Notes: generated by a model not told the origin, from the letters alone. A stretch of 64,000 nt of DNA from Gemmatimonadota bacterium (GCA_016713785.1 JADJOM010000001.1:841816-905815); one strand, 5' to 3'; positions 1-64,000 are shown, counted from the first letter of the stretch. A program made the numbers and translations.

Positions 1-9
1 TCGCGCGAC

Positions 10-429
10 GTGCAGCGGACCGCCCTCGGTGCCGCGGTGATCGTCGCGGCGCTGTCCTACCCGGTCTTCCTCACGGGGGAGCCGGCGGAGGAACAGGTCG
101 AGGATGCCGCGTGGATGCAGGAGCGCATGGTGCATGAGCACGAGGAGCGAGCGGAGGCGGCGCTGATCGCCATCATGATCACGGGCGCCGTGGCGCTGGT
201 GACGCTGTGGCAGAGCCGCGGTGACCGCCCGGTAACCATCGGCCTCACCGGCCTCACCGCCGCCGGGCTCCTGGCCAGCGCCGGGCTCTTCGGCTGGGCG
301 GCGCTCGCCGGCGGCGTGATCCGGCACGACGAGATCCGGGCCGGCACGGCACTGGCCCCGCCGGCCGCCGAGCAACCAGCCGACGGCCCGGGGGCGGGTG
401 GAGGCGACGACGATGGCGACGACGACTGA
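10..429 (+). CDS. hypothetical membrane protein with acidic Gly/Asp tail (5' end possibly cut by window edge)
   Basis: ORF 10..429 (GTG at 10; the frame stays open to nt 1). Hydrophobic helices ALGAAVIVAALSYPVF, ALIAIMITGAVALVTLW, LTAAGLLASAGLFGWAALAGG. G/C-rich third codon positions. No family recognised. Confidence 0.45.
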   Translation: MQRTALGAAVIVAALSYPVFLTGEPAEEQVEDAAWMQERMVHEHEERAEAALIAIMITGAVALVTLWQSRGDRPVTIGLTGLTAAGLLASAGLFGWAALAGGVIRHDEIRAGTALAPPAAEQPADGPGAGGGDDDGDDD

Positions 430-442
430 GGACGTCACGCAT

Positions 443-1132
443 ATGCGCGTACTCCTCGTGGAAGACGAGCCCCGCCTGGCGGAAAGCCTCGCCCGCGGCC
501 TCCGTGATGCCGCCCACGCCGTCGACACCGCGGACACGCTCGCGGCCGCCCGGGTCAAGCTGGAGCTGGAGCGCTACGACGCGGTGATCCTGGACGTGAA
601 CCTGCCGGACGGCTCCGGCTTCGGGCTGGCGGCGGAGCTGCGCAAGCGCGCGATCCCGGTTCCGATCCTGATGCTGACGGCCCGTGACACGGTGGAGGAC
701 CGGGTCCATGGCCTGGACAGCGGCGCGGACGACTACCTGGTGAAGCCGTTCGCCTTCGAGGAGCTGGTGGCGCGGCTGCGGGCGCTGCAGCGCCGCGCGC
801 CGGAAACCCGGCCCGCCCAGATCGTCGTCGCCGACCTGGTGGTGGATCCGGCGGCCCGCGCCGTGACGCGCGCTGGCCGCCCGGTGGAGCTGACCACGAC
901 GGAATACGCGCTCCTCGAGTATCTTGCCCGGCAGGCCGGACAGGTCTGCGGCCGGGCCCAGATCAGCGGCGCCGTCTGGGACGAGAACTACGACCCCTTC
1001 TCCAACATCATCGACGTCTACGTGTCCCGCATTCGACGCAAGATCGACCAGCCCGGCCTCACGCCGCTGATCCACACGGTCCGTGGCGCGGGCTATTCCC
1101 TCGATCCCACCCGGGGCGGCCGCACCGGGTGA
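443..1132 (+). CDS. OmpR-family two-component response regulator
   Basis: Start chosen at ATG 443 (MRVLLVEDEP), inside ORF 398..1132. Receiver motifs DEP, acceptor Asp in ILDVNLPDGSG, LTARD, KPF. C-terminal winged helix (LTTTEYALLEYL, VYVSRIRRKI, IHTVRGAGYSL). Confidence 0.9.
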   Translation: MRVLLVEDEPRLAESLARGLRDAAHAVDTADTLAAARVKLELERYDAVILDVNLPDGSGFGLAAELRKRAIPVPILMLTARDTVEDRVHGLDSGADDYLVKPFAFEELVARLRALQRRAPETRPAQIVVADLVVDPAARAVTRAGRPVELTTTEYALLEYLARQAGQVCGRAQISGAVWDENYDPFSNIIDVYVSRIRRKIDQPGLTPLIHTVRGAGYSLDPTRGGRTG

Positions 1133-2535
1133 ATCCGCTCGGGCTCCGGACCCGCCTCGCGCTGGTCTTTGCCACGGGCTTCGCGGTCCTCCTGGGCCTC
1201 GGAGCCCTCGGGCTGTACCTCCATCTGGGTCGCAGCTACCGTCGGGATTTCGACCACAGCCTGACCGATGCCGCGCGCAGCGTCCGCTCCCTCTTCGCGA
1301 TGGACAGCGCCGAGTTCACCAACCCCGCGGGCACCGCCGGGCATGTGGTGGGTGAACTGGCCTATGGTGACCGGACGCTGGTGGCGTTCGACAGCGCGGG
1401 CGGGCTGGTGGCGGTGAGCCAGCGCATCCCCGACGAGGCGCACTTCGACGACGTGCCGCCCCGCGGCGAACCGCGCCGGCTGATGACCCTGCAGCTGCGC
1501 GACGGTCCGGCCCGCGTGGTCCGGGTGCCGCTGGCGGGCACGGAGGTGGTCATCGCGATGAGCACCCTGCCGCTGGAGCGCCGACTGGTGCGCCTGCGAC
1601 GCTCGCTCGTGACGGTGCTGCCGCTGATCCTGGTCCTGGGCGCACTCGGCGGCGCCTGGGCATCGGGACTGGTCCTGCGGCCCATCGTGCGGGTGGCGGA
1701 GTCGGCCGAGCGGATCGCGGGCGAGGTGGAGCACGGGGCGGCGCGGTTCACCCGGCTGGCGCCCCACGCGGCCGGGGATGAGATCACCACCCTGACCGAC
1801 GCGCTCAACCTGCTGGTGGAGCGACTCGGGGCCGCGCTGGAGCGGGAGCGCGGCGTCGCGGAGCGGCAGCGGACGTTCCTCGCCGACGTGGCCCACGAGC
1901 TGCGCACGCCGGTGGCGATCATCCGCAGCGACGCCGAGGTCACGCTGCGCGCGGCGGCCGACCCGGCGGGCGACCGCGAGGCCCTGGCGCGCATCGCGAC
2001 CGAGGCGGATGAGCTCGGCGTCCTGGTCGGCGACCTGCTGCTCATCGCCCGGGGCGACAGCCAGGCCCTGCACCCGGCCCGGGACCGGCTCTACCTCGAC
2101 GACCTGGTGAATCCCGTGCTCGCCCGGGCGCGCGCGCTGCCCACCGCGGCCGGGCGCGAGCTGCGCCACGGCGAGTTCGAGGCGGCCCCGGTGCTGGGCG
2201 ACCGCAGCATGCTGGAGCGGGCGCTGATGGCCCTGGTGCACAACGCCCTCCTGCATGCCCCCGGCTCCCCCGTGGAGCTGTCGGCCGGGACCAGCGGGGA
2301 GGACGGGCAGCGCACCTCGTGGGTGACGGTGCGGGACTTCGGGCCCGGGGTGCCGCTCGAGCAGCGCGAGCGGATCTTCGAGCGCTTCACCCGCGGCAGT
2401 ACCGCCGCACCCGGCACCGGCCTCGGACTCGCCATCGCCCAATCGATCGCGGAGGCCCATGGCGGCAGCCTCCGCCTGGACCCGGTGCAGCCCGGCGCCG
2501 CCTTTACCCTCCGACTCCCCGCCCCGCCCGCCTGA
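1129..2535 (+). CDS. sensor histidine kinase (TM-periplasmic-TM, HAMP, HisKA, HATPase_c)
   Basis: GTG 1129 overlaps the regulator's TGA (GTGA). Two TM helices (LALVFATGFAVLLGLGALGLYL; LVTVLPLILVLGALGGAWASGLVL). H-box FLADVAHELRTPVAII. N/G boxes LVHNALLHAP, VRDFGPGVP, GTGLGLAIAQSIA. Confidence 0.9.
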   Translation: MNPLGLRTRLALVFATGFAVLLGLGALGLYLHLGRSYRRDFDHSLTDAARSVRSLFAMDSAEFTNPAGTAGHVVGELAYGDRTLVAFDSAGGLVAVSQRIPDEAHFDDVPPRGEPRRLMTLQLRDGPARVVRVPLAGTEVVIAMSTLPLERRLVRLRRSLVTVLPLILVLGALGGAWASGLVLRPIVRVAESAERIAGEVEHGAARFTRLAPHAAGDEITTLTDALNLLVERLGAALERERGVAERQRTFLADVAHELRTPVAIIRSDAEVTLRAAADPAGDREALARIATEADELGVLVGDLLLIARGDSQALHPARDRLYLDDLVNPVLARARALPTAAGRELRHGEFEAAPVLGDRSMLERALMALVHNALLHAPGSPVELSAGTSGEDGQRTSWVTVRDFGPGVPLEQRERIFERFTRGSTAAPGTGLGLAIAQSIAEAHGGSLRLDPVQPGAAFTLRLPAPPA

Positions 2536-2539
2536 CCCC

Positions 2540-3277
2540 TCAGAGCATCAGGTGCGCCAGCTGCACCCCGGCCGGCGCCCCGCCGCTGGAGCCCGCCGGC
2601 TCCATGGTGAGCGCGGCCCCCATCACGTGCCGGGCATTGGGCGGCATCGGCAGGGTCAGGAAGGCGGGCGTCCGGCCGTCCGAGGGCACGGTGACGCTCC
2701 GGACCATCCCCGACTCGGTGATGAACCAGAACTGGCAGGTCTCGCCGGCGGGCGGCACCGGGAGCCCGTAGACCACGACGTTCCACCGATGGGTCCGCTC
2801 GTCCGCGAAGATCAGCAGCCCGCCCTGCCGGCCGTCCATCGCGATGCTCGCGTGGCGCACCATCGCGGCACCCCGGATGATGCCCAGCGTGTCGCGCACC
2901 ATCGCCAGCTCCTCCGCCAGGCGGGCCCGTTCGCCGGCCAGCTGGGTCTCGAAGGCACGGGTGGTCGCGAGCGCCCAGAACCAGGCACCCGCAGCCAGCA
3001 CCAGCGAGGCGGCGAGCGCCGCGGGCACCCACCACCGGGGCGCCCCCCGCCGTGCCCCGAGCGCGCCGGCCACCAGCCGCTGGTTGAGCCCGGGCCGCGG
3101 GGCCGCGGGCGGGAGCCCCATCGGCAGCCAGGCCAGGTCCCCTTCCAGCTGCTCCACCGCCTCGCGGCACTCGGCGCAGCCGGCCAGGTGCTCGTGGTAG
3201 GCGCGTTCCTCGTCGGGCGCGAGGGCCCGGGCCACGAACGCGGCGCGCTGCTCGACAAACCATGCATGCGGGTTCAT
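2540..3277 (-). CDS. anti-sigma factor, zf-HC2 N-terminus plus RskA-like periplasmic domain
   Basis: Start set at ATG 3277 (MNPHAWF), which overlaps the sigma gene's TGA (ATGA). The longer track ORF (to 3682) is the sigma gene read out of frame. HLAGCAECREAVEQL zinc-finger motif, one TM (WWVPAALAASLVLAAGAWFWAL), C-terminal RskA-like region. Confidence 0.85.
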   Translation of the reverse strand: MNPHAWFVEQRAAFVARALAPDEERAYHEHLAGCAECREAVEQLEGDLAWLPMGLPPAAPRPGLNQRLVAGALGARRGAPRWWVPAALAASLVLAAGAWFWALATTRAFETQLAGERARLAEELAMVRDTLGIIRGAAMVRHASIAMDGRQGGLLIFADERTHRWNVVVYGLPVPPAGETCQFWFITESGMVRSVTVPSDGRTPAFLTLPMPPNARHVMGAALTMEPAGSSGGAPAGVQLAHLML

Positions 3278-3921
3278 ACGACCCAATCCCTGATCGAGGC
3301 CAGCCCGGCGCGCAGCTTGTCGAAGGCAAGCCGCAGCCGGGTCTTCACGGTACCGAGCGGAACGCCGAGGCGTCCCGCGATCTCCGAATGGGTGAGCCCT
3401 TCGAAGTAGGCCAGCTGGACCGCCTCGCGCTGCTCCGGCGGCAGGGCCGCCAGCGCGTGGTGGACGGCGGTGTGCACGTGCCAGCCCGGGGCCGCGGATT
3501 CGTCCGGCTCCGTCGCGGCCACGCTCCCCGTACCCAGGGCGCCGTGCGCCTCCAGCCGCCGGACCTTCTCCACCTGGCGTCGTCGCGCGCGCAAGCGATC
3601 GACGGCGCGATTGCGCGTGATGCGCAGCAGCCACGGCACCAGCCGCCCGCTCGCGGCATCGAACAGGTCGATCCGGCGCCACGCGATGGTGAACGTCTCC
3701 TGCACGACCTCCTCCGCCTCGTCCCGGTCGGTGAGCATCGCCTCGGATACGGCCAGCAACCAGGGCGTGACCAGATCGACCAGCTCCACCAGGGCCCGTT
3801 CGTCACGGGCCCGGAGGCCGGCGAGCAGGCCACGCTCCCGCTCCGCGGCCAGCAGGCGCGGACCGGAAGACTCATCCCGTGGGGACGACCGTCGGAAATC
3901 GGGCACGGCCAAGAATGGCAC
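3274..3921 (-). CDS. ECF (sigma-70 family) RNA polymerase sigma factor
   Basis: Region 2 (EAEEVVQETFTIAWRRIDLFD, LVPWLLRITRNRAVDRLR). Region 4 (LPPEQREAVQLAYFEGLTHSEIAGRLGVPLGTVKTRLRLA). GTG start at 3921. Translationally coupled to the anti-sigma gene. Confidence 0.9.
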   Translation of the reverse strand: MPFLAVPDFRRSSPRDESSGPRLLAAERERGLLAGLRARDERALVELVDLVTPWLLAVSEAMLTDRDEAEEVVQETFTIAWRRIDLFDAASGRLVPWLLRITRNRAVDRLRARRRQVEKVRRLEAHGALGTGSVAATEPDESAAPGWHVHTAVHHALAALPPEQREAVQLAYFEGLTHSEIAGRLGVPLGTVKTRLRLAFDKLRAGLASIRDWVV

Positions 3922-3972
3922 CCCGGCCGTCCCGGGCGCCAGAGCCGGAACGCAACGCGCCCCGCTGCAGGC

Positions 3973-3996
3973 GGGACGATCCCGGGGGATCGTCCC
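3973..3996 (-). terminator. perfect GC-rich inverted repeat (GGGACGATCCC-gg-GGGATCGTCCC) downstream of the TonB-receptor/lipoprotein genes
   Basis: Read directly: 11-nt arms at 3973-3983 and 3986-3996, between the lipoprotein stop (4040) and the sigma start (3921). No U-tract. Could instead be a protein-binding palindrome. Confidence 0.35.
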
Positions 3997-4039
3997 TGTC
4001 CCTGCAACGAGGCGCGCGGGCGGCCGGATCTCCCGGCGG

Positions 4040-4465
4040 CTACTGGATCAGGAACGCCAGCGAGAAGGTGTGCTCATCGGCCAGCGCGTCATGCCCGTAT
4101 CCGATGGCGACGGTGCCCGTGTCGCCGGCGGTGGCGGTGACCGCGACCCCATGCCGGAAGTGGTGCGCGGCATCCATCGTGGCGGTGAGTCCCGCCGCGG
4201 GGGTGAAGGTGAGCAGGCTGAAGTGCTCGTCCTCCGCCACGTCGAGGTTCTCGTCGGACTGGTTGTAGAACGTCACCCGGACGCTGTCAGTGCCGCCGGT
4301 GGTCAGGCGGAGCGTGTCATCGGTGACGAGGGTCCCATTCACGGCGACCTCGAACCGGACCGGGGTGTGGTCCTCGGCGGCCGGCTCGTTGCTGTCGCTG
4401 CACGCCGCAAGGACGGCGCCGACGGCGAGGAGGGCTAGGCGGGGAAGGCGGTGGGGCATCGACAT
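4040..4465 (-). CDS. hypothetical lipoprotein (His-containing, beta-rich)
   Basis: Lipobox LAVGAVLAAC-S. Located 19 nt downstream of the TonB-dependent receptor on the same strand. No family recognised. Confidence 0.6.
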   Translation of the reverse strand: MSMPHRLPRLALLAVGAVLAACSDSNEPAAEDHTPVRFEVAVNGTLVTDDTLRLTTGGTDSVRVTFYNQSDENLDVAEDEHFSLLTFTPAAGLTATMDAAHHFRHGVAVTATAGDTGTVAIGYGHDALADEHTFSLAFLIQ

Positions 4466-4483
4466 GTCGGGATTCTCCAGTGA

Positions 4484-6541
4484 TCAGGATCCAGCGAGGG
4501 GAAGGCGCAGCGCGGCCCGGAGGGTCCGCGGCGCGCCGGGGTTGATGAAGCCGGACGCGCGGATCTCCGGGTACCGCGCGTTGAACAGGTTCTGCAGGTC
4601 GAGGTCGAGCGTGCCGAGGCGGCGCAGCCGGAGCGACGCGCCGATGTCGGAGATGGCATACGGGCGGGTCCGTACCCCCGGCTCGCCGATCGGGGTGAAG
4701 GGCCCGGTCCACCGGAGCTGCGCCCGGCCCTCGACGGTCGCGGTGGCCTGCAGGGTGAGCTCCGCGCGGCCGTGGTAGCGGGCGACGCCCGGCACCCTGG
4801 CGCCCGGGGTGAGCGGGACGTCATGGAAGCTGGGGCGCGGCGGCGCCACCAGGCTCCCGGGGGTGACCAGCGTCCTGGCGGATTCGCCGGTCGCGCCGGT
4901 GATCCTGGCATCGTTGAACGTGCCCTCCACCGCCAGCCGGACCCGCGGGGTGATGGCCACGCCGATGGCTCCCGAGATCCCGCGACGCCGGCTGGTCCCG
5001 GCGTCGGAGAGCTGCAGGGAGACGGGATCGAGGATGCGCTCATTCCGCGCGTTGGTCTGGAACAGGGAGAGCTGCCCGGAGACGCGCTCGGCGGTCACCT
5101 GGAGCCCGAGCTCACCGGACCAGGCCGTGACCAGCGGCTGCTTGGGATCGGAGATCGTGCCGATGGCGCTGCGGAACCCGCGGCTGGCGGTGGCCACGGC
5201 GCTCCACGGCCCGCCGAGCAGCAGCCGGGCCCCCACCTTGGGGGAGACGGCTCCCTGCGTCCGGGAGTGGAACGGATCACCGGGAATCGCCTGGTCGCGG
5301 ACGCGCACGTGCAGCAGGTCGGCGCGCAGGCCCAGGTCGTACTGCAGCCGGCCGAACACGAATCCGCGCCACCGGGCATAGGCCCCGCCCTGCCGGAACC
5401 CGCCGTCGTTGAGCTGGCGGGTCTCGACCCGGTCCCGCCGCACGGTCCCGTAGAGCTGGTAGTCGTCCCAATCCGCGCGGCCGTCGAGGCCCAGCGCCAG
5501 GTCGCCCGCGCCCGCCGGGGCCCGCCAGCTGCCGGCGAAGCCCACCGCAGCGCGGCGGTCCCGTTCCTCCTGCTGCGCCACCACGCCATCCTCGGCGATG
5601 GACAGGAACACCGTGGACCGGACGCCCTGGGCCCAGCCCTGGAGGTCGAGCTGGGTGCCGTTGGCGAGCGGGTGGAGCAGGGTGCCCTGCAGCACCACCC
5701 GCCCGCCGGACCCGCCGTCGGTGCGGTCGGCGGCGCGGGTCAGGCGATGCGCGTTGTAGTCTGCCACCGACAGGAAACCGGGTGAGTCCCACCCCGCCCC
5801 GTAGGCGGCCAGGCCGCCCTCGAGCCGGGTGCGGCTCCCGAGCCGCCGCCAGCCGCGCAGCAGGACATTGCCGAGCCAGCTGGCGCTGTTGTCCCGCCAG
5901 CCCCCTTCCCGTCGGGCATCCACCGCCACCAGGCTCCCGCCGCTGGCCCCCCGCCGCCCGGTGCGGAACCACCCCGCGGCCTCCCCGGCGCTGGACCCGC
6001 CGATCGACGCCGCGCTGCCGGTGGCGTCGACCATCGTGTGCACCTCCACGGCTCCCGCAAAGGCGAAGTTCCCGTAGAGCGGACTCGCGCTGCCATGGAT
6101 CACCCGGAGCCCGCCCACCGCCGCCGCCGAGAGGATGCTCCAGTCGGCGTAGCCTTCGACGTGTCCGTGCAGCGGCAGGTTCATGGGGACCCCGTCGAGG
6201 ACGAGCAGCACGTCCGAGGAGTGGTCGGAGGTGAAGCCGCGTATCACCACGTCCGACGCCCAGCCCGGCCCCTGTCCCTGCTCGTGCACCTCGAGGCCGG
6301 CGGCGCGCCGCACCAGGTCATAGGCATTGGCCGCCTGTTGCTTCTGCACCACCGCGCCGGGCACCGACACCACCAGCTCGGGGGGCGGCACGGCACGGAT
6401 CCGCTCCGTGGTCACCTCGAGCGTCTCGAGGACCACGGGCACGGTGTCCCGCGCCTGCCCGGCGAGCGGGGTGGCGGCGAGGACGAGGACGAGCAGCGCC
6501 CCGGCCCGGAGGACCGGCGCGCCAGGCACCAGCGGGGCCAT
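4484..6541 (-). CDS. TonB-dependent outer-membrane receptor
   Basis: Signal peptide. Plug-domain motifs (LETLEVTTER, DLVRRAAGLEV, VVIRGF, VLLVLDGVPMN, PLYGNFAFAGAVEVHT). Long Gly/aromatic-rich beta-barrel region. 685 aa. Confidence 0.9.
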   Translation of the reverse strand: MAPLVPGAPVLRAGALLVLVLAATPLAGQARDTVPVVLETLEVTTERIRAVPPPELVVSVPGAVVQKQQAANAYDLVRRAAGLEVHEQGQGPGWASDVVIRGFTSDHSSDVLLVLDGVPMNLPLHGHVEGYADWSILSAAAVGGLRVIHGSASPLYGNFAFAGAVEVHTMVDATGSAASIGGSSAGEAAGWFRTGRRGASGGSLVAVDARREGGWRDNSASWLGNVLLRGWRRLGSRTRLEGGLAAYGAGWDSPGFLSVADYNAHRLTRAADRTDGGSGGRVVLQGTLLHPLANGTQLDLQGWAQGVRSTVFLSIAEDGVVAQQEERDRRAAVGFAGSWRAPAGAGDLALGLDGRADWDDYQLYGTVRRDRVETRQLNDGGFRQGGAYARWRGFVFGRLQYDLGLRADLLHVRVRDQAIPGDPFHSRTQGAVSPKVGARLLLGGPWSAVATASRGFRSAIGTISDPKQPLVTAWSGELGLQVTAERVSGQLSLFQTNARNERILDPVSLQLSDAGTSRRRGISGAIGVAITPRVRLAVEGTFNDARITGATGESARTLVTPGSLVAPPRPSFHDVPLTPGARVPGVARYHGRAELTLQATATVEGRAQLRWTGPFTPIGEPGVRTRPYAISDIGASLRLRRLGTLDLDLQNLFNARYPEIRASGFINPGAPRTLRAALRLPLAGS

Positions 6542-6622
6542 GGCAAGCCTTGCGAATGTCAGGCGAGTGTCACGTTGCGCGCCGCGCCAGGATGGCGCGC
6601 GCGCACACGGACGGGAACGGGA

Positions 6623-6988
6623 TCAGGCGGGGGAGGGAGGGCCGACGGAGAAGGGAAGGAGCCGGGGCGCCACACGCGGCGGCGCGGCGAGGCGGGGGGC
6701 ATACGCGGCGGCACGGGCGGGGATGATCGTCGTGAGCTGGACGGCCCGCGACGGCGCGCCGGCGAGGGCGGCACCATGGCACGCGCCGAGGCAGGTGCAG
6801 GGTCCCGGATGGTCGTTGGGCTGGGCCGGCGCGGGGCCATGGTGCGCGCCGTGGAGGCCGCTGGGCGCCGCGTGGTCGTGGGCCGGACAATTGTGCGCCC
6901 CACTGCCGTCGCTCAGCTGGAGCGCGAGCAGCAGCAGCACCTGCCAGCAGGCGAGGGCTCCGCGGAGGGGGCGCAGGGCAACCGTCAT
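6623..6988 (-). CDS. small secreted His/Cys-rich protein, DUF2946-like (putative periplasmic metal-binding)
   Basis: ATG at 6988 (MTVALRPLRGALACWQVLLLLALQL signal-like), inside the longer track ORF 6623..7465. HNCPAHDH, HGAHHG, CTCLGACHG, and a Pro/Ala-rich C-terminus ending GPPSPA as in DUF2946 proteins (from memory). Located 81 nt upstream of the receptor. Confidence 0.55.
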   Translation of the reverse strand: MTVALRPLRGALACWQVLLLLALQLSDGSGAHNCPAHDHAAPSGLHGAHHGPAPAQPNDHPGPCTCLGACHGAALAGAPSRAVQLTTIIPARAAAYAPRLAAPPRVAPRLLPFSVGPPSPA

Positions 6989-7034
6989 GGCGCCAACGAT
7001 AGGGACGGTCCGGCTTGCGCGCAAATGACCGGGG

Positions 7035-8216
7035 TCACCGCTGGACATCCCGGGCGTCGCGGCCCCCGCGCCCCTGCAGGCGCGCGGCCGCCTCGACGAG
7101 CAGGTCATCCGTCTTGCAGAAGACGAACCGGACCAGGCGCTGGCCGAGTTCCGGTCGGCTGAAGAAGGACGACCCCGGCACCGGGGCCACCCCGCGCTCC
7201 CGCGCCAGCCACTCGGCGAAGGCCGTGTCCGGAAGATCCGACAGCCCGGAGAAGTCGGCCAGGATGTAGTAGGCGCCCTCCGGCAGGGTGCACCGGAAGC
7301 CGGCCCGTGCCAGCGCGTCGCCCAGCAGGTCGCGGCGGCGGAGGTACCCGGCGGCCATGCCGTCGTAGTAGTCCGCGCCCAGCTGGTCGAGGGCGGTGGC
7401 GAAGGCCTCCTGCAGCGGCGCCGGGGCGCCGACGGTGAGGAAGTCGTGCACCTTGCGGATGGCATCGGTGGCGCCGGCCGGGGCCACGATCGTGCCCAGG
7501 CGCCAGCCGGTGATGCTGAAGGTCTTGCTCGCGCCGCTGATCGTCACCGTCCGCTCGCGCATGCCCGGGAGCGTGGCGATCGGGACGTGAGGCGCGCCGT
7601 AGCGGATGTGCTCGTAGATCTCGTCGGTGATGGCCCAGGCGTCGTGTCGCTGGCACAGCACCGCGATCCCCTCGAGCTCCTCGCGGGTGAGCACCCGGCC
7701 GCTCGGGTTGGCCGGTGTGTTGACGATGATTGCCCGGGTGCGCGGGCCGAACGCCCGGGCCAGGCGGTCGAGGTCGAGTGGCGCCCCGGGCAGGAGCGGC
7801 ACGAACACCGGCGCGGCGTCGCAGAGGATGGTGTCGGGCCCGTAGTTCTCGTAGAACGGCTCGAAGACGATCACCTCGTCGCCCGGGTCGATCAGCGCCA
7901 TCAGCGTGGCGATCATCGCCTCGGTGGCGCCGCAGGTCACGGTCACCTCGGCGTCGGGATCCACGGCCATCCCGTACCAGGCGTGGTACTTCCGCGCCAC
8001 CGCCTCGCGGAGCCGCCGGGCGCCCCAGGTGATGGCGTACTGGTTGATATTGTCGTGGATGGCCCGCGCCGCGGCCTCCTTGAGGAGGTCGGGCGCGGGG
8101 AAGTTGGGGAAGCCCTGCGCCAGGTTGATCGCGCCGTGCTGGGCGGCCAGGCGCGACATCCCGCGAATCACCGACTCACGGAAGGCGTGGGTCCGTCGGG
8201 CGGGGGGAGGGGTCAT
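7035..8216 (-). CDS. PLP-dependent aminotransferase, class I/II (MtnE / kynurenine-aminotransferase-like)
   Basis: INLAQGFPNFPAP, NQYAITWG, PLP-lysine motif SGASKTFSITGWRLG. 393 aa. Confidence 0.9.
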   Translation of the reverse strand: MTPPPARRTHAFRESVIRGMSRLAAQHGAINLAQGFPNFPAPDLLKEAAARAIHDNINQYAITWGARRLREAVARKYHAWYGMAVDPDAEVTVTCGATEAMIATLMALIDPGDEVIVFEPFYENYGPDTILCDAAPVFVPLLPGAPLDLDRLARAFGPRTRAIIVNTPANPSGRVLTREELEGIAVLCQRHDAWAITDEIYEHIRYGAPHVPIATLPGMRERTVTISGASKTFSITGWRLGTIVAPAGATDAIRKVHDFLTVGAPAPLQEAFATALDQLGADYYDGMAAGYLRRRDLLGDALARAGFRCTLPEGAYYILADFSGLSDLPDTAFAEWLARERGVAPVPGSSFFSRPELGQRLVRFVFCKTDDLLVEAAARLQGRGGRDARDVQR

Positions 8217-8269
8217 GCGGGCAATCTAGCGGTGGCCGGGACCCGCTCCCAGCGCCGGGCGCGCCTCCC

Positions 8270-9991
8270 TCAGGGCACCCGCGCCGTGGCGAGGACGACA
8301 TCATCGATCCACATCGCCTGGGCCACCGTGGACCCGGTCCCGATGTAGGGCGCGATCACGAACTGGTTGAACTTCATCGTCGGGTGCTGCGCCGTGCGGA
8401 AGAGCACGTTCTGGTGGTCGATGAGCAGCTGCCCGTCGAACCAGTACTGGGCGATGCCGTCGGCCACGCCCTTCCCGCCCTGGATCGTATTGAGCTGGAA
8501 GTACGCCTCGACCCGGTGCCAGTCACCCTTGTAGCCGGGACCGGGATTCGGGAGGAACGCCGGGGCAGCGGCCTTCCAGATCTTCTCGTTCCGCCACTGC
8601 GTCCCGGACTGGTAGCACGAGTCGGGATACCCGTCGGTCGAGCCATTGCAGCCGGACACCGCGCGGTTTTCCGTCACGCCGGTCAGGTTCACGTTGAGCT
8701 TGGTGACGTCGATGTTCAGCGCGTCCTGGATCGACAGGCGGGGGACCCCGCCATTCTGGTAGTTCTGCTCGATGTAGGTGGTGAGGTGGGTGGCCGACGG
8801 GCCCACGAAGGCGCCATCCTGGTCGGTGATGACGTGGAATTCGTGGGGGTGGTAGTTCACGCCGGACCCGATCCAGTTGGTGCTGTACTTGACCCAGTAG
8901 CTGACGTAGATCCGGTCCGTGGCCGTGAAGAGGTGGCGCACCGCCGCGCCCTTGGCCGGCGTGGTGCTCCCCGTGGCCCAGGCCATCTGCAGCGCCCCCG
9001 CGCCGCCATGCTGGCCGGTCGCCACCACGGCCGGGTTGGTGTTGTCGTACCACCCGCGGCCCGAGACGCTGGCGTCGTCAAAGCCCTCGGTGAGCAGGAC
9101 GGTGCCTCCGCCCGGCGTCGTGGTGTCGCGGATGCTCACCAGCGCGGTGTCCGCATGGCCCTGATACCCCGCCACCACCCGGAACGACCCCGCCGTGGCC
9201 CCCGCCTGGTAACTCCCCCCCTGGCTCACGGTGCCACCGGTTGCCGTCCATGATGCGCCAACGGCTCCCGAGGAGCCGTCGCTGTAGCTGCCCGTCGCAC
9301 TGAAGGCGGTGGTACTCCCCGGGTCGACCGTGACGGCGGCGGGCGTCACGGTGACTGCGGTCAGCGTGGGTGCCGGTGTCGTGGTGTCCCGAATGGTCAC
9401 CAGGGCGGTGTCGGTGAAGCCCAGGTGCGAGGCGATGACCCGGAAGGCCCCGGCGGCGGCGCCCGCATGGTAGCTGCCCCCCTGCGTGACGGAGCCACCG
9501 GTCGCGTTCCAGGAAGCAACCACCGCGGCATTCGAGCCGTCGCTGAAACTGCCCACGGCGCTGAAGCCGGCCGTGGCCCCCGGGTCGAGGGTCAGGGACG
9601 CCGGCTGGACGCTGAGCCCAGCGAGGGAGGGGCCGCCCGCGCCCGCAATCGATACGACGGCCGTGTCCGCGTGCAGGAAGTCAGCGGTGACCACGATCAC
9701 CATGAACGACCCGGCGGCCACCCCCGCGTGGTAGACGCCCGCGCCGGTGACGGTCCCTCCCGTCGAGGCCCAGCTCACCGGCACTGAGCCGGAACTGCCA
9801 TCGGAATACTCCGCGACCGCGGCGAAGTCGAACGAATCCCCGGCGGCGAGCGCGACATTCGCCGGGGTGATCACCACCCGCTCGAGGACCGGCTCGGGAT
9901 CCAGACCTCCACTCTTTTCCGGGGCGGCGCAGGCGGCAAGCAGGGCAATGGCAAGGGCGGCGTGAGAACGCAGAGCAGGCACGAACGTCAC
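8270..9991 (-). CDS. lipoprotein with three tandem Big_2-like Ig domains and a C-terminal polysaccharide-lyase/concanavalin-like domain
   Basis: Lipobox LLAAC. Three ~85-aa repeats (V.P....L..G....F.A.G.YSDGS...V..SW.ATGG.V...G.Y.AG..AG.F.V). C-terminal domain with HPHEFH and DGIAQYWFDGQLLIDHQNVLFRT, typical of the Polysacc_lyase-type fold (from memory). Confidence 0.8.
   Translation of the reverse strand: MTFVPALRSHAALAIALLAACAAPEKSGGLDPEPVLERVVITPANVALAAGDSFDFAAVAEYSDGSSGSVPVSWASTGGTVTGAGVYHAGVAAGSFMVIVVTADFLHADTAVVSIAGAGGPSLAGLSVQPASLTLDPGATAGFSAVGSFSDGSNAAVVASWNATGGSVTQGGSYHAGAAAGAFRVIASHLGFTDTALVTIRDTTTPAPTLTAVTVTPAAVTVDPGSTTAFSATGSYSDGSSGAVGASWTATGGTVSQGGSYQAGATAGSFRVVAGYQGHADTALVSIRDTTTPGGGTVLLTEGFDDASVSGRGWYDNTNPAVVATGQHGGAGALQMAWATGSTTPAKGAAVRHLFTATDRIYVSYWVKYSTNWIGSGVNYHPHEFHVITDQDGAFVGPSATHLTTYIEQNYQNGGVPRLSIQDALNIDVTKLNVNLTGVTENRAVSGCNGSTDGYPDSCYQSGTQWRNEKIWKAAAPAFLPNPGPGYKGDWHRVEAYFQLNTIQGGKGVADGIAQYWFDGQLLIDHQNVLFRTAQHPTMKFNQFVIAPYIGTGSTVAQAMWIDDVVLATARVP
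9125..9886 (-). repeat. 3 x ~255-nt tandem intragenic repeat encoding the Big_2-like domains
   Basis: Protein residues ~36-115, 122-201 and 208-289 align. At the DNA level the units recur with a 255-nt period (e.g. 9231, 9486 and 9741, each ...ccaccggt..gc....cca...). Confidence 0.7.
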
Positions 9992-10147
9992 TCGTTATTG
10001 GGTTACCCCCAGTATCGGCATTCGGGGCCCCCGGCTCAACGACGCCGCTACCACTATAGAAGTGATCCTCGTCACTCCTGTCGCGCCCGCTGGACAATCG
10101 GCGGTGTCGCGCCAGATTCCCCTTCCCCGTCCACCATCGAAACGATC

Positions 10148-11215
10148 ATGGAATCGCGCTCGCTGACCTTCCTCAAGTCGCTGCTCGACTCGCCCGGCCC
10201 ATCCTCCTACGAGACCCTCCCCGCCCGCGCGTGGCGGGCCCAGGCCGAGGGCTTCGCCACCGAGGTGCAGGCCGACGTGAGCGGCAACTCGTTCGCGACG
10301 CTCAATCCCGCCGCCTCGCCGCGGGTGATGCTCGCCGGCCATATCGACGAGATCGGGCTGATGGTGACCTACATCGACGAGGAAGGGTTCCTCAGCTTCG
10401 ATACCATCGGCGGGTGGGACCACCAAGTCTTTGTGGGCCAGCGGGTGCAGCTGCTCACCCGGGGCGGCCTGGTCGCGGGGGTGATCGGGAAGAAGGCCAT
10501 CCACCTCATGGAGAAGGACGACCGCGAGAAAGTCTCCAAGGCCGACGACCTGTGGATCGACATCGGCGCCGCGAACCGGGCCGGCGCCGCCGCGCAGGTG
10601 CGGATCGGCGATCCCGGGGTGCTCGCCGCCAGCGTCCTCGAATTCCCGAACGGGCGGCTGGTCAGCCGCTCGCTCGACAACCGGGTGGGGGCCTTCGTGG
10701 TGCTGGAGGCGCTCCGGCTGCTCGCCGCCGACCGCCCCGTGGCGCGGGTCACGGCCGCCGCCACCACGCGCGAGGAGATCAGCTACACCGGTGGCGGGGC
10801 CCGCACCGGCGCCGCGGCGCTCGCGGCCGACGTGGCCGTGGTGGTCGACGTCACCCACGCCACCGATTATCCGGGGGTCGAGAAGCGGAAGCACGGCGAG
10901 TACAAGCTGGGCAGCGGCCCCGCCCTCACCCGCGGCGCGGCGATCAACCCGGTGGTGTTCGATCTCCTCGTGGCCACGGCCGAGGCGGAAGGCATCCCGT
11001 ACACCATCGAGGCCGCGCCACGGGACACCAGCACCGACGCCGACAACATCTTCACGGCGCTCAAGGGCGTGGCCACCGCGCTGGTGTCGGTGCCGCTGCG
11101 CTACATGCACAGCCCGAACGAGATGGTGGCGCTGGAGGACCTGGACCGGACGGCACGGCTGCTGGCGGGATTTGCGCGGCGGGTCACGCCGGCGACGGAT
11201 TTCGTGCCGCGGTAG
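10148..11215 (+). CDS. M42-family metallopeptidase (glutamyl aminopeptidase / FrvX-like)
   Basis: Start at ATG 10148 (MESRSLTFLKSLL), inside ORF 9962..11215. AGHIDEIGLMVTYIDEEGFLSF, SRSLDNRVGAFVVLEAL, EEISYTGG, YMHSPNEMV. Confidence 0.85.
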   Translation: MESRSLTFLKSLLDSPGPSSYETLPARAWRAQAEGFATEVQADVSGNSFATLNPAASPRVMLAGHIDEIGLMVTYIDEEGFLSFDTIGGWDHQVFVGQRVQLLTRGGLVAGVIGKKAIHLMEKDDREKVSKADDLWIDIGAANRAGAAAQVRIGDPGVLAASVLEFPNGRLVSRSLDNRVGAFVVLEALRLLAADRPVARVTAAATTREEISYTGGGARTGAAALAADVAVVVDVTHATDYPGVEKRKHGEYKLGSGPALTRGAAINPVVFDLLVATAEAEGIPYTIEAAPRDTSTDADNIFTALKGVATALVSVPLRYMHSPNEMVALEDLDRTARLLAGFARRVTPATDFVPR

Positions 11216-11239
11216 GCGGCGCCGGGCTGCCGCGCCGGC

Positions 11240-12781
11240 TCACTCCCAGAGGGTCTGCAACGCCTTTTCCGCGGCGGCGCGGACCTCGCGGTCCTCATCC
11301 CCCAGCAGTTCCTTGAGCGCGTTGGATCCGGAAGGGCCGGCCACATGCAGGCCCGCCACCGCGGCCAGCCGCACGCTCTGGGGCTTGCGCCGGAACAGCC
11401 GCCCACCCGGCTCCGCGGCCTTGCTCAGGGCCAGGATCGCGTCGTTGGACGCGATCCGCCCCAGCGCCAGGTACATCTCCCGCTGCACGTCGGGCTTGGA
11501 CTCCGCGTCGGCGGCCACCGCCAGCGTCATCGCCAGGCTGCGGTTCTTCCGGCCGTCGAGGTCCTTGGCGGCCTGGAGCCGGACCCCGGGCAGCGGGTCC
11601 TTGAGCGCGCGGCGCAGCGGTTCCACCGCCCCCGCGCCACCGATCCTGCCCAGCGCCCCCGCCACCGCCCGCCGCACCCGCTCGTCGTCGTGCGCAACCT
11701 GCCGGGCCAGGCCATGCACCGCGCTCTCCAGCCGCAGCTCGCCGCAGAGGTCGGCCACGTTGCGCACCACGAACCACTGGTCGTGGCTCAGCATGTGGAC
11801 CAGCAGCTCGCCCCCCTCGGTCATCTCCTTGAGGGCGTTGAAGTACGCGCGCCGCTGCCCCACCTCCTCGGCGTTCACCAGGGCGTTGAGCAGCACCTCC
11901 GTGCCGTCCACCCCCATCCGCCGCAGCACGGTGATCGCCTCGGCCTTCATGTCGCCGTGGGCGGTCATCCGCACCAGCTGTTCCAGCGTCGAGCGGGGCA
12001 GCATCCGCCGCAGCGCGATGCCGTAGCCGCGCCCGTCCCCGCCGTGCCCCTGGTCCTTGCGCTCCAGCTCCACCAGTCCGTGCGCGGCCATCAGCAGCTG
12101 CCGCCATTCCTTCTGCCGCGCGGCGAACTCCCCGGTCGCGATCAGCTGGTTGAGCAGCTCGTTGCGCGCCGCCGAGGACTGCGCGTGGGAGATCTGGTCC
12201 ACCAGCTCGTCGGTGGGGCTCACCGTGTGGGTCTGCATGGTGACGAAATGCATCATGCCGACCTTGGCCTCGGTGAGCGCGTCCGGGCCGATGGCGGTGA
12301 TGTGCCCCTCGTCGTCCACCTTGTCGCCCTTGGCCGCCGGACGCGGATCGACCGTCGGGGCGGCCCGGGCGGCCGGCTTGAGCGCGTCCTCGAGCGGCAG
12401 GACCGGGATCACCCCGCATCCCGCGGCGTCGAGCCGGGCGCTCAGGTGGTCGAAGGAGCCGTAGGTTCCCGGGGGCGCCGCGAGGATCCGCACCAGCGAC
12501 AGCAGCGTGGAACTCATGAGCCCCGAGGGAATCCGCACCTCGCCGACGCCGTGCTGGCGGAACTGGTCGTGCAGCGCGGCCACCTCGCCCCGGCCCACCG
12601 GGATCTCGATGTGGTCCCAGCGGAATCCCGCCTGGGTCACCCGGAGCTGGTGGTCCCCGTCCGGCAGGTTGGCCGTGAGGCGCCGGAATGCCTGCTTTTG
12701 CTCCTCCTTCTTGTCCGGGTGATCCCGGAACAGGAGGAGGATGCTGGCGAAGTCGGAGAGGATGCCCGCGGGTGTGGTCAT
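11240..12781 (-). CDS. HEAT-repeat protein with an uncharacterised N-terminal domain
   Basis: C-terminal half has repeated HEAT/PBS-lyase-like units (DERVRRAVAGALGRIGGAGAVEPLRRALKD, PGVRLQAAKDL, DVQREMYLALGRI, SVRLAAVAGL, DREVRAAAEKAL). 513 aa. Confidence 0.8.
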   Translation of the reverse strand: MTTPAGILSDFASILLLFRDHPDKKEEQKQAFRRLTANLPDGDHQLRVTQAGFRWDHIEIPVGRGEVAALHDQFRQHGVGEVRIPSGLMSSTLLSLVRILAAPPGTYGSFDHLSARLDAAGCGVIPVLPLEDALKPAARAAPTVDPRPAAKGDKVDDEGHITAIGPDALTEAKVGMMHFVTMQTHTVSPTDELVDQISHAQSSAARNELLNQLIATGEFAARQKEWRQLLMAAHGLVELERKDQGHGGDGRGYGIALRRMLPRSTLEQLVRMTAHGDMKAEAITVLRRMGVDGTEVLLNALVNAEEVGQRRAYFNALKEMTEGGELLVHMLSHDQWFVVRNVADLCGELRLESAVHGLARQVAHDDERVRRAVAGALGRIGGAGAVEPLRRALKDPLPGVRLQAAKDLDGRKNRSLAMTLAVAADAESKPDVQREMYLALGRIASNDAILALSKAAEPGGRLFRRKPQSVRLAAVAGLHVAGPSGSNALKELLGDEDREVRAAAEKALQTLWE

Positions 12782-12802
12782 GGGATGGGGGTTTCCGACC
12801 CC

Positions 12803-12831
12803 AAGATAAGTTCTACCATCAAGCGCAGCAA
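12803..12831 (-). promoter_or_regulatory. candidate sigma-70 promoter for the HEAT-repeat gene (TTGCTG-N17-TATCTT on minus strand)
   Basis: Plus-strand cagcaa at 12826-12831 and aagata at 12803-12808, with a 17-nt spacer. Located 21 nt upstream of ATG 12781, in the only AT-enriched stretch of this intergenic region. Confidence 0.35.
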
Positions 12832-12870
12832 TAGGTTAGGCACCCATTGGCGGGCAGGGCAGACCCCGGC

Positions 12871-12899
12871 TTCAACCGGCCCCGGGCCAGCACTAGCTT
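12871..12899 (+). promoter_or_regulatory. candidate sigma-70 promoter (TTCAAC-N17-TAGCTT) for the M28 peptidase operon; predicts a leaderless or near-leaderless mRNA
   Basis: TTCAAC at 12871-12876 and TAGCTT at 12894-12899. Only 7 nt separate the -10 element from ATG 12907, and there is no Shine-Dalgarno. Confidence 0.35.
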
Positions 12900-12906
12900 T
12901 GTGCCC

Positions 12907-14178
12907 ATGTCGATCCGCCTCCGAGTCGCCCCCCTCCTGCTGCTGGGGGCCGTGCCCTTCGCCGCCCCGCTGGCGGCCCAGTCCACCGCCGACGCGGTGG
13001 CCCTCCTCAACGACGTGCGGACCCTGGCCGCCGACTCACTCGGTGGCCGCCTCATCGGGTCGCCAGGGGCGGACAGTGCTGCCGCGTTCCTCTCCCGCCG
13101 CTTCAAGCAGGCCGGCCTCCGACCGGCACCCGGGGGCTGGTTCCAGCCCTTCACCGTCGCGGCCGATGCCCCCGCGGCGCGGGGCACGGGCATCGGCGGC
13201 GCGGTGGGCCGGAACGTGATCGGGGTGCTGGCGGGCCGCGACCCGACGCTCCGCAACGAGATCGTGGTGGTGGGCGCGCACTACGACCACCTGGGGGCCG
13301 GCCGCTTCGGCGCGCTCGACCCCGACAGCGCGGGCCGGGTGCACAACGGCGCCGACGACAACGCCTCCGGGGCGAGCGCCCTGGTGCACATCGCCCGGAA
13401 GCTCGCCGCCAGCCGCCCCGCGCGCACCGTCGTGTTCGTGGCCTTCAGCGGCGAGGAGGAGGGACTGCTCGGGTCGGACTACTACGTGAAGCACCCCGTC
13501 TTCCCGCTGGCCCGGACCTATGCCATGGTGAACATGGACATGGTGGGACGGCTGCGGGAGAACCGGCTGCTGGTCTACGGGGCGGCCACCGCGCAGGAGT
13601 TCCCGGCGCTGCTCGATTCGCTCAACCTCACGGCCGGCTTCGACCTGCGCGCCTCGGGCGACGGCTGGGGCCGCAGCGACCAGTCCTCGTTCTACGCCGC
13701 CGGCAAACCCGTCCTGCACGTCTTCACCGACCTGCACGAGGACTACCACCGCGCCAGCGACGACTGGGAGAAGATCAACGCCGACGGCCTGGCGCAGGTG
13801 GCCGACTTCACCGCGGCCATCGTGCGGACCCTCGCCAACCGTCGGGAGCCGCTGGTGTTCGTGAACGTGCCCCCGCCGCAGGTCGCGGCCGGCGGCCAGT
13901 CCTCCGGCTACGGCGCCTACCTCGGCACCATCCCCGACATGTCGGAGAACCCGGGTGGGGTGCGGCTCACCGGCGTCCGCGCCGGGAGCCCGGCCGAGAA
14001 GGCGGGGCTCCGGGGCAATGACATCATCCTGTGGATCGGCGAGACGAAGATCCCCGACCTCCAGGCCATGACCGGGGTGCTCCGGCAGCACAAGCCCGGC
14101 GACGTGATCGAGGTGCGGTTCCTGCGGGACGGGGCCGAGCAGCGCACCAGCGTGACCCTGGGCACCCGGGGCGGCTGA
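12907..14178 (+). CDS. secreted M28-family aminopeptidase with C-terminal PDZ domain
   Basis: Start at ATG 12907 (MSIRLRVAPLLLLGAVPFAAPLAAQ). M28 motifs HYDHLG, GADDNASGASALVHIARKL, FSGEEEGLLGSDYY. PDZ: GVRLTGVRAGSPAEKAGLRGNDIILWIG...PGDVIEVRFLRDG. Confidence 0.85.
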   Translation: MSIRLRVAPLLLLGAVPFAAPLAAQSTADAVALLNDVRTLAADSLGGRLIGSPGADSAAAFLSRRFKQAGLRPAPGGWFQPFTVAADAPAARGTGIGGAVGRNVIGVLAGRDPTLRNEIVVVGAHYDHLGAGRFGALDPDSAGRVHNGADDNASGASALVHIARKLAASRPARTVVFVAFSGEEEGLLGSDYYVKHPVFPLARTYAMVNMDMVGRLRENRLLVYGAATAQEFPALLDSLNLTAGFDLRASGDGWGRSDQSSFYAAGKPVLHVFTDLHEDYHRASDDWEKINADGLAQVADFTAAIVRTLANRREPLVFVNVPPPQVAAGGQSSGYGAYLGTIPDMSENPGGVRLTGVRAGSPAEKAGLRGNDIILWIGETKIPDLQAMTGVLRQHKPGDVIEVRFLRDGAEQRTSVTLGTRGG

Positions 14179-14636
14179 TGGCGGCCGTCCTCGACCCGCT
14201 CCCGATCGTGGCGGGGCTCCGCGGGCTCTTCTGCAAGGACGCCGGGCGCGCGGCGCTGCTGCAGTACGCCGCCGACCGGATCCGCGCCGCGGGCGCGCCA
14301 TATACCTCGGTCTACCTCTACATGCTCCACGGCGACACCCTCGAACTCGAGGCGTGGAGCGGACGGGAGACGGAGCACACCCGCATCGCCGTCGGCAAGG
14401 GCGTCTGCGGCACCGCGGTGGCGACCGGCACCGACCAGAACATCGGCGACGTGCGCGCCGTGGGCAATTACATCGCCTGCAACACCTTCACCCGCTCCGA
14501 GCTGGTGGTGCTGATCCGCCGCGGCGCGACCATCCTGGGACAGATCGACGTCGACAGCGACGTCCCCGATCCCTTCCGTCCCGACGAGGAAGCCGCGGTC
14601 CGGGCGGTGGCCGACGGACTCGCCAGCCTGCTGTGA
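14178..14636 (+). CDS. GAF-domain protein, free methionine-(R)-sulfoxide reductase (MsrC/fRMsr)-like
   Basis: ATG 14178 overlaps the upstream TGA by 1 nt (TGATG). GKGVCGTAVATG, NYIACNTFTRSELVVLI and ILGQIDVDSD resemble the fRMsr signature (IACD..S.SEIVVP...G.LDIDS). Confidence 0.8.
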   Translation: MAAVLDPLPIVAGLRGLFCKDAGRAALLQYAADRIRAAGAPYTSVYLYMLHGDTLELEAWSGRETEHTRIAVGKGVCGTAVATGTDQNIGDVRAVGNYIACNTFTRSELVVLIRRGATILGQIDVDSDVPDPFRPDEEAAVRAVADGLASLL

Positions 14637-15499
14637 TTCCCCTCCAGCCGACGGGCGGCGCCCACGCCGAGCGCACCCGGCGCCTGCCGGCCGGCGAGGT
14701 GACGCTGTTCGAGCGGCGGGTGGGCAATGGCCCGCCGGTGGTGGTGCTGCACGGCGGGCCCGGCGCGCACCACGATTACCTGCTCCCTGGCTTCGATACC
14801 CTCGTCGCCGGCCGCGAGCTGATCTATTACGACCAGCGCGGCGGCGGCCGCTCCCCGGTGGGACGCGAGGTGCCGGTCGGCTGGCGCGAGCAGGTGGCCG
14901 ACCTCGAGGCGCTGCGCGCGGCCTGGGACCTGCCGCGCCTCACCCTCGCCGGCTACTCCTGGGGCGGGCTGCTGGCGCTGCTCTACGCCCTGGAGCATCC
15001 GGGCCGGGTCCAGCGCCTGGCGCTGGTCTCCCCCGCCCCGGCCTGGCGCGCGGCCCGGGACGAATTCGAGCGCCGCTTCGAGGCGCGCACCCTGGCCCCG
15101 GCGCTGCAGGAAGCCCGGCGCACGCTGCGGGACAGCGGCCTGCGGGAGCGGGATCCGGCCGCCCACGCGGCGCGCCTCTTCGAGCTCGCGGTGGCGGGCT
15201 ACTTCCACGACCCCGCCCGTGCCACGGCGCTCACCCCGTTCCGCGTCACCGAGCGCACCCGGGCCGAGGTGTGGACCTCGCTCGGCGAGTTCGACTTGCG
15301 GCCGGCGCTCCGCGCCCTCACCGTGCCGGCGCTCGTCCTGCACGGCGATGACGACCCGATCCCGCACGAGGCCTCCCGCGAACTGGCCACCTGCCTCGGC
15401 GCGGCCTTCCACCTGGTGCCGGCGTGCGGGCACGTCCCCTATGTGGAGGCGCCGGAGGCGTTCCACCGGGTGATGGACGCCTTTCTCCCGCGGCCCTAG
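14633..15499 (+). CDS. alpha/beta hydrolase (prolyl aminopeptidase-like)
   Basis: GTG 14633 overlaps the GAF gene's TGA (GTGA). VVLHGGPGAHHDY, nucleophile elbow LAGYSWGG, C-terminal GHVPYVE (catalytic His). Confidence 0.8.
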   Translation: MIPLQPTGGAHAERTRRLPAGEVTLFERRVGNGPPVVVLHGGPGAHHDYLLPGFDTLVAGRELIYYDQRGGGRSPVGREVPVGWREQVADLEALRAAWDLPRLTLAGYSWGGLLALLYALEHPGRVQRLALVSPAPAWRAARDEFERRFEARTLAPALQEARRTLRDSGLRERDPAAHAARLFELAVAGYFHDPARATALTPFRVTERTRAEVWTSLGEFDLRPALRALTVPALVLHGDDDPIPHEASRELATCLGAAFHLVPACGHVPYVEAPEAFHRVMDAFLPRP

Positions 15500-15511
15500 C
15501 TTTCCCCGCCC

Positions 15512-16225
15512 ATGCGCCGCACTCCCTACGAGATCGCCTTCGGCCCCGACGCCGAGCCCCGCTTCGAACTGCTGCGGGAGTCGCTGGCGCGCGGGGGCCG
15601 GGACCCGCACGACGCCGACGCCTTCGTCCTCGATCCTGAGGTAGTGCGGTACCTGCGCGAACTGGTGCCCGAGGAGGGCGTGGGCGAGGCCGTCGCGGAG
15701 CACGTGGCGCTGCTGCATCACGCCTATCTCTATTGGGCCTCGGGCGGGTGGTTGCTCGGCCTCTCGCCCGAGCGGGCCCAGGCGCTCCTCACCACGGGGT
15801 TGCCGCTGCCCCCGGGCGACACCGCGCCTCCCGCCACGTACTACGTCCAGTTTCCCGAGCGAGTGGTCTGGGCCGCGCTGGCCCCCGACGAGCCGCACCA
15901 GCCGCTCGACGGGCTCTTCGTGCGCCCGTGGCCGGGCGGCGGCCTGTTCGCGCTGGCGGTCTTCGGGCTCCACCCGGGACAGGCGGGATTCAGCGTGGTG
16001 GCGGTGGACGGCTACCCCCCCGTGGCGCCCGTCCGTGCGGACGGCGCGCCGCTCTTTGCCCCCGTGCTCGCGGGCGGCGCCGCGGCCGGGCTGCATTCGA
16101 TCACGGGCGAGGAAGAGCTGCTCGAGCTCGCCGCCCGCACCGTGCCGCTCGCCGCGGAGAGCCGGGCCTGCGCCGGCGCGAGCCACCGGCCGCACCAGGC
16201 CGTGGAACTCGGGAGCCTCGCGTGA
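15512..16225 (+). CDS. conserved-looking hypothetical protein (237 aa), coupled to polX
   Basis: ATG 15512, 12 nt after the hydrolase stop. Its TGA overlaps the polX GTG. Coding-like GC3. No family recognised. Confidence 0.6.
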   Translation: MRRTPYEIAFGPDAEPRFELLRESLARGGRDPHDADAFVLDPEVVRYLRELVPEEGVGEAVAEHVALLHHAYLYWASGGWLLGLSPERAQALLTTGLPLPPGDTAPPATYYVQFPERVVWAALAPDEPHQPLDGLFVRPWPGGGLFALAVFGLHPGQAGFSVVAVDGYPPVAPVRADGAPLFAPVLAGGAAAGLHSITGEEELLELAARTVPLAAESRACAGASHRPHQAVELGSLA

Positions 16226-17952
16226 CCGACCAGAAGACCATCGCCCAGGTGCTGGAGCAGATCGCCGCGTTCCTGGAACTGCAGGGGGAAAACCCGTTCC
16301 GGGTGCGGGCCTTCCGGAGCGCGGCCAAGGCGGTGGGAGCGCTTTCCGGCAGCGTGGCCGATGCGCTCGCCGATGGCTCGCTCGCCGCCACCAAGGGCGT
16401 CGGTCCGGCCACGCTCGCGATCGTCCAGGAGGTCGCCGCCAGCGGCCGCTCCTCGCTGCTCGATGAGCTGCGCGGCCAGGTGCCCGCCGGCCTGGTGGAG
16501 ATGCTGCAGATCTCCGGGCTCGGCGTGGCCAAGATCCGCCAGATCCACGAGACCCTGGGCATCGACTCCCTGCCGGAGCTCGAGGCCGCCGCGCGCGACG
16601 GGCGGCTGGCGCGGCTGCCGCGCTTCGGCCAGAAGACGGCGGAGAACATCCTCAAGGGCATCGCGTTCCTGCGCACGGCCAGCGGCTTCCGGCTGGCCCA
16701 CCACGCCGCCGACGAGGCGGCCGGGCTGCGCGAGGCCCTCGCCGCCCTGCCGGGCGTGAGCGCGGCAATCATCGCGGGCGACGTGCGGCGGCGGATGGAG
16801 GTGGTGCGCGGCCTCTCGATCGTGCTGGTGGCCGACGTGGCCCCGGAGGAGATCTACCGGCGCATCGGGGCACTCCCCGGGGTCCACGAGTTCTCGGGCC
16901 AGGACGAGCGGCGGGTGACGCTGCGGGTCAGTGGCGGCGCGGAGGCGCAGGTGGTGGTCACCACCCCGCGCAACGTCGGCGGCGTGCTGGTCCAGGCCAC
17001 CGGCAGCGACGCGCACCTGGCCCAGCTGGCGGTCCACGCCAGGGACCGGGGCTTCACCTTCGACGGCGCGGCGCTGTGGCACGGCAGCACGTTCGTCCCC
17101 ACCGCCGATGAGGCGGCGTTCTATGCCGCGCTTGGCCTGGCCGAGATCCCGCCGGAGCTGCGCGAGGGCCGGGGGGAGATCGCCGCCGCCGCCGCGGGCA
17201 CGCTGCCCACCCTGCTCGAGCCGGACGACCTGCGCGGCTTCCTGCACTGCCACACCACGGCCTCCGATGGCACCAACACCGTGGCGGAGCTGGCGGAGGC
17301 CTGCCGGGAGCAGGGCTACGCGTGGATGGGCATCACCGACCACAGCAAGGCCGCGGCCTACGCCGGCGGGTTGTCGGTCGCGGACCTGCAGCGCCAGGCC
17401 GCGGAGATCGACGCCCTCAACGCCGCCGGCCCCGGCATCCGGGTCCTCAAGGGCATCGAGGTGGACATCCTTGGCGATGGCCTCCTCGACTACGAGGACC
17501 CCGTGCTGGCCCAGCTCGATTTCGTGATCGGCTCGATCCACAGCCGCTTCAGCCAGAGCCGGCCGGAGATGACGGCGCGGGTGCTGGCCGCGATGGACAA
17601 TCCGCACCTCGCCATCCTGGGCCACCCCACCGGCCGGTTGCTGCTCTCGCGGGACCCCTACCAGATCGACATGGAGGCGGTCATCGCCAAGGCCATCGCC
17701 TCCGGGGTGGCAATCGAGATCAACGCCGACCCCCACCGCCTCGACCTCGACTGGCGCCTGCTGCGCGAGGCCCGCGACGCCGGCCTGCGGATCTCGATCG
17801 GCGCCGACGCCCACAACCTGGCGGGGATCCGCAACGTCGCGTTTGGCGTGGGGATCGCCCGGAAGGGCTGGCTCACCCGCGCGGACGTGCTGAACACCCT
17901 CGCGGTCGACGGGTTCCTGGCACACGTGGCGGCCCGGCGGGCGCGGGCGTGA
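16222..17952 (+). CDS. polX: DNA polymerase X family protein with C-terminal PHP phosphoesterase domain (PolX)
   Basis: GTG 16222 (VTDQKTIAQVLEQIAAFLELQGENPFRVRAFRSAAKAV, pol-beta-like 8-kDa/HhH). ISGLGVAKIRQI, GFGQKTAENI. PHP: LHCHTTASDG, GITDHS, GIEVDI, GSIHS, ILGHPTGR, EINADPHRLD. Confidence 0.9.
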   Translation: MTDQKTIAQVLEQIAAFLELQGENPFRVRAFRSAAKAVGALSGSVADALADGSLAATKGVGPATLAIVQEVAASGRSSLLDELRGQVPAGLVEMLQISGLGVAKIRQIHETLGIDSLPELEAAARDGRLARLPRFGQKTAENILKGIAFLRTASGFRLAHHAADEAAGLREALAALPGVSAAIIAGDVRRRMEVVRGLSIVLVADVAPEEIYRRIGALPGVHEFSGQDERRVTLRVSGGAEAQVVVTTPRNVGGVLVQATGSDAHLAQLAVHARDRGFTFDGAALWHGSTFVPTADEAAFYAALGLAEIPPELREGRGEIAAAAAGTLPTLLEPDDLRGFLHCHTTASDGTNTVAELAEACREQGYAWMGITDHSKAAAYAGGLSVADLQRQAAEIDALNAAGPGIRVLKGIEVDILGDGLLDYEDPVLAQLDFVIGSIHSRFSQSRPEMTARVLAAMDNPHLAILGHPTGRLLLSRDPYQIDMEAVIAKAIASGVAIEINADPHRLDLDWRLLREARDAGLRISIGADAHNLAGIRNVAFGVGIARKGWLTRADVLNTLAVDGFLAHVAARRARA

Positions 17953-18647
17953 GCCCCGCCAGGCGGACGCCGGCGAAGCCGCCCCGCTCCAAGCCGGCGC
18001 CCCGCCGCGGCGCGGCGCCGCCCGCGGAGCGGATCTCTCCAGTCCTGGCCCGGCTCAAGGCGGCCTACCCGGATGCGCACTGCGCGCTCGACCACGCCGA
18101 CGCCTACCAGCTGCTGGTCGCCACGATCCTGAGCGCCCAGTGCACCGACGCCCGCGTGAACCTGGTGACGCCGGCGATCTTTGCGCGCTTCCCCGGCCCG
18201 GCCCAGCTGGCCCGCGCCCGTCAGGCCGACGTCGAGGCGCTGGTGCAGTCCACCGGGTTCTTCCGCAACAAGGCGAAGAACCTGATCGCGATGGCCCAGG
18301 CGGTCATGCTGGAGCACGGCGGCGAGATCCCGCGGACCATGGCCGCGCTGCATGCGCTGCCCGGCGTGGGGCGCAAGACCGCCAACGTGGTGCTCGGCAA
18401 CGCCTTCGGGCTGAACGAGGGGGTCACCGTCGACACCCACGTGACCCGCCTCGCGGGCCTGCTCCGGCTCACCCGGCACACCGACCCCGTGAAGATCGAG
18501 CAGGACCTCATGCGGCTGGTGCCGCGCGAGGACTGGACGCTCGTCTCCCACCTGCTGATCCTGCATGGTCGCGCCGCGTGCATCGCGCGGCGGCCGCAGT
18601 GCGATGGCTGCGTCCTCCGGGAGCTGTGCCCCGGGGCCACACGCTAG
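17949..18647 (+). CDS. nth: endonuclease III (DNA-(apurinic/apyrimidinic site) lyase)
   Basis: GTG 17949 overlaps the polX TGA. LLVATILSAQCTDARVN, HhH LPGVGRKTANVVLG, VDTHV, 4Fe-4S ligands CIARRPQCDGCVLRELC. Confidence 0.9.
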   Translation: MSPARRTPAKPPRSKPAPRRGAAPPAERISPVLARLKAAYPDAHCALDHADAYQLLVATILSAQCTDARVNLVTPAIFARFPGPAQLARARQADVEALVQSTGFFRNKAKNLIAMAQAVMLEHGGEIPRTMAALHALPGVGRKTANVVLGNAFGLNEGVTVDTHVTRLAGLLRLTRHTDPVKIEQDLMRLVPREDWTLVSHLLILHGRAACIARRPQCDGCVLRELCPGATR

Positions 18648-18659
18648 CGGCCGCGCGCC

Positions 18660-19088
18660 TCAGCGACCGGTCAGGATCGTGCTGGCCATGCGCTGGAGCG
18701 CGTCCGCCATCTCACCGTCGCACTTGGCCGTCGGCTGGCCATCCTTCCCCTTCGGCACCGCGTAGAGCGCCTCGGAGGCCACCGTCGACTCCCCGGCACT
18801 GCCGCTCACCCGGTAGGTGACGTGGAGGCGGCAGGAGAGCGGATCGGCCTCGAGCGTACCAGGCTTGGGATGGCGCACGCCGTAGATGAGGCCGTTGATG
18901 GAGTCCTGCACTTCAAAGGAGAACACCTCCGCGGTCATGGCCCGCTTGGCGCGCACCCAGGCGGAGTCCTTCCCGACCGGGACGACGCTGCTGGCCTGGG
19001 CGCTGGGGCCCGCCATGAGCCCGGTGCAGGCCGGGAGCAGGGCGCAGGCAGTGGCCAGGGCAAAGGACGCGCGGAACAGGGAACGCAT
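18660..19088 (-). CDS. hypothetical lipoprotein
   Basis: Signal/lipobox ATACALLPAC-T. 142 aa. Convergent with nth. No family recognised. Confidence 0.6.
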   Translation of the reverse strand: MRSLFRASFALATACALLPACTGLMAGPSAQASSVVPVGKDSAWVRAKRAMTAEVFSFEVQDSINGLIYGVRHPKPGTLEADPLSCRLHVTYRVSGSAGESTVASEALYAVPKGKDGQPTAKCDGEMADALQRMASTILTGR

Positions 19089-19175
19089 ACGGGGGCCTCG
19101 GGTCTGGGGGATGGGGACAACGACACCTCAGGCTACCCGGGCCGAGTCACGATCCCGCCACGGAAACATCACAGT

Positions 19176-19688
19176 TCATTCGGGCACCGTGGTGGCGTAG
19201 ACCTCCTCGCCGGTCTTCCGGAACCCGCGCCGCAGGTAGTTGGGAAGCGCGCCCGGATGGTCGAGGGTGCAGGTGTGCAGCCAGACCCGCGCCGCGCCCG
19301 CTCGCCACGCCTCCTGCACCGCGCGGGTCAGGAGGTACTTGCCGAGCCCGCGCCCCTGGTACTCCGGCAGCACGCCGAAGTAGGCGATCTCCACCGCCCC
19401 GTCCTCCGGCCCACGCAACTCGAAGAACCCCGCCGGCGCGCCCGCCACCGCCAGCAGCCAGATCGCGCTCGGCCCCGCGAGCCAGGCCCGGAACTGGGCC
19501 TCAGTCCAGGGGAGCCGGTCCCGCCAGTGGTACAGCCTTCCGACCTCGACATAGAGATAGCGGTAGAAGTGCCAGGGGCAGTCGGCGACCCGCTCCAGCC
19601 GCACCTCCGGCCCCGCCGAGCCCTCGTCCCGCAGGTCGGCGGGCGAGGTCATCTCGAGGTAGGTCCGCACCACGTCGATGGTTGGCAT
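19176..19688 (-). CDS. GNAT-family N-acetyltransferase
   Basis: Start at ATG 19688 (MPTIDVVRTYLEM), inside ORF 19176..20021. Acetyl-CoA motif A VLPEYQGRGLGKYLL. NYLRRGF near the C-terminus. Confidence 0.8.
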   Translation of the reverse strand: MPTIDVVRTYLEMTSPADLRDEGSAGPEVRLERVADCPWHFYRYLYVEVGRLYHWRDRLPWTEAQFRAWLAGPSAIWLLAVAGAPAGFFELRGPEDGAVEIAYFGVLPEYQGRGLGKYLLTRAVQEAWRAGAARVWLHTCTLDHPGALPNYLRRGFRKTGEEVYATTVPE

Positions 19689-19800
19689 GCCTGTACGATA
19701 GGACGGCCGGCCCGGCCGACCAAGGCCGCGCCGCTCCCGCCGTGCAAATCCCGGCCCCCGGCGCATCCCCTCGCCGTCTCCACAGGCCAATGAGGGTCCC

Positions 19801-21981
19801 ATGCATCGCACGCTCCTGGGCGCCGTCGCGCTCCTGTTGTCCGCCGCCCCCGTCGCGGCGCAGGGCTGGATCGAAGTCGACCGCCCCCGCACCACCGTTC
19901 CCGTGTCGCCATCCATCGTCCGCGTCGGCTCCGAGGTCCGCACCGTCATCGAGGGGCGGATTGCGCGCGTCGAGGTGGAGGAGCGGTTCCGCAACACCGG
20001 CGGCGGCCTCGCGGAAGGCACCTACCTGTACCCACTCCCCGGGGAGGCGGTGTTCCAGAACTTCTCGCTCTGGATGGGGGAACAGGAGATGAAGGGCGAG
20101 ATGATGAACGCCGAACAGGCTCGCGGGATCTATGAGGAGATCGTGCGGCGGCAGAAGGACCCGGCGCTGCTCACCCTCGCCGGCCACGGCCTGGTGCGGG
20201 CGCAGGTATTCCCCATTCAGCCGGGCGAGACCCGCAAGGTGGTGCTCCGCTACACCCAGCTGCTCGACCGCGCCGGCGACGCGCTGCGCGTCCGCTACGC
20301 CCTGGGTGTCCGTGGCGGCGAGGGCGGCACCTGGCGCCTCACCAGCCGCGGGGAGGACACCTACGGCACCCCCTACTCACCGACCCATGCCCTCACCGTC
20401 CGCCGGGAGCGCGGGACCCTCGAGGTGAACGTGGATACCCATGGCGGCGGCGACATCGAGCTGCTGCTCCCGCTCCGACGCGGACTGGTCGGCACCAGCG
20501 TGCTCACCAGCGCCCCCGGTGGCGAGGACGGGTACGCCATGCTGCTGCTGGCGCCGGCGGAAGCAGAGGAGGGCCCGGTCGTCCCGCGCGACGTCGCGTT
20601 CGTGGTGGATGTCTCCGGCTCGATGTCCGGCCAGAAGATGGACCAGGCCCGGGCTGCGCTGCGTCAGGCCCTCGGTACCCTGCGCGGCGGTGACCGCTTC
20701 CGCCTGGTGGCCTTCAGCTCCGGCGTGCGACACTTCCGCGACGGCTGGGCGCCGGTCACCCCCGAGGTGCTGGCCGAGGCGCGTGGGTTCATCGATGGCC
20801 TCAACGCGGATGGTGGCACCAACATCGCGGGCGCGCTCGATGCCGTGCTGGGCACCTCGGTGCCCGAGGGACGGCTGCCCCTGGTGCTCTTCATGACCGA
20901 CGGGATTCCCTCCGTGGGCGAGGAGCAGCCGGACCGCATCGCCGCGCTGGCGGCGAGCCGGGTGGGACGCGCCCGCCTCTTCACCGTGGGCGTGGGGACC
21001 GACGTCAACACCTACCTGCTCGACCGGCTGGCCAAGGAGGGGCATGGTGCCGCGGAGTACGTGGCGCCCGAGGCGGACGTCGAGGTGGCCATCGGAACGC
21101 TGATGAGCAAGCTGCGCCGCCCCGCGCTGGTGAACCTGCGCATCGTGGAGAGCCCGGTGGCCCTGCGCGAACTCTCCCCCGCGCAGCTGCCGGACCTGTT
21201 CTATGGCGAGGAACTGGTGATCTTCGGGCGCTACCGGGGCCAGGGGTCGGGCACCGTGGTCTTCGAGGGCGAGCGCAACGGGCGCCGCGAGCGCTTCACG
21301 GCCCAGGCCACCTTCCCCGCGACCGCCCACGAGAACGAGTTCATCCCGCGGCTCTGGGCCGCGCGCCGGATCGGCGACCTGAACCGCCAGCTTCGCCTGG
21401 AAGGCCAGTCCGACGCCCTCATCCGCGAGATCCGCGAACTCGGCCTGCGCTACGGCATCCTCACGGAGTACACCTCGTACCTGGTGCAGGAGCCGACCCT
21501 GGCCATGAACCAGCCCGGGACACCCGGCACGCGCCAGCCGCGCCGTGACGTCATGCCCATGGCCACCCCGGCCCCCGCCGCCCAGACCGGCGCGGCCTCG
21601 TTCGAGGCCGCCAAGGCCAGCGGACAGCTCTCCCGCGCCACCAGCCTCGCCGATGCCGAAGTGGCGGCGGATGCCCGCCTCAATACGCTGACTGGCGGCA
21701 GCCGCGAGGTGCGCCGGGCCGGCGGCCGGGTGTTCACCCGGACGGGGACCGTCTGGACGGACGTGGGCCACGGCGATAGCCTCCGGGTGCTCGACATCGC
21801 CCCCTACAGCGCCGCGTACTTTGCCCTGACCCGCGCGCTGCCCGAGCTGGCGCCCAGTCTTGGCGTCGGCGAGGAGCTGCTCATCGCGGGCCGGCGCGCC
21901 AGCCTCAAGGTCGCCGCGGGCGGCCGGACCACGATCAGCGATGCAGAACTCAAGGCGTTCGTGCGGGACTTCCGTGGATAA
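19801..21981 (+). CDS. secreted VIT domain + von Willebrand factor A (vWA) domain protein
   Basis: Signal peptide MHRTLLGAVALLLSAAPVAAQG. VIT-like region (ARVEVEERFRNTGGGLAEGTYLYPLPGEAVFQNFSLWMGEQEMKGEM...RRQKDPALL). vWA with MIDAS DxSxS (FVVDVSGSMSG) and TDGIPS. ~250-aa uncharacterised C-terminal region. Confidence 0.9.
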   Translation: MHRTLLGAVALLLSAAPVAAQGWIEVDRPRTTVPVSPSIVRVGSEVRTVIEGRIARVEVEERFRNTGGGLAEGTYLYPLPGEAVFQNFSLWMGEQEMKGEMMNAEQARGIYEEIVRRQKDPALLTLAGHGLVRAQVFPIQPGETRKVVLRYTQLLDRAGDALRVRYALGVRGGEGGTWRLTSRGEDTYGTPYSPTHALTVRRERGTLEVNVDTHGGGDIELLLPLRRGLVGTSVLTSAPGGEDGYAMLLLAPAEAEEGPVVPRDVAFVVDVSGSMSGQKMDQARAALRQALGTLRGGDRFRLVAFSSGVRHFRDGWAPVTPEVLAEARGFIDGLNADGGTNIAGALDAVLGTSVPEGRLPLVLFMTDGIPSVGEEQPDRIAALAASRVGRARLFTVGVGTDVNTYLLDRLAKEGHGAAEYVAPEADVEVAIGTLMSKLRRPALVNLRIVESPVALRELSPAQLPDLFYGEELVIFGRYRGQGSGTVVFEGERNGRRERFTAQATFPATAHENEFIPRLWAARRIGDLNRQLRLEGQSDALIREIRELGLRYGILTEYTSYLVQEPTLAMNQPGTPGTRQPRRDVMPMATPAPAAQTGAASFEAAKASGQLSRATSLADAEVAADARLNTLTGGSREVRRAGGRVFTRTGTVWTDVGHGDSLRVLDIAPYSAAYFALTRALPELAPSLGVGEELLIAGRRASLKVAAGGRTTISDAELKAFVRDFRG

Positions 21982-21984
21982 CCG

Positions 21985-22488
21985 ATGAGCCAGGTACCGA
22001 TCGAAGAGCTGTTCGCCCAGTTCCACCAGCCGCTCGTGCGGATGCTGTATCGCCGCACGGGCGACCAGGACCGGGCCGAGGACCTCGCGGCGGAGGTGTT
22101 CGCCCGCGCCCTCGCCTCCCCACCGGACAATCCGCGCCCCTGGCTGTTCGCGGTGGCGCTCAACCTGGTGCGGGACGATGGGCGCCGGGCGGTGCGCCAG
22201 GGACGGCGGCTGCAGCTGCTCAAGGGGGAGAGCGCGACCAGCGCCAGCCCCGCGGACGAGGACTACGAACGGACCCAGAAGACCCGGGCCGTCCAGGCCG
22301 CCCTGGCCGAGATGCGGGACCTCGATCGCGAGGTGCTGCTGCTCAAGGCCGAGGGCTTTGACTACGACGAGATCGCGGCCGCCACCGGCCTCGCCAAGGG
22401 CGCGATCGGCACCACGATCTGCCGCGCCCGCAAGCGGCTGGTGGAACTGGTCCGCGCGCAGGAGAAGGATCGCCATGTCGCATCTTGA
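21985..22488 (+). CDS. ECF RNA polymerase sigma factor
   Basis: ATG 3 nt after the VIT-vWA stop. Region 2 (DRAEDLAAEVFARAL, PWLFAVALNLVRD). Region 4 (REVLLLKAEGFDYDEIAAATGLAKGAIGTTICRARKRL). Confidence 0.85.
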   Translation: MSQVPIEELFAQFHQPLVRMLYRRTGDQDRAEDLAAEVFARALASPPDNPRPWLFAVALNLVRDDGRRAVRQGRRLQLLKGESATSASPADEDYERTQKTRAVQAALAEMRDLDREVLLLKAEGFDYDEIAAATGLAKGAIGTTICRARKRLVELVRAQEKDRHVAS

Positions 22489-23542
22489 TGAAGGCCAGCT
22501 GACCTGCCTGCTCGACGACGAGCTCACGGCCGACGAGCGCCGCGCCGCCGAGGCGCACCTCGGCGCGTGCGCGGAGTGCCGGCGGCTGTACGAGGAGATC
22601 CGGGCCTTCTCCGGCGAGGCCGATGCGCTGGTCACCGCCGTCGAGCTGCCCCGGCAGCCGGCCGCCCCGCCGGCGCGCTCCGCTCAGCCCACCACGGCCG
22701 GGACCTCCCGGACGCCGCTGCCGTGGCGATCACTCGCCTGGGCCGCGACGGTGATCCTGGCCATCGGGCTGGGCTACTCGATGCGGACCCGGCCGACGGG
22801 CATGGCCCAGAGCGACATCGGAACGGACAAGGGCGTGGCGGAGCGGGAGATCGCCCCGCCGGCCACCGCCCCGGTGCCTCCGGAGTCCGGCCCGCCGGCC
22901 GTGGGATTCACCCTGCCGCGGCCGGCCGACGCCCCCCCGCCGGCGGCGCCGGCGCAGGCGCGCTCGGAAGAGGCGGCTACTCCGGCGGCGACGCCGGCCC
23001 CGACCGCCCTGCGTCGCGACAACCGGCTCACGGAACTGGCGTCCGACGCAACGGCCCCCGTGGCAGGGGCCACCGGGAACCTGGACCGAACACCGGCCGT
23101 ATCGACCAAGCAGGCCCCCGCCGAGGCCCGGTCCATCGCCGCACCTGTTGTGGCGTTCCATCAGGTGGCCATGGAGGAGGCCGTGAGAACCCTCGGTGGG
23201 ACAATCCGTCTTCTGGATGGCCTCAAGCCCCAGCGGGTGCTCACCGGGCCGGGAACCCTGGTCCCCGGCGCCAGCGCCGACTTGCCGGTGGTTCGGGTGG
23301 TCTACGACGATCCCCCAGGCCGGGAGCTCTGGCTGGACCAACAGCGACTCCGGGTGGCCGAGGGGGTCCGGACGGGACTGACGGCAAGCGCGGCCCCCCT
23401 GCTGGTGGGGGACACCGTGGCAGCGCCCGCGGCCCAAGGCATGCAGAGTGTCCGGTGGATGGACCAAGCTGGTTTCAGACTTGCACTTACGGGATTTCTC
23501 CCGACCGACTCCCTGCGGGCACTCCTCCGGAGGGTCGAGTAG
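22475..23542 (+). CDS. anti-sigma factor (zf-HC2, single TM, Pro/Ala-rich linker, C-terminal periplasmic domain)
   Basis: ATG 22475 overlaps the sigma 3' end by 14 nt. AEAHLGACAECRRLYEEI. TM WRSLAWAATVILAIGLGYSM. C-terminal ~140 aa (VVRVVYDDPPGRELWLDQQRL...) resembles DUF4367-type anti-sigma sensor domains (tentative). Confidence 0.75.
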   Translation: MSHLDEGQLTCLLDDELTADERRAAEAHLGACAECRRLYEEIRAFSGEADALVTAVELPRQPAAPPARSAQPTTAGTSRTPLPWRSLAWAATVILAIGLGYSMRTRPTGMAQSDIGTDKGVAEREIAPPATAPVPPESGPPAVGFTLPRPADAPPPAAPAQARSEEAATPAATPAPTALRRDNRLTELASDATAPVAGATGNLDRTPAVSTKQAPAEARSIAAPVVAFHQVAMEEAVRTLGGTIRLLDGLKPQRVLTGPGTLVPGASADLPVVRVVYDDPPGRELWLDQQRLRVAEGVRTGLTASAAPLLVGDTVAAPAAQGMQSVRWMDQAGFRLALTGFLPTDSLRALLRRVE

Positions 23543-23579
23543 CGGGCGGCGGCTGGCCCCGGAAGGTAGATTCCACGGC

Positions 23580-24569
23580 ATGTTTCACCTGAACGACCGG
23601 CTCCTCGAGAAGCTCATCGACGGGAGCGCCAGCGGCTCCGACGTGCACCGCATCCGTAACCACACGGAGTCGTGCCGTGCGTGTGCCCGCCGGCTCGAGG
23701 AGTGGCGGGACAACTACCAGGAGCTCGACCAGCACTTTCCCGAGCTGGCCACCGAGAGCGGTCCCGCCGCCACGGTGACCCCCGGCGGCTTGGTGCTGAT
23801 GCCGTCGGTGGAGGAGCCGAGGCGGCGCTGGGAGCTGGAGCTCTCGACCCTGCTGTGGATCGCCACGGTGCTGATGGCGCTGCTGGTGGGATACGGCGCC
23901 AGTCGGCTGCGCCAGCCCAACGAAGGGATGGCCGTGGCCAATCGCGGGACGACCCAGGCCCCGCCCCCGGCCCCGCGCCCGCCCGCGGCGGGTCTCGCGG
24001 CCGGAGGCGCTGCGGCGGTGCCGCCGATAGAGCCCGTGCCGCAACCCACCGCGACCTCGACCCGCCCGAACCCCGTGCCAGCGGCCACGGCGTCCCCGAG
24101 CCGGCCCACCCCGCCGCGGGCCAGCCCGTCGTCGGCCCCCGCGAGCGCCCCAACCACCGAGCCCAAGCCGCTCACGGTCTCCCCCCGTTTTCGTGCGGTG
24201 GGCGCGCGTGAGGCGAGCCTGCGCCTCGGGGGGCGTCTGCGCATGGTGGCGGGGCTCGAGCCGGATCACATCGAGGTCGGACCCGCGACTGCGGTCCCAG
24301 GCGCGCAGGCCGGACTCGACGTGGTGCGCGTGGTCTACCGCACCGCCGACGGCGGCCGGATCCTGGTGGACCAGCAGCTGATCCCCGCCGACTCTTCCGG
24401 GTTCCGTCCGATCGACGACCCCACGCTCGAGAGCGGCGAGACGGCCTACGGCACCTCCCCGACCGGGGTCTCGGTGGCCACCTGGCTGGACGAGGAGGGC
24501 TATCGCATCTCGGTGGTGGCCCAGGCCCCCGTGGATTCCCTCAAGCGGCTGGTACAGCGGGTCGAGTAG
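23580..24569 (+). CDS. second anti-sigma-like factor, paralogue of 22475..23542, with no sigma gene of its own
   Basis: ATG 23580 (MFHLNDRLLEKLIDG). Cys/His motif HTESCRACARRLEEW. TM LSTLLWIATVLMALLVGYGA. Pro/Ala linker. C-terminal domain aligns with the upstream paralogue (VVRVVYRTADGGRILVDQQL..., ...VDSLKRLVQRVE vs ...TDSLRALLRRVE). Confidence 0.7.
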   Translation: MFHLNDRLLEKLIDGSASGSDVHRIRNHTESCRACARRLEEWRDNYQELDQHFPELATESGPAATVTPGGLVLMPSVEEPRRRWELELSTLLWIATVLMALLVGYGASRLRQPNEGMAVANRGTTQAPPPAPRPPAAGLAAGGAAAVPPIEPVPQPTATSTRPNPVPAATASPSRPTPPRASPSSAPASAPTTEPKPLTVSPRFRAVGAREASLRLGGRLRMVAGLEPDHIEVGPATAVPGAQAGLDVVRVVYRTADGGRILVDQQLIPADSSGFRPIDDPTLESGETAYGTSPTGVSVATWLDEEGYRISVVAQAPVDSLKRLVQRVE

Positions 24570-24666
24570 CCTCCGGCAGTGATCCGCGCCGCAATGTGAC
24601 ACCGGTTACGGCACGGCTCTCCCGGCCCACCCACCATTGGAGCCTCGCACCCCTACGAGGCCCCTC

Positions 24667-25218
24667 ATGCCGTCCCGTCACCTCCGGGCAGCCTGCCTGC
24701 TCGCCCTCCCGCTGTTGTCGCTCCCCGCCACCCTCGCCGCCCAGGGGGACATCCGTCTCGGCCTTGGCGCCGGGATCACCATGCCGCTGCGCAGCTACGG
24801 CGACGTGGTGGACAAGGGATGGATGGGCAACGCGAGCCTGACCTTCTTCCCGGCGGCCTCGGCCGCCCTCGGCTTCCGGCTCGATGGGTTCTACGGCCGC
24901 AACAGCCTGAGCGCGATCAGCGGGCGGCAGACCCAGGTGGGCGGCACCGCCAACCTCGTGCTGCAGTTCGGTGCCCGGCGGTCACCCAACCGGTTCTACG
25001 TCTTCGGCGGTGGGGGCTACGTGAAGACCACGAACTCGAGCCCCAACTTCGGCAAGCTGAGCGACACCAACCCCGCCCTCAACGGCGGCGCCGGGTTCAG
25101 CCTCGGAGCCCGGTCGCTGGCCCTGTTCGTGGAGGCGCGGTACATCAACGTGTACACCGACGGGGTCAAGCCCCAGTACGCCCCCCTCATGGCCGGCGTA
25201 ACCTTCGGCGGATTCTAG
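24667..25218 (+). CDS. small outer-membrane beta-barrel protein (OmpW/OmpA-barrel-like)
   Basis: ATG 24667 (MPSRHLRAACLLALPLLSLPATLAAQ); the track start at 24637 is a TTG. Alternating amphipathic strands. Terminal ...MAGVTFGGF with C-terminal Phe. Confidence 0.7.
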   Translation: MPSRHLRAACLLALPLLSLPATLAAQGDIRLGLGAGITMPLRSYGDVVDKGWMGNASLTFFPAASAALGFRLDGFYGRNSLSAISGRQTQVGGTANLVLQFGARRSPNRFYVFGGGGYVKTTNSSPNFGKLSDTNPALNGGAGFSLGARSLALFVEARYINVYTDGVKPQYAPLMAGVTFGGF

Positions 25219-25235
25219 CCGTACGCTAGTTTCCG

Positions 25236-25275
25236 CTGCCCGTCCGCCGGCCACGACGGCCGGATGCCCGGGCAG
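25236..25275 (+). terminator. compound GC hairpin between the two small barrel genes (possible attenuating terminator)
   Basis: CTGCCCG(25236-42)...CCGGCC-acgac-GGCCGG...CGGGCAG(25269-75). 7-bp and 6-bp stems with an internal loop. No U-tract. Confidence 0.35.
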
Positions 25276-25296
25276 ATCTCACAGAGGAGCAACACA

Positions 25297-25842
25297 ATGA
25301 AGCGTGTCGTACTCTCGATGGTAGCCGTCGCCCTGGCGGCCCAGGTGTCCTCCACCGCCCTCGAGGCACAGTCGAAGCTCTCCTTCGGCGCGGGGGGCGG
25401 CCTGACACTGCCGCTCGGCGATTTCAATGACGTCGCCAAGCTCGGCTGGCACGGCCTGGCCGTGATCGGTTATGCGCCATCGGCCTCACCGGTCGGCTTC
25501 CGTGGTGACTTCATGTACGCCCAGAACAGCATCGATGGCGCGGACGGCAAGACCAAGCTCGCCGGGGGCCTGGTGAACGTGACCTACGCCTTCCAGAGCA
25601 AGGGCTCGATCAAGCCGTACCTGATCGGTGGCCTGGGCCTCTTCAACGCGAAGGTCGACATCACCGGGTTCGGCTCGGACAGCGAGACCAAGCTGGCCGC
25701 GGGTGGCGGGCTCGGCCTCAAGTTCCGGGCGGGCTCGGACGCGAGCATCTTTGCCGAAAGCCGGTTCATCAACGTCTTCACCTCGGACAATTCAACCAAC
25801 TTCATTCCGCTGACGGTCGGCATCCAGTTCGGCACCAGGTAG
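25297..25842 (+). CDS. small outer-membrane beta-barrel protein, paralogue of 24667..25218
   Basis: ATG 25297 (MKRVVLSMVAVALAAQVSSTALEAQ), preceded by GAGGAG. Aligns with the upstream barrel (GAGGGLTLPLGDF.D..KLGW.G, ESRFINVFT vs EARYINVYT). Confidence 0.75.
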   Translation: MKRVVLSMVAVALAAQVSSTALEAQSKLSFGAGGGLTLPLGDFNDVAKLGWHGLAVIGYAPSASPVGFRGDFMYAQNSIDGADGKTKLAGGLVNVTYAFQSKGSIKPYLIGGLGLFNAKVDITGFGSDSETKLAAGGGLGLKFRAGSDASIFAESRFINVFTSDNSTNFIPLTVGIQFGTR

Positions 25843-25861
25843 GCCGCGCGCCGCACCTGGG

Positions 25862-25891
25862 CGAGGGGCGGGCCATCCGGCCCGCCCCTCG
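25862..25891. terminator. bidirectional intrinsic-terminator-like hairpin (13-bp perfect stem, 4-nt loop)
   Basis: CGAGGGGCGGGCC-atcc-GGCCCGCCCCTCG, read directly. Lies between the convergent stops at 25842 (+) and 25892 (-). Confidence 0.6.
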
Positions 25892-27118
25892 TCACGTCCG
25901 GGCCGCCCCCAGACCCGCGGTGCGCCCGGTGGCCCAGGCCCACGCGAAGTTGTAGCCGCCGATCGGGCCGAACGCGTCCAGGACCTCGCCGGCAAAGTGC
26001 AGGCGCGGCACCCGGCGGCTCTGCAGGGTGGCCGGATCCACGTCACCCAGCGCCACGCCGCCCCCCGTCACCTCCGCCTTCTTGTAGCCCTCGTCCCCGG
26101 TCCAGGGGAGCGGATAGCGCGCCAGCCGCTCCACCAGCGCGCGGCGGTCCTCGCGACGCAGCTGGGCCAGCTGGGTGTCGGCAGGGATGCCGCACTCCTG
26201 GAGGAGGACCTCCGCCAGGCGAGCGGGGAGCTCTTCCTGCACTCGCCGCAGGACACCCTGGGCGGTGCGGGCAGTCAGACGCGCCTCCCACGCACCGGCG
26301 TCGAGGACGCCCCACTGCACCGTGACGCGGGCCCGGCCGGGACCGTCGCGGTACTGGGCGGGGAGGTGCGAGATGTCGAGCACCGCCGGCCCGCTGTACC
26401 CCCGGTGGGTGAAGAGAAACCCGCCCTGGGCGCGGGCCACATGATCGCCGGCGCGCGCCTCGATGGTCACGTCGAGGGAGAGGCCGGACAGCGCCGCATG
26501 GGCGGCGGGCTGCGCCAGCAGCGGGGTGAGCGCGGGATAGGTCGGCACGAGGGCGTGCCCCAGCTCGCGGGCCAGGCGGAGCCCGAAGCCGTCACTGCCG
26601 GTCGCGGGCACCGACAGGCCGCCGGTGGCGATCACCAGTGCCCGCGCCTCCAGGCTCCGGCCCGAGGCGCTCTCCAGCCGCCAGCCGTTGGGTGCCGGTT
26701 CGGCGCGGGCGAGGGTCCACCCGAAGCGGCACTCCGCCCCCGCGGCGCGCGCGGCCTCCACCAGCCGGTCGCGCACCTCGCGCGCGCGGTTGGAGGCGGG
26801 AAAGAGCTTCCCGCTCCCGGCCTCGAGAGCGAGCGGCAGGCCCAGGTCGCCCTCGAAAAAGGCCCGCTGCTCGCGCAGCGGCCAGGCGGCGAGGAGCCGC
26901 CGCACCAGGTGCGCCGGGGCCGCGGAGACGAAGCGCGCCGGATCCAGCACTGCGGGGAGGATGTTGCACCGCCCCCCGCCGCTGATCAGGATCTTGCGGC
27001 CGCCATCGGCGGTGCCGTCGACCAGCACCACGGGCCCGCCGGCCCGGGCGGCGTGGATGGCCGCCATCAGACCGGCGGCGCCGGCGCCGACGATTACCAC
27101 CGGCCGGTCAGTCGCCAC
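25892..27118 (-). CDS. HI0933/BaiN-family NAD(P)/FAD-dependent oxidoreductase
   Basis: GTG 27118 (VATDRPVVIVGAGAAGLMAAIHAARAG Rossmann motif). GGRKILISGGGRCN. C-terminal FAGEVLDAFGPIGGYNFAWAWATG. The rest of track ORF 25892..28735 is antisense to the lyase gene. Confidence 0.85.
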   Translation of the reverse strand: MATDRPVVIVGAGAAGLMAAIHAARAGGPVVLVDGTADGGRKILISGGGRCNILPAVLDPARFVSAAPAHLVRRLLAAWPLREQRAFFEGDLGLPLALEAGSGKLFPASNRAREVRDRLVEAARAAGAECRFGWTLARAEPAPNGWRLESASGRSLEARALVIATGGLSVPATGSDGFGLRLARELGHALVPTYPALTPLLAQPAAHAALSGLSLDVTIEARAGDHVARAQGGFLFTHRGYSGPAVLDISHLPAQYRDGPGRARVTVQWGVLDAGAWEARLTARTAQGVLRRVQEELPARLAEVLLQECGIPADTQLAQLRREDRRALVERLARYPLPWTGDEGYKKAEVTGGGVALGDVDPATLQSRRVPRLHFAGEVLDAFGPIGGYNFAWAWATGRTAGLGAART

Positions 27119-27235
27119 GGGCGGGCAGTGCGGAACGGAGGGACAGGACGCGGTGTCACGTGGGCTGGAATATGCCGGATCGGGGCTCCCGCCTCCATAT
27201 TTCCTGTCTGGCCCCCACCCGAACCGGAAACGCGG

Positions 27236-28618
27236 ATGTCCATGAAGACGATCATCGAGCCGTTCCGCATCAAGTCCGTCGAGCCGATCCGCCTGACCAC
27301 CCCGGCCGAGCGGGAGGAGCGGTTGCGGGAGGCCGCCTACAATGCCTTCCTGCTCCGCTCGGAGGACGTGCTGATCGACCTGCTGACCGACAGCGGCACC
27401 TCGGCGATGTCGAGCGAGCAGTGGGCGTCGCTGATGCGTGGGGATGAATCGTACGCCGGCAGCCCCTCGTGGTACCGGTTCGAGAAGGCGGTGCAGGATA
27501 TCTTCGGCTTCCAGCACGTGCTCCCCACCCACCAGGGGCGCGCGGCGGAGCGGATCCTCTTCTCGGTGCTCTGCAAGCCGGGCGACGTGGTGCCGAGCAA
27601 CACCCACTTCGACACCACCCGGGCGAACGTGGAGTTCACCGGGGCCCGCGCCGTGGACCTGGTCATCCCCGAGGGCCGGCAGCCGCAGGCGGTGCACCCC
27701 TTCAAGGGCAACATGGACGTGGCGGCGCTGGAGCGGCTCATCGCCGAGGTGGGGCGCGAGAAGATCCCGCTGTGCATGCTGACGGTGACCAACAACAGCG
27801 GGGGCGGGCAGCCGGTGTCGATGGCCAACATCCGCGCCGTGTCGGCGGTGTGCCGGGCGCACGGCATCCCGCTGTACATCGACGCCTGCCGGTTCGCCGA
27901 GAACGCCTACTTCATCAAGCTGCGCGAGGCCGGCTACGCGGACCGCTCGCCGCTGGCGATCGCGCGGGAGATGTTCTCCCACGCCGACGGCGCGACGATG
28001 TCGGCCAAGAAGGACGGCCTGGCCAACATCGGCGGGTTCCTGGCCAGCAACAACGCGCAGGTGGCGGTGCAGGAGCGCAACCTGCTGATCCTCACCGAGG
28101 GCTTTCCCACCTACGGCGGACTGGCGGGCCGCGACCTCGAGGCCATCGCGGTCGGGCTGCACGAGGCGCTGGCGGAAGACTACCTGCTCTACCGGATCAC
28201 CTCGACGACCTACCTGGGGCGGCACATCTCCGAGGCCGGCGTGCCGATCGTGCAGCCGCCGGGAGGCCACGCCGTGTACATCGATGCGGCGGCGCTCTTT
28301 CCCCAGATCCCGCCACACGAACTGCCGGGCCAGGCCCTGGTGGTGGAGCTGTACCGGGAGGCGGGCATCCGGGCGGTGGAGATCGGGACGGTGATGTTCG
28401 GCCGGCGGGACCCGGCCACGGGAGCGGAGACGACCGCCCCGATGGAGCTGGTGCGGCTGGCCATTCCGCGGCGGGTCTACACCCAGAGCCACATCGACTA
28501 CGTGGTCGAGGCCATCCTCAACGTGTACGCCCGCCGGGCCGCGGTGCGCGGCTACCGGTTCGTGGAGCAGGCGCCCTTCCTGCGGCACTTCACCGCGCGC
28601 TTCGCTCCGCTGGGCTGA
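27236..28618 (+). CDS. tnaA: tryptophanase / tyrosine phenol-lyase family beta-eliminating lyase (more TnaA-like motifs)
   Basis: ATG 27236 (MSMKTIIEPFRIKSVEP). DLLTDSGT, PTHQGRAAE, FDTTRAN, GGQPVSMANIRAV, RFAENAYFIK, PLP-Lys MSAKKDGLANIGGFL, EGFPTYGGLAGRD, LRHFTARF. The TnaA versus TPL call is not decidable by eye. Confidence 0.85.
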   Translation: MSMKTIIEPFRIKSVEPIRLTTPAEREERLREAAYNAFLLRSEDVLIDLLTDSGTSAMSSEQWASLMRGDESYAGSPSWYRFEKAVQDIFGFQHVLPTHQGRAAERILFSVLCKPGDVVPSNTHFDTTRANVEFTGARAVDLVIPEGRQPQAVHPFKGNMDVAALERLIAEVGREKIPLCMLTVTNNSGGGQPVSMANIRAVSAVCRAHGIPLYIDACRFAENAYFIKLREAGYADRSPLAIAREMFSHADGATMSAKKDGLANIGGFLASNNAQVAVQERNLLILTEGFPTYGGLAGRDLEAIAVGLHEALAEDYLLYRITSTTYLGRHISEAGVPIVQPPGGHAVYIDAAALFPQIPPHELPGQALVVELYREAGIRAVEIGTVMFGRRDPATGAETTAPMELVRLAIPRRVYTQSHIDYVVEAILNVYARRAAVRGYRFVEQAPFLRHFTARFAPLG

Positions 28619-28630
28619 CCGGCCGGCGGC

Positions 28631-28658
28631 CGCCCGGGAGGCCGGGGCCTCCCGGGCG
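28631..28658. terminator. bidirectional GC hairpin (12-bp stem, 4-nt loop) between convergent genes
   Basis: CGCCCGGGAGGC-cggg-GCCTCCCGGGCG, read directly. Lies between stops at 28618 (+) and 28666 (-). Confidence 0.55.
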
Positions 28659-28665
28659 GGCTCCG

Positions 28666-29577
28666 CTAGTGGCTCAGCGGCAGCGAGAGCAGCGGCGCGT
28701 TGCCGCCGGCCACCTGCGGCATCTTGCCATCCCACCGCTTGGCGACCTCGTACTGCACCAGCGTGCCGGTGATGCTCTCCGCCAGCAGCCGGTTGGCCCG
28801 GGCCTGCGCCTCGGCCTCGGCCAGGATGGCCTTGGCCCGGCCCGCCGCCTTGATGGAATCTCCCTGCGCCTCGTACCGGTTCTTCTGCAGCTCGTTCTCG
28901 GCCGTGAGGGCCTGCTGCTGCATCACGTTCTTCTGGTTGATCGCCTCCATCACCGCCGCCGGCGCCCGCAGCTCGTTCAGCGTGAACTGCCGCACCAGGA
29001 TCCCGTACGTCGCCAGCCGCTCGGTCAGCAGCGCCTGCACCCGGGCCACCACCTGCGCCTTCCGGGGCCCGATGATCTCGGCGATCGGCTCGCTCCCCAC
29101 CACCTCCTGCAGCGCCTGCCGGATCGACTGCTTCACGTAGGTGCGCTGGATCGCCCCGATGTCACTCCGGAACGTGGTGTACAGCTCCGGCACCCGTGCC
29201 GGGGCCAGCTCGAACGACATCGAGACGTCGAGCGACAACGGCTGCCCCTCCACGCTGTTGACGTTGATCTCGTCGTTGTGCGGCGATCCCTCCACCACCG
29301 ACTGGGTGAGGATCAGGGTCTGCATGTACGTCGGGTACTCCTCGATCCCCGTGGTGAGCGGGTTGCGCAGGTGGAATCCCGGCCCGAGCGGTGTCGGGTC
29401 GACCCCGCCGCCCGCGCGGTGAATCACGATCCCCACGCTGCCCGGATCCACATACGTCACGCACGAGGGCACGGTGGCCGCCACCAGGAGCAGCAGCAGC
29501 CCCAGGCCCAGCAGGGTCGCGAGCGCGCCCCCGCGCTCACCCGCCCGGCGGACCCGCCCTTCATGACGCACCGACAT
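28666..29577 (-). CDS. SPFH/band-7 (prohibitin/HflC-like) membrane protein
   Basis: N-terminal TM (ALATLLGLGLLLLLVAA). SPFH core (VDPGSVGIVIHRAGG, GFHLRNPLTTGIEEYPT, coiled-coil Ala/Glu-rich C-terminal half). Confidence 0.85.
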   Translation of the reverse strand: MSVRHEGRVRRAGERGGALATLLGLGLLLLLVAATVPSCVTYVDPGSVGIVIHRAGGGVDPTPLGPGFHLRNPLTTGIEEYPTYMQTLILTQSVVEGSPHNDEINVNSVEGQPLSLDVSMSFELAPARVPELYTTFRSDIGAIQRTYVKQSIRQALQEVVGSEPIAEIIGPRKAQVVARVQALLTERLATYGILVRQFTLNELRAPAAVMEAINQKNVMQQQALTAENELQKNRYEAQGDSIKAAGRAKAILAEAEAQARANRLLAESITGTLVQYEVAKRWDGKMPQVAGGNAPLLSLPLSH

Positions 29578-29827
29578 CGTTCATCGCCTCCTCGAAGGAC
29601 TGTGGAATGGCCGTCCCGCCGCTCTTCAGGCGGACGGGACACTCGGGAGCCTGCCTCCCGTGAATCACGCATGGATGGCTGGAGCGGCGAGCGGCCGCGC
29701 GGTGGTGACGGGCCTGCCGCCACTGGAGCCCCGGTGGCGACCGGCGCCACGCCCGCGTGAACACCGCGACCGCCGTCGCAACCAGGGTTGCGACGAGGAC
29801 CACGATCTCCAGCAGGATGGCGAGCAT
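29561..29827 (-). CDS. possible small membrane protein upstream of and overlapping the SPFH gene
   Basis: ATG 29827. One clear TM helix (MLAILLEIVVLVATLVATAVAVF). GC3-rich frame. 17-nt overlap with the SPFH start. The Arg-rich remainder makes it uncertain. Confidence 0.35.
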   Translation of the reverse strand: MLAILLEIVVLVATLVATAVAVFTRAWRRSPPGLQWRQARHHRAAARRSSHPCVIHGRQAPECPVRLKSGGTAIPQSFEEAMNDVGAS

Positions 29828-29880
29828 CGGTGCGCCCGATCGGACCGGGGCGTTCGGAAAGAGGTGACGGGGACGTACGG

Positions 29881-29915
29881 GGCATCGCCCCGGCGGTTTC
29901 CGCCGAAGCGATGCC
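29881..29915 (-). terminator. compound hairpin downstream of the 30006..30524 gene
   Basis: GGCATCGC-cc-CGGCGG-ttt-CCGCCG-aa-GCGATGCC, read directly (8-bp plus 6-bp stems). Confidence 0.4.
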
Positions 29916-30005
29916 GAAGGCAGGGGAAGCGAATCCCCCCGCGGCGGTTAGCCCGCGCGGGCGGAGCCGCGCGTCAGGCGGCGACGTTCCGGGCCGCTAC
30001 GTCGA

Positions 30006-30524
30006 TCAGGTCCGGCGGCGATACAGGCCGTCGAAGGACACCTGCCAGCTCTGGCCGCCGTCGCTGGACGTTTCCCAGAGCTGCCGCACGGTGCCGTCGG
30101 CGTTGGGCGTGAAGCTGAGCCGCTGCGACTGCGGCCGGCCGTCGGGACCGGGCGCCGTGCCAAGCAGTGTCAGGCGGCCCTCCGTGAAGCGGCCCGCGAG
30201 CTGCAGGCCGTTGCCCTGGTTGTCCACCCAGACCTGATGCCACTCGCCGGTGCCGCGATCGTACCAGTTGAGGCTCTGGCCCGTTCCGCCCCGGGAGCCG
30301 ACCCAGTGCTCATGCAGCAGGCAGCCGTCCTCCTCCAGCGTGATCTCGTTGGTGCCAGCGGCGTTGCCGCCCACGGTCACGTCCCAGCGCCCGAGCCAGA
30401 AGTCGAACTGTCGTTGGGACGCCTCCCCGCAGCCGAAGGCGGGCGCGGCATTCTGGGCCCCGAGGGCGGCGGGGAGGAGCCCGAGCAGCAGGACGAGCGT
30501 CAGCCGGCGGATGGGGCGGCGCAT
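30006..30524 (-). CDS. secreted hypothetical protein (DUF1579-like beta-rich fold, tentative)
   Basis: Signal peptide MRRPIRRLTLVLLLGLLPAALGAQ. FDFWLGRWDV...EWHQVWVDNQGN...TVRQLWETSSDGGQSWQVSFDGLY. Confidence 0.65.
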   Translation of the reverse strand: MRRPIRRLTLVLLLGLLPAALGAQNAAPAFGCGEASQRQFDFWLGRWDVTVGGNAAGTNEITLEEDGCLLHEHWVGSRGGTGQSLNWYDRGTGEWHQVWVDNQGNGLQLAGRFTEGRLTLLGTAPGPDGRPQSQRLSFTPNADGTVRQLWETSSDGGQSWQVSFDGLYRRRT

Positions 30525-30627
30525 GAGGCACTCACGATGTCGGGGTGGGACCGGGGCAGGTGCCGCGGCAGGCGTCCCCTACGGGCGTGGCCCCGGCGCC
30601 GGTTTCGGCCGGGCGGGACGTCGCGTT

Positions 30628-32031
30628 CTAGAACTGGAAGTAGAGGAAGGGGCTCGGCGACGCGAAGCGCAGGATGGCGAGCAGGAACACCACGGCGAGC
30701 GCGGCGCCCGCGAGCCGCCCGCGTGGCAGGCGCCAGTGCCAGGGATCGGGAACCCACCACGCGATGGCGCATCCGACCGAGAGCAGGGCCACCACCGTGG
30801 GCACGCCCAGCAGGTCGACGTTGCCACCCTCGCCCGCCGGACCGAGCCCACCGAGGCGCATGAACAGCAGCCCGGCCTGCGGAAGGTCGGCGGCGCGGAA
30901 GAGCACCCAGCCCAGCGACACGGCGAGGAAGGTGGCCGCCATGGCCAGCGCCGGCGAGCGCGGCCCCCACCCGCGTTCGCGAAAGACCGCGTGCCCCGCC
31001 AGCAGGGCCCCGTGATAGAGCCCCCACAGCACGAAGGTCCAGGCGGCGCCGTGCCAGAGGCCGCCGAGGAGCATCACCAGCACCAGGTTGCGGAGGGTGC
31101 TCAGCCGCCCGTGCTGGTTGCCGCCCAGCGGGATGTAGAGATAGTCCCTGAGCCAGAAGGAGAGCGACATGTGCCACCGGCGCCAGAAGTCCGCGATGTT
31201 CGTCGCCTGATAGGGGGCATCGAAGTTCTGCGGGAAACGGAAGCCGAGCAGCGCGGCCAGGCCGATGGCCATGTCGCTGTAGCCGGAGAAGTCGAAGTAG
31301 ATCTGCAGGGTGTAGCCGAGCAGCGCGACCCACGCCTCGAGGGTGTCGAGCAGCGGGATCCGGCTCCAGAGCGGCGCCACGATGTGCGCCGCGATCGGGT
31401 CGGCGAGCAGGACCTTCTTGGCCATCCCCACGACGAGGAACCAGATGCCGAGGGCCCACAGCGCGCGGTCGGGGCGGCGCCCGAGCCGCGCGAACTGCGG
31501 TGCGAGGTCGGCGTAGCGCACGATGGGACCGGCCACCAGGTGGGGGAACATCGCCACGAAGGTGGAGAACTCGAGGAGGCTCCGCGCGGGCTGCAGCCGG
31601 CGGCGGTAGATGTCGATGGTGTAGCTGATCGAGTTGAAGGTGTAGAACGAGATGCCCACCGGCAGCACCAGGTGGAGCAGCGGCAGGTCCAGCGGGGCCC
31701 CGAGCACGCGGCCCAGGCCGTTCAGGCTGCCGGCGAAGAAGTCGTAGTACTTGAAGACCCCGAGGATCCCGAGGTTGAGCGCCAGCAGCAGCACCAGGCA
31801 GGCACGACGACGCCCTGGCGCCTCGGTGCGGCCAAGGTAGGCGCCCGCAGCGAAGTCGGCGGTGGTGGAGACCAGCATGAGCGGGACGAAGCGCCAGTCC
31901 CACCAGCCGTAGAAGAGGTAGCTGGCGAGGGTGAGCAGGCAGAGCCGGCTGCGGACCCCGGGGAGCAGCCACCACCCGAGCAGCACCGCCGGGAGGAAGG
32001 CCAGGACAAAGACGTAGCTATTGAAGAGCAC
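30628..32031 (-). CDS. MBOAT-family membrane-bound O-acyltransferase (AlgI/DltB-like)
   Basis: MLFNSYVFVLAFLPAVLL N-terminus typical of AlgI/DltB. Multi-pass membrane protein. Conserved FWRRWHMSLSFWLRDYLYIPLGGN with catalytic His. Confidence 0.9.
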   Translation of the reverse strand: MLFNSYVFVLAFLPAVLLGWWLLPGVRSRLCLLTLASYLFYGWWDWRFVPLMLVSTTADFAAGAYLGRTEAPGRRRACLVLLLALNLGILGVFKYYDFFAGSLNGLGRVLGAPLDLPLLHLVLPVGISFYTFNSISYTIDIYRRRLQPARSLLEFSTFVAMFPHLVAGPIVRYADLAPQFARLGRRPDRALWALGIWFLVVGMAKKVLLADPIAAHIVAPLWSRIPLLDTLEAWVALLGYTLQIYFDFSGYSDMAIGLAALLGFRFPQNFDAPYQATNIADFWRRWHMSLSFWLRDYLYIPLGGNQHGRLSTLRNLVLVMLLGGLWHGAAWTFVLWGLYHGALLAGHAVFRERGWGPRSPALAMAATFLAVSLGWVLFRAADLPQAGLLFMRLGGLGPAGEGGNVDLLGVPTVVALLSVGCAIAWWVPDPWHWRLPRGRLAGAALAVVFLLAILRFASPSPFLYFQF

Positions 32032-33073
32032 AGGGCTCCGGCGCGCCCAGCACGCGCTGCACCACCCGCGCCGCGACCGGGGCGAGGAAGTGGATGCCGT
32101 CCACGTAGTCGCCGGCCAGCGCGCTGTCCACCAGCCCGTCCATCGGGACGTAGCGGAGCAGCCCCTCCCGTTCGAGGCTGCGGAGCAGCAGCACCGTCTC
32201 CTCCGTGCGCTCGCGCCACGCGGTGCTCGCCGCGGCGCTGGCGAAGTCGGGATGCACCGGCGGGATGAAGGCGATCACCTGCCGGCCATCGCCCCGCGCC
32301 TCGCGCAGGAACTGCCGGAGCCAGCTGAGCCGCATCGGGTCGAGCCGGCCAAAGGACTCGTACCGGGCGAGGATTCCCGGCAGGGACGCGCGCACGGCAC
32401 TGGCCGCGTCGAAGCGGCCGGCGGCGCGCGCCGCCTCGATACGCGGGTAACGCTGGCGGCCATCCGGCTCGAGAACGGCCTCCGGAGGTCCCGCCGGTTT
32501 CCGTACCGCCGCCCAGGCCGACTGCAGCGCCCCCTGGACCGCCTGCCATCCGAGGAGGTCGGCCGCGAGCGTGACATCGGTCGCGGCCGGCTCCTCCGGC
32601 AGGAGCGGCGCGAGGCTCCGGCTCAGGGTGAGGGGCCGGTGCGGGCCCGCGCCAGGCTGGAGCAGCTCGGGCTCGACCCCCACGAGCAGGGTCGTGGCGC
32701 CGCCGGGCGCGCGTGCCCGCAGGTAGCGCCCGATGGCCACCAGGTCCTGGGTGGCGGCGCCGTTCACCGCGAAGTTGAAGGCCGGCCCACCCCCGAGCGC
32801 GGTCACGCAGGCCGGCGGCAGCGTCTTGGAACGGGACGATCCGAGGATCACCACGCGCGGGGGCGCGGGGAGCGCCCGGAGCATCGCGGCCTTCTGGTCG
32901 CGGTCCGCGCTCACCGCGGGAGGCAGCAGCCCGGTACCAAACCGGCCGACCGGATCCACCAGCACCACCAGCGCGGCCACGAGGGCGAGCAGCGCCAGGA
33001 GGGTGGCCAGGAAGCTCCGGAGGAAGGGCCCGTCGTTCGGGGAAGGATCCGGGGCGGCGTGCGGGTGGGTCAT
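32018..33073 (-). CDS. membrane-anchored SGNH/DltD-like partner of the MBOAT protein
   Basis: ATG 33073 (MTHPHAAP...). TM FLATLLALLALVAALVVLV. Ser motif VVILGSSRS and C-terminal DGIHF (D-x-x-H). Its 3' end overlaps the MBOAT start by 14 nt. Confidence 0.7.
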   Translation of the reverse strand: MTHPHAAPDPSPNDGPFLRSFLATLLALLALVAALVVLVDPVGRFGTGLLPPAVSADRDQKAAMLRALPAPPRVVILGSSRSKTLPPACVTALGGGPAFNFAVNGAATQDLVAIGRYLRARAPGGATTLLVGVEPELLQPGAGPHRPLTLSRSLAPLLPEEPAATDVTLAADLLGWQAVQGALQSAWAAVRKPAGPPEAVLEPDGRQRYPRIEAARAAGRFDAASAVRASLPGILARYESFGRLDPMRLSWLRQFLREARGDGRQVIAFIPPVHPDFASAAASTAWRERTEETVLLLRSLEREGLLRYVPMDGLVDSALAGDYVDGIHFLAPVAARVVQRVLGAPEPCALQ

Positions 33074-33137
33074 GCGCCGAAAAGTAGGGACGGCGCCCCC
33101 GCTCCGCGCCTGCCCGGCACCCATCTACCTTACGGCC

Positions 33138-35225
33138 ATGACCAACCGCCTCGCCGGCGCCCGTTCGGCCTACCTGCAGTCCGCCGCCCACCAGCCGATC
33201 CACTGGCATCCCTGGGAGCCGGAGGCCTTTGCGCGGGCCGCGGCCGCGGACCGGCCCGTGTTGCTCGACATCGGGGCGGTGTGGTGCCACTGGTGCCACG
33301 TGATGGACGGCGAGTCGTACGAGGACCCCGCCCTCGCGGAGTTCCTCAACGAGCACTTCGTCTGCATCAAGGTGGACCGCGACGAGCGGCCGGACGTGGA
33401 TGCCCGCTACCAACGGGCGGTGCAGGCCATCGTGGGCCAGGGCGGATGGCCACTCACCGCCTTCCTGCTGCCGGACGGGCAGGTCTTCTATGGCGGCACC
33501 TATTTCCCGCCGGATGGCAAGTACGGTCGCCCGGGCTTCCGCGCGGTGCTGGCCCAGGTGCTCCACGTGTACCAGACCCAGCGCGACCGGGTGCTGCAGC
33601 AGGCGGACGCGCTGCGTCGCGTGCTGGCAGAGCACCTCGACGAGGCCGCGCCGGGCGCGCCCTCGGTGGCGCTGCTCGCCGAGGGCGAGGCGGCGATGGC
33701 GCGGCTGTTCGACCCGCAGCATGGCGGCTTCGGCGCGCAGCCCAAGTTCCCCCACCCGGTGGCGGTGCGCTTCCTGCTCAACCGCTGGAGGGACACCGGC
33801 GCCGCGGCCCCGCGGGATCTCGCCGAGCACACGTTGGTGGCCATGCAGCTCGGTGGCATCCACGACCACCTCGCGGGGGGCTTCCATCGCTACGCGGTCG
33901 ACGCCCGCTGGGTAGTGCCGCACTTCGAGAAGATGTCGTACGACAACGCCGAGCTGCTCCGGGCCTACGTCGAGGGGCACCTGGCGCTGGGGCACCCAGG
34001 GTTCGCGGCCGCGGCGCGCGGCACCATCCGCTGGGTGCGGGAGGTGCTGGCCGACCCGGAGGGCGGGTATGGCGCCAGCCAGGACGCCGACGTGGGCCTG
34101 CACGACGATGGCGACTACTTCACCTGGACGCTGGAGGAGGCCCGCGCCGCCATCGGCGATGACGACCTGCTAGCGGTCGCGGCCGCGTGGTATGACATCG
34201 GCACGGCCGGGGAGATGCACCACAACCCCTCGAAGAACGTCCTGCACGTCACCGAGCCGCTGACCGGGATCGCCGCGCGGCTGGGGCTCGACGGCCCCGA
34301 GGCGGCCCGCCGGCTGCATGCGGCCGAGGACCGGCTGCGGGCCGCGCGGGCCCGGCGGCCCGCGCCGTTCGTGGACCGGGGCCGCTACACGGGGTGGAAC
34401 GGCATGCTGGCCGGGGCGCTCCTGGTGGCCGGGGCGGCGCTGGCGGAACCCTGGGCGGTGGAGCACGCGCTCCGTACCCTGCGGCGCCTGCGCGCCGAGC
34501 AGGCCGACCCGGCCGCGCTCCGCCACGCCCCCGGGGGCGTGGGCGGCCTGCTCGACGACCAGGTGCAGGTGGCGCTGGCGGCCCTCGAGGCGTTCGAGGT
34601 GACCGGCGAGGCCGAGTGGATCGACTGGAGCGGCGCCATCATGGAGCGGGTGTGGCGGGACTACCGTGACCCGCTGGGGGGCGGGTTGTACGATACCGCG
34701 GAGCGGGACGGGCCCGGCCTGCTCCCCACCCGGGCCACCCCGGTCCAGGACGCGCCGACGCCCTCGCCGAATGGCGTGGCCGCCCTCTGCCTGGCCCGGT
34801 TGCATGCGCACACCCAGGCCCCGGAGTGGGCGGAACGGCGGGACGCGCTGCTCGGCGCCTTCGCCGGGGCCGCCCCGGCGCTCGGCATCTACGGCGCCAC
34901 CCTGCTGCTGGCGCTCGACTGGGCGGTGCAGCCGGCGGCGCACCTGGTGATCGTCGCGGGCGAGGGACCCGAGGCCGAGCCGCTCGCGGACGCCATGCAC
35001 CGCGCCGCGCTCGCCACCTGGGTGCCTCGCCGGGTGGTGCGGCGGGTGCGCCCCGGCGACCTCGACCCGGCGGCCACCCCGCCCGCGCTCCGCGCGATGC
35101 TCGCCGCCGGGGGCGGCACCCGGGGCTACGCCTGCGTGGGCGCGACCTGCCAGCGGCCGGCCACCGACCTCGCGGGGTGGCGGGCGGCGCTGGCGGCCAT
35201 CGGTGGCCCGGCCAGGGGCGATTGA
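33138..35225 (+). CDS. thioredoxin-domain protein of the DUF255/YyaL (SPATA20-like) family with (alpha/alpha)6 domain
   Basis: ATG 33138 ([26 protein letters not shown]). [62 protein letters not shown]. Confidence 0.9.
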
Positions 35226-35295
35226 GCTATCCCCCCCACGCCCTTATTCTCCCCGTCGACGACGCCGTCCACTCCTCCCCCTTCCATCCCGGACC

Positions 35296-35742
35296 ATGAA
35301 GACCGCCACCATCACCACCAGCCGGGGCACCATCGTCGCGGAGCTGTTCGACGAGGACGCCCCGAAGACCGTCGAGAACTTCGAGAAGCTCGCCAACAGC
35401 AACTTCTACGACGGGCTGCGGTTCCACCGCGTGATCAGCAACTTCATGGTCCAGGGCGGGTGCCCCAACTCGCGCGACCCGAATGACCCGCGCGCCGGCA
35501 CCGGCGGGCCGGGCTACAAGATCAAGTGCGAGACCCAGCGCAACACCCACAAGCACGTGGCCGGCACGCTGTCGATGGCCCATGCGGGCAAGGACACCGG
35601 CGGCAGCCAGTTCTTCATCTGCCACGCGCCGCAGTCGCACCTCGACGGCGTGCACACCGTCTTCGGCCAGGTCACCACCGGGATGGACGTGGTGAACGCC
35701 ATCCGCAAGAACGACGAGATCACCTCGATCCGGGTGAGCTGA
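35296..35742 (+). CDS. cyclophilin-type peptidyl-prolyl cis-trans isomerase
   Basis: ATG 35296 ([18 protein letters not shown]). [46 protein letters not shown]. Confidence 0.9.
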
Positions 35743-36167
35743 GCCTGCTGCTCGACTTCGCGGTGCTCGCGGACTACGCCCTGATCGACCAGCAGGGGAA
35801 GCTCTCGGTGCTCGGCCTGTTCCAGCACGTCTGGGTGCCGGCCTTCCCCTCGGTGCATCCCCGGGCCCACCTGGTCCTCCGGGTCCGGGGCCGCCGGACC
35901 GAGATCGGCACCCACCGCATCCGGATCCGGTTCCTCGATGCGGCCGGCAACGCGCTGGTGGAGGGCGACGGGGCGGTGCATTTCGGGGAGCCGCCGGCCG
36001 GCGTCACCGACGTGGAGGCGGGCGCGGTGCTGGTCTTTGACCTGCCGCTCCCGGCGCCCGGCCAGTACGCGTTCGAGATCAGCCTGGACGGGGCCGAGGG
36101 ATACCGGGTACCCCTGAGCGCCTCCCAGCTGCCGGGGCCCCCAGCGGACACCCCGACACTGCACTAG
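35739..36167 (+). CDS. hypothetical protein, DUF6941-like (start codon uncertain: CTG 35739/35745 or GTG 35763)
   Basis: Coding-like frame. N-terminal [26 protein letters not shown] resembles the first strands of the DUF6941-type family (from memory). There is no ATG/GTG/TTG upstream of the conserved strand. CTG 35739 overlaps the PPIase TGA (CTGA). Confidence 0.5.
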
Positions 36168-36243
36168 AACTCCGCGCACGCATCTGCGATGTCGCCGGTC
36201 GGATCTCCGATGCGGGGTGCCAGCGCCGCATGCACGTCTCCTT

Positions 36244-36272
36244 TTGACAAAGTTGTGGCCGGGGCGTAGACT
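36244..36272 (+). promoter_or_regulatory. near-consensus sigma-70 promoter (TTGACA-N17-TAGACT) for the fadL-like/lipase operon
   Basis: TTGACA at 36244-36249, 17-nt spacer, TAGACT at 36267-36272. GGAG Shine-Dalgarno ~8 nt before ATG 36340. Confidence 0.55.
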
Positions 36273-36339
36273 AGCCTAGGCACACCCGCAACACTCGGTT
36301 CCTCGTCAACCGATTCCTTCCTCTTTTCGGAGTTCATCT

Positions 36340-37707
36340 ATGCGGCGGTATCCGGTCTGGCTCGCCGTCTGCGGGTCGGTCGTCCTCGCGGGCGCACCCG
36401 CGTCCCTGACGGCCCAGGGGTACAGCGTCAATGAGCACAGCTCCTGTGCCATGGGCCGCGCGGGCACGGCGGTGGCCTCTCCCTGCGCGGACGGTTCCTC
36501 GATCTTCTTCAATCCGGCCGGCATCGCCAGCGCGGCGAAGGGGGTCTGGACCATCTCGACCGGCGTCACCGCGATCGCGCCGAGTGGCGGCTTCACCAAC
36601 GACGCCACCGGGCTGCGCACCGACCTCGAGGACATCATCATCCCGGTCCCGGCCCTGTACATGCAGGGCGGGCTCACCGACAAGCTGAGCGTCGGCTTCG
36701 GCGCGTTCGCGCCCTACGGCCTGACCACCAAGTGGCCCGAGAAGTCCGAGGCGCGGTTCCGGGGCTACCGCAGCACCATCCGGGCGATCTACGTCCAGCC
36801 CACGCTGGCGTACAAGCTCACCAACCAGCTCAAGGTCGGCGCGGGCTTCGACGTGAACTTCCTGCACCTGGCGCTGCAGCAGCGGGTGGACCTGTTCGAC
36901 CAGGACGCGGCGCCCGGGGTCACCTTCGGGAACCTGGGGTTCCAGCGCGGGACCGACATCGCAGACGTGGAATTGACGGGCAACGGCACGGGCGTGGGCT
37001 ACCACCTCGGGGCGCTGTGGGAGCCGAGCCGCCGGGTCAGCTTCGGCCTGCGGTACCTCTCGCGGCAGCTGGTGAAGATCAATAGCGCCGAGGCCGCGAT
37101 CGACCGGGTGTTCACCGGGATCACGCTGGCGCAGGGCAACCCGCTCGGCGCGCCGGCCGGCACCCCGCTCGACAGCGTGCTCTCGCCCCAGTTCAGCGGC
37201 AGCGGCCCGCTGCAGGACCAGGGCGGCCGGACCTGGCTGCGCATGCCGGAGCAGCTCACCGCCGGCGTCATGGTGCGCCCCATCGAGAAGCTCAAGCTGC
37301 TGCTCGACGTGACCTACACCAACTGGAAGGTGTTCGACACGATCACCATCCACACCGACCTCCTGCCGACGACCTTCCTGGCCGAGAACGCCAACGGGTC
37401 CACCGCCTGGCGCTACGGCGCCGAGTACGAGATCAGCGCTGGGAGCGTGCTCCGCGGCGGCTACCTCTTCCACGACGCGGCGCTGCCGGCCGGCTCGGTC
37501 ACGCCGAACCTGCCCGAAGGCAAGCGGGCGGAGTTCACGCTCGGCTTCGGCACCCGGCTCGGGTCCAAGCTCCACGCCGACGTGGCCTACCAGTACATCC
37601 AGCAGCAGAATCGCCGCGGCCGCACCGTTGAATACGGCCTGCCCGACAACGGGCTGTTCGAGTTCAAGGCGCACCTGTTCGGCGCTACCCTGTCCTACAC
37701 CTTCTGA
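36340..37707 (+). CDS. fadL: outer-membrane hydrophobic-compound transporter, FadL/TodX (OMPP1) family
   Basis: Signal peptide. N-terminal hatch motif GRAGTAVASP.DGSSIFFNPAG. Alternating beta-strands. C-terminal ...HLFGATLSYTF. Confidence 0.85.
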   Translation: MRRYPVWLAVCGSVVLAGAPASLTAQGYSVNEHSSCAMGRAGTAVASPCADGSSIFFNPAGIASAAKGVWTISTGVTAIAPSGGFTNDATGLRTDLEDIIIPVPALYMQGGLTDKLSVGFGAFAPYGLTTKWPEKSEARFRGYRSTIRAIYVQPTLAYKLTNQLKVGAGFDVNFLHLALQQRVDLFDQDAAPGVTFGNLGFQRGTDIADVELTGNGTGVGYHLGALWEPSRRVSFGLRYLSRQLVKINSAEAAIDRVFTGITLAQGNPLGAPAGTPLDSVLSPQFSGSGPLQDQGGRTWLRMPEQLTAGVMVRPIEKLKLLLDVTYTNWKVFDTITIHTDLLPTTFLAENANGSTAWRYGAEYEISAGSVLRGGYLFHDAALPAGSVTPNLPEGKRAEFTLGFGTRLGSKLHADVAYQYIQQQNRRGRTVEYGLPDNGLFEFKAHLFGATLSYTF

Positions 37708-37725
37708 CGCCACCGGAGCCTGATC

Positions 37726-38988
37726 ATGCAGATCAAGCGACTCGTTTCGACCCTGCTCGTCGCGCTGCCGGTGCTCGCGGGATGCCGCACCGACGAGAAG
37801 CTCAACGCGCCCGACGTGCTGGACCCGATCTTCCAGCGCTACGTGTCGATGGGCAACAGCATCACCGCCGGCTACATGTCGGCGGGCATCAACGACAGCA
37901 CCCAGAAGCGCTCCTACGCCGTCCTGCTCGGCGCCGCCATGGGCACCAGCTTCAACTATCCCCGGCTCAACGGCCGGGGCTGCGCCCCGCCGTTCACCAA
38001 CAACGTGACGCAGGCCCGCGTCGGCGGCGGCACCTCGACCACCTGTGACCTGCGGGTCCCGCTCGAGGGCACCCTCAACAACACCGCCGTCCCCGGCGCG
38101 CGGGTGCAGGAGCTGCTCAGCAACTTCGGCGTGCCCGTCTCGTCGTCGAACGCGCTGACCACGTTCTTCCTCGGCGGCAAGACGCAGATCCAGCGCATGA
38201 CCGAGGCCCAGCCCACCTTCGTGACGGTGTGGATCGGCAACAACGACGTGCTGGGCTCGCTGACCAGCTCGGCCAATCCCGGCAACCCGGCGCTGGTCAC
38301 CCCACTCAACACCTTCACCGCCCAGTACGACTCGGTCCTCGACGCCATCGAGGCCACCGGGGCCCGCGCCGCGCTGGTGACGGTCGGCGACGTGAGCGTG
38401 ATTCCCTATGCCTCGAAGGGCGCGATCTGGTACTGCCTCAAGAACGGCGGCTGCCCCGCGCCGCTCCCGCCGCAGGACCCCACGCTCGCCGGCATCCCGA
38501 CGTTCACGGTGAACGTCAGCTGCGCGCCGGTTCCGCCCGCCGGCGGCGGCCTCAGCATCCTGGTGCCGTGGACCGTGGGCCTCACCAAGCTGAGCACGGC
38601 CATCGCCGGGTTCCCCGCCACCATTGATTGCTCGGTGGACAACGAGGTGGTGACCAGCGCCGAGCTGACCGGGCTGGTGACCGCGGTGGCCGGGTTCAAC
38701 GCCCACATCGTGGCTGAGGGCGCGGCCCGCGGCATGGCGGTCTTCGACATCAACCCGACCCTCGGCGCGCTGGTCCTCAACGGGACCATCCCCCAGTTCC
38801 CGAACATCGCGGGTGCGGCCGTGGGACAGCCGGTGACCTTCGGCACGATGTTCACGCTCGACGGGGTCCACCCGAGCGCGCTGGCCCACCAGATCGTGGC
38901 CGACTCCCTGGCCTCAGTCATCAACGCCACCTACGGGACCAGCCTGCCGGTCCCGGTCTGCGGCACGGTGAGCTGCCCGGCGCCCTGA
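37726..38988 (+). CDS. SGNH/GDSL-family lipase/esterase lipoprotein
   Basis: Lipobox LPVLAGC. Block I YVSMGNSITAGY (catalytic Ser). Block V FTLDGVHPSALAH (D-x-x-H). Located 18 nt after the fadL-like gene. Confidence 0.8.
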   Translation: MQIKRLVSTLLVALPVLAGCRTDEKLNAPDVLDPIFQRYVSMGNSITAGYMSAGINDSTQKRSYAVLLGAAMGTSFNYPRLNGRGCAPPFTNNVTQARVGGGTSTTCDLRVPLEGTLNNTAVPGARVQELLSNFGVPVSSSNALTTFFLGGKTQIQRMTEAQPTFVTVWIGNNDVLGSLTSSANPGNPALVTPLNTFTAQYDSVLDAIEATGARAALVTVGDVSVIPYASKGAIWYCLKNGGCPAPLPPQDPTLAGIPTFTVNVSCAPVPPAGGGLSILVPWTVGLTKLSTAIAGFPATIDCSVDNEVVTSAELTGLVTAVAGFNAHIVAEGAARGMAVFDINPTLGALVLNGTIPQFPNIAGAAVGQPVTFGTMFTLDGVHPSALAHQIVADSLASVINATYGTSLPVPVCGTVSCPAP

Positions 38989-39060
38989 CGCCCGGCGAGC
39001 GCTGCCGTGATCTCCGGCCCCCCGTTGCCTCCGGCGGCGGGGGGCCGTTCATTGCAGGCC

Positions 39061-39642
39061 ATGACTTGGACCCGCGATCGCGCCCTGGCGCTCATGCACG
39101 AGTACACCCCGTCCGACGCCCTCCGGAAGCACATGTACGCCGTCGAGGCGGCCATGCGGGCCATGGCGGTTCGCGGGGGGGAGGATCCCGACGCCTGGGG
39201 ACTGGTGGGGCTGCTGCACGACTTTGACTATGAGCGCTATCCCAACGCCGCCCGCTCCGCCATGGAGGAACATCCCTCCGAAGGCGTGCGGCTCCTTGCG
39301 TCGCAGGGCCTCCCTGAGCCGATGCAGCGGGCCATCCTTGGCCATGCGGGCTATACCGGGGTGCCCCGCGACACGCCCATGGCGCGCGCGCTCTTTGCGG
39401 TAGACGAACTCTGCGGATTCCTGGTGGCGTGCGCCCTGGTCCGCCCGTCGCGGAGCCTGCAGGACCTCGAGGTGGCCAGTGTCCGGAAGAAGCTCAAGGA
39501 CAAGGCCTTTGCCCGCGGCGTGAGCCGCGAGGACGTGCTGCAGGGCGCCACCGAGCTCGGCGTGCCGCTCGAGGAACTCATCGCCTTCGTGCTCGAGGCC
39601 CTGCGCCCCATCGAGCGCGAGCTGGGGCTGGGCACGGGATGA
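39061..39642 (+). CDS. HD-domain (HDIG-type) metal-dependent phosphohydrolase
   Basis: ATG 39061 (MTWTRDRALALM). H...HD (LLHDFDYERY), HPSEG, ILGHAGYTG. Confidence 0.8.
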   Translation: MTWTRDRALALMHEYTPSDALRKHMYAVEAAMRAMAVRGGEDPDAWGLVGLLHDFDYERYPNAARSAMEEHPSEGVRLLASQGLPEPMQRAILGHAGYTGVPRDTPMARALFAVDELCGFLVACALVRPSRSLQDLEVASVRKKLKDKAFARGVSREDVLQGATELGVPLEELIAFVLEALRPIERELGLGTG

Positions 39643-41057
39643 CCGGGCCGGCGGAGCGGCCGACCCGGATCTCGACCACGAGCCGGCCGGCGACGCAGCG
39701 GGCCATCGACCGCGCGGCCGCCGCCCGGCCCATCCCGGGGAACCGGGTGGCCCTGCTGCAGGACGGGCCCGCCGCCTACGGCGCCATGCTCGCGCTGATC
39801 GAGGGCGCCACCCGGTTCATCCACTTCGAGAACTACATCATCCGCGACGACGCCACCGGCTGGCGTTTCGCGGAGGCCCTCGCCGCCCGCGCCCGCACCG
39901 GCCTCCCGGTGCGGGTGCTGTACGACTGGCTCGGCTCCATCGGCACCGGCCGGGCCTACTGGCGCTTCCTCCGCCAGGCCGGCTGCGAGGTGCGCTGCTT
40001 CGGGACACCCTCCCTGATCCGCCCCCTCCGCCTCATCGCGCGCGACCACCGGAAGCTGGTGGTGGCCGATGGCGTCCGCGCCGTGGTCGGGGGACTCTGC
40101 ATCGGTGATGAATGGGCCGGCGATCCGGCCCGCGGCATCCCGCCCTGGCGCGACACCGCCGTGCTCATCGAGGGACCCGCCAGCCACGCACTCGACCTGG
40201 CGTTTGCGCGGGTCTGGGCCCGCGCCGGGCTGCCGCTCCCGGAGGAGGAGCACGCCGCCGAGGCGCCCGCCATGGGCGATGCGGCGGTGCGGATCGTGGT
40301 GGGGGAACCGGGCAAGCAGCGCGCCTACCGGGTGCTCGAGTACCTGACCGCCGGGTGCCGCCGCCGGCTGTGGATCGTCGATGCCTACCTGGTGCCGCCC
40401 GCCCGGCTGTTCGAGGTAATGGCGCTCGCCGAGCGCGACGGCGTGGACATCCGGCTGCTGGTGCCCGGCGCCAGCGACGTCCCGCTGGTGCGGAACCTCA
40501 CCCGGCTCGGCTACCGCGACATCCTCCGCGCGGGGCTGCGGATCTTCGAGTGGGACGGGCCCATGATCCACGCCAAGACCATGGTGGCGGACGGCCGGTG
40601 GGTGCGCGTGGGCACCAGCAACCTGAACGCGTCGAGCCTGGTGGGGAACTACGAACTCGACGTGGTCATCGAGGACCCGGCGCTCGCCCGCGCCATGGAA
40701 CAGCAGTTCCGGCGCGACATCGCCCAGAGCAGCGAGGTGGTGCGGCAGGTGCGCCGCGGGCCGGCGGCGCTGCGCGGCGTGATGCCGAGCCGCCTGGCCC
40801 GGCGCGGGGAGCGGGGCGTGGCCGGGCGGCGGCGAGGCCGGCGGGAGTTCCGGGCCCGCACGGTGGTGGCCGCCCGCCGGCTGGTCAGCGGCGCGTTCCG
40901 GTCGCTCGTCGGCCCCGGCATCCTGGCGCTCGCCGTCCTCGGCGTGCTCTTCGTGGGGCTGCCGACGGTGATGAGTTACGTCTTCGGGGGGATCTGCCTC
41001 TGGTTTGCGGCGGTGCTCGGGGTCCAGGCCTGGGGACGCCGCGGCGGGTGGGGATGA
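39639..41057 (+). CDS. phospholipase D-family cardiolipin-synthase-like protein with C-terminal TM helices
   Basis: ATG 39639 overlaps the HD gene's TGA (ATGA). Two HKD motifs (RDHRKLVVADG...GGLCIGDEW; MIHAKTMVADGRWVRVGTSNLN). C-terminal hydrophobic segments GILALAVLGVLFVGLP and FGGICLWFAAVLGV. Confidence 0.85.
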   Translation: MTGPAERPTRISTTSRPATQRAIDRAAAARPIPGNRVALLQDGPAAYGAMLALIEGATRFIHFENYIIRDDATGWRFAEALAARARTGLPVRVLYDWLGSIGTGRAYWRFLRQAGCEVRCFGTPSLIRPLRLIARDHRKLVVADGVRAVVGGLCIGDEWAGDPARGIPPWRDTAVLIEGPASHALDLAFARVWARAGLPLPEEEHAAEAPAMGDAAVRIVVGEPGKQRAYRVLEYLTAGCRRRLWIVDAYLVPPARLFEVMALAERDGVDIRLLVPGASDVPLVRNLTRLGYRDILRAGLRIFEWDGPMIHAKTMVADGRWVRVGTSNLNASSLVGNYELDVVIEDPALARAMEQQFRRDIAQSSEVVRQVRRGPAALRGVMPSRLARRGERGVAGRRRGRREFRARTVVAARRLVSGAFRSLVGPGILALAVLGVLFVGLPTVMSYVFGGICLWFAAVLGVQAWGRRGGWG

Positions 41058-41064
41058 TCGACGC

Positions 41065-41967
41065 CTAGGCCCGCGCGCGCGCCTCCTCGTACCAGCGGGC
41101 CACGGCCGCGTGCTCCTCGGTAGCGCCCAGCCGCTCCAGCAGCCCGAGCGCCGCCGCCACATCCGCGCCCGCCTCCGCCCAGCGCCGCTCGACAGCACCC
41201 AGCCGCGCCCGGGCCTCGAGCGCCTCCGCCTCGATGAGCGGGCTGCCGTACTCCCGGGCCAGGCCCACGGCACGATCCAGCGCGGCACGCGCGGCGGTCA
41301 CCTGCCCCAGCGCGGTCCGCGCGGCGCCCGCGAGCCGCAGCGCATCGGCCTCGCCAAGGTAGTCGGGGATGGCCGCGTACTGCTCGGCCCCGAGCCGGGC
41401 CCCGGCTTCCGCCACCACCGCCTCGCCCCGGCGCAGCGACAGGTCGCCCCGGCCCACGTGGGCCATGGCCAGCAGCCGCTGGTTCCCCGCCTCGCGGGCG
41501 TACCCGATGGCGCGCCGCTCATAGCGGTCGGCGGGGTCGTACTGTCCCAGGTCCCGGTAGGCAATGGCCAGGTTGTGGCAGGTCTCGGCGAGGCCGGCGG
41601 TGCTGCCGATGCGCTGGTAGGCGGGAATCGCCAGCTGGTACTGGGTGAGCGCCTCCTCCCGCCGCCCGGTGAGGTTGGCGATCATGCCGAGGTTGTTGCA
41701 GGCCCGCGCCAGCACCAGCGGATCGGCCGCCTGGCTCGCGAGGTCCAGCGCCCGCGCGAAGGCGGCACTCGCCTCCGGCAGCTCGCCCAGCTCGAAGTGG
41801 GCGGCCCCCAGCATGTTCACCGCCCGCCGGTAGATGGCCGCATCCCCCCGCTCCAGTGCCGGCATCGCGGCGAGGAGGCGTTCGCGGGCGGGCCGCAGCA
41901 GCCCCTGGCGGAGCTCGCGCTCCGCCGCGGCGACTTCGTCCGGCACCTCGTGGGGATGGGCGGTCAT
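41065..41967 (-). CDS. TPR-repeat protein
   Basis: ATG 41967 (MTAHPHEV). Repeated 34-aa TPR-like units (A.NNLG.IA...G..EEAL..YQ.AI..Y...G; AETCHNLAIAYRDLGQYDPADRYERRAI...). Confidence 0.75.
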   Translation of the reverse strand: MTAHPHEVPDEVAAAERELRQGLLRPARERLLAAMPALERGDAAIYRRAVNMLGAAHFELGELPEASAAFARALDLASQAADPLVLARACNNLGMIANLTGRREEALTQYQLAIPAYQRIGSTAGLAETCHNLAIAYRDLGQYDPADRYERRAIGYAREAGNQRLLAMAHVGRGDLSLRRGEAVVAEAGARLGAEQYAAIPDYLGEADALRLAGAARTALGQVTAARAALDRAVGLAREYGSPLIEAEALEARARLGAVERRWAEAGADVAAALGLLERLGATEEHAAVARWYEEARARA

Positions 41968-41978
41968 GCCATGTGCTC

Positions 41979-42614
41979 CTAGTAGGCCACGGCGTAACGG
42001 GTGAAGCCGGGCACATCCGCTTCGACTTCCTGCTCCACGGTGTCGACGCTGCTCACCAGCGGCGACCACGGGTCCCCGAGCTGCTCTTCCTTCCAGATCT
42101 GCAGGCCGAGCAGGATCGTGGTGTCGGCCGCGGTGACGAACCCGTCCTCGTCGAGATCCGGGTCGGCGTCGCGGAACTTGATCCACAGCCGGGCCGGCCT
42201 CGACGGGTTGAACACCAGCCCCGAGGGCGCAAACTGGATGATCAGGTTCGCGGTATCGCTCACCGTCACCGTGATCAGGACGGAGTCACCGCTGGCGAGC
42301 GGGTTCCCCGCGCTGTCGCTCACCAGGGTCCGGTCGTCCACCCGGAAGCGGATGAACTCGAAGGAATCGGTGGCCCCGGCGGCCTTCTGGTACATGAGCC
42401 GGAGCTCGCGCCGCTCGCCGCGCACCGCCCAGAAGCTCTGGGTACGCTCGGCGAGGGGCGGCGCGGTCACGGCGGGACGCAGGAAGGTCAGACTGTCCTG
42501 CGACACCGTGGTGTCGGTGGGGTCGGGGCCGTTGCCACCGCCCCCATCAGAGGCGGTGCTGCAGGCCAGGGCCAGGGCGGCGAGGGTCGCAAGGGAAACG
42601 AATCGGGGAGACAT
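41979..42614 (-). CDS. hypothetical lipoprotein with acidic DxDxDxDG-type motif
   Basis: Lipobox LALAC-S. DADPDLDEDGFVTAAD resembles a Ca-binding loop. ATG 42614 overlaps the activator stop by 1 nt (TGATG). Confidence 0.65.
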   Translation of the reverse strand: MSPRFVSLATLAALALACSTASDGGGGNGPDPTDTTVSQDSLTFLRPAVTAPPLAERTQSFWAVRGERRELRLMYQKAAGATDSFEFIRFRVDDRTLVSDSAGNPLASGDSVLITVTVSDTANLIIQFAPSGLVFNPSRPARLWIKFRDADPDLDEDGFVTAADTTILLGLQIWKEEQLGDPWSPLVSSVDTVEQEVEADVPGFTRYAVAY

Positions 42615-43963
42615 CAGAATTCATCCTCGGTGAGGGCGGCCTGCCGTCCGCGGGGGGCCAGCAGTCGGAGCAGGCGGGTACGGGAGATCCCGAGGCGGCG
42701 CGCCGCCTCGCTCTTGTTGCCGTCGGCCAGCCGGACCATGGAGGCGGCGGCGGCGCGGACGATGTCGGACATCGCGGCGGGGAACGGCACGCCGTCGGCG
42801 GACGACAGCGGCCGGGCGGTATCGAGCCCCAGGTCGGCGGCGTCGAGGACCCCGCCGTCGCACATCAGCAGCGCCCGCTCGATCACGTTGCGCAGCTCGC
42901 GGATGTTCCCGCTCCACGGGTGCGCGAGCAACCGGCGCTCGGCGGCCGGCGACAGGGCCGGGACGGCGATCCCGTATTCCCCGGCGAAGCGGCGCAGGAA
43001 GCTCCCGGTGAGCAGCAGCAGGTCCTTGCCGCGCTCGCGCAGCGCGGGCAGGCGCAGCCCCACCACGTTGAGCCGGTAGTACAGGTCCTCGCGGAACTCG
43101 CCCCGGCGCGAGGCTTCGGCCAGGTCCACGTGGGTGGCGGCGATGACCCGGACATCCACCGCCATGGTGGTGGTCCCGCCGACCCGCCGGATCTCGCGCT
43201 GCTCCAGCACCCGGAGCAGCTTGCCCTGCAGCGGCAGGGAGAGGTGGCCGATCTCGTCGAGGAAGATCGTCCCGCCGTTGGCCACCTCGAACAGCCCGGG
43301 CTTGGCGGCGCTCGCGTCGGTGAAGGCGCCCTTCTCGTGCCCGAACAGCTCGCTCTCCAGCAGGTTCTCCGGGATCGCGGCGCAGTTCACATCCACGAAC
43401 GGCGCCTTCTTGCGCGGCCCGTTGTAGTGGACCGCCCGCGCCAGCAGCTCCTTGCCCGTCCCGGTCTCGCCGCCGATGAGCACCGTGACCGCGCCGTGCG
43501 GGATGATTCGCGCCGCGCGGTCCAGGGTCTCCCGCAGGGCCGGGCTCTCGCCCAGGATGCCGTCGAACTGGTACTTGGATGCCTCGAGGGTGGTGAAGCT
43601 GGCCGAGGCCCCGGCCGTCCGCACCCGCTCGGCCTGCTGCGCCAGCCAGCCCTGCAGCAGCGCCAGGTCCTGCGGCAGCGCGAAGTACTCCCGCGCCCCG
43701 GCCCGCATGGCCCGGATGGCGATCCGGTGCTCGGCCGCGGCACCCACCACCGCGATCTCCGGGTGGGTGCCCCGGACGGCCTCCAGCCGGTCCACGATCT
43801 GGTCCTCCACCCCCGCGGCGTTCAGGACCACGACGGCCGCCTCAGCGGATGCCCGTTCCCCGACCACCAGCTCGAACCCGGCCGCGGCCGCGAGGCCTGG
43901 CCAGATGGCGGCGAAGGAATCGCTCGCGGCGAGCAGGGCGAGCTGGGGCAGCGGTTGCGGCAC
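42614..43963 (-). CDS. sigma-54-dependent transcriptional activator (bEBP) with degenerate receiver-like N-terminus
   Basis: AAA+ core: GETGTGKELLARAVH (Walker A), ESELFGHEKGAFTDA (GAFTGA-type loop), GGTIFLDEIG (Walker B), NIRELRN. C-terminal HTH NKSEAARRLGISRTRLLRLL. Start set at GTG 43963 (uncertain); upstream of it lies an AT-richer intergenic stretch. Confidence 0.85.
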   Translation of the reverse strand: MPQPLPQLALLAASDSFAAIWPGLAAAAGFELVVGERASAEAAVVVLNAAGVEDQIVDRLEAVRGTHPEIAVVGAAAEHRIAIRAMRAGAREYFALPQDLALLQGWLAQQAERVRTAGASASFTTLEASKYQFDGILGESPALRETLDRAARIIPHGAVTVLIGGETGTGKELLARAVHYNGPRKKAPFVDVNCAAIPENLLESELFGHEKGAFTDASAAKPGLFEVANGGTIFLDEIGHLSLPLQGKLLRVLEQREIRRVGGTTTMAVDVRVIAATHVDLAEASRRGEFREDLYYRLNVVGLRLPALRERGKDLLLLTGSFLRRFAGEYGIAVPALSPAAERRLLAHPWSGNIRELRNVIERALLMCDGGVLDAADLGLDTARPLSSADGVPFPAAMSDIVRAAAASMVRLADGNKSEAARRLGISRTRLLRLLAPRGRQAALTEDEF

Positions 43964-44126
43964 GGATCCTCGGGCATTCGGGGAAGGGCGGCCTGCACTG
44001 CCCCCCTCCAAGGCACGAAGTGGACCGGAATGCTCCAGCAAGGCCGTGCCTCCAAACCCTTTACCAACAAACACTTTACTAATCACGGATCGGCGGGGCC
44101 GGCCCTGGCTGTGGTGACGAATTGTG

Positions 44127-45416
44127 CTAGTCGTACCGAAACGGTACAGGCGGCGGCCCGTCCGGTGCGGCTGTCGAGTCACTGCGCGGATCCCCGGCGG
44201 CCGGCAGCGGCACCCGTGGCACCGACCCGACCCGGGGGAGGTCGAGCAGGTGTCGGGCGCTCGCTTCCCATCCGTGGTGGCGGGTCGCTACGGCCCGGGC
44301 GTTGGCGCCGAGCCGCTGCCGCAGTGCGTAATCGCGTCGCAGCCGGGACAGGGCCGTGGCGAGCGCCCAGGCATCCACCGCCGGGACCGCGAACCCGGTC
44401 AGTTCATGCTCGACCAGGTAACGGCCCGGTCCGACCTGCCGCGCCACGACAGGGCGCCCGGCGGCCATCGCCTCATAGACCTCGAGGGGCCAGCCGGCGT
44501 CCACCGGATCGGCCGGCGGGGTGACCACCACGTCCATCGCCGCCAGCCAGCCGGGCACCTCACACGACGGGACGGCGCCGGCGAAGTACGCCCGGTCCGC
44601 CAGGCCCCACTCCGCCAGCACCGTCTCCAGCCGCTCCCGTTCCGGGCCGCCGCCGACCAGCAGGAGCTGGCAGTCATCGTGGAACCGGGCGAGGCTGGCG
44701 AACGCCCGCAGCAGGACGGGCAGCGCTTCGGCCTCTCCGAGCGGTCCGGCGTAGCCGATGGTGAAGCTTCCGGGCGGGGCGCACCACGCCGGGCAGGGCT
44801 GCGGAGTGAACCGTTCCGGCTCGATGGCGTGGCGCACCACCCGGACCCGGTCGGGCGGGATATTGAACGACCGCAGGTAGGCCGCCACCGCGGGCGAGGC
44901 CGCGACCAGGGTCCCGGCCGCCGCGAAGGCCCGGTACGCCACGCGAATGCCGGCATGCCCCTCGAGCACCCCCAGGCGACGTCCCTCGAGTTCCACCAGC
45001 GGGGCATCGACTTCGAGGATGCTCGGGAGCCCGGCGCCCGCCGCCCAGTCCATGGCGGCGTAGCTCCAGAGGGAGTAGCGCTCGTAGACCAGGTCGAAGG
45101 GCCCGGCAGCGTCCAGCGCGGCGCGCAGCTCGCCGTTGACCGACAGGGCGCGCCAGACCGGCGGCAAGCGTCGGGCGGGCCGGCCGGCCGACAGGGCATG
45201 CACCGGGATGTCGGCGAGCCCCACCGGGCGCTCCCGCCCGGGCCGGATCGTGAACACCTCGACGGCGTGGCCCAGCGCGCGCAGGGTGCGGAGGAACGCC
45301 TGGGCGCGGGCAGCGACCCGCGATCGGCCGAAGAGCGGCTGGTCCCGATCCACGCTGACATACGCGATCCTGAGCGGCCCTCGCGCCGGGACGGCGCGAC
45401 CGACTGGCAACTCCAT
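44127..45416 (-). CDS. glycosyltransferase, GT4 (GT-B) family
   Basis: N-terminal LRIAYVSVD...AQAFLRTLRALGHAVEVF. C-terminal EGWPLEVYEAMAAGRPVVA, resembling the E-x7-E motif region. 429 aa. Confidence 0.85.
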   Translation of the reverse strand: MELPVGRAVPARGPLRIAYVSVDRDQPLFGRSRVAARAQAFLRTLRALGHAVEVFTIRPGRERPVGLADIPVHALSAGRPARRLPPVWRALSVNGELRAALDAAGPFDLVYERYSLWSYAAMDWAAGAGLPSILEVDAPLVELEGRRLGVLEGHAGIRVAYRAFAAAGTLVAASPAVAAYLRSFNIPPDRVRVVRHAIEPERFTPQPCPAWCAPPGSFTIGYAGPLGEAEALPVLLRAFASLARFHDDCQLLLVGGGPERERLETVLAEWGLADRAYFAGAVPSCEVPGWLAAMDVVVTPPADPVDAGWPLEVYEAMAAGRPVVARQVGPGRYLVEHELTGFAVPAVDAWALATALSRLRRDYALRQRLGANARAVATRHHGWEASARHLLDLPRVGSVPRVPLPAAGDPRSDSTAAPDGPPPVPFRYD

Positions 45417-45673
45417 GCTACCTCCACCGTAGGGTCAGCCCGCCCGGGACGCCGTGTCCTGTCGCGGCACCGCCGGGCCTGCCTGTGCAAGGGGCGGGCG
45501 CGGCCTGCGCCTCCCGGCGATCTTCCGGAGCTTCATGTCCAGCAACAACTTGCAGGCCGGGGACCGAGGCCCTGCCCGGGTCCGGCCCCCCACGATTCGC
45601 TCCATCATGGATCGGGGCGGTACAATTCCCGCGCGGCGGCCGCGCCGACACGGTCGATCAACGATTGCCAGGG

Positions 45674-46228
45674 ATGGTGCGTATCTCCGCTGAGTCCGAC
45701 GCCGCCCTCATCGCCAGGGCCCAGGGTGGTGACCGTGACGCCTTCGGCGTGCTGGTCGGCCGCTACGGGCCCATGGTCCGGCGCCTGACCCGGGCGGTCC
45801 TCCACCATGGTGCCGACGCGGACGATGCCGCCCAGGATGCGTTCTTCTCCGCCTGGCAGGCCATCGATCGGTTCGATCCCGCGCAGACCCTCGGGCCCTG
45901 GCTGGCCCGCATCGCGGTGAACGCGGCGCGGGACCTGGTCCGGCGTCGCCGGGTCCGGGTCACCGAGCCGGTGCCGATGGACCGCGCCGACCTGGGTCCG
46001 CTGCCGGACCGGGCCGCCGAGGCCAGGGTGCAGCGGGGGCGGCTGGCGGCGGCGCTCGCATCCCTGCCGGAGCGGCAACGGCTGGTGGTGGTGCTGTTCG
46101 AGGTCGAGGGATACGCCCACGGCGAGATCGCCGGGCTGTTCGGCATCCCCGAGGGCACGGTGCGGTCGGAGCTGTTCCACGCCAAGCGAAAACTGCGTGC
46201 GGCGCTTGACGGACTGAGAGAGGAGTGA
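45674..46228 (+). CDS. ECF RNA polymerase sigma factor
   Basis: ATG 45674 (MVRISAESDAALIARAQGGDRDAF). Region 2 DDAAQDAFFSAWQAIDRFD and PWLARIAVNAARDL. Region 4 LPERQRLVVVLFEVEGYAHGEIAGLFGIPEGTVRSELFHAKRKL. Confidence 0.85.
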   Translation: MVRISAESDAALIARAQGGDRDAFGVLVGRYGPMVRRLTRAVLHHGADADDAAQDAFFSAWQAIDRFDPAQTLGPWLARIAVNAARDLVRRRRVRVTEPVPMDRADLGPLPDRAAEARVQRGRLAAALASLPERQRLVVVLFEVEGYAHGEIAGLFGIPEGTVRSELFHAKRKLRAALDGLREE

Positions 46229-46554
46229 CCATGCAGGAATCGCCCTTCCCCCTGGATCGTGACCCGGCCCTCGAGCGCGGGCTGCGCGACCTGCTTGGCG
46301 ACGGGGCCGACGCGGGGTTCGCCGCGCGCGTCGTCGCGGGGCTCCCGGCCCGGAACTCCCTCCTCCACGTGCTGGCCGGCTGGGCCCGGCCGGGGATCGC
46401 CGCCGCGCTGCTCCTGGCCACCGCGCTCGGGGTGTGGCTCACCCTGCGAGCCGAGGCGGGTGCGGGGGTGAGCCCGCTGGCGGAGGTGGGTGCCTCCGGC
46501 CGGCCCCAGGACAGCGACGCCCTCATGGGCGTGGCGCTCGGCGGGGGGCGCTGA
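46225..46554 (+). CDS. small single-TM protein in the anti-sigma position (no zf-HC2 motif)
   Basis: GTG 46225 overlaps the sigma TGA (ATG 46231 is an alternative). TM GIAAALLLATALGVWLTL. Same position and size as 57140..57520. Confidence 0.5.
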   Translation: MTMQESPFPLDRDPALERGLRDLLGDGADAGFAARVVAGLPARNSLLHVLAGWARPGIAAALLLATALGVWLTLRAEAGAGVSPLAEVGASGRPQDSDALMGVALGGGR

Positions 46555-46565
46555 GCGTGGCGGCC

Positions 46566-46964
46566 ATGCGCACCGATACCTGGAAGGCCGTGGTGCTGCT
46601 CCTGCTGGCCACCTTCGCGGGGGCGGCGGTGGGCAGTGTGGTCACCAGCCGGATGCACGGCGAGCACCGCGACGGCGCGCATGGCCACCGCGGCAGCGAC
46701 TGGTACATGGACCTGCTCAAGGCGGAACTGCAGCTCACGGCCGCGCAACAGGACAGCGTGCGGCAGGTGCTGGACCATCACCGCGGCGCGATGGACTCCC
46801 TCTGGGCCGATGTCGGCGCCCGGATGGACGCGATGCGCCAGGCCATCCGCGCCGACGTCCGGACACTGCTGACCCCCGCGCAGCGTGAGCGGTACGCTGC
46901 GCTCACCGCCCGGCTGGACGCCGAGCGGCGTGATTCGACCTCCAGGGATTCGACCAACCGATGA
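46566..46964 (+). CDS. membrane-anchored periplasmic LTXXQ-motif protein (Spy/CpxP/ZraP-like, 'periplasmic heavy-metal sensor' type)
   Basis: ATG 46566 (MRTDTWKAVVLLLLATFAGAAVGSVV anchor). His-rich HGEHRDGAHGHRG. Two L-T-x-x-Q motifs (LQLTAAQQD, LLTPAQRERY) in predicted helices. Confidence 0.7.
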   Translation: MRTDTWKAVVLLLLATFAGAAVGSVVTSRMHGEHRDGAHGHRGSDWYMDLLKAELQLTAAQQDSVRQVLDHHRGAMDSLWADVGARMDAMRQAIRADVRTLLTPAQRERYAALTARLDAERRDSTSRDSTNR

Positions 46965-48274
46965 CGACGATGATGCCCCGGCGTACCTGGCGGGCCACCC
47001 TGGCGCTGCTCGCCGCCCTGGTGGCCGGCCCCCTGGCGGCGCAGACCCCGACCGTGACCCTCGAGGAGGCGGTGCGCCGGGCGCAGCAGGCACAGCCCGC
47101 CGTGGTGCAGGCGCGCGGCAGCCTCCGCAACGCCGACGCCCAGGTCCGCTCGTCCACCGGCGCGTTCCTGCCCAGCCTGAACGCGACCTCCTCCGGCACC
47201 CGCAGCTACAACGAAACCCAGCGCGTGGGCCCCACCGGCGAACTCGAGAGCGGCGGGACCACCACCAACAGCGTCAACTTCGGGCTGTCCAGCAGCGTGG
47301 ACCTGTTCACCGGGTTCCGCCGGGGCGCGGACCGCCGCTCGGCGCGGGCCACCCAGGACGCCGCGGAGGCGGGGGTGACCAACGCCGAGTTCCAGGCCGG
47401 GCTGACCGCCACGCAGCAGTTCTTCGACGCGCTGGCGGCCCAGCAGCTGGTGCGGGTGCGGGAGGCGGGGGTGCGCCGGGCCGAGGAGCAGCTCAACCTG
47501 TCGGCGGCCAAGCTCCGGGTGGGCTCCGCCACCCGTTCCGACTCGCTCCGTTCGGTGGTGAACCTGGGCAACGCGCGGCTGGCGCTGGTCTCGGCCGGCA
47601 GTGACGTGGCCCGGACCCAGGCGGCGCTGGCGCGCACCATCGGCCTCGACGGCCGGGTGGCCGCGTCAGACGACTCCGCCTTCTACGCCCCGACGACGAG
47701 CATCGACACCACCGCGCTCAACCGCGAGGCGCTGGCCCGCTCCCCGCGGGTGCAGGCCGCCGAGGCGAGCGCGCGGGCGGCGGACGCCTCGGTGAAGGCG
47801 GCGCGGTCGCAGTACTTCCCCACCCTGGCCCTGTCAGGGTCGGCCGGATGGAGCGGCAACAACAACTCCGATTACCGGCTCTTCGCCAACCGGCAGCTGC
47901 AGCTCGGGCTCTCGTGGCCGATCTTCAACCGGTTCCAGCGGGAACAGACCATCGTCACCCGGCTCTCCAGCCTCGACGCGGCGGAGGCGAGCGCGCAGGA
48001 CGCGCGGCGCGAGGTGCAGGCCTCGCTGACCACCCAGTATGCCGCGCTCGACGCGGCGCGGGTGCGGATGGAGATCGCCCAGAGCAGCCTCGAGGCCGCC
48101 ACCGAGGACCTCCGGGTGGTGAGCGAGCGGTACCGGGTCGGGGCGGCGACGATCCTCGACGTGCTCAACTCGCAGGAAGCGCTGGCGCAGGCGGACGTGG
48201 ACGTGGTCACGGCACGGTTTGACTACCTCAAGGCCCGAGCCCAGATCGAGGCCCTCATCGGACGGCGGCTATGA
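46961..48274 (+). CDS. TolC-family outer-membrane efflux protein
   Basis: ATG 46961 overlaps the upstream TGA (ATGA). Signal peptide. [15 protein letters not shown]. Two repeated OEP halves. Ends [13 protein letters not shown]. Confidence 0.9.
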
Positions 48275-49020
48275 GCACACTGACGGATACGGCGGAACGG
48301 ATGGCCCAGCTGCCCGGCGACGTCCCCCGCGATGCGGTGATCGTCACCCGGAACCTGCAGCGCCAGTACGACATGGGGGGCGAGATCGTGCGCGCCCTCC
48401 GGGGCGTGGACCTTACCATCCGCCGCAACGAGTACGTGGCCGTGATGGGCCCCTCGGGGTCGGGGAAGTCCACGCTGATGAACCTCATCGGCTGCCTCGA
48501 CACGCCGAGCGAGGGGGAGTACTGGCTCAATGGCTATCGGGTCTCCGAGCTGGGCGACGACGCCCTGGCGCGGATCCGCAACAAGGAGATCGGGTTCGTC
48601 TTCCAGACCTTCAACCTGCTCCCCCGCGCCGACGCGCTGCACAACGTGGAGCTGCCGCTGGTCTACGCCGGCGTGGCCACCCGGGAGCGCCGGGAGCGCG
48701 CGGCCGAGGCGTTGCGGCGGGTGGGGCTCGAATCGCGGATGAGCCACCGTCCCAACGAGCTCTCCGGCGGCCAGCGGCAGCGCGTGGCCATCGCCCGGGC
48801 GCTGGTCAACCGGCCGAGCATCCTGCTGGCCGACGAGCCCACCGGCAACCTCGACTCCAGCACCAGCGCGGAGATCATGGCGCTGTTCCGCGAGCTGCAC
48901 ACCGAATCGCAGACCATCGTGCTGGTCACGCACGAACACGACATCGCCGCGCACGCCGAGCGGCAGGTCCACCTGCACGACGGCAAGGTCGCGCAGGATT
49001 TCCAGACGCCCAGGAACTGA
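48271..49020 (+). CDS. ABC transporter ATP-binding protein (MacB/LolD-type, separate from the permease)
   Basis: ATGA overlap with the TolC gene. Walker [12 protein letters not shown]-loop. Signature [15 protein letters not shown]. Walker [14 protein letters not shown]-loop VLVTHE. Confidence 0.95.
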
Positions 49021-49027
49021 CGCCGCC

Positions 49028-50521
49028 ATGCGCAAGACGCTCTCCGTTGCCGTGTTCGCCCTCGCCCTCGCCGCCTGCAGCGAGCCCGAGGCCGCCCCGC
49101 TGCCCGTCTACCAGGCGGTGGCGGTCGAGCGGCGGGACATCGTGGTCTCCGCCCGCGCCAACGGCACGATCCAGCCCGACACCACGGTCGAGGTGAAGTC
49201 CAAGGCCTCGGGCGAGATCCTCAAGCTCAACGTCGAGACGGGGAGCACGGTGGCCCGGGGCGACCTGCTGATCCAGGTGGACCCGCGCACCGCCAAGAAC
49301 AGTTTCGCGCAGGCCGAGGCCGATCTCGACGTGGCCAAGGCCAAGCTGGCCAACGCCACGGCCCAGAAGAACCGCTCCGACGCGCTGTTCGAGTCCAAGG
49401 CGCTGACCGAGCAGGAGCATGAGCAGGCGGTGCTCGACTTCGCCAACGCCCGCTCGGAGGTGGTGCGGGCCGAGGTGGCGGTCGAGAACGCCCGCATCCG
49501 GCTGGAGGACACCGACGTCCGGGCGCCGATCGGCGGCACGATCATCGAGAAGAGCGTGGAGCGCGGGCAGGTGATCTCCTCGCCCACGAGTGACGTGGGC
49601 GGCGGCACCGTGCTGCTCCGCATGGCCGACCTCAACCTGGTGCAGGTGCGCACCCTGGTGGACGAGACGGACATCGGCAAGATCCAGCCGGGGCTGCGGG
49701 CCACGGTCACGGTGGACGCCTACCCCAACCGGCCGTTCGAGGGCACGGTGCTCAAGATCGAGCCGCTCGCCGTGACGCAGCAGAACGTGACCATGTTCCC
49801 GGTCATGGTGCGCATCCAGAACCGCGAGGGGCTGCTCAAGCCGGGGATGAACGCGGACGTCGAGATCCACGTGGGCCGCCGCGACGGCGTGCTCGCCGTG
49901 CCCAACGCGGCCCTGCGCACCCAGCGCGACGTCGCCAGCGCGGCGGAGGTCCTGGGGCTGACGGCCACGGAGGTGGCGACCCAGCTGGCCCAGGCCGCCC
50001 GCGCGCCCGGGGACAGCGCCCAGGTCCGGCCCGCGAGCGCGGGCGCGAAGCCGGCCGGCGCCACCATGACGCTGCAGAACGGGCAGACCATCACCCTGCC
50101 CGAGGGCGTGACCGAAGAACAGGTCCGCAACGCCATGAAGAAGCGCTTCTCCGGCGAGGCCACCACCCCGGCCGAGAAGGCGCTGCTGCAGAAGGTCTTC
50201 TCGGGCGCCGGCGGCGGCGGGGCGCGACGCCCCCAGACCGACTCCCGCTTCGGCGGGAAGTACATCGTGTTCGTCCGGCGGGACGGCAAGCCCTTCGCCA
50301 CCAACATCGCGACGGGCCTCACCGACCTCGACTGGAGCGAGGTGAGCAGCGGCCTCGGCGAGACCGACTCGGTGCTCATCCTGCCCAGCGCTGGGCTGAT
50401 CGAGTCGCAGAAGGAATTCAATGAACGGATGGCGCGGATGACGGGCGGGGGCGGGATCCCCGGGCTGGCCAACCCGTCCACCAGCTCCAAGGCGCCCACC
50501 GCCACCACCACGAGGCCCTGA
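49028..50521 (+). CDS. periplasmic adaptor (membrane fusion protein, MacA/HlyD family) with a ~100-aa insertion
   Basis: Lipobox LALAAC. Lipoyl/hairpin motifs ([32 protein letters not shown]; [18 protein letters not shown]). Beta-barrel domain ([10 protein letters not shown]...VPNAAL). At 497 aa it is longer than typical MacA. Confidence 0.9.
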
Positions 50522-50523
50522 CC

Positions 50524-51738
50524 ATGAACCTGCTCGAGATCATCCGGGTGGCGCTGGGTTCCATCCGGGTGAACGTGCTGCGGTCCATCCTGACGGCCCT
50601 GGGCATCATCATCGGCGTGGCCGCCGTCATCACCATGGTGGCCCTCGGCGCCGGCGCCCAGAAGGCCGTCGAGGAACAGATCGCCTCCATCGGGGCCAAC
50701 GTCCTGCAGGTCTATCCCAACTGGGGCCGCATGGGCGGGGTGGCCAGCGCCACCCGCGTGAGCCTGACCACCGACGACGCCGCCGCCCTGCAGCGCGACG
50801 CCACCCAGCTCAAGGCCGTGGTGCCGGAGCTGGGGAACAACCTGCAGGTGAAGTACCTCAACACCAACATCAACACCTCCATCACCGGCGTGACGGCCAA
50901 CTTCATGCCGGTGAAGCGGTACAAGCTGGCCCACGGGCGGATCTTCAGCGAAGGGGACGACGAGGCCCGTGAGCGCTATGCCGTGCTCGGGTCCGAGATC
51001 CCGGTGATGCTCAACGCCAACCCGGCCGCGCTGATCCACCAGACCATCCAGATCCGCGGGATCAGCTTCGAGATCATCGGCGTGCTGCAGCCCAAGGGCG
51101 CGAGCAACTCGTGGCAGAACCCCGACGAGATCGTCTTCATCCCGCTCAACACCGCCCGCTACCGGGTCTTCGGCAATGACCGGCTGCGCGCCATCAGCGT
51201 GGAGGTGAAGGACAGCGTCCCGGTGGACATCGGGATGGTGGACATCGAGCGGGTGATGCGCCGGGAGCACAAGATCCGCCCCGGCCAGGAGAACGACTTC
51301 ATGATCCGCGGGTCGCAGGAGGTGCTGGCCACCCAGGCGGCCACCACCCAGATCTTCACCACGCTGCTGGCGAGCATCGCGGCGGTGTCCCTGGTGGTCG
51401 GCGGCATCGGCATCATGAACATCATGCTGGTCTCGGTCACCGAGCGGACCCGCGAGATCGGGGTGCGCAAGGCGCTCGGCGCCACCCGGCTCAACATCAT
51501 GTTCCAGTTCCTCATCGAGGCCCTGGTGCTCTGCCTGGTAGGCGGGCTGCTCGGCATCGGGCTCGGCTGGTGGGTCACCGACACCCTGGCCACCAACAAC
51601 GGCTGGAACACCCTCATCTCGAGCCAGAGCATCGCGGTCGCGTTCGGGACCAGCGCCGCCATCGGCCTGGTGTTCGGGATCTGGCCCGCCAGCCGGGCCG
51701 CCCGGCTCGACCCGATCATCGCCCTGCGGTACGAGTAG
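50524..51738 (+). CDS. ABC transporter permease, MacB/FtsX-type
   Basis: N-terminal TM (LRSILTALGIIIGVAAVITMVALG), large periplasmic domain, C-terminal FtsX domain (IGGIGIMNIMLVSVTERTREIGVRKALGA...). Confidence 0.9.
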   Translation: MNLLEIIRVALGSIRVNVLRSILTALGIIIGVAAVITMVALGAGAQKAVEEQIASIGANVLQVYPNWGRMGGVASATRVSLTTDDAAALQRDATQLKAVVPELGNNLQVKYLNTNINTSITGVTANFMPVKRYKLAHGRIFSEGDDEARERYAVLGSEIPVMLNANPAALIHQTIQIRGISFEIIGVLQPKGASNSWQNPDEIVFIPLNTARYRVFGNDRLRAISVEVKDSVPVDIGMVDIERVMRREHKIRPGQENDFMIRGSQEVLATQAATTQIFTTLLASIAAVSLVVGGIGIMNIMLVSVTERTREIGVRKALGATRLNIMFQFLIEALVLCLVGGLLGIGLGWWVTDTLATNNGWNTLISSQSIAVAFGTSAAIGLVFGIWPASRAARLDPIIALRYE

Positions 51739-51754
51739 CACCCGCGCGCCCCGG

Positions 51755-51778
51755 GCCTCCCTCCCGACGGAGGGAGGC
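51755..51778 (+). terminator. intrinsic-terminator-like hairpin closing the efflux operon
   Basis: GCCTCCCTCC-cgac-GGAGGGAGGC, perfect 10-bp stem, 17 nt after the permease stop. Confidence 0.6.
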
Positions 51779-51819
51779 TGCGGTGCGCCCCTCCCCCTTG
51801 CCGACGGACGTCGCTCCGC

Positions 51820-54081
51820 ATGCTGACGCTCATGATGCTCGCGGCCCTCCAGGCCGCCCCGCAGGACACCGGGACCGTGCGCTTCGCCGTGGACCTGCCC
51901 CGCCGTGAGGCGCTGGTCACGATCGATGGCGTGCTCGACGAGCCGGTCTGGCGCGAGGCGGCCCGGCTCGACGGCTTCCACCAGTACCAGCCGGTGGATG
52001 GGCGGCCCGCCGAGGAGCGGACCGAGGTCCTGGTCTGGTACGCGCCGGGCGCGATCCACTTCGGCATCCTCGCCCACGACCGGCAGCCCCAGGGCATCCG
52101 CGCCACCGTGGCCGACCGCGACAACCTCGACGCCGATGACCGGGTCACGATCTACCTGGACACCTTCAACGACCGGCGCCGCGCCTTCTTCTTCACCGTG
52201 AATCCGCTCGGGGTGCAGGAGGACGGGGTGCGCAGCGAGGGAGGCTTCACGGCCGGCTCCCTGAGCGGGGGGACCACCGACAAGAACCCCGACTACCTCT
52301 GGCAGTCCCGCGGCGTGGTCACCGACTCGGGGTACGTGGTCGAGGTCCGGATCCCCTTCAAGAGCCTGCGCTACCCCGGGGACGGCGCCCAGTCCTGGGG
52401 GCTCAACGTGCAGCGCCGGGTGCAGCGCACTGGCTACGACGACACCTGGACCGACGTGCGGCGCGCCAACGCCAGCTACCTGCTGCAGGCCGGCACCGCC
52501 ACCGGCCTGCACGACCTGCAGCGCGGCCTGAGCGCCGAGGTGCAGCCCTTCGTGACCGCGCAGGCCAACGGCCTCCGCGACGCCTCGGGCTTCACCCGCG
52601 AGGACCTCGACCCGAGCGCCGGCGTGAACCTGCGCCTGGGCATCAGCAGCAACGTGTCGATCGACGCCACGTACAATCCGGACTTCAGCCAGGTGGAGTC
52701 CGACGCGAGCCTGGTGACCGTCAATGAGCGGTTCGCGCTGTTCTTCTCCGAGAAGCGGCCCTTCTTCCTGGAGGGGATCGAGCTCTTCGCCACCCCCAAC
52801 CAGCTGGTCTACACCCGCCAGATCGTGAACCCGCTGGTGGGCGGCAAGGTGACCACCAAGGTGGGCCGCACCAACCTGGCGCATCTCTCGGCCATCGACG
52901 AGCAGCCGGGCCACAACGCGGTATTCACCGTCACCCGGCTGCGCCGGGACATCGGGGCCAACTCCACCGGCGGGCTCACCCTGACCACCCGCGACCAGGA
53001 CGGCGCCTTCAACCGCCTGGCGGCCGGCGACGTCCGGGTGGTGTTCGGCAAGCTCTACTACGTGGCGGGACAGCTCGGCGCCTCGTGGACCCGCGACACG
53101 CGGAGCGGCGACGCGCGCACCAGCCCCCTCTGGGAGGCCGAGTTCGACCGCACCGGGCGCAGCTGGGGGTTCAACTACAAGCTGACCGGCATCGGGCGCG
53201 ACTTCTCCGCGCAGGCCGGCTTCGTGCCGCGGAACGACATCATCACGGTCCGCGCCTTCAATCGCTTCTCGTTCTATGGCGCGCGGGGCGCAACGCTCGA
53301 GCAGCTCACCGTCTTCTTCGGCCCCAGCCGGCTGTGGCGGTACGACCGGTTCCCCAGCGACGCGCTCGAGGGTTCCGAGAGCGGCGACCTCAACCTGACC
53401 TTCCGCGGCGGCTGGAAGGCGTCGGCCCACGCCGAGCACAACTTCACCGACTTCATCCCGGGGGACTACGCCGGCTACGAGACCGGGGCGCCGGGGACGC
53501 CGTACGCCCCGCTCGACGGCATCAGCGACGGCTTCTCGTTCTCCGGCAGCGTGACCACCCCGACCTTCCAGGCGCTCAACGCCACCGCGCGCCTGGCCCG
53601 CAGCCGTGGGCCGATCTTCCCCGAGGCGTCGCGCGGGTACGAGACCCGCTTCACCTCGAGCCTCTCGCTGCGGCCCACCGGCTCCGTCCGCCTCACGGCC
53701 TCCAACACCTGGTCCCGCATCACCCGCGACCGCGACGGTTCGGAGTTCGCGCGCACGATCATCCCGCGGCTCAAGCTGGAGCTGCAGGCCAACCGCGCGC
53801 TGTTCTTCCGGGTGGTGGCGGAGTACGTGGCGGAGCGGCGGTCGCCGCTCGAGGACGCCCGGACCGGCGCCCCGCTGTTCGTGAACGGGAGCCAGGTGGT
53901 GGGGCGCGAATCGAACCGGATGCGGATGGACTGGCTGGCGTCGTTCGAGCCGACGCCGGGGACGGTGGCCTTCTTCGGGTACGGGGCCTCGCTGGCCGAC
54001 CGGGAGGCGTTCGCCTTCCGGGACCTGACCCGGGACAGCGACGGCTTCTTCGTGAAGCTGGCCTACCAGTTCCGCTACTGA
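51820..54081 (+). CDS. CBM9-like/DUF5916-family outer-membrane protein
   Basis: N-terminal IDGVLDEPVW, DGFHQYQPVDG, DRVTIYLDTFNDRRRAFFF and NPLGVQ.DG, typical of carbohydrate-binding family 9-like domains. Long beta-rich C-terminus ending FFVKLAYQFRY. Confidence 0.8.
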   Translation: MLTLMMLAALQAAPQDTGTVRFAVDLPRREALVTIDGVLDEPVWREAARLDGFHQYQPVDGRPAEERTEVLVWYAPGAIHFGILAHDRQPQGIRATVADRDNLDADDRVTIYLDTFNDRRRAFFFTVNPLGVQEDGVRSEGGFTAGSLSGGTTDKNPDYLWQSRGVVTDSGYVVEVRIPFKSLRYPGDGAQSWGLNVQRRVQRTGYDDTWTDVRRANASYLLQAGTATGLHDLQRGLSAEVQPFVTAQANGLRDASGFTREDLDPSAGVNLRLGISSNVSIDATYNPDFSQVESDASLVTVNERFALFFSEKRPFFLEGIELFATPNQLVYTRQIVNPLVGGKVTTKVGRTNLAHLSAIDEQPGHNAVFTVTRLRRDIGANSTGGLTLTTRDQDGAFNRLAAGDVRVVFGKLYYVAGQLGASWTRDTRSGDARTSPLWEAEFDRTGRSWGFNYKLTGIGRDFSAQAGFVPRNDIITVRAFNRFSFYGARGATLEQLTVFFGPSRLWRYDRFPSDALEGSESGDLNLTFRGGWKASAHAEHNFTDFIPGDYAGYETGAPGTPYAPLDGISDGFSFSGSVTTPTFQALNATARLARSRGPIFPEASRGYETRFTSSLSLRPTGSVRLTASNTWSRITRDRDGSEFARTIIPRLKLELQANRALFFRVVAEYVAERRSPLEDARTGAPLFVNGSQVVGRESNRMRMDWLASFEPTPGTVAFFGYGASLADREAFAFRDLTRDSDGFFVKLAYQFRY

Positions 54082-54088
54082 GCCCGGC

Positions 54089-54325
54089 TCAGGCCTGGTC
54101 GGCCCACACGTCGGCGGCGCCGTCGTCGCCGTAGTGGACGTGCAGCACCCAGGGCTGGCAGCAGACAGGACAGTCCTCCACGTACTCCTGCGCCGCCCCG
54201 CTCCCCGGATCCAGGCCGATCGTGCTCACCTCGCCGCAGTAGGGGCAGGTCACCTCGGCCTCGAGGTCGGCCACCCCGTCCCCGAGCGGGAAGTCCTCGT
54301 CGAGCGGATCGGGCAGGTCGACCAT
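54089..54325 (-). CDS. CPXCG-motif cysteine-rich small protein
   Basis: CPYCG...CPVCC pair (zinc-ribbon-like). 78 aa. 4 nt downstream of tspO on the same strand. Confidence 0.75.
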   Translation of the reverse strand: MVDLPDPLDEDFPLGDGVADLEAEVTCPYCGEVSTIGLDPGSGAAQEYVEDCPVCCQPWVLHVHYGDDGAADVWADQA

Positions 54326-54329
54326 GGGG

Positions 54330-54791
54330 TCAGCGGTTGAGGCGCCAGAGGGTGAGGTTCAGGTACCCGGCGAACGTGACCCAGACCAGGTACGGCACGA
54401 ACAGCCACCCCGCCAGCGGCCGCACCTGCCAGAACGCCACGAGCGTGGCCAGGATGACCACCCAGAAGAGCAGCAGCTCGTAGAACGCCAGGTCCATCCG
54501 GTGCCAGTGGAAGAAGAGCCACGACCACAGCACGTTGAGCACCAGCTGCCCCACGAAGAGGGCCAGCGCCAGGGTCACCCCGGTCTCCCCCCGCCGCAGC
54601 CAGACCAGCCACGCCGCGACCCCCATCAGGATGAACAGCACCGTCCAGACCGGCGCGAAGACCGCGTTGGGCGGGTTCCATGAGGGCTTGTTCACGCGTT
54701 CGTACCACTGGCCGGGCGCGGCCAGGCCACCGATGGTGGCCGCGAGGAACGAGAGCAGGATCCAGCCAGCCAGTGCGAGCATCCGTGTCAT
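54330..54791 (-). CDS. tspO: TspO/MBR tryptophan-rich sensory protein
   Basis: Five TM helices. KPSWNPPN.VFAPVWTVL, NVLWSWLFF, VPYLVWVTFAGYLN. Confidence 0.9.
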   Translation of the reverse strand: MTRMLALAGWILLSFLAATIGGLAAPGQWYERVNKPSWNPPNAVFAPVWTVLFILMGVAAWLVWLRRGETGVTLALALFVGQLVLNVLWSWLFFHWHRMDLAFYELLLFWVVILATLVAFWQVRPLAGWLFVPYLVWVTFAGYLNLTLWRLNR

Positions 54792-54881
54792 ACCCCCATC
54801 GAACCTGAAGTTCCCGGTGCCTTGCCCCGGCCCACGCGGACGGCGACCTTATCTTCGCCAGTCCACTCCCCGGGGAATCTC

Positions 54882-55877
54882 ATGCAGCACAGCCGTATCC
54901 TCGGCACCGGCTTCGCCGTGCCGGACCGCGTCGTCACCAACGCGGACCTGTCGGTCCTCATGGACACCACCGATGAGTGGATCCGCACCCGTACCGGCAT
55001 CCAGGAACGGCGCTGGGTGGCGGAGGGCCAGAGCGGCGCCGACCTGGCGCTGCAGGCCAGCCGGCGGGCGCTCGAGATGGCCGGCCTCGCGCCGACGGAC
55101 CTCGACGCGATCGTCTACGCCACCTCCACCCCCGACCACTACGCCCCGGGCAACGGCGTCTTCCTGCAGCGGCTCCTCGGGGTGCAGCCCATTCCCGCGA
55201 TGGACATCCACCAGGCCTGCAGCGGCTTCATCTACAGCCTGTCGGTGGCCGACGCCTGGATCCGGGTGGGGCTCTTCCGGCGCATCCTGGTGGTGGGCGC
55301 GGAGATCCAATCTACCGCCATGGACGTGAGCACACACGGCCGCAACACCGCGGTGATCTTCGCCGATGGCGCCGGCGCCGTGGTGCTCGGCCCCGCCGAG
55401 CGCGAAGGTCAGGGGCTGCTCGCCTTCGACCTGCACAGCGACGGGGACCACGCCGAGCTGCTGTGGGTGGACGTGCCCGGCTGCATGTACCACCCGCGGA
55501 TCACTCGCGAACACATTGACCAGGGGCGGCACTTCCTCTCGATGGATGGCAAGGAAGTGTTCCGGCATGCGGTGACCCGCATGCCGGAATCGGTGCGCGC
55601 CGTGCTGGCCAAGGTGGGGGCCAGCCCGGCCGACCTCAGCCTGCTGCTGCCCCACCAGGCCAACCTGCGCATCTCCGAGCTGGTCCAGCGCGAGCTCAAG
55701 CTGCGCGACGACCAGGTCTACAACAACATCCAGCGCTACGGCAACACCACCGCCGCCACCATTCCGATCCTGCTCGACGAATGCGTCCGCGGCGGCCGCC
55801 TGAAGGACGGGGACCTGCTGGTCATGACCGCCTTCGGGGCCGGGTTCTCCTGGGGCAGCGTCGCCTGCCGCTGGTGA
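54882..55877 (+). CDS. fabH: 3-oxoacyl-ACP synthase III (KAS III)
   Basis: ATG 54882 (MQHSRILGTGFAVPDRVVTNADL). TSDEWI-like TTDEWIRTRTGIQERR. Active-site Cys in DIHQACSGFIYSL. HQANLRI. GNTTAATIP. Confidence 0.9.
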   Translation: MQHSRILGTGFAVPDRVVTNADLSVLMDTTDEWIRTRTGIQERRWVAEGQSGADLALQASRRALEMAGLAPTDLDAIVYATSTPDHYAPGNGVFLQRLLGVQPIPAMDIHQACSGFIYSLSVADAWIRVGLFRRILVVGAEIQSTAMDVSTHGRNTAVIFADGAGAVVLGPAEREGQGLLAFDLHSDGDHAELLWVDVPGCMYHPRITREHIDQGRHFLSMDGKEVFRHAVTRMPESVRAVLAKVGASPADLSLLLPHQANLRISELVQRELKLRDDQVYNNIQRYGNTTAATIPILLDECVRGGRLKDGDLLVMTAFGAGFSWGSVACRW

Positions 55878-55896
55878 CGCCGCCCCGGCCGGCCGC

Positions 55897-56404
55897 CTAG
55901 ATCCCGCGGTGACCGTGCGGAGGGCCCTCGCCGCGCCGGTGGTCCCGCATGTCGTGACGCCGCTCCGCCCGCCACGCCTGGTACCTGGCGTACTGCTCCT
56001 TGGAGAGCAGCCCCTTCAGCGACTCGTCGAAGGCCCGCTGCTTCTGCTCCAGACCGGTGACCAGCGCCCGGGGACCGTCCCCCCGGGACGGCGTGGAGTC
56101 GCGCTCGGCACGATCGCGCCCGCCACGCATCGACGCACGGAACTGCTGCAGGCTGTCGCGGGTGACACGGGTGGCGGCCATCAGGTTGTCATAGAGCACG
56201 CCGTACTGCGTGGCCTGCTCCTCGGTGATGCCGGTGAGGTCGCGGAACTCCCCGGGGGCGGGCGGGCCCTCGACCACCACCGGGTCGGGGGCGCGGGCGC
56301 GGGGGCGGCCCACCCTGGGCCTCGTGCGCAAGCGGCGCGGCCAGCAGGCCGCAGGCAAAGAAGAGTGTTGGCGCGAGGCGCGCCGGCGACGTCAGGCCGA
56401 ACAT
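55897..56404 (-). pseudogene. LTXXQ/Spy-like periplasmic protein gene interrupted by a +1 frameshift (or an assembly indel)
   Basis: Signal peptide MFGLTSPARLAPTLFFACGLLAAPLAHEAQGG starts at ATG 56404, in the frame of track ORF 56189..56470. The LTXXQ body (DLTGITEEQ..., LLSKEQYARYQAW) is in the frame of ORF 55897..56358. The frames must switch at ~56285-56315, where two G5/C5 runs occur (56287-56291, 56301-56305). Confidence 0.5.
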
Positions 56405-56494
56405 GGAATCCTCCAGTGTAGGTGCGTGGGAGGTACGCCGGCTCCGGCCGGCCCGTTGGCCGCGCACCATCCCAACACTCCGGGCCGGGCCGAC

Positions 56495-56521
56495 GTAACG
56501 GAGATGTTCCAGAGCACGTAC
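56495..56521 (+). promoter_or_regulatory. candidate ECF-type promoter (GTAAC-N17-CGTAC) upstream of the sigma gene
   Basis: GTAAC at 56495-56499, 17-nt spacer, CGTAC at 56517-56521, 17 nt before ATG 56539. Resembles the generic ECF GGAAC...CGT architecture. Confidence 0.3.
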
Positions 56522-56538
56522 CCGCGCCGGCCGAGGCG

Positions 56539-57153
56539 ATGACCGCTGTCCACAAGCCGCAGGACCCGATGACCCCAGTCGCGCCGGGCCCCGAGGAGGA
56601 CGCCAGCCTGATCCGGCTGGCCCAGGGCGGCGACCGCGAGGCGTACGACCGCCTGGTCCGGCGTTACCTCCCGCGCGCCTATACGGTGGCGTTCCGGGTC
56701 TCGGGCAACCGGCAGGACGCCGAGGACCTGGTCCAGGACGGCTTCATGTCGGCGTACCGGTCCATCGACCGCTTCGAGGTCGGGCGGCCCTTCGGCCCCT
56801 GGCTGTACCGGATCATCACGAACGCCGCCGTGAGTCACCTGCGACGCGAGGGCCGGAGACCCACCGAGTCGCTGGCCGAGCATGCCAGTGCCGGCGGTCC
56901 CTCCCCCCTGGGGGAGACCGCGCGCGGGGAGGTCCGGGAGCAGTTCCGCCGCACCCTGGCGGAGCTCCCGGAGAAGCAGCGACTGGCGGTGCAGTGGCAC
57001 GACGTGGACGGCTTCACCGCGGAAGAGATCGGGGAGAGCCTGGGCGTGCCGTCGGGGACGGTGCGCTGGTACCTGCACCAGGCCCGGCAGACCCTGCGCA
57101 AGGCGCTCGCGCCGTGGCACGGGACACTGGAGGAGAGCAATGACGAACACTGA
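56539..57153 (+). CDS. ECF RNA polymerase sigma factor
   Basis: ATG 56539 (MTAVHKPQ...). Region 2 QDAEDLVQDGFMSAYRSIDRFE and PWLYRIITNAAVSHLR. Region 4 LPEKQRLAVQWHDVDGFTAEEIGESLGVPSGTVRWYLHQARQTL. Confidence 0.85.
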   Translation: MTAVHKPQDPMTPVAPGPEEDASLIRLAQGGDREAYDRLVRRYLPRAYTVAFRVSGNRQDAEDLVQDGFMSAYRSIDRFEVGRPFGPWLYRIITNAAVSHLRREGRRPTESLAEHASAGGPSPLGETARGEVREQFRRTLAELPEKQRLAVQWHDVDGFTAEEIGESLGVPSGTVRWYLHQARQTLRKALAPWHGTLEESNDEH

Positions 57154-57520
57154 TCCGCGGGAGGCCGCGCTGCGGGCCGAACTCCTCGCCACCGCCCCCA
57201 CGCCCACGCTCGGTGCCGCGGACCAGGAGCGCCTGGCACGCGGCATCGCCGCCCGGATCGCGCGGGAGCCGGCGCCCGCCCCCCCGCGCACCTGGCGGGA
57301 CGACCTCATCGACCTCGGTCGCGTGGTGGCCCCACTGGCCATTGCCGCGGGGCTCGCAGCGGTCTTCCTGCTCGGCTCGGGGCGGCTCCCCGCCTCGACC
57401 AGCACGTCGGCCGAGACCGCCTTCGCCGGCGTCCTGGCAGGCACCAGCGGCTCGGCCTCGCTGCTCGAGTCCGCCGTGGCCGAGTCGGCGGGATGGCTGA
57501 TCGTGGAAGGAGAACAGTAG
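57140..57520 (+). CDS. small single-TM protein in the anti-sigma position (no zf-HC2 motif)
   Basis: ATG 57140 overlaps the sigma 3' end by 14 nt. TM VVAPLAIAAGLAAVFLLG. Same architecture as 46225..46554. Confidence 0.5.
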   Translation: MTNTDPREAALRAELLATAPTPTLGAADQERLARGIAARIAREPAPAPPRTWRDDLIDLGRVVAPLAIAAGLAAVFLLGSGRLPASTSTSAETAFAGVLAGTSGSASLLESAVAESAGWLIVEGEQ

Positions 57521-57521
57521 G

Positions 57522-57977
57522 ATGCGACAGAAACTCATCGGCGCCGCCGTCCTGGCGGCCCTCTTCCTCAGCGGGGTCGCCGTGGGCATGGCAACCGACC
57601 GCTACATGCACCGGCCCCCGATGCGCCGGGGTCCCGGTGGTGAGCACGGCGGCCCGGTCCCGTCGCCGGAGATGCGCGACCGGATGGCGGGCATGATCGT
57701 GGACCGGCTCCGGCGGGAACTCGACCTCTCCGGCGACCAGGAGCGACAGCTCCGCGAGATGCTCCCGCGCCACATCGCCGCCCTGGACAGCGTCCGTGCC
57801 GCCATTGAGCCCCAGGTGGAGGCGGTGGCTGCCCGCTCGGCGGCGGAGGTGGCCGCCATCCTCACCCCGGCGCAGCGCCAGGTGTGGGAGCAACGCTGGA
57901 AGCGGATGGGGATTCCGGCCGGGCCGCCGGGGATGCCCCCCGGCGGAGACCGGGGACACGACGGTCCCCGGCCCTGA
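57522..57977 (+). CDS. membrane-anchored periplasmic LTXXQ-motif protein (Spy/CpxP/ZraP-like)
   Basis: ATG 57522, 1 nt after the upstream stop. Anchor LIGAAVLAALFLSGVAVGM. LDLSGDQERQL and ILTPAQRQVW motifs. Gly/Pro-rich C-terminal tail. Confidence 0.7.
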   Translation: MRQKLIGAAVLAALFLSGVAVGMATDRYMHRPPMRRGPGGEHGGPVPSPEMRDRMAGMIVDRLRRELDLSGDQERQLREMLPRHIAALDSVRAAIEPQVEAVAARSAAEVAAILTPAQRQVWEQRWKRMGIPAGPPGMPPGGDRGHDGPRP

Positions 57978-58051
57978 ATCCAACGACGTGCCTGTTGCGT
58001 ACTGCAACACGCCGGTCGATTCAGCTCCCTAGGTATGGAAGGTCGGACTCC

Positions 58052-58315
58052 ATGGGGTTCATCTACTTCGCGGTGAGCGCCGCCGCCACGCTCTTCGGCT
58101 TTCTCGTCGCGCGCGACTTCGTTCGGCGGCGGCTGCGCTTCGTGGACGCGGTGCGGTCGCCCGCGGCGCCGTGGCTCGCCGGGCTCGGCGCGGCGCTGAT
58201 CGCGTGGCCGATTGCCGCCCTGCCCCTCGTCACCACCGCCACCACCACCCTGTTCGGCATCGGCGCGGGGCTCGGCACGGCCAGCGGCGTCAAGGCGCTC
58301 CGCCGCGGCGACTGA
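58052..58315 (+). CDS. small hypothetical membrane protein
   Basis: ATG 58052 (MGFIYFAVSAAATLFGFLVA). Three hydrophobic segments. 87 aa. Confidence 0.45.
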   Translation: MGFIYFAVSAAATLFGFLVARDFVRRRLRFVDAVRSPAAPWLAGLGAALIAWPIAALPLVTTATTTLFGIGAGLGTASGVKALRRGD

Positions 58316-58358
58316 TCTCCGGGCCGGGGGTGGCCGCCCCCGTTATACTTGCACCACC

Positions 58359-58610
58359 ATGCCGACCATCGCCTGCGGTCGCTGCGGCCAGTCCCGCGAC
58401 CAGATGCCCTTCCGCCCGTTCCAGAACGACCTCGGCCTGCGGGTCTTCCAGCACATCTGCAATCCCTGCTGGGGCGATTGGCTCAAGCTGCAGCAGCAGC
58501 TGATCAACCACTACGCGCTGAACGTGCGCGATGCCCAGGCCAAGGAATTCCTCTTCAAGCAGATGGAACAGTTCCTCTTCGTCACGCCGATGGAGCCACC
58601 CCCGGCCTGA
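58359..58610 (+). CDS. yggX: Fe(II)-trafficking / oxidative-damage protection protein YggX
   Basis: ATG 58359. W.DWLKLQQQLINHYALN......KEFLFKQMEQFLF matches the YggX pattern (W..W...Q..LINE..LN...L...M..FLF). 83 aa. Confidence 0.85.
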   Translation: MPTIACGRCGQSRDQMPFRPFQNDLGLRVFQHICNPCWGDWLKLQQQLINHYALNVRDAQAKEFLFKQMEQFLFVTPMEPPPA

Positions 58611-58641
58611 GCCGCCCCACCGCCTCCACTGCCCTTACCAC

Positions 58642-59607
58642 CTACCAGGAATACCCCAGCCGGAAGTTCGCGTCGATCGCCGGGCCGCTGGGCCAGAGGT
58701 CCTCGCTCATCCCGAAGCGGAACTCCCGCCCGCTCCTGCCACGGATCACCCACCCGAAGTCGATGGTCAGGTCCCAGCGATCCAGCTGCCGGGCCACCGC
58801 GCCTTCGTAGTAGGGACTGTGCAGGTACAGGTTCGCGAAGCTCCAGAGGCTTCCCACGGTGCGCCACCGGGCGCCGCTGGTGCCGAGGAAAAAGAGCCGC
58901 TGCTGGATGGCGCGGAGGTGGCCGTCCCGCGGGGTGTACCCGAGGTTGATCGAGCCCTCGTACACCAGGCGCGGCGCCAGGGGCACCCGGAAGGTGTTGA
59001 GGAGGCTCAGGGAGGGCTGGCCCCGCCGGAAGCCCGCCCCGGCCGTGCTGGTGGGCAGGGTCAGGGAGAGCACGCTCTGGGCCCGGGTGCCGTGCCTAAG
59101 CCCGAGCCCGATCCGGGCGTCACCCAGGGCGGCACCTCGGGCGCGGAACCTGACCGTCCGGCCGTCGGGGAACTGGTAGCGGTAGCCGAAGTCATTGGGG
59201 CTGCGGGCATCCCGCTCCGGGTAGTAGATGCCGAAGATGCCGTGATACCAGTCGAGGAATCCATCCAGGACGCCGGGGTAGGCTCCTCCCAGCGGCAGCT
59301 CGGCCACGAGGAAGCTCCGGTCCCCGAGATCGTGCGTGGCACTCAGGTTCACCCGCAGCACCTCGGCGTCCAGCATGTACGAGGTGTCGGCCACCGAGGT
59401 CCGCAGGCCGAACTCCAGCATGCTGGCGTAGTCCACCCCCACCTGGAAGCGCCAGCCCGCCGTGGGAGCCACCAGCGGCTGGAAGTACAGGCCGCTGCGG
59501 GACTCCGCGGCGGGATTCAGGGAGTGGTAGATGGGCAGCGACTGGGCCGCGCACGGCGCGGCCGCCAGCAGGGCCAGGAGGGGGGCGAACCGAGGGGAAG
59601 CGGCCAT
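58642..59607 (-). CDS. predicted outer-membrane beta-barrel protein (DUF3187-like, tentative)
   Basis: Signal peptide MAASPRFAPLLALLAAAPCAAQS. Alternating aromatic/Gly strands. C-terminal ...ANFRLGYSW. Confidence 0.7.
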   Translation of the reverse strand: MAASPRFAPLLALLAAAPCAAQSLPIYHSLNPAAESRSGLYFQPLVAPTAGWRFQVGVDYASMLEFGLRTSVADTSYMLDAEVLRVNLSATHDLGDRSFLVAELPLGGAYPGVLDGFLDWYHGIFGIYYPERDARSPNDFGYRYQFPDGRTVRFRARGAALGDARIGLGLRHGTRAQSVLSLTLPTSTAGAGFRRGQPSLSLLNTFRVPLAPRLVYEGSINLGYTPRDGHLRAIQQRLFFLGTSGARWRTVGSLWSFANLYLHSPYYEGAVARQLDRWDLTIDFGWVIRGRSGREFRFGMSEDLWPSGPAIDANFRLGYSW

Positions 59608-59718
59608 GGGATCCGAGGCAGGGGCGACCGGGGGCGCGGGGCGGCGACCCGAGCCAACAAAGGGCGCCGGACGGTGCGTAACAGCAGGAAGCTAATCCAC
59701 CACCATCGAGGTTTCGGC

Positions 59719-62700
59719 ATGCGGCGGCTCGGGATTCTCCTTTTCTGCCTCCTCCCCCTGTTTGCCGGGCGGGTCGCCCCGGTGGCCGCCCAGGTCGGGG
59801 TCACCACCGACATCCTCACGGGCACCGTGACCGACACCTCCGGCACGCCGCTCACTGGCGCCACCATCGAGGCGGTCTCCCTCGAAACCGGGCATACCCG
59901 GAGCGCCAGCACGGATGGCCGCGGCCGGTACCGCATCCTCTTCCCGGACGGGGGCGGGCGGTACCAGCTGTTCGTGAAGCAGATCGGGCACGCGCCAGCC
60001 CGGCGACAGCTGGAGCGGGCCGGCGACGACGACCGCCTCTTCGCGGACTTCCGGCTGGTCCCGCAGGCGGTGGCGCTGGAGGAGCTGGTGGTCTCCGGCC
60101 GGCGGCAGAATTTCAATGACCCCCGGCCGACGCCGGGCTCCACCGAGACGGTGCAGTCCCCCGACCGGCTGGCGCGACTCCCGCTCGACGCCGGCGACCT
60201 CAACGCCATCGCCGCGCTGGCCGCCGGGGTGGTGAGCATCTCCGGGACCGATTCCACGGCCGCGTCGTTTTCCGTGGCCGGCCAGCGCAGCAGCGCCAAC
60301 AGCACCACGCTCGACGGCCTGACCTTCGGCGCCTCGAGCATCCCGCAGGACGCGGTGCGGAGCACCCGGGTGGTGACCAACACCTACGACGTGTCGCGGG
60401 GCCAGTTCAGCGGCGGCCTGATCGCGTCCACCACCCGGAGCGGCACGCGGATCTTCCAGGGCACCGTGAACGGCAGCCTGCGCGACCCGGCGCTCGCGGT
60501 GATCCCCGACAGCGTCACCAACCAGCCCCAGGCCCAGCAGCAGCTCTCGTTCGGGGTGGGCGGCCCGCTCATCACCAACCGGCTCTTCGGCTTCGGGGCC
60601 GGGCAGGTGCGGCACCGCGGCAACGACCTGATCACGCTGCTCACCCTGGCGGACGGCGGCGCCGAACGATACGGCGTGGCGCAGGACTCGCTCGACCGCT
60701 ACACCACGATCCTCGGCGGGCTCAACGTCCCCTTCACCACCGGGGCCGTGCCCGACGACCGCTCGGGCACCGACTGGTCGGGCATCGGGCGGCTGGACCT
60801 GCTGCTGGGCGAGCGGCACACGCTCACCTTCCGCGGCGACTGGCGCCAGAGCAGCGATGCCCCGGCGCGGCTGGCGCCGCTGGCGCCCCCGGCCAGCGGC
60901 GGCCGCACCTCGAGCCGCAGCGGCGGCGGGATGCTGCAGCTCAGCTCGCGGTTCGGGCAGAGCCTGCTCAACGAGGCGAAGGTCTACCTCTCCGGCAGCC
61001 GCAACCGCGGCGCACCGTACCTGCAGCTCCCCGCGGGGCGGGTACAGCTCAGCTCCGCGCTCGACGACGGCACCCTCAGCACCTCGAGCCTCTCCTTCGG
61101 CGGCAACCCGGGCTTTCCCCAGCGCGGCCACAGCAGCGCCTTCGAGGCCACCAACGAGCTGAGCTGGCTCTCCGGGGAAGCGAGCCACCGGGTGAAGCTG
61201 GGGCTGTTCTACACCACGGCCCGCACCACCCAGGAGGTCGCCAGCAACCAGCTCGGCACCTTCACCTTCGAGACGCTGGCCGACCTCGAGGCGGGGCGTC
61301 CGTCGCTCTTCACCCGGACCCTCGGCGCCGACCAGCGCACCGGCCGCAGTGCCACCGCCGCCGCCTACCTGGGTGACACCTGGCGCCTGAACCAGGCCTG
61401 GCAGCTCACCTTCGGCGTGCGCGGCGAGCACTCCTGGTTCGGGGATGCACCCGCGTACAACGCGACGGTGGACTCCCTCTTCGGCCTGCGCACCGACCGG
61501 CTGCCACGGGAGACCCACCTGAGCCCGCGGCTCGGGTTCACCTGGACGCCCCCCTCGACGGATGGGCCGCCCGGCTGGATCGTGCGGGGCGGCTTCGGGG
61601 AATTCCGCAGCCCGGTGCCCGCCCAGCTGGCGGTGGCGGCCCAGGCCGCGAGCGGCACGAGCAACGGCCAGACCCAGCTGGTGTGCGCCGGCGCCGCGGC
61701 GCCCATCCCCGACTGGACGGCGATGGCCGCCGACCCGGCGGCGATCCCGACCGCCTGCGTGGGTGGCCTCCCCGGGGGGCCCCGGGACGACCTCCCGTCG
61801 ATCACCGCCTTTGCCCCCGGGTTCACGGCGCCACGGGTGTGGCGCGGCTCCTTCGGCGTGCAGCGACGGGCCGGGCTCCTGACCTATGGCGTGGACCTGA
61901 GCGCCGGCGTCGGCGTGAGCCAGCAGGGCTTCCGCGACCGGAACATCGGGGCCAGCCAGTTCGCGCTGGCCGGCGAGGGCGGCCGCCAGGTGTTCGTGCC
62001 GGCCAGCGCGTTCGACACGGCGAGCGGGGTGACCACGCTGACCGCCTCCCGGCTCGACCCGGGCTTCGGCCAGGTCTTCGCCGCGGTGTCCGACCTGACC
62101 ACCCGGTCGGTGCAGGCGGTGTTCTCCTTCGGCGGCATCATCGGCAAGGGCGTGACCCTCTCCGGGTCCTACACCCTGGCGCACACCACCGACGAGTCGT
62201 CGTCGGGCGACTTCGGCGGCGGGCGCGGCTTTGCCTCGCAGACCGCGGGCCGCCAGCTCTACGCCAGCGGGCGCAGCGTGAGCGACTTCGACCGGCGGCA
62301 TTCGATCGTCACCACGCTGACGGTGCCGGTGGCCCGGGGCTTCGAGATCACCGCGATCGGCCGGGCCTCCTCGGGCACCCCGTACACCCCGGGCGCGGCG
62401 GGCGACCTCAACGGTGACGGCTCGCGCAACGACCGCGCGTTCATCTTCGACCCGGCGACCACCGCGGACCCGGCGCTCGCCGCCGCCATGGACCGGCTGC
62501 TCGCGGCGGCCCCCGCCGGCGCGCGCGACTGCCTGCGCCGCCAGCTGGGGTCCATCGCCGACCGCAACAGCTGCCGGGGCCCGTGGCAGCCGTCGTTCGA
62601 CCTGCAGCTCAACTGGAAGCCCAGCATGCTGGGCCTCGACCAGCGGCTCACCATCTCGCTGCTGACCTCAAACCTGCTGGCGGGGATGGACCAGCTGTTC

Positions 62701-63471
62701 CATGACGACGACCACCTGCACGGCTGGGGGCAGTTCTCGCGGCCCGACCCGACCCTGCTCACGGTCCGCGGCTTCGACGCCGCCACCCAGCAGTTCGTCT
62801 ACGACGTGAACGAGCGCTTCGGCGACATCCGCGGCACCCAGACCTTCCGGCAGCCCTTCCAGGTCGGGCTGCAGCTGCGGCTGGCGCTCGGTGGCAGCTC
62901 GCTGTTCGGCGGGGGGCCGGGTGGCTTCGGGGGGCCCGGTGGCCCGGGCGGTCCCGGCGGTCCCGGCGGCCCAGGCGGCTTCGGTGGCCCGCCGCCGGGC
63001 GGGTTCGGCGGCCCGCCGGCCGGTGGCCCCCCGCCCGAGGCCGCGGCTGGGGCGGCGGGCGCGGGGGCCGCGCCGGCGGCGCAGCCGACCTTCGCGAGCC
63101 GGATCACCCAGGCACTCCGTGACCCGGTCGAGCCGATCATCGCGCTCAACATCGCGCTCCGGCTCACCGACGACCAGCTGGCCAGGCTGCAGGGGCTGAG
63201 CACGGAGTTCGCGGCCCGTCGCGACACGCTTGGCACCGACATCCAGAAGGAGATCGAAGGGATGGGGCGCGACCCGGACCGGGCGGTGCTCTTCTCGATG
63301 ATCCGCAGCCGGATGGAGCACGGGCGGGAGATGTCGCAGGGGATCCTCGACCGCGCCAAGGCGGTGCTGACGGCCGAGCAGTGGGCCCAGCTGCCCGAAG
63401 AGGCCAAGGTCCTGCCCCGCTTCGGCGGGCCCGGGGGCCCAGGGGGGCCGGGCGGTCGGCCGCCGCAGTAG
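59719..63471 (+). CDS. CarboxypepD_reg-domain TonB-dependent-receptor-like giant OM barrel with C-terminal Gly/Pro linker and LTXXQ (Spy-like) domain
   Basis: ATG 59719 (MRRLGILLFCLLPLFAGRVAPVAAQ). GTVTDTSGTPLTGATIEAVSLETG...GRYRILFP (carboxypeptidase-regulatory-like). Plug-like SFSVAGQRSSANSTTLDGLTF. ~900-aa barrel ending ...LRLALGGSSLF (F1063). Then [43 protein letters not shown], then a helical domain with LRLTDDQLARL and VLTAEQWAQL, ending [15 protein letters not shown]. Confidence 0.85.
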   Translation: MRRLGILLFCLLPLFAGRVAPVAAQVGVTTDILTGTVTDTSGTPLTGATIEAVSLETGHTRSASTDGRGRYRILFPDGGGRYQLFVKQIGHAPARRQLERAGDDDRLFADFRLVPQAVALEELVVSGRRQNFNDPRPTPGSTETVQSPDRLARLPLDAGDLNAIAALAAGVVSISGTDSTAASFSVAGQRSSANSTTLDGLTFGASSIPQDAVRSTRVVTNTYDVSRGQFSGGLIASTTRSGTRIFQGTVNGSLRDPALAVIPDSVTNQPQAQQQLSFGVGGPLITNRLFGFGAGQVRHRGNDLITLLTLADGGAERYGVAQDSLDRYTTILGGLNVPFTTGAVPDDRSGTDWSGIGRLDLLLGERHTLTFRGDWRQSSDAPARLAPLAPPASGGRTSSRSGGGMLQLSSRFGQSLLNEAKVYLSGSRNRGAPYLQLPAGRVQLSSALDDGTLSTSSLSFGGNPGFPQRGHSSAFEATNELSWLSGEASHRVKLGLFYTTARTTQEVASNQLGTFTFETLADLEAGRPSLFTRTLGADQRTGRSATAAAYLGDTWRLNQAWQLTFGVRGEHSWFGDAPAYNATVDSLFGLRTDRLPRETHLSPRLGFTWTPPSTDGPPGWIVRGGFGEFRSPVPAQLAVAAQAASGTSNGQTQLVCAGAAAPIPDWTAMAADPAAIPTACVGGLPGGPRDDLPSITAFAPGFTAPRVWRGSFGVQRRAGLLTYGVDLSAGVGVSQQGFRDRNIGASQFALAGEGGRQVFVPASAFDTASGVTTLTASRLDPGFGQVFAAVSDLTTRSVQAVFSFGGIIGKGVTLSGSYTLAHTTDESSSGDFGGGRGFASQTAGRQLYASGRSVSDFDRRHSIVTTLTVPVARGFEITAIGRASSGTPYTPGAAGDLNGDGSRNDRAFIFDPATTADPALAAAMDRLLAAAPAGARDCLRRQLGSIADRNSCRGPWQPSFDLQLNWKPSMLGLDQRLTISLLTSNLLAGMDQLFHDDDHLHGWGQFSRPDPTLLTVRGFDAATQQFVYDVNERFGDIRGTQTFRQPFQVGLQLRLALGGSSLFGGGPGGFGGPGGPGGPGGPGGPGGFGGPPPGGFGGPPAGGPPPEAAAGAAGAGAAPAAQPTFASRITQALRDPVEPIIALNIALRLTDDQLARLQGLSTEFAARRDTLGTDIQKEIEGMGRDPDRAVLFSMIRSRMEHGREMSQGILDRAKAVLTAEQWAQLPEEAKVLPRFGGPGGPGGPGGRPPQ
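62908..63036 (+). repeat. in-frame GGN-CCN microsatellite-like low-complexity tract encoding the (G-G-P/F)n linker
   Basis: Read directly: ggcggggggccgggtggcttcggggggcccggtggcccgggcggtcccggcggtcccggcggcccaggcggcttcggtggc... A shorter copy lies at 63424-63468. Confidence 0.8.
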
Positions 63472-63472
63472 G

Positions 63473-63997
63473 TCAGGCCGGCGTCGGATCCTCCAGCGAC
63501 CGCCAGAGATACCAGGCGGCGCTGGTGCGGTAGGGGCGGAAGCGCTCGCCCAGGCGTTCCAGCCGCGAGCGCGCCCGGACGCGATACAGCCGCTCCGCGG
63601 CGCGCTGGATGCCGCCGTCCCCGACCGGCCAGACGTCCGGCCGCTCAAGCGAGAAGATCAGGAACATCTCGGCGGTCCACACCCCGACGCCCTTCACCTG
63701 CACCAGTCGCTCGATCACCGCCGCATCGGACAGGCGGCCGAGTCCGCGCAGGCCACCCGCCTCGGCGAACCGCGCCAGCTCGCGCACATACGACGCCTTC
63801 GCCCGGGAGAGGCCGGCGCGCCGCAGCCGCCGCAAGTCGGCGCTGGCCAGGGCCGCCGGACGGATCGGGACCAGCTCCGCCAGCCGGGCCAGGATGCTCG
63901 CCGCCGCCTTGCCGGAGATCTGCTGCGACACGATGGCGTCGACCAGGGCCGGGAAGGGAGGCTGGGGCGTGATCGCCGGCGGGCGGTGCCGGGCCAC
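63473..63997 (-). CDS. HhH-GPD DNA glycosylase, AlkA (3-methyladenine glycosylase II)-like; 5' end probably beyond the window
   Basis: LVDAIVSQQISGKAAASI, HhH LVQVKGVGVWTAEMFLIF, catalytic-Asp region DVWPVGDGGIQRA. The ORF is open to within 3 nt of the window end. Confidence 0.8.
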   Translation of the reverse strand: MARHRPPAITPQPPFPALVDAIVSQQISGKAAASILARLAELVPIRPAALASADLRRLRRAGLSRAKASYVRELARFAEAGGLRGLGRLSDAAVIERLVQVKGVGVWTAEMFLIFSLERPDVWPVGDGGIQRAAERLYRVRARSRLERLGERFRPYRTSAAWYLWRSLEDPTPA

Positions 63998-64000
63998 CAG

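Follow-up and report, generated by a model that had tools for sequence, protein, structure and literature searches.

What does an exported VIT-vWA protein contribute to an operon that encodes an ECF sigma factor and its anti-sigma factors? The question is raised by a locus in a 64-kb stretch of DNA (64,000 nucleotides, hereafter the window), whose host is an uncultured Gemmatimonadales bacterium. A sequence-only reading had offered two roles for the VIT-vWA protein, which is encoded by the first gene of the locus: a partner to the periplasmic domains of the anti-sigma factors, either sensed by them or serving as a scaffold, or the dedicated output of the sigma factor.

Gene order and the VIT-vWA protein

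The locus had been described as six genes on the same strand that form an apparent operon, with a 3-nt gap between the VIT-vWA and sigma genes and a 14-nt overlap between the sigma and anti-sigma genes. All six genes were found on the plus strand, followed by a closing hairpin, and both junctions can be seen in the sequence: the sigma gene begins 3 nt past the VIT-vWA stop codon, and the anti-sigma A gene overlaps the sigma 3' end by 14 nt. The operon reading holds as a prediction from gene spacing, linkage and the promoter motif described below. Neither terminator-like nor sigma-70-like sites were found inside the operon, which is closed by a single GC-rich hairpin (25860-25893) located between the operon and a convergent HI0933-like gene on the minus strand. 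The hairpin comprises 15 pairs including one G-U pair (-45.5 kcal/mol, z = -3.87), and none of 200 shuffled sequences folded equally well. Since it has no T run, the consensus terminator scan gave no match. Terminator hairpins without a T run are common in high-GC genomes, and the hairpin is probably a T-less bidirectional terminator. None of the five non-sigma proteins matched a PADLOC model.

The first gene (19801-21981, plus strand) encodes a protein of 726 aa. Its signal peptide, MHRTLLGAVALLLSAAPVAAQ, is followed by GW, and the signal peptide and mature N-terminus (AQ/GWIE, with the slash at their boundary) are kept in all VIT-vWA orthologues. In Pfam, residues 45-151 match VIT with 72.9 bits and residues 264-419 match VWA_3 with 71.8 bits, alongside VWA and VWA_2. 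An alignment of 40 family sequences shows no variation at the MIDAS residues D270, S272, S274, T340 and D367. The earlier description of a signal peptide, a VIT domain and a vWA domain with an intact MIDAS start was therefore correct, whereas the C-terminus of about 250 aa, which had been called unassigned, is conserved family-wide and partly covered by a structural match to human ITIH1. Relatives align over the full length, and the family counts 5274 representatives at E<=1e-30. With its VIT domain, complete-MIDAS vWA domain and conserved C-terminal region, the protein belongs to the VIT-vWA family.

The best PDB match of the AF2 model (pLDDT 81, pTM 0.79) was inter-alpha-inhibitor heavy chain 1 (6fpy), with a Foldseek E of 1.5e-32 over 571 columns at 18% identity. 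On the evidence of this model the protein is a full-length structural homologue of ITIH1 (PDB 6fpy/6fpz): the fold of the whole chain is similar, VIT precedes vWA in both, and the vWA domain bears a MIDAS in both. It differs from ITIH1 in being bacterial and, by prediction, periplasmic. Pfam finds no ITI_HC_C in it, and no C-terminal cleavage or ester-transfer motif of the ITIH type was noticed; the moderate TM-scores (0.43 and 0.51) point to another domain arrangement or to an imperfect model. The top NCBIfam match was TIGR03788, the 'marine proteobacterial sortase target protein' (292.1 bits, residues 195-568), with which the protein has the VIT-vWA core in common, as it has with other sorted VIT-vWA proteins (XrtN, MSEP-CTERM and PEP-CTERM targets). 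Membership in TIGR03788 was rejected, because the score stays far below the cut-off of 551.65 and the C-terminus (...KAFVRDFRG) carries neither LPXTG nor a CTERM signal. In the genome the protein is partnered with a sigma/anti-sigma pair, not with a sortase or exosortase.

The sigma factor, the anti-sigma factors and the barrels

The second gene (21985-22488, plus strand) encodes a protein of 167 aa with matches to Pfam Sigma70_r2 (36.6 bits) and Sigma70_r4_2 (46.5 bits) and a score of 54.2 against TIGR02937, above its cut-off of 42.9. Having regions 2 and 4 only, it is an ECF (group 4) sigma factor of the sigma-70 family, and no subfamily model of NCBIfam reached its cut-off. Canonical autoregulated pairs such as S. 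coelicolor SigE and E. coli RpoE-RseA-RseB have sigma factors of the same build, but the one in the window is distant from characterised ECFs, its closest solved relative being M. tuberculosis SigE with only 46.7 bits.

Two anti-sigma factors, A (22475-23542, plus strand, 355 aa) and B (23580-24569, plus strand, 329 aa), follow the sigma factor and share an architecture of HxxxCxxC motif, one hydrophobic TM helix at about residues 85-105, Pro/Ala-rich linker and homologous C-terminal domain. In A, the motif (H28-x3-C32-x2-C35) lies in the cytoplasmic domain, the TM helix spans about residues 84-103, and a linker of about 120 residues leads to a C-terminal domain in the periplasm that is about 125 residues long. 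Pfam zf-HC2 matched A with 24.6 bits, above the cut-off of 22.2, which bears out its earlier assignment as a zf-HC2 anti-sigma factor; B scored 18.6 bits, under this cut-off, with the motif visible in its sequence. A is a class I (zf-HC2/ASDI) anti-sigma factor by score, and B by its motif, TM helix and position. The gene of B had been taken for a paralogue of that of A, and the two C-terminal domains are indeed 37% identical (E 6e-21), B being the diverged copy.

Of 54 loci, 48 have an anti-sigma factor that ends in a domain of this family, and the B-type domains form a separate clade. Residues D74 and D131 are invariant, and D99 occurs in at least 90% of the sequences. No Pfam match was found in any of 25 members, nor a PDB sequence match, and the label 'DUF4367-like' given to the domain earlier is supported by no HMM. 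The AF2 model of the domain of A (pLDDT 88) is a small alpha/beta half-barrel, and its best PDB match, RseB (2v43_B), is weak (E 0.065, TM 0.45, 8% identity, probability 0.99). The domain may resemble RseB/MucB and LolA-like domains; however, RseB is a separate protein, whereas the domain is here fused to the anti-sigma factor, and there is no sequence-profile match.

The last two genes encode small outer-membrane beta-barrels of 183 aa (barrel 1; 24667-25218, plus strand, alternative TTG start at 24637) and 192 aa (barrel 2; 25264-25842, plus strand, possible internal ATG at 25297). Barrel 1, with a signal peptide and the C-terminal end ...TFGGF, has no Pfam match; barrel 2 matches OMP_b-brl (PF13505) with 53.7 bits over residues 21-189. 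Their proposed homology was confirmed (34% identity, E 5e-27). The OmpW family, to which both had been likened, was rejected for both, with no OmpW match at E<=0.1 and OMP_b-brl as the family of barrel 2.

Conserved core and promoter motifs

Conservation of the adjacency in related genomes was among the points on which the earlier reading depended. At all 69 informative Gemmatimonadota loci (VIT-vWA identities 45-78%), the sigma gene lies directly downstream of the VIT-vWA gene and is overlapped at its 3' end by the anti-sigma gene; the adjacency recurs, reordered, in other phyla. No other neighbour is conserved at the Gemmatimonadota loci, and conservation is limited to the genes of VIT-vWA, ECF sigma and zf-HC2 anti-sigma, the first three of the six. 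Outside the window, anti-sigma B is encoded at loci L001-L005 and L024 alone, and the barrels are confined to the closest relatives. Of the six-gene cassette proposed before, the first three genes can be retained, whereas anti-sigma B and the barrels are additions peculiar to this group of close relatives.

A promoter motif precedes the operon in the window (19742-19770, plus strand). In it, GTGCAA (19742-19747) is separated by 16 nt from CATCCCC, which starts at 19764. The motif precedes a GAGGG ribosome-binding site by about 35 nt and the VIT-vWA ATG by 59 nt, and it is the only GTGCAA-type site with a 16-nt spacer in the whole 64 kb. At 68 of 77 Gemmatimonadota loci, the form (T/C)GTGCAA-N16-C(G/A)TC(T/C)CC precedes the VIT-vWA ATG by about 55-60 nt, with a spacer of always 16 nt. 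A count over both strands of 1.03 Mb of Gemmatimonadota loci gave 68 occurrences of the core GTGCAA-N16-C(G/A)TC, each of them at this position. Six further loci carry it at the matching position with one mismatch, and it is absent from L063, L072 and L078 even when one mismatch is allowed. Its shape agrees with mapped ECF promoters such as the experimentally mapped promoter of S. coelicolor sigE, GGCAAC-N17-CGTCTT (PMC6767563). Motif shape and conservation point to an ECF-type promoter, which is presumably read by the adjoining sigma factor. If the promoter depended on the sigma factor alone, the position of the sigma gene downstream of VIT-vWA would create a bootstrapping problem, and no basal promoter was identified for the operon.

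In other phyla the gene order is sigma, zf-HC2 anti-sigma, VIT-vWA. Such sigma-first loci carry a different ECF-type motif, GGAATA-N15/16-TGTAT, upstream of the sigma gene and again, shortly past the anti-sigma stop codon, upstream of VIT-vWA, where the motif sometimes follows an intergenic region of 300-400 nt. The duplicated GGAATA-type motif was found in L082, L094, L106/L162, L158, L164 and L166, and L143 has the version GGAAC-N17-TGTCT; L084 carries the GGAATA motif upstream of the sigma gene only.

Output or partner of the sigma/anti-sigma pair

We consider it probable that the locus is an envelope-signalling operon in which an ECF sigma/anti-sigma pair regulates its own expression, and that the Sec-exported, ITIH-like VIT-vWA protein encoded by its first gene is the only cargo conserved throughout. 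We read this protein as the direct, conserved output of the sigma factor because an operon-specific ECF-type promoter motif precedes it in Gemmatimonadota and because, in sigma-first loci, the motif of the sigma gene itself recurs in front of VIT-vWA. The membrane-bound anti-sigma factor would bind the sigma factor via its cytoplasmic zf-HC2 domain, and an envelope signal would be received by the periplasmic C-terminal domain on its long Pro/Ala-rich tether. The sigma factor would then be set free, presumably through regulated proteolysis of the kind known from other class I anti-sigma factors, and would transcribe the operon from GTGCAA-N16-C(G/A)TC, so that VIT-vWA, sigma and anti-sigma would all rise, with positive and negative feedback as the consequence. 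The VIT-vWA protein may act as the effector in the periplasm or envelope, binding a ligand via its metal-ion-dependent adhesion site. In the subclade of the window, a second, diverged anti-sigma factor and a pair of small outer-membrane barrels would have been added to the operon. The recurrence of the sigma/anti-sigma/VIT-vWA trio across the phylum, and reordered elsewhere, gives a handle on the function of bacterial VIT-vWA proteins.

The proposed operon resembles canonical ECF/class I pairs in that a single-pass HxxxCxxC anti-sigma factor is encoded by a gene that overlaps the sigma 3' end and is predicted to be co-transcribed with it, and in that an AAC-type -35 and a CGTC-type -10 element stand before the operon. 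It differs from them in having as its promoter-proximal gene that of a 726-aa exported VIT-vWA protein and not the sigma gene, in an anti-sigma periplasmic domain from a family without a Pfam model, and in a cluster without RseB, DegS or RseP-type genes. A literature search that included the main text of the ECF classification found no account of a VIT-vWA protein partnering an ECF system, in line with the earlier impression that no characterised system is built in this way.

The VIT-vWA protein might instead be mainly a regulatory partner, a periplasmic co-sensor or scaffold that acts on the anti-sigma C-terminal domain, perhaps via its MIDAS. By analogy, it could tune anti-sigma stability in the manner of RseB and RseA or relay a ligand signal in the manner of FecA and FecR. 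This reading, which is compatible with VIT-vWA being a sigma target as well, appears rather unlikely to us. It would account for the linkage of VIT-vWA to the sigma/anti-sigma pair at every Gemmatimonadota locus and for the translational coupling of the VIT-vWA and sigma genes (by a 3-nt gap or an overlap), which suits a stoichiometric regulatory partner; the anti-sigma tether of about 120 residues carries a conserved domain in which D74, D131 or D99 could serve as a MIDAS ligand. A precedent is ECF289, in which vWA and DUF3520 are reported to be fused to the anti-sigma factor, the only mention of vWA in the main text of the ECF classification (Casas-Pastor et al., PMC7826278). As described there, ECF289 likewise has a vWA domain on the extracytoplasmic side of an ECF/anti-sigma system. 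In the operon described here, however, the vWA domain belongs to a protein of its own, which has a signal peptide, carries VIT at its N-terminus and does not match DUF3520, the anti-sigma factors have another C-terminal domain and no vWA, and the heavy-metal context of ECF289 was not seen in the cluster; an anti-sigma factor of the ECF289 type was rejected on the grounds of the separate vWA protein, the lack of a DUF3520 match and anti-sigma factors that carry no vWA. Against a partner role, the anti-sigma periplasmic domains of lineages with a VIT-vWA partner are not detectably homologous to each other, whereas VIT-vWA is conserved over its full length, and target genes typically have a promoter motif of their own, as VIT-vWA does in sigma-first loci. 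Of the two roles offered at the outset, the promoter motifs thus favour that of a dedicated output, while that of a sensed or scaffolding partner gained no positive support, the anti-sigma domains not being detectably related between lineages.

Both roles could be combined if VIT-vWA, as an exported integrin/ITIH-like protein, were output and feedback input at once, its MIDAS engaging the anti-sigma C-terminal domain or the barrels whenever no envelope or extracellular ligand is bound, so that the switch would measure the ligand occupancy of its own product. We regard this as improbable; if true, it would amount to a bacterial 'outside-in' adhesion-sensing circuit that is conserved from Gemmatimonadota to Zixibacteria-like and Verrucomicrobia-like lineages.

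A further proposal, which we likewise regard as improbable, concerns the subclade of the window, where anti-sigma B and the barrels might form a separate input. Each C-terminal domain would dock on or sense a barrel in a relay similar to cell-surface signalling, and the sigma factor would integrate two outer-membrane-derived signals. Both duplications, of anti-sigma factor and of barrel, fall into one subclade, L014 pairs one anti-sigma gene with one barrel, and the Pro/Ala-rich tethers are probably long enough to reach the outer membrane. L005, however, has two anti-sigma genes and one barrel, and most loci have the anti-sigma C-terminal domain yet no barrel, so the barrels are dispensable for the core system. 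In addition, Pfam finds no plug or signalling domain in the barrels, which could be extra sigma-dependent envelope cargo.

That the clustering is meaningless, VIT-vWA being transcribed alone and the upstream motif being the site of another regulator, is highly improbable and largely refuted by the comparative data: a sigma neighbour is absent at 33 of 42 sampled VIT-vWA family loci outside Gemmatimonadota and also at Planctomycetota L165, but the adjacency persists in 69/69 loci over deep divergence and in other phyla despite reordering, the motif combines -35 and -10 elements of ECF type at an unvarying distance and occurs at this position exclusively, and sigma-first loci carry a second copy of the sigma gene's own motif in front of VIT-vWA. 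In a neighbour-joining tree, the sigma factors of VIT-vWA-first operons form a clade of their own, and one joint clade of the sigma factors of both gene orders is not clear; the association of sigma factor and VIT-vWA may therefore have arisen more than once.

Gene organization of the probable operon and properties of its products

The six plus-strand genes proposed by the sequence-only reading were found at 19801-25842, with their 3-nt gap and 14-nt overlap. The first gene (19801-21981, +) encodes the 726-aa VIT-vWA protein, and the ECF sigma factor gene (21985-22488, +) begins 3 nt behind its stop codon. Both identities were borne out by Pfam and NCBIfam (VIT and VWA; Sigma70_r2, Sigma70_r4_2 and TIGR02937, the last above its cut-off). 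The gene of the first anti-sigma factor, A (22475-23542, +), overlaps the sigma gene by 14 nt. The anti-sigma label held for A, which matches zf-HC2 above the cut-off; the match of the second, B (23580-24569, +), stays below it, yet the HxxxCxxC motif is there. The C-terminal domains of A and B share 37% identity (E 6e-21), and the small outer-membrane barrels 1 (24667-25218, +) and 2 (25264-25842, +; OMP_b-brl in Pfam) are 34% identical (E 5e-27), in agreement with the paralogy claimed for both pairs. Likewise, the hairpin said to close the cluster was confirmed by folding (25860-25893; -45.5 kcal/mol, z = -3.9); it has no T run and stands between the cluster and a convergent HI0933-like gene. 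The upstream neighbour is a divergent GNAT acetyltransferase gene; on both sides the cluster is flanked by unrelated housekeeping genes. By name, the proteins nearest to those of the window are Gemmatimonadales/Gemmatimonadota MAG entries.

The GC content of the whole window is 70-75%. A consensus scan, uninformative at 72% GC, revealed no sigma-70-type promoter or T-run terminator, and the window contains no Rfam match. Very long ORFs cover the real genes in another frame or on the other strand (20377-22635 (-), 22567-23592 (+), 23487-24602 (-) and similar). Such ORFs are expected at 72% GC and lack a gene-like codon-position GC pattern; the long antisense ORFs, e.g. 20377-22635 (-), were therefore rejected as high-GC artefacts. 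Next to the cluster, at 25895-27100 (-) and 27377-28618 (+), two opposite-strand ORFs of 947 aa (-) and 873 aa (+) overlap, the former with an HI0933-like and the latter with a Beta_elim_lyase domain, each in a different half; the true genes are shorter than these ORFs and have little mutual overlap.

The signal peptide and mature N-terminus (AQ|GWIE) of the VIT-vWA protein are conserved, and its sequence contains neither a lipobox nor a C-terminal sorting signal. For its AF2 model (pLDDT 81, pTM 0.79; disorder at residues 561-590) the best match is human inter-alpha-inhibitor heavy chain 1 (6fpy; E 1.5e-32 over 571 columns), and the residues of the metal-ion-dependent adhesion site (MIDAS) are invariant. 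The modelled fold together with the MIDAS site suggests that the protein binds a protein or envelope ligand in a metal-dependent manner. The best NCBIfam model, that of the marine sortase target, falls far short of its cut-off. In each anti-sigma factor, a cytoplasmic zf-HC2 domain and one transmembrane helix are followed by some 120 residues of Pro/Ala-rich linker and a C-terminal domain about 125 residues long. The model of this last domain (pLDDT 88) weakly resembles RseB; the domain has no Pfam match and no sequence match in the PDB. The sigma factor shows only distant kinship to any solved ECF sigma factor.

A conserved trio and its probable promoter in Gemmatimonadota

A 28-sequence family alignment offered no stretch conserved enough for a locus search, and a narrower family alignment, used as query against one genome per species, yielded 80 loci. 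Almost every locus comes under a Gemmatimonadota label (Gemmatimonadales, Longimicrobiales); the label is Thermoanaerobaculia in one case and lacks a phylum name in two ('uncultured bacterium', 'bacterium HR33'). The VIT-vWA proteins encoded there share 45-78% identity with the query. The adjacency of the VIT-vWA and sigma genes was fully retained: in every one of the 69 loci whose sequence continues for 700 nt or more downstream, VIT-vWA is directly followed by a sigma gene of the same orientation. Provided that the downstream sequence is long enough, the 3' end of sigma is overlapped by a zf-HC2 anti-sigma gene, which escaped detection in only a small number of loci (L054, L070 and L076 among them). 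An iterated HMM recovered the anti-sigma C-terminal domain in 48 of the 54 loci that reach 2 kb or more downstream.

No further neighbour is conserved around these three genes across the Gemmatimonadota loci. Anti-sigma factor B and the barrels are restricted to the nearest relatives (L001-L005, L024; at least 66% identity), L014 has one barrel, and the B-type C-terminal domains form a clade of their own. Since only the trio is kept more widely, it constitutes the conserved unit and the window carries an expanded version of it; of the six-gene cassette originally proposed, the trio thus stood as a general feature. A gene of about 145 aa with a lipoprotein-type signal (for example MRTTLLIALGLCGC...), absent from the window, lies between VIT-vWA and sigma in L004 (approximately 6610-7050), L005, L006, L007 and L024. 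Moreover, L070 (DATACC010000036.1), a MAG labelled Thermoanaerobaculia (Acidobacteriota), carries the trio in the Gemmatimonadota order, VIT-vWA first, with a GTGCAAG-N16-CGTC motif, and represents either a mis-binned contig or an operon transfer.

The regions upstream of the Gemmatimonadota VIT-vWA genes could not be aligned apart from one shared motif, (T/C)GTGCAA-N16-C(G/A)TC(T/C)CC, located about 55-60 nt 5' of the ATG. Of 77 loci, 68 have it, the spacer being 16 nt throughout, and six more have a one-mismatch form at the same place; the window copy comprises GTGCAA at 19742-19747 and CATC at 19764-19767. Its specificity is high, as all 68 occurrences in the 1.03 Mb of these loci (both strands) fall at the VIT-vWA position and none elsewhere. 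The standard form of an ECF promoter pairs an AAC-like -35 and a CGTC-like -10 element. The mapped sigE promoters of S. coelicolor, GGCAAC-N17-CGTCTT, are an example (PMC6767563). From this sequence evidence we infer that the GTGCAA promoter is read by the neighbouring sigma factor; if so, an autoregulated operon would begin with VIT-vWA.

The window contains three further ECF sigma genes, at 3277-4047 (-), 45374-46225 (+) and 56422-57150 (+), none of which carries the GTGCAA-N16-CRTC motif. One adjoins a TonB-dependent receptor gene (4484-6622, -), another precedes the gene of a TolC-like OEP protein (46934-48274), and the remaining one precedes both a weak Metal_resist-like ORF (57501-57977) and the gene of a 1649-aa CarboxypepD_reg + OMP_b-brl_4 protein (58522-63471).

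The partnership in other phyla

The full-length VIT-vWA family comprises 5274 representatives (E<=1e-30; clustered at 50% identity), with members named from Zixibacteria, Planctomycetota, Verrucomicrobiae, Poribacteria, Caldiserica and Altiarchaeota. Six full-length members (P0324, P0328, P0331, P0369, P0377 and P0380) are labelled Candidatus Altiarchaeota/Altiarchaeales; the family therefore appears to reach archaea.

Among 80 metagenome loci sampled for distant members, the commonest conserved neighbour, immediately upstream of VIT-vWA, was a pair of an ECF sigma gene and a zf-HC2 anti-sigma gene. The partnership thus recurs beyond the phylum in reordered form: sigma, anti-sigma, VIT-vWA was the order in 9 of the 42 sampled loci with enough upstream sequence, and the same trio was found for three of four additional proteins. 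A sigma gene downstream of VIT-vWA was found in none of 64 sampled distant loci. The sigma-first loci lack the Gemmatimonadota motif and carry an ECF-type motif of their own, which occurs twice, 5' of sigma and just past the anti-sigma stop codon, before VIT-vWA. It reads GGAATA-N15/16-TGTAT in the metagenome or MAG loci L082, L094, L106/L162 (where about 415 nt separate anti-sigma and VIT-vWA), L158, L164 and L166, and GGAAC-N17-TGTCT in L143. Because the partnership is kept under another gene order and the sigma factor's promoter motif is copied before VIT-vWA, the comparison independently indicates that VIT-vWA is a direct target of the sigma factor.

No clear single clade unites the sigma factors of both gene orders. 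The sigma-first anti-sigma factors went undetected by the HMM of the Gemmatimonadota C-terminal domain, and BLAST found the zf-HC2 region alone in common; at the sequence level, the sensor domains of the two arrangements are not detectably related.

Proposed function and relation to known systems

The module is probably an envelope-signalling ECF switch with the exported VIT-vWA protein as its dedicated product. A signal arriving at the anti-sigma C-terminal domain would release the sigma factor, the GTGCAA promoter would then drive transcription of the operon, and VIT-vWA, sigma and anti-sigma levels would increase together. The sequence-only reading had offered two roles for VIT-vWA, output of the sigma factor or partner of the anti-sigma periplasmic domains, of which the copied promoter motif in the sigma-first loci favours the former. 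Binding of VIT-vWA to the anti-sigma C-terminal domain as a co-sensor, the chief alternative, would be compatible with its being the dedicated product; as the main role it seems rather unlikely, since the sensor domains diverge across lineages and separate promoter copies exist. That the two anti-sigma factors and two barrels of the window's subclade provide an extra input is a doubtful proposal, weakened by their variable copy numbers (L005, L014). A reading as an anti-phage defence system was rejected, as PADLOC gave no match for the five non-sigma proteins.

We know of no established function for bacterial VIT-vWA proteins, and Gemmatimonadota are an abundant soil phylum in which few regulators have been studied. 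The present work defines a phylum-wide ECF module there, whose partnership is retained in other phyla despite gene reordering, and ties one branch of a very large family to a putative dedicated regulator with a precisely defined, highly specific promoter. Both are experimental handles: VIT-vWA might be switched on via sigma/anti-sigma, and a promoter reporter could be used to search for the inducing signal.

Consistent with the initial remark that no characterised ECF system of such build was known, queries of the literature that paired ECF with VIT and/or vWA found no paper on an ECF/VIT-vWA module; the detailed group descriptions of the ECF classification may list the context, then as a note with no function attached. 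The VWA genes mentioned in the Azospirillum RpoE6 paper are unrelated, and the eLife conflict-systems paper mentions neither VIT, ECF nor sigma factors. The nearest published case is ECF289, whose anti-sigma factor is fused to a vWA-DUF3520 domain (PMC7826278); the window's operon does not have this architecture. The way of working proposed here is that of a standard autoregulated ECF/class I anti-sigma system; the module differs in that the VIT-vWA gene leads, the promoter is unusually specific, the sensor domain has no Pfam model and the same partnership recurs in several phyla.

Follow-up and report, generated by a model that had tools for sequence, protein, structure and literature searches.

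The gene at 59719-63471 in the window, the 64,000-nucleotide stretch of Gemmatimonadota bacterium DNA analysed here, encodes one genuine protein chain, a TonB-dependent outer-membrane transporter of the Oar subclass that carries a tethered LTXXQ-family tail. Domain scans, structure prediction, a fold search and conservation of the single open reading frame (ORF) all support the architecture that the original prediction had put forward, in which one chain joins a barrel of the TonB-dependent type, through a flexible Gly-rich tether, to a helical LTXXQ-family domain at the C-terminus. This architecture is conserved across Gemmatimonadota, the tether is disordered, the tail folds as a helical hairpin, and a conserved ECF-type promoter-like motif lies upstream. 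The periplasmic topology proposed for the C-terminal domain also fits this reading. The original prediction knew of no such barrel, and no published description of a barrel-tether-LTXXQ architecture was found in the literature. However, the novelty is limited to TonB-dependent transporters, as outer-membrane barrels of other classes, OmpA and the ushers, are known to have periplasmic C-terminal domains. The features of the gene are listed below, with residue numbers and the basis of each assignment.

59654..59682, + strand: ECF-type promoter-like motif CCAAC-N18-CGTAAC, 37 nt before the ATG (family-conserved motif)
59719..59790, + strand: signal peptide, residues 1-24, MRRLGILLFCLLPLFAGRVAPVAA/QVG (read from sequence)
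59815..60036, + strand: CarboxypepD_reg N-terminal extension, residues 33-106 (Pfam PF13620)
60076..60099, + strand: TonB-box-like motif LEELVVSG, residues 120-127 (putative function, from sequence)
60130..60453, + strand: plug domain, about residues 138-245 (weak Pfam Plug match and AlphaFold2 model alignment)
60454..62892, + strand: TonB-dependent-transporter beta-barrel, about residues 246-1058 (PF25183, AlphaFold2, Foldseek)
62854-62892, + strand: last barrel strand PFQVGLQLRLALG, residues 1046-1058 (conservation, AlphaFold2 strand)
62893..63081, + strand: disordered Gly/Pro/Ala-rich tether, residues 1059-1121 (AlphaFold2 disorder)
63082..63423, + strand: LTXXQ-family helical-hairpin domain, residues 1122-1235, 114 aa (AlphaFold2, PF07813)
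63157-63177, + strand: LTXXQ motif 1, LRLTDDQ, residues 1147-1153
63364-63381, + strand: LTXXQ motif 2, VLTAEQ, residues 1216-1221
63424..63471, + strand: C-terminal Gly/Pro/Arg-rich end, residues 1236-1250, and stop codon

The ORF (+ strand) comprises 1250 codons and a stop, and the public gene call agrees. The mature N-terminus, QVGxTTDI, is kept in homologues. It is followed by the CarboxypepD_reg extension (E 2.4e-15, 57.1 bits, cut-off 32.3 in the Pfam scan), which is the hallmark of the Oar subclass as defined in PMC6434023. The TonB-box-like motif is located between this extension and the plug, and the pattern L(E/Q)(E/D)(V/I)(V/T)V(R/A)G, present in the 40 homologue N-termini inspected, suggests that it may serve as a TonB box.

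Pfam Plug (PF07715) was matched at residues 138-228 with an E value of 0.0094 and 16.9 bits, which is under the 23.9 cut-off. The AlphaFold2 model (overall pLDDT 84.9, pTM 0.82, with the barrel mostly >90) aligns over approximately 1000 columns with transporters consisting of a plug plus a barrel, namely YddB, PirA, PfeA and FusA (Foldseek, E 1e-27 to 1e-25; YddB best at 2.7e-27), and all 50 matches listed were TonB-dependent transporters. The barrel, which also matches OMP_b-brl_4 (PF25183; E 2.4e-45, 155.7 bits), is predicted to be of the 22-strand type. Its final strand, strand E922-933 of the model, carries the conserved pattern PFQxGxQxRxxxG (residues 1046-1058) and stops at G1058. The original prediction had placed the end of the barrel at F1063 (GGSSLF), but the residues GSSLF (1059-1063) are not conserved and are part of the linker, so F1063 is not the terminal aromatic residue of the barrel.

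The 63 residues of the tether include 29 G, 15 P, 11 A and 4 F, and pLDDT is <50 at residues 936-995 of the model. Linkers in homologues range from 18 to 73 residues (median 38, 45 % Gly), and the tether DNA contains imperfect 9- and 27-bp repeats. The layout originally described for the region, a G/P/F-rich run leading to an Ala-rich run, a helical module with two motifs and a Gly/Pro/Arg-rich end, was confirmed, and the C-terminal ends of homologues are likewise G/R/P-rich, often ending ...RRP(P)xx.

When the tail was modelled alone with AlphaFold2, pLDDT was 92.8 with helices at 34-64 and 71-99, and in the full-length model pLDDT for the tail was 85-97. In an alignment of 32 orthologous tails, L30, L32 and Q36 of motif 1 and T101 of motif 2 are conserved at ≥90 %, L100 and Q104 of motif 2 are invariant, and the L, Q, W and P of LTxxQWxxxP are the invariant residues of the tail. 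The tail is under constraint, with a mean pairwise identity of 0.38 and an occupancy of 99 %, compared with 58 % in the linker. The match of PF07813 to the query tail itself is weak (residues 1145-1225, 22.4 bits versus a cut-off of 24.3); 31 of the 32 orthologous tails are matched (best E 8.6e-10), and a precomputed PF07813 annotation is present on many homologues. A PDB profile search with the tail found STV (5ihf, E 0.0024), and the Foldseek matches to STV and CnrX (TM 0.42-0.56) were not significant, with E >0.1. The description of the tail as 'Spy-like' in the original prediction holds at the level of the Pfam family but not for Escherichia coli Spy itself, as similarity between Spy (sequence checked against 3oeo) and the tail was not detectable using hhalign, which aligned the first motif alone with 2.3 % probability. 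It is the Pfam profile, not similarity to Spy, that assigns the tail, putatively, to the LTXXQ family. Free secreted proteins with the same module (Gly/Arg-rich segment, NP-helix and LTXXQ hairpin), usually in tandem, also exist.

Conservation of the tail at the amino-acid level, far beyond chance, was confirmed in >100 homologues. It was present in 118 of the 120 best homologues, the remaining two being partial, and barrel and tail are in one frame at 73 of the 75 complete loci, which represent distinct Gemmatimonadota species and different studies. Tail-less copies were found in two sister species (L054 and L056), and the tail is therefore not essential for the barrel. The original prediction had raised the possibility that a frameshift or indel had fused two genes, and an indel in the GGN/CCN tract that joins a barrel gene with an independent LTXXQ gene downstream is a kind of error for which there are pointers: the assemblies are long-read based, the window copy of a neighbouring gene carries a 4-nt indel within a Pro/Gly tract of its own, and the orthologue in one 4-Mb contig (L087) is broken into three ORFs. 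However, that reading is already effectively refuted by the finding of the identical 1250-aa protein on three contigs together with the in-frame loci and best homologues; moreover, neither a signal peptide nor a start codon context is present upstream of the tail, and among close relatives the linkers change in length while staying in frame. An assembly error does not explain the fusion.

The DNA upstream of the transporter gene shares a motif with a nearby group of genes, which are listed below.

55897..56459, - strand: divergent secreted LTXXQ/DUF4890-like gene, frameshifted in the window copy
56434-56459, - strand: the same promoter-like motif, before the ATG of the divergent LTXXQ-like gene
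56472..56497, + strand: promoter-like motif CCAAC-N17-CGTA, upstream of the ECF sigma operon
56539-57153, + strand: ECF sigma factor (Pfam Sigma70_r2/r4, 1e-23)
57140-57520, + strand: putative single-pass anti-sigma factor (gene call)
57522-57977, + strand: membrane-anchored LTXXQ/Metal_resist-like protein (Metal_resist 0.001, LTXXQ 0.004)

The general form of the motif is YYAAC-N17-CGTA, with AAC (-35) and CGT (-10) as ECF-type elements. Although first defined post hoc from two sites in the window, a relaxed pattern was found upstream of the gene at 51 of 81 orthologue loci (reverse strand 6, shuffle mean 4.1) and missing at 30, and a tight pattern was found at 35 of the 81 (reverse strand 0, shuffle mean 0.36). 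The density upstream of the transporter gene is 1.98 per kb, compared to 0.016 per kb elsewhere in the loci, a 127-fold difference. The motif is family-wide and specific in strand and position, and the transporter gene appears to possess a stress-type promoter of the ECF class. In the window, the motif precedes three units, namely the ECF operon, the transporter gene and the divergent LTXXQ-like gene. This arrangement points to a single regulon. In other ECF operons adjoining the gene, the motif was not clearly present, and no conserved operon partner of the transporter gene was found in the flanks examined.

The three genes at 56539..57977 (+ strand) make up a CnrYXH-like triad that is a candidate regulator of the transporter gene, and the shared promoter-like motif, the only link between them, is consistent with such a role. 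The coupling to the neighbouring ECF/LTXXQ module envisaged in the original prediction receives indirect support at the level of co-regulation, which the shared motif indicates, and the module is adjacent to the gene in only a minority of lineages.

Our preferred reading, to which we assign a probability of about 0.5, is that of an Oar-type transporter induced through an ECF sigma factor, with a periplasmic LTXXQ domain that is tethered near the barrel exit and binds clients or partners there. Transcription of the gene would depend on an ECF sigma factor. In this genome the neighbouring triad probably provides that factor; the same motif stands ahead of the triad's own operon and of the divergent gene for a secreted LTXXQ-like protein. 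An envelope-sensing regulon, from which free LTXXQ proteins also come, would then have the transporter as one of its outputs. The tail would remain in the periplasm, roughly 5-20 nm from the barrel mouth, and may act as the free LTXXQ proteins Spy, CpxP and ZraP do, by ATP-independent binding of unfolded or extended clients. It probably works as a dimer, and a 1403-aa variant that has two tail modules fits this need. If this is correct, client-binding activity is concentrated where cargo leaves the TonB-gated channel, or enters it in an Oar-like export mode.

Alternatively, the tail could signal across the envelope by contacting, for example heterodimerizing with, the membrane-anchored LTXXQ/CnrX-like sensor of the triad and so reporting transporter occupancy to the sigma factor. 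Functionally this would resemble FecA-FecR-FecI, though via a C-terminal domain of a different fold. A FecA-type transducer controls a sigma factor to whose regulon it belongs itself, and the ECF-type motif common to the transporter gene and the ECF operon therefore counts in favour of signalling. The tail and the sensor are members of one superfamily, LTXXQ/Metal_resist, in which dimerization is established for Spy, CpxP and CnrX, and the combined reach of the flexible tether and of the sensor's Gly/Pro stalk could extend across much of the periplasm. In the window's clade, and likewise in L072, L062 and L087, homologous triads adjoin the transporter gene, but no triad was found within 7-8 kb in eight of the ten lineages with long flanks, including the syntenic close relative P0006. 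Furthermore, a triad could come to lie next to the gene by chance, since ECF sigma genes are dense and the module is multi-copy: four ECF-like ORFs are present in the 64-kb window, as is a second pair of ECF and LTXXQ-like genes. The neighbouring proteins were not detected by the tail profile (E >10; 24 % identity, hhalign probability 59 %), and a tether with a median of 38 residues is short for crossing the periplasm. We therefore regard signalling as unlikely.

The tail may also be directed at the transporter itself, either as an intramolecular holdase for the approximately 1000-residue barrel precursor en route to BAM, or as a module for dimerization or anchoring, by which barrels would be paired or the access of TonB to the plug gated. 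LTXXQ proteins are periplasmic chaperones and are dimeric, tails with one module would need a partner while the two-module variant exists, and the last strand of the barrel resembles a beta-signal, has an internal position and is strongly conserved. However, a C-terminal tail is the last part to exit the Sec channel, barrels without it exist in L054 and L056, and related Oar-type transporters lack such tails (PMC6434023). This role is also rather improbable.

Hand-off of metal imported by the transporter to a ZraP/CnrX-like metal-binding tail is very doubtful. It is favoured by the presence of the metal sensors CnrX and ZraP in the LTXXQ/Metal_resist clan, by the weak Foldseek matches to CnrX and by metal-related neighbours in some lineages (a YggX-like Iron_traffic protein in the window's clade, and Nramp with a DtxR-like repressor in another), but the tails (median pI 9.5) contain no Cys, 0.5 % His and no conserved His/Cys/Met column, which argues against metal sensing, and PF13801 is touched by only 1 of 32 tails.

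Elements of the preferred reading, a transporter with a client- or partner-binding tail, can be recognized in several known systems. Spy, CpxP, ZraP and STV (PF07813) have in common with the tail the pair of LTXXQ motifs, the long alpha-helical hairpin and a basic pI, and they are located in the periplasm, as is predicted for the tail. However, they are free proteins, whereas the tail is covalently tethered to an outer-membrane barrel, has at its N-terminus an FxxR...PNP helix peculiar to the family and finishes in a G/R/P-rich stretch. The triad resembles CnrYXH in gene content (sigma factor, small anti-sigma factor and membrane-anchored helical periplasmic sensor) but differs in gene order and has no evident metal ligands. 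In OmpA/OprF and the chaperone-usher proteins FimD/PapC, the barrel is followed by a periplasmic C-terminal domain. The internal last strand and folded periplasmic domain of these proteins correspond to the topology predicted here, though the barrel described here is TonB-dependent and plugged, the appended fold is different and the tether is long and disordered. FecA-type transducers with FecR/FecI are, like the query, TonB-dependent transporters with an extra periplasmic domain and an ECF-type promoter, and in the window the gene is near an ECF sigma/anti-sigma pair. Here, however, the extra domain is helical and sits C-terminally at the end of a long disordered tether, the STN domain (PF07660) was not matched at E values up to 1 in the Pfam scan, and the linkage to ECF genes is not conserved. 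The Oar (CarboxypepD_reg) subclass, named for Oar of Myxococcus xanthus, is alike in signal peptide, CarboxypepD_reg extension, plug and large 22-strand-type barrel, and its TonB box has a putative counterpart here. The accessory domains of Oar are N-terminal only (PMC6434023), and to this plan the family described here adds a C-terminal tether and LTXXQ domain of roughly 190 residues.

The transporter gene encodes a protein of 1250 residues in which an Oar-type TonB-dependent barrel is followed, in the same reading frame, by a tail. As described in the original prediction, the tail comprises a linker, a helical module with the LRLTDDQ and VLTAEQ motifs and a final stretch. The features identified are as follows.

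59719-63471 (+ strand): transporter gene, ATG at 59719, TAG at 63469-63471; 1250 residues, with a typical signal peptide at the start
Residues 33-106: CarboxypepD_reg (Pfam, E 2.4e-15)
Residues 138-228: Plug (weak Pfam match, E 0.0094)
Barrel: OMP_b-brl_4 (Pfam, E 2.4e-45)
Residues 1059-1121: linker, 63 residues (29 G, 15 P, 11 A and 4 F)
Residues 1122-1235: helical module, containing LRLTDDQ and VLTAEQ
Residues 1145-1225: LTXXQ (weak Pfam match, E 0.015 in the full protein)
C-terminal end of the protein: 15 residues (letters not shown)

The public gene call agrees exactly with this ORF (contigs GCA_016702955.1 JADJCY010000003.1 and GCA_016705815.1). The frame is open from 58531, and the 396 stop-free codons ahead of the true ATG (58531-59718, + strand) lie over an opposite-strand DUF3187 gene. 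An antisense ORF of 869 codons (59692-62301, - strand) lies within the transporter gene. Because the G+C content of the window is ~73 %, long stop-free frames are common in it, and both the extension and the antisense ORF are spurious, as is typical of such DNA. A conserved TonB-box-like motif, LEELVVSG, follows the N-terminal domain and precedes the plug. The conserved barrel end is PFQxGxQxRxxxG (residues 1046-1058). F1063, which had been taken for the terminal aromatic residue of the barrel, is not a barrel feature, as the GSSLF in which it lies is variable linker. Gly/Arg/Pro-rich ends (window 63424-63468), often ...RRP(P)xx, are present in nearly all family members and in nearby free LTXXQ-like proteins. 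A convergent gene for an HhH-GPD glycosylase has its end at 63473, one base past the transporter stop codon (window 63469-63475), and the gap is too small for a terminator.

The fusion is conserved. A homologue search over 5.8 billion proteins retrieved >1100 relatives. Among the best 120, almost every protein has 1200-1250 residues and derives from a Gemmatimonadales or Gemmatimonadota metagenome-assembled genome, and many carry a precomputed LTXXQ annotation. The last-strand motif is followed by a tail of ~160 residues in 118 of these 120, and the other two are partial ORFs. A second homologue search, for cultured Gemmatimonas carriers, returned mostly fragments. One genome per species was then scanned using the full-length alignment as query, and the 80 best loci were all from Gemmatimonadota save one bin labelled Gammaproteobacteria. 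Barrel and tail are in one frame in 73 of the 80, and a contig end cuts the gene in five. The protein stops 13-18 residues past the last strand only in the sister species L054 and L056. The tail-less copies (L054 ~5745-5784 and L056 ~5775-5826) lack the upstream promoter motif described below and lie directly behind another coding gene.

The length of the linker changes in frame even among close relatives, and the window differs from a 95 %-identical orthologue by one GGP unit. This variation, the single frame in 73 loci and the presence of the exact 1250-residue protein on three contigs confirm a single polypeptide and refute a frameshift or assembly fusion, and the probability that the fusion is an artefact is negligible. 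The sequence CAVRAZ010000001.1 (L018 and L088) is labelled 'uncultured Gammaproteobacteria' yet carries a typical Gemmatimonadota-type fused gene, and the label is probably wrong. In L087 (3493-6701 in a 4.03-Mb contig), the orthologue is broken into three ORFs of 250, 177 and 566 aa, due to either long-read frameshift errors or decay to a pseudogene. An ECF triad (a run of three genes including an ECF sigma gene) and an LTXXQ lipoprotein-like gene are found just upstream of it.

AlphaFold2, applied to residues 126-1250 with a 75-sequence alignment, gave a model (pLDDT 84.9, pTM 0.82) in which the last strand is model residues 922-933 (1047-1058 in the protein), model residues 936-995 have pLDDT below 50 and confidence is high for the helical domain (model residues 1000-1105). 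In a Foldseek comparison, the model falls with solved TonB-dependent transporters (YddB, E 2.7e-27, then PirA, PfeA, FusA, Cir and others). Sequence search alone detected no solved structure for the transporter. Barrels of this fold class have their C-terminus on the periplasmic side, so the tail should be periplasmic. The isolated tail is predicted (AlphaFold2 pLDDT 92.8) to form a long hairpin, helices 34-64 and 71-99, with short flanking helices. When it was compared to the PDB using Foldseek, STV and CnrX were found at TM 0.42-0.56, but these matches fall short of significance, since such a search separates helical hairpins poorly.

Across 32 aligned tails, LTxxQWxxxP has invariant L, Q, W and P, and three further elements hardly vary: the first LxLTxxQ, a PNP/PDP turn and, upstream, FxxR. 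The predicted relationship of the C-terminal region to the LTXXQ family is supported by PF07813, which matches 31 of the 32 tails (best E 8.6e-10); the window tail alone scores 22.4 bits, under the cut-off of 24.3. A profile search of PDB sequences with the tail found only the LTXXQ protein STV (5ihf; E 0.0024), and direct comparison with E. coli Spy (sequence verified against 3oeo) was negative (hhalign, 2.3 %). The tails are basic (median pI 9.5).

Among 1.84 billion representative proteins, there were 1119 matches to the tail profile, with 269 below 1e-10. The majority are fusion fragments, and every full-length match is an Oar-type protein of 1209-1403 residues, one of which (P0155, 1403 aa) has a tail of two modules in tandem. 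Two or three tandem LTXXQ modules behind a barrel are seen in P0155 and in the fragments P0142, P0125 and P0130. Free secreted proteins with two modules were also found (P0231, P0232, P0234 and P0260), with a Gly/Arg-rich segment ahead of each module. We infer that capture of a free periplasmic LTXXQ module gave rise to the fusion, and that the module acts as a dimer, like Spy, CpxP and CnrX.

The genes and sites in the window that bear on regulation are listed here.

3277-4047 (- strand): ECF-like ORF
21982-22485 (+ strand): ECF-like ORF
45374-46961 (+ strand): second ECF and membrane LTXXQ-like pair
45658-45683: fourth tight-motif site, overlapping the start codon of the second ECF gene
55897-56470 (minus strand): divergent gene for a secreted LTXXQ/DUF4890-like protein
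56539-57977 (+ strand): ECF triad (ECF sigma factor, putative anti-sigma factor and membrane-anchored LTXXQ-like protein)
58052-59607: DUF3187, a YggX-like Fe(2+)-trafficking protein (Iron_traffic) and an 87-residue membrane protein

CCAAC-N18-CGTAAC lies in the 111 bp ahead of the transporter gene, and the window has a single further CAAC-N17/18-CGTAAC, located immediately before the ECF sigma gene (expected count 0.04). As this pattern was derived from the two window sites, it was tested independently on the orthologues, over the 220 nt that precede the signal-peptide region at 81 loci, with the reverse strand and shuffled sequences for comparison. The relaxed form, AAC-N16-18-CGT[AC], was found at 51 of the 81 loci (reverse strand 6; shuffles mean 4.1, maximum 9; background 7 % of windows), and the tight form, YYAAC-N16-18-CGTA, at 35 (reverse strand 0; shuffles mean 0.36). 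The spacer is 17 nt in 38/57 instances and its sequence is not conserved. The tight motif occurs at 1.98 per kb in the upstream windows versus 0.016 per kb elsewhere, and is therefore not a general promoter.

The window contains four tight motifs (0.65 expected). Three precede the transporter gene, the ECF operon and, on the opposite strand, the divergent LTXXQ/DUF4890-like gene; the fourth, which overlaps the beginning of the second ECF gene, is probably non-functional. Upstream of ECF genes elsewhere, L087 has only AAAC-N17-CGTT, and no autoregulatory motif was found in L072. Scans for sigma-70 promoters and terminators gave nothing meaningful. AAC/CGT promoters are a hallmark of ECF sigma factors, and the motif upstream of the transporter gene suggests that the transporter family is ECF-dependent. 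In this genome, the transporter, the adjoining ECF triad and the free LTXXQ-like protein are likely to form one regulon. The window copy of the divergent gene is frameshifted by a 4-nt insertion in a Pro/Gly-rich tract, and the gene is intact in L001 (167 aa) and L002 (178 aa, with a further +33 nt). These differences indicate that indels in low-complexity GC tracts occur among near-identical assemblies.

All-against-all clustering of the flanking ORFs of 85 loci revealed no conserved operon partner. The best cluster, in 13 of the 85, reflects sub-clade synteny, and the ten neighbourhoods with long flanks differ from one another. Synteny in the window's clade extends to the 58052-59607 block, which accompanies the transporter gene in seven loci of the clade, even where the ECF triad is missing. 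In another clade, a translationally coupled secreted protein of ~210 residues, with a Gly-rich middle and no Pfam match, is encoded directly upstream of the transporter gene (L003 7359-8000, L088 7350-7997 and L090 7368-7997), and Nramp and a DtxR-like repressor are encoded downstream.

In the reading that we favour (probability about 0.5), an ECF sigma factor would induce an Oar-type transporter, and the LTXXQ domain tethered to it in the periplasm would concentrate ATP-independent binding of clients or partners at the periplasmic mouth of the channel.

FecA-like signalling to the ECF system is possible but unlikely. This would be a new form of cell-surface signalling, in which the transporter reports to a CnrYXH-type ECF system by pairing its leashed C-terminal CpxP/CnrX-like domain with the membrane-anchored LTXXQ-like sensor. 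Equally unlikely is a related possibility, a holdase built in on the periplasmic side that would give direction to protein translocation via an Oar-type transporter. Outside the window's clade, the ECF triad adjoins the transporter gene in L072, L062 and L087 alone, and ECF genes are unusually dense, with four ECF-like ORFs in the 64-kb window. A self-directed role of the tail, in assembly, dimerisation or gating, is similarly unlikely. Metal hand-off is very improbable, and metal binding by the tail was rejected, as the tails lack Cys, contain hardly any His and conserve no metal ligand.

To our knowledge, accessory domains of TonB-dependent transporters have been described at the N-terminus only, and full-text searches found no paper that ties LTXXQ domains or C-terminal extensions to these transporters. 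Oar transporters have been sorted by N-terminal architectures only (PMC6434023). As some members already carry both Pfam annotations, the architecture is implicit in databases, though undescribed. A whole lineage, hundreds of species-level genomes of Gemmatimonadota, an abundant, little-studied soil and activated-sludge phylum, has retained a folded, periplasmic LTXXQ domain that a disordered leash joins to an internal last strand, and it places the transporter gene behind a putative ECF-type promoter. Whichever role applies, this is a natural case of a 22-strand barrel whose beta-signal is internal, and provides a concrete candidate regulon in this phylum. If the tail binds clients, this would be the first case of a periplasmic chaperone built into a transporter, which bears on polypeptide movement by Oar-like transporters. 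If it signals, it would represent a second, independently evolved path by which an outer-membrane transporter reaches an ECF sigma factor. FecA-type transducers use an N-terminal STN domain, whereas here the signal would pass through a C-terminal domain on a flexible leash.
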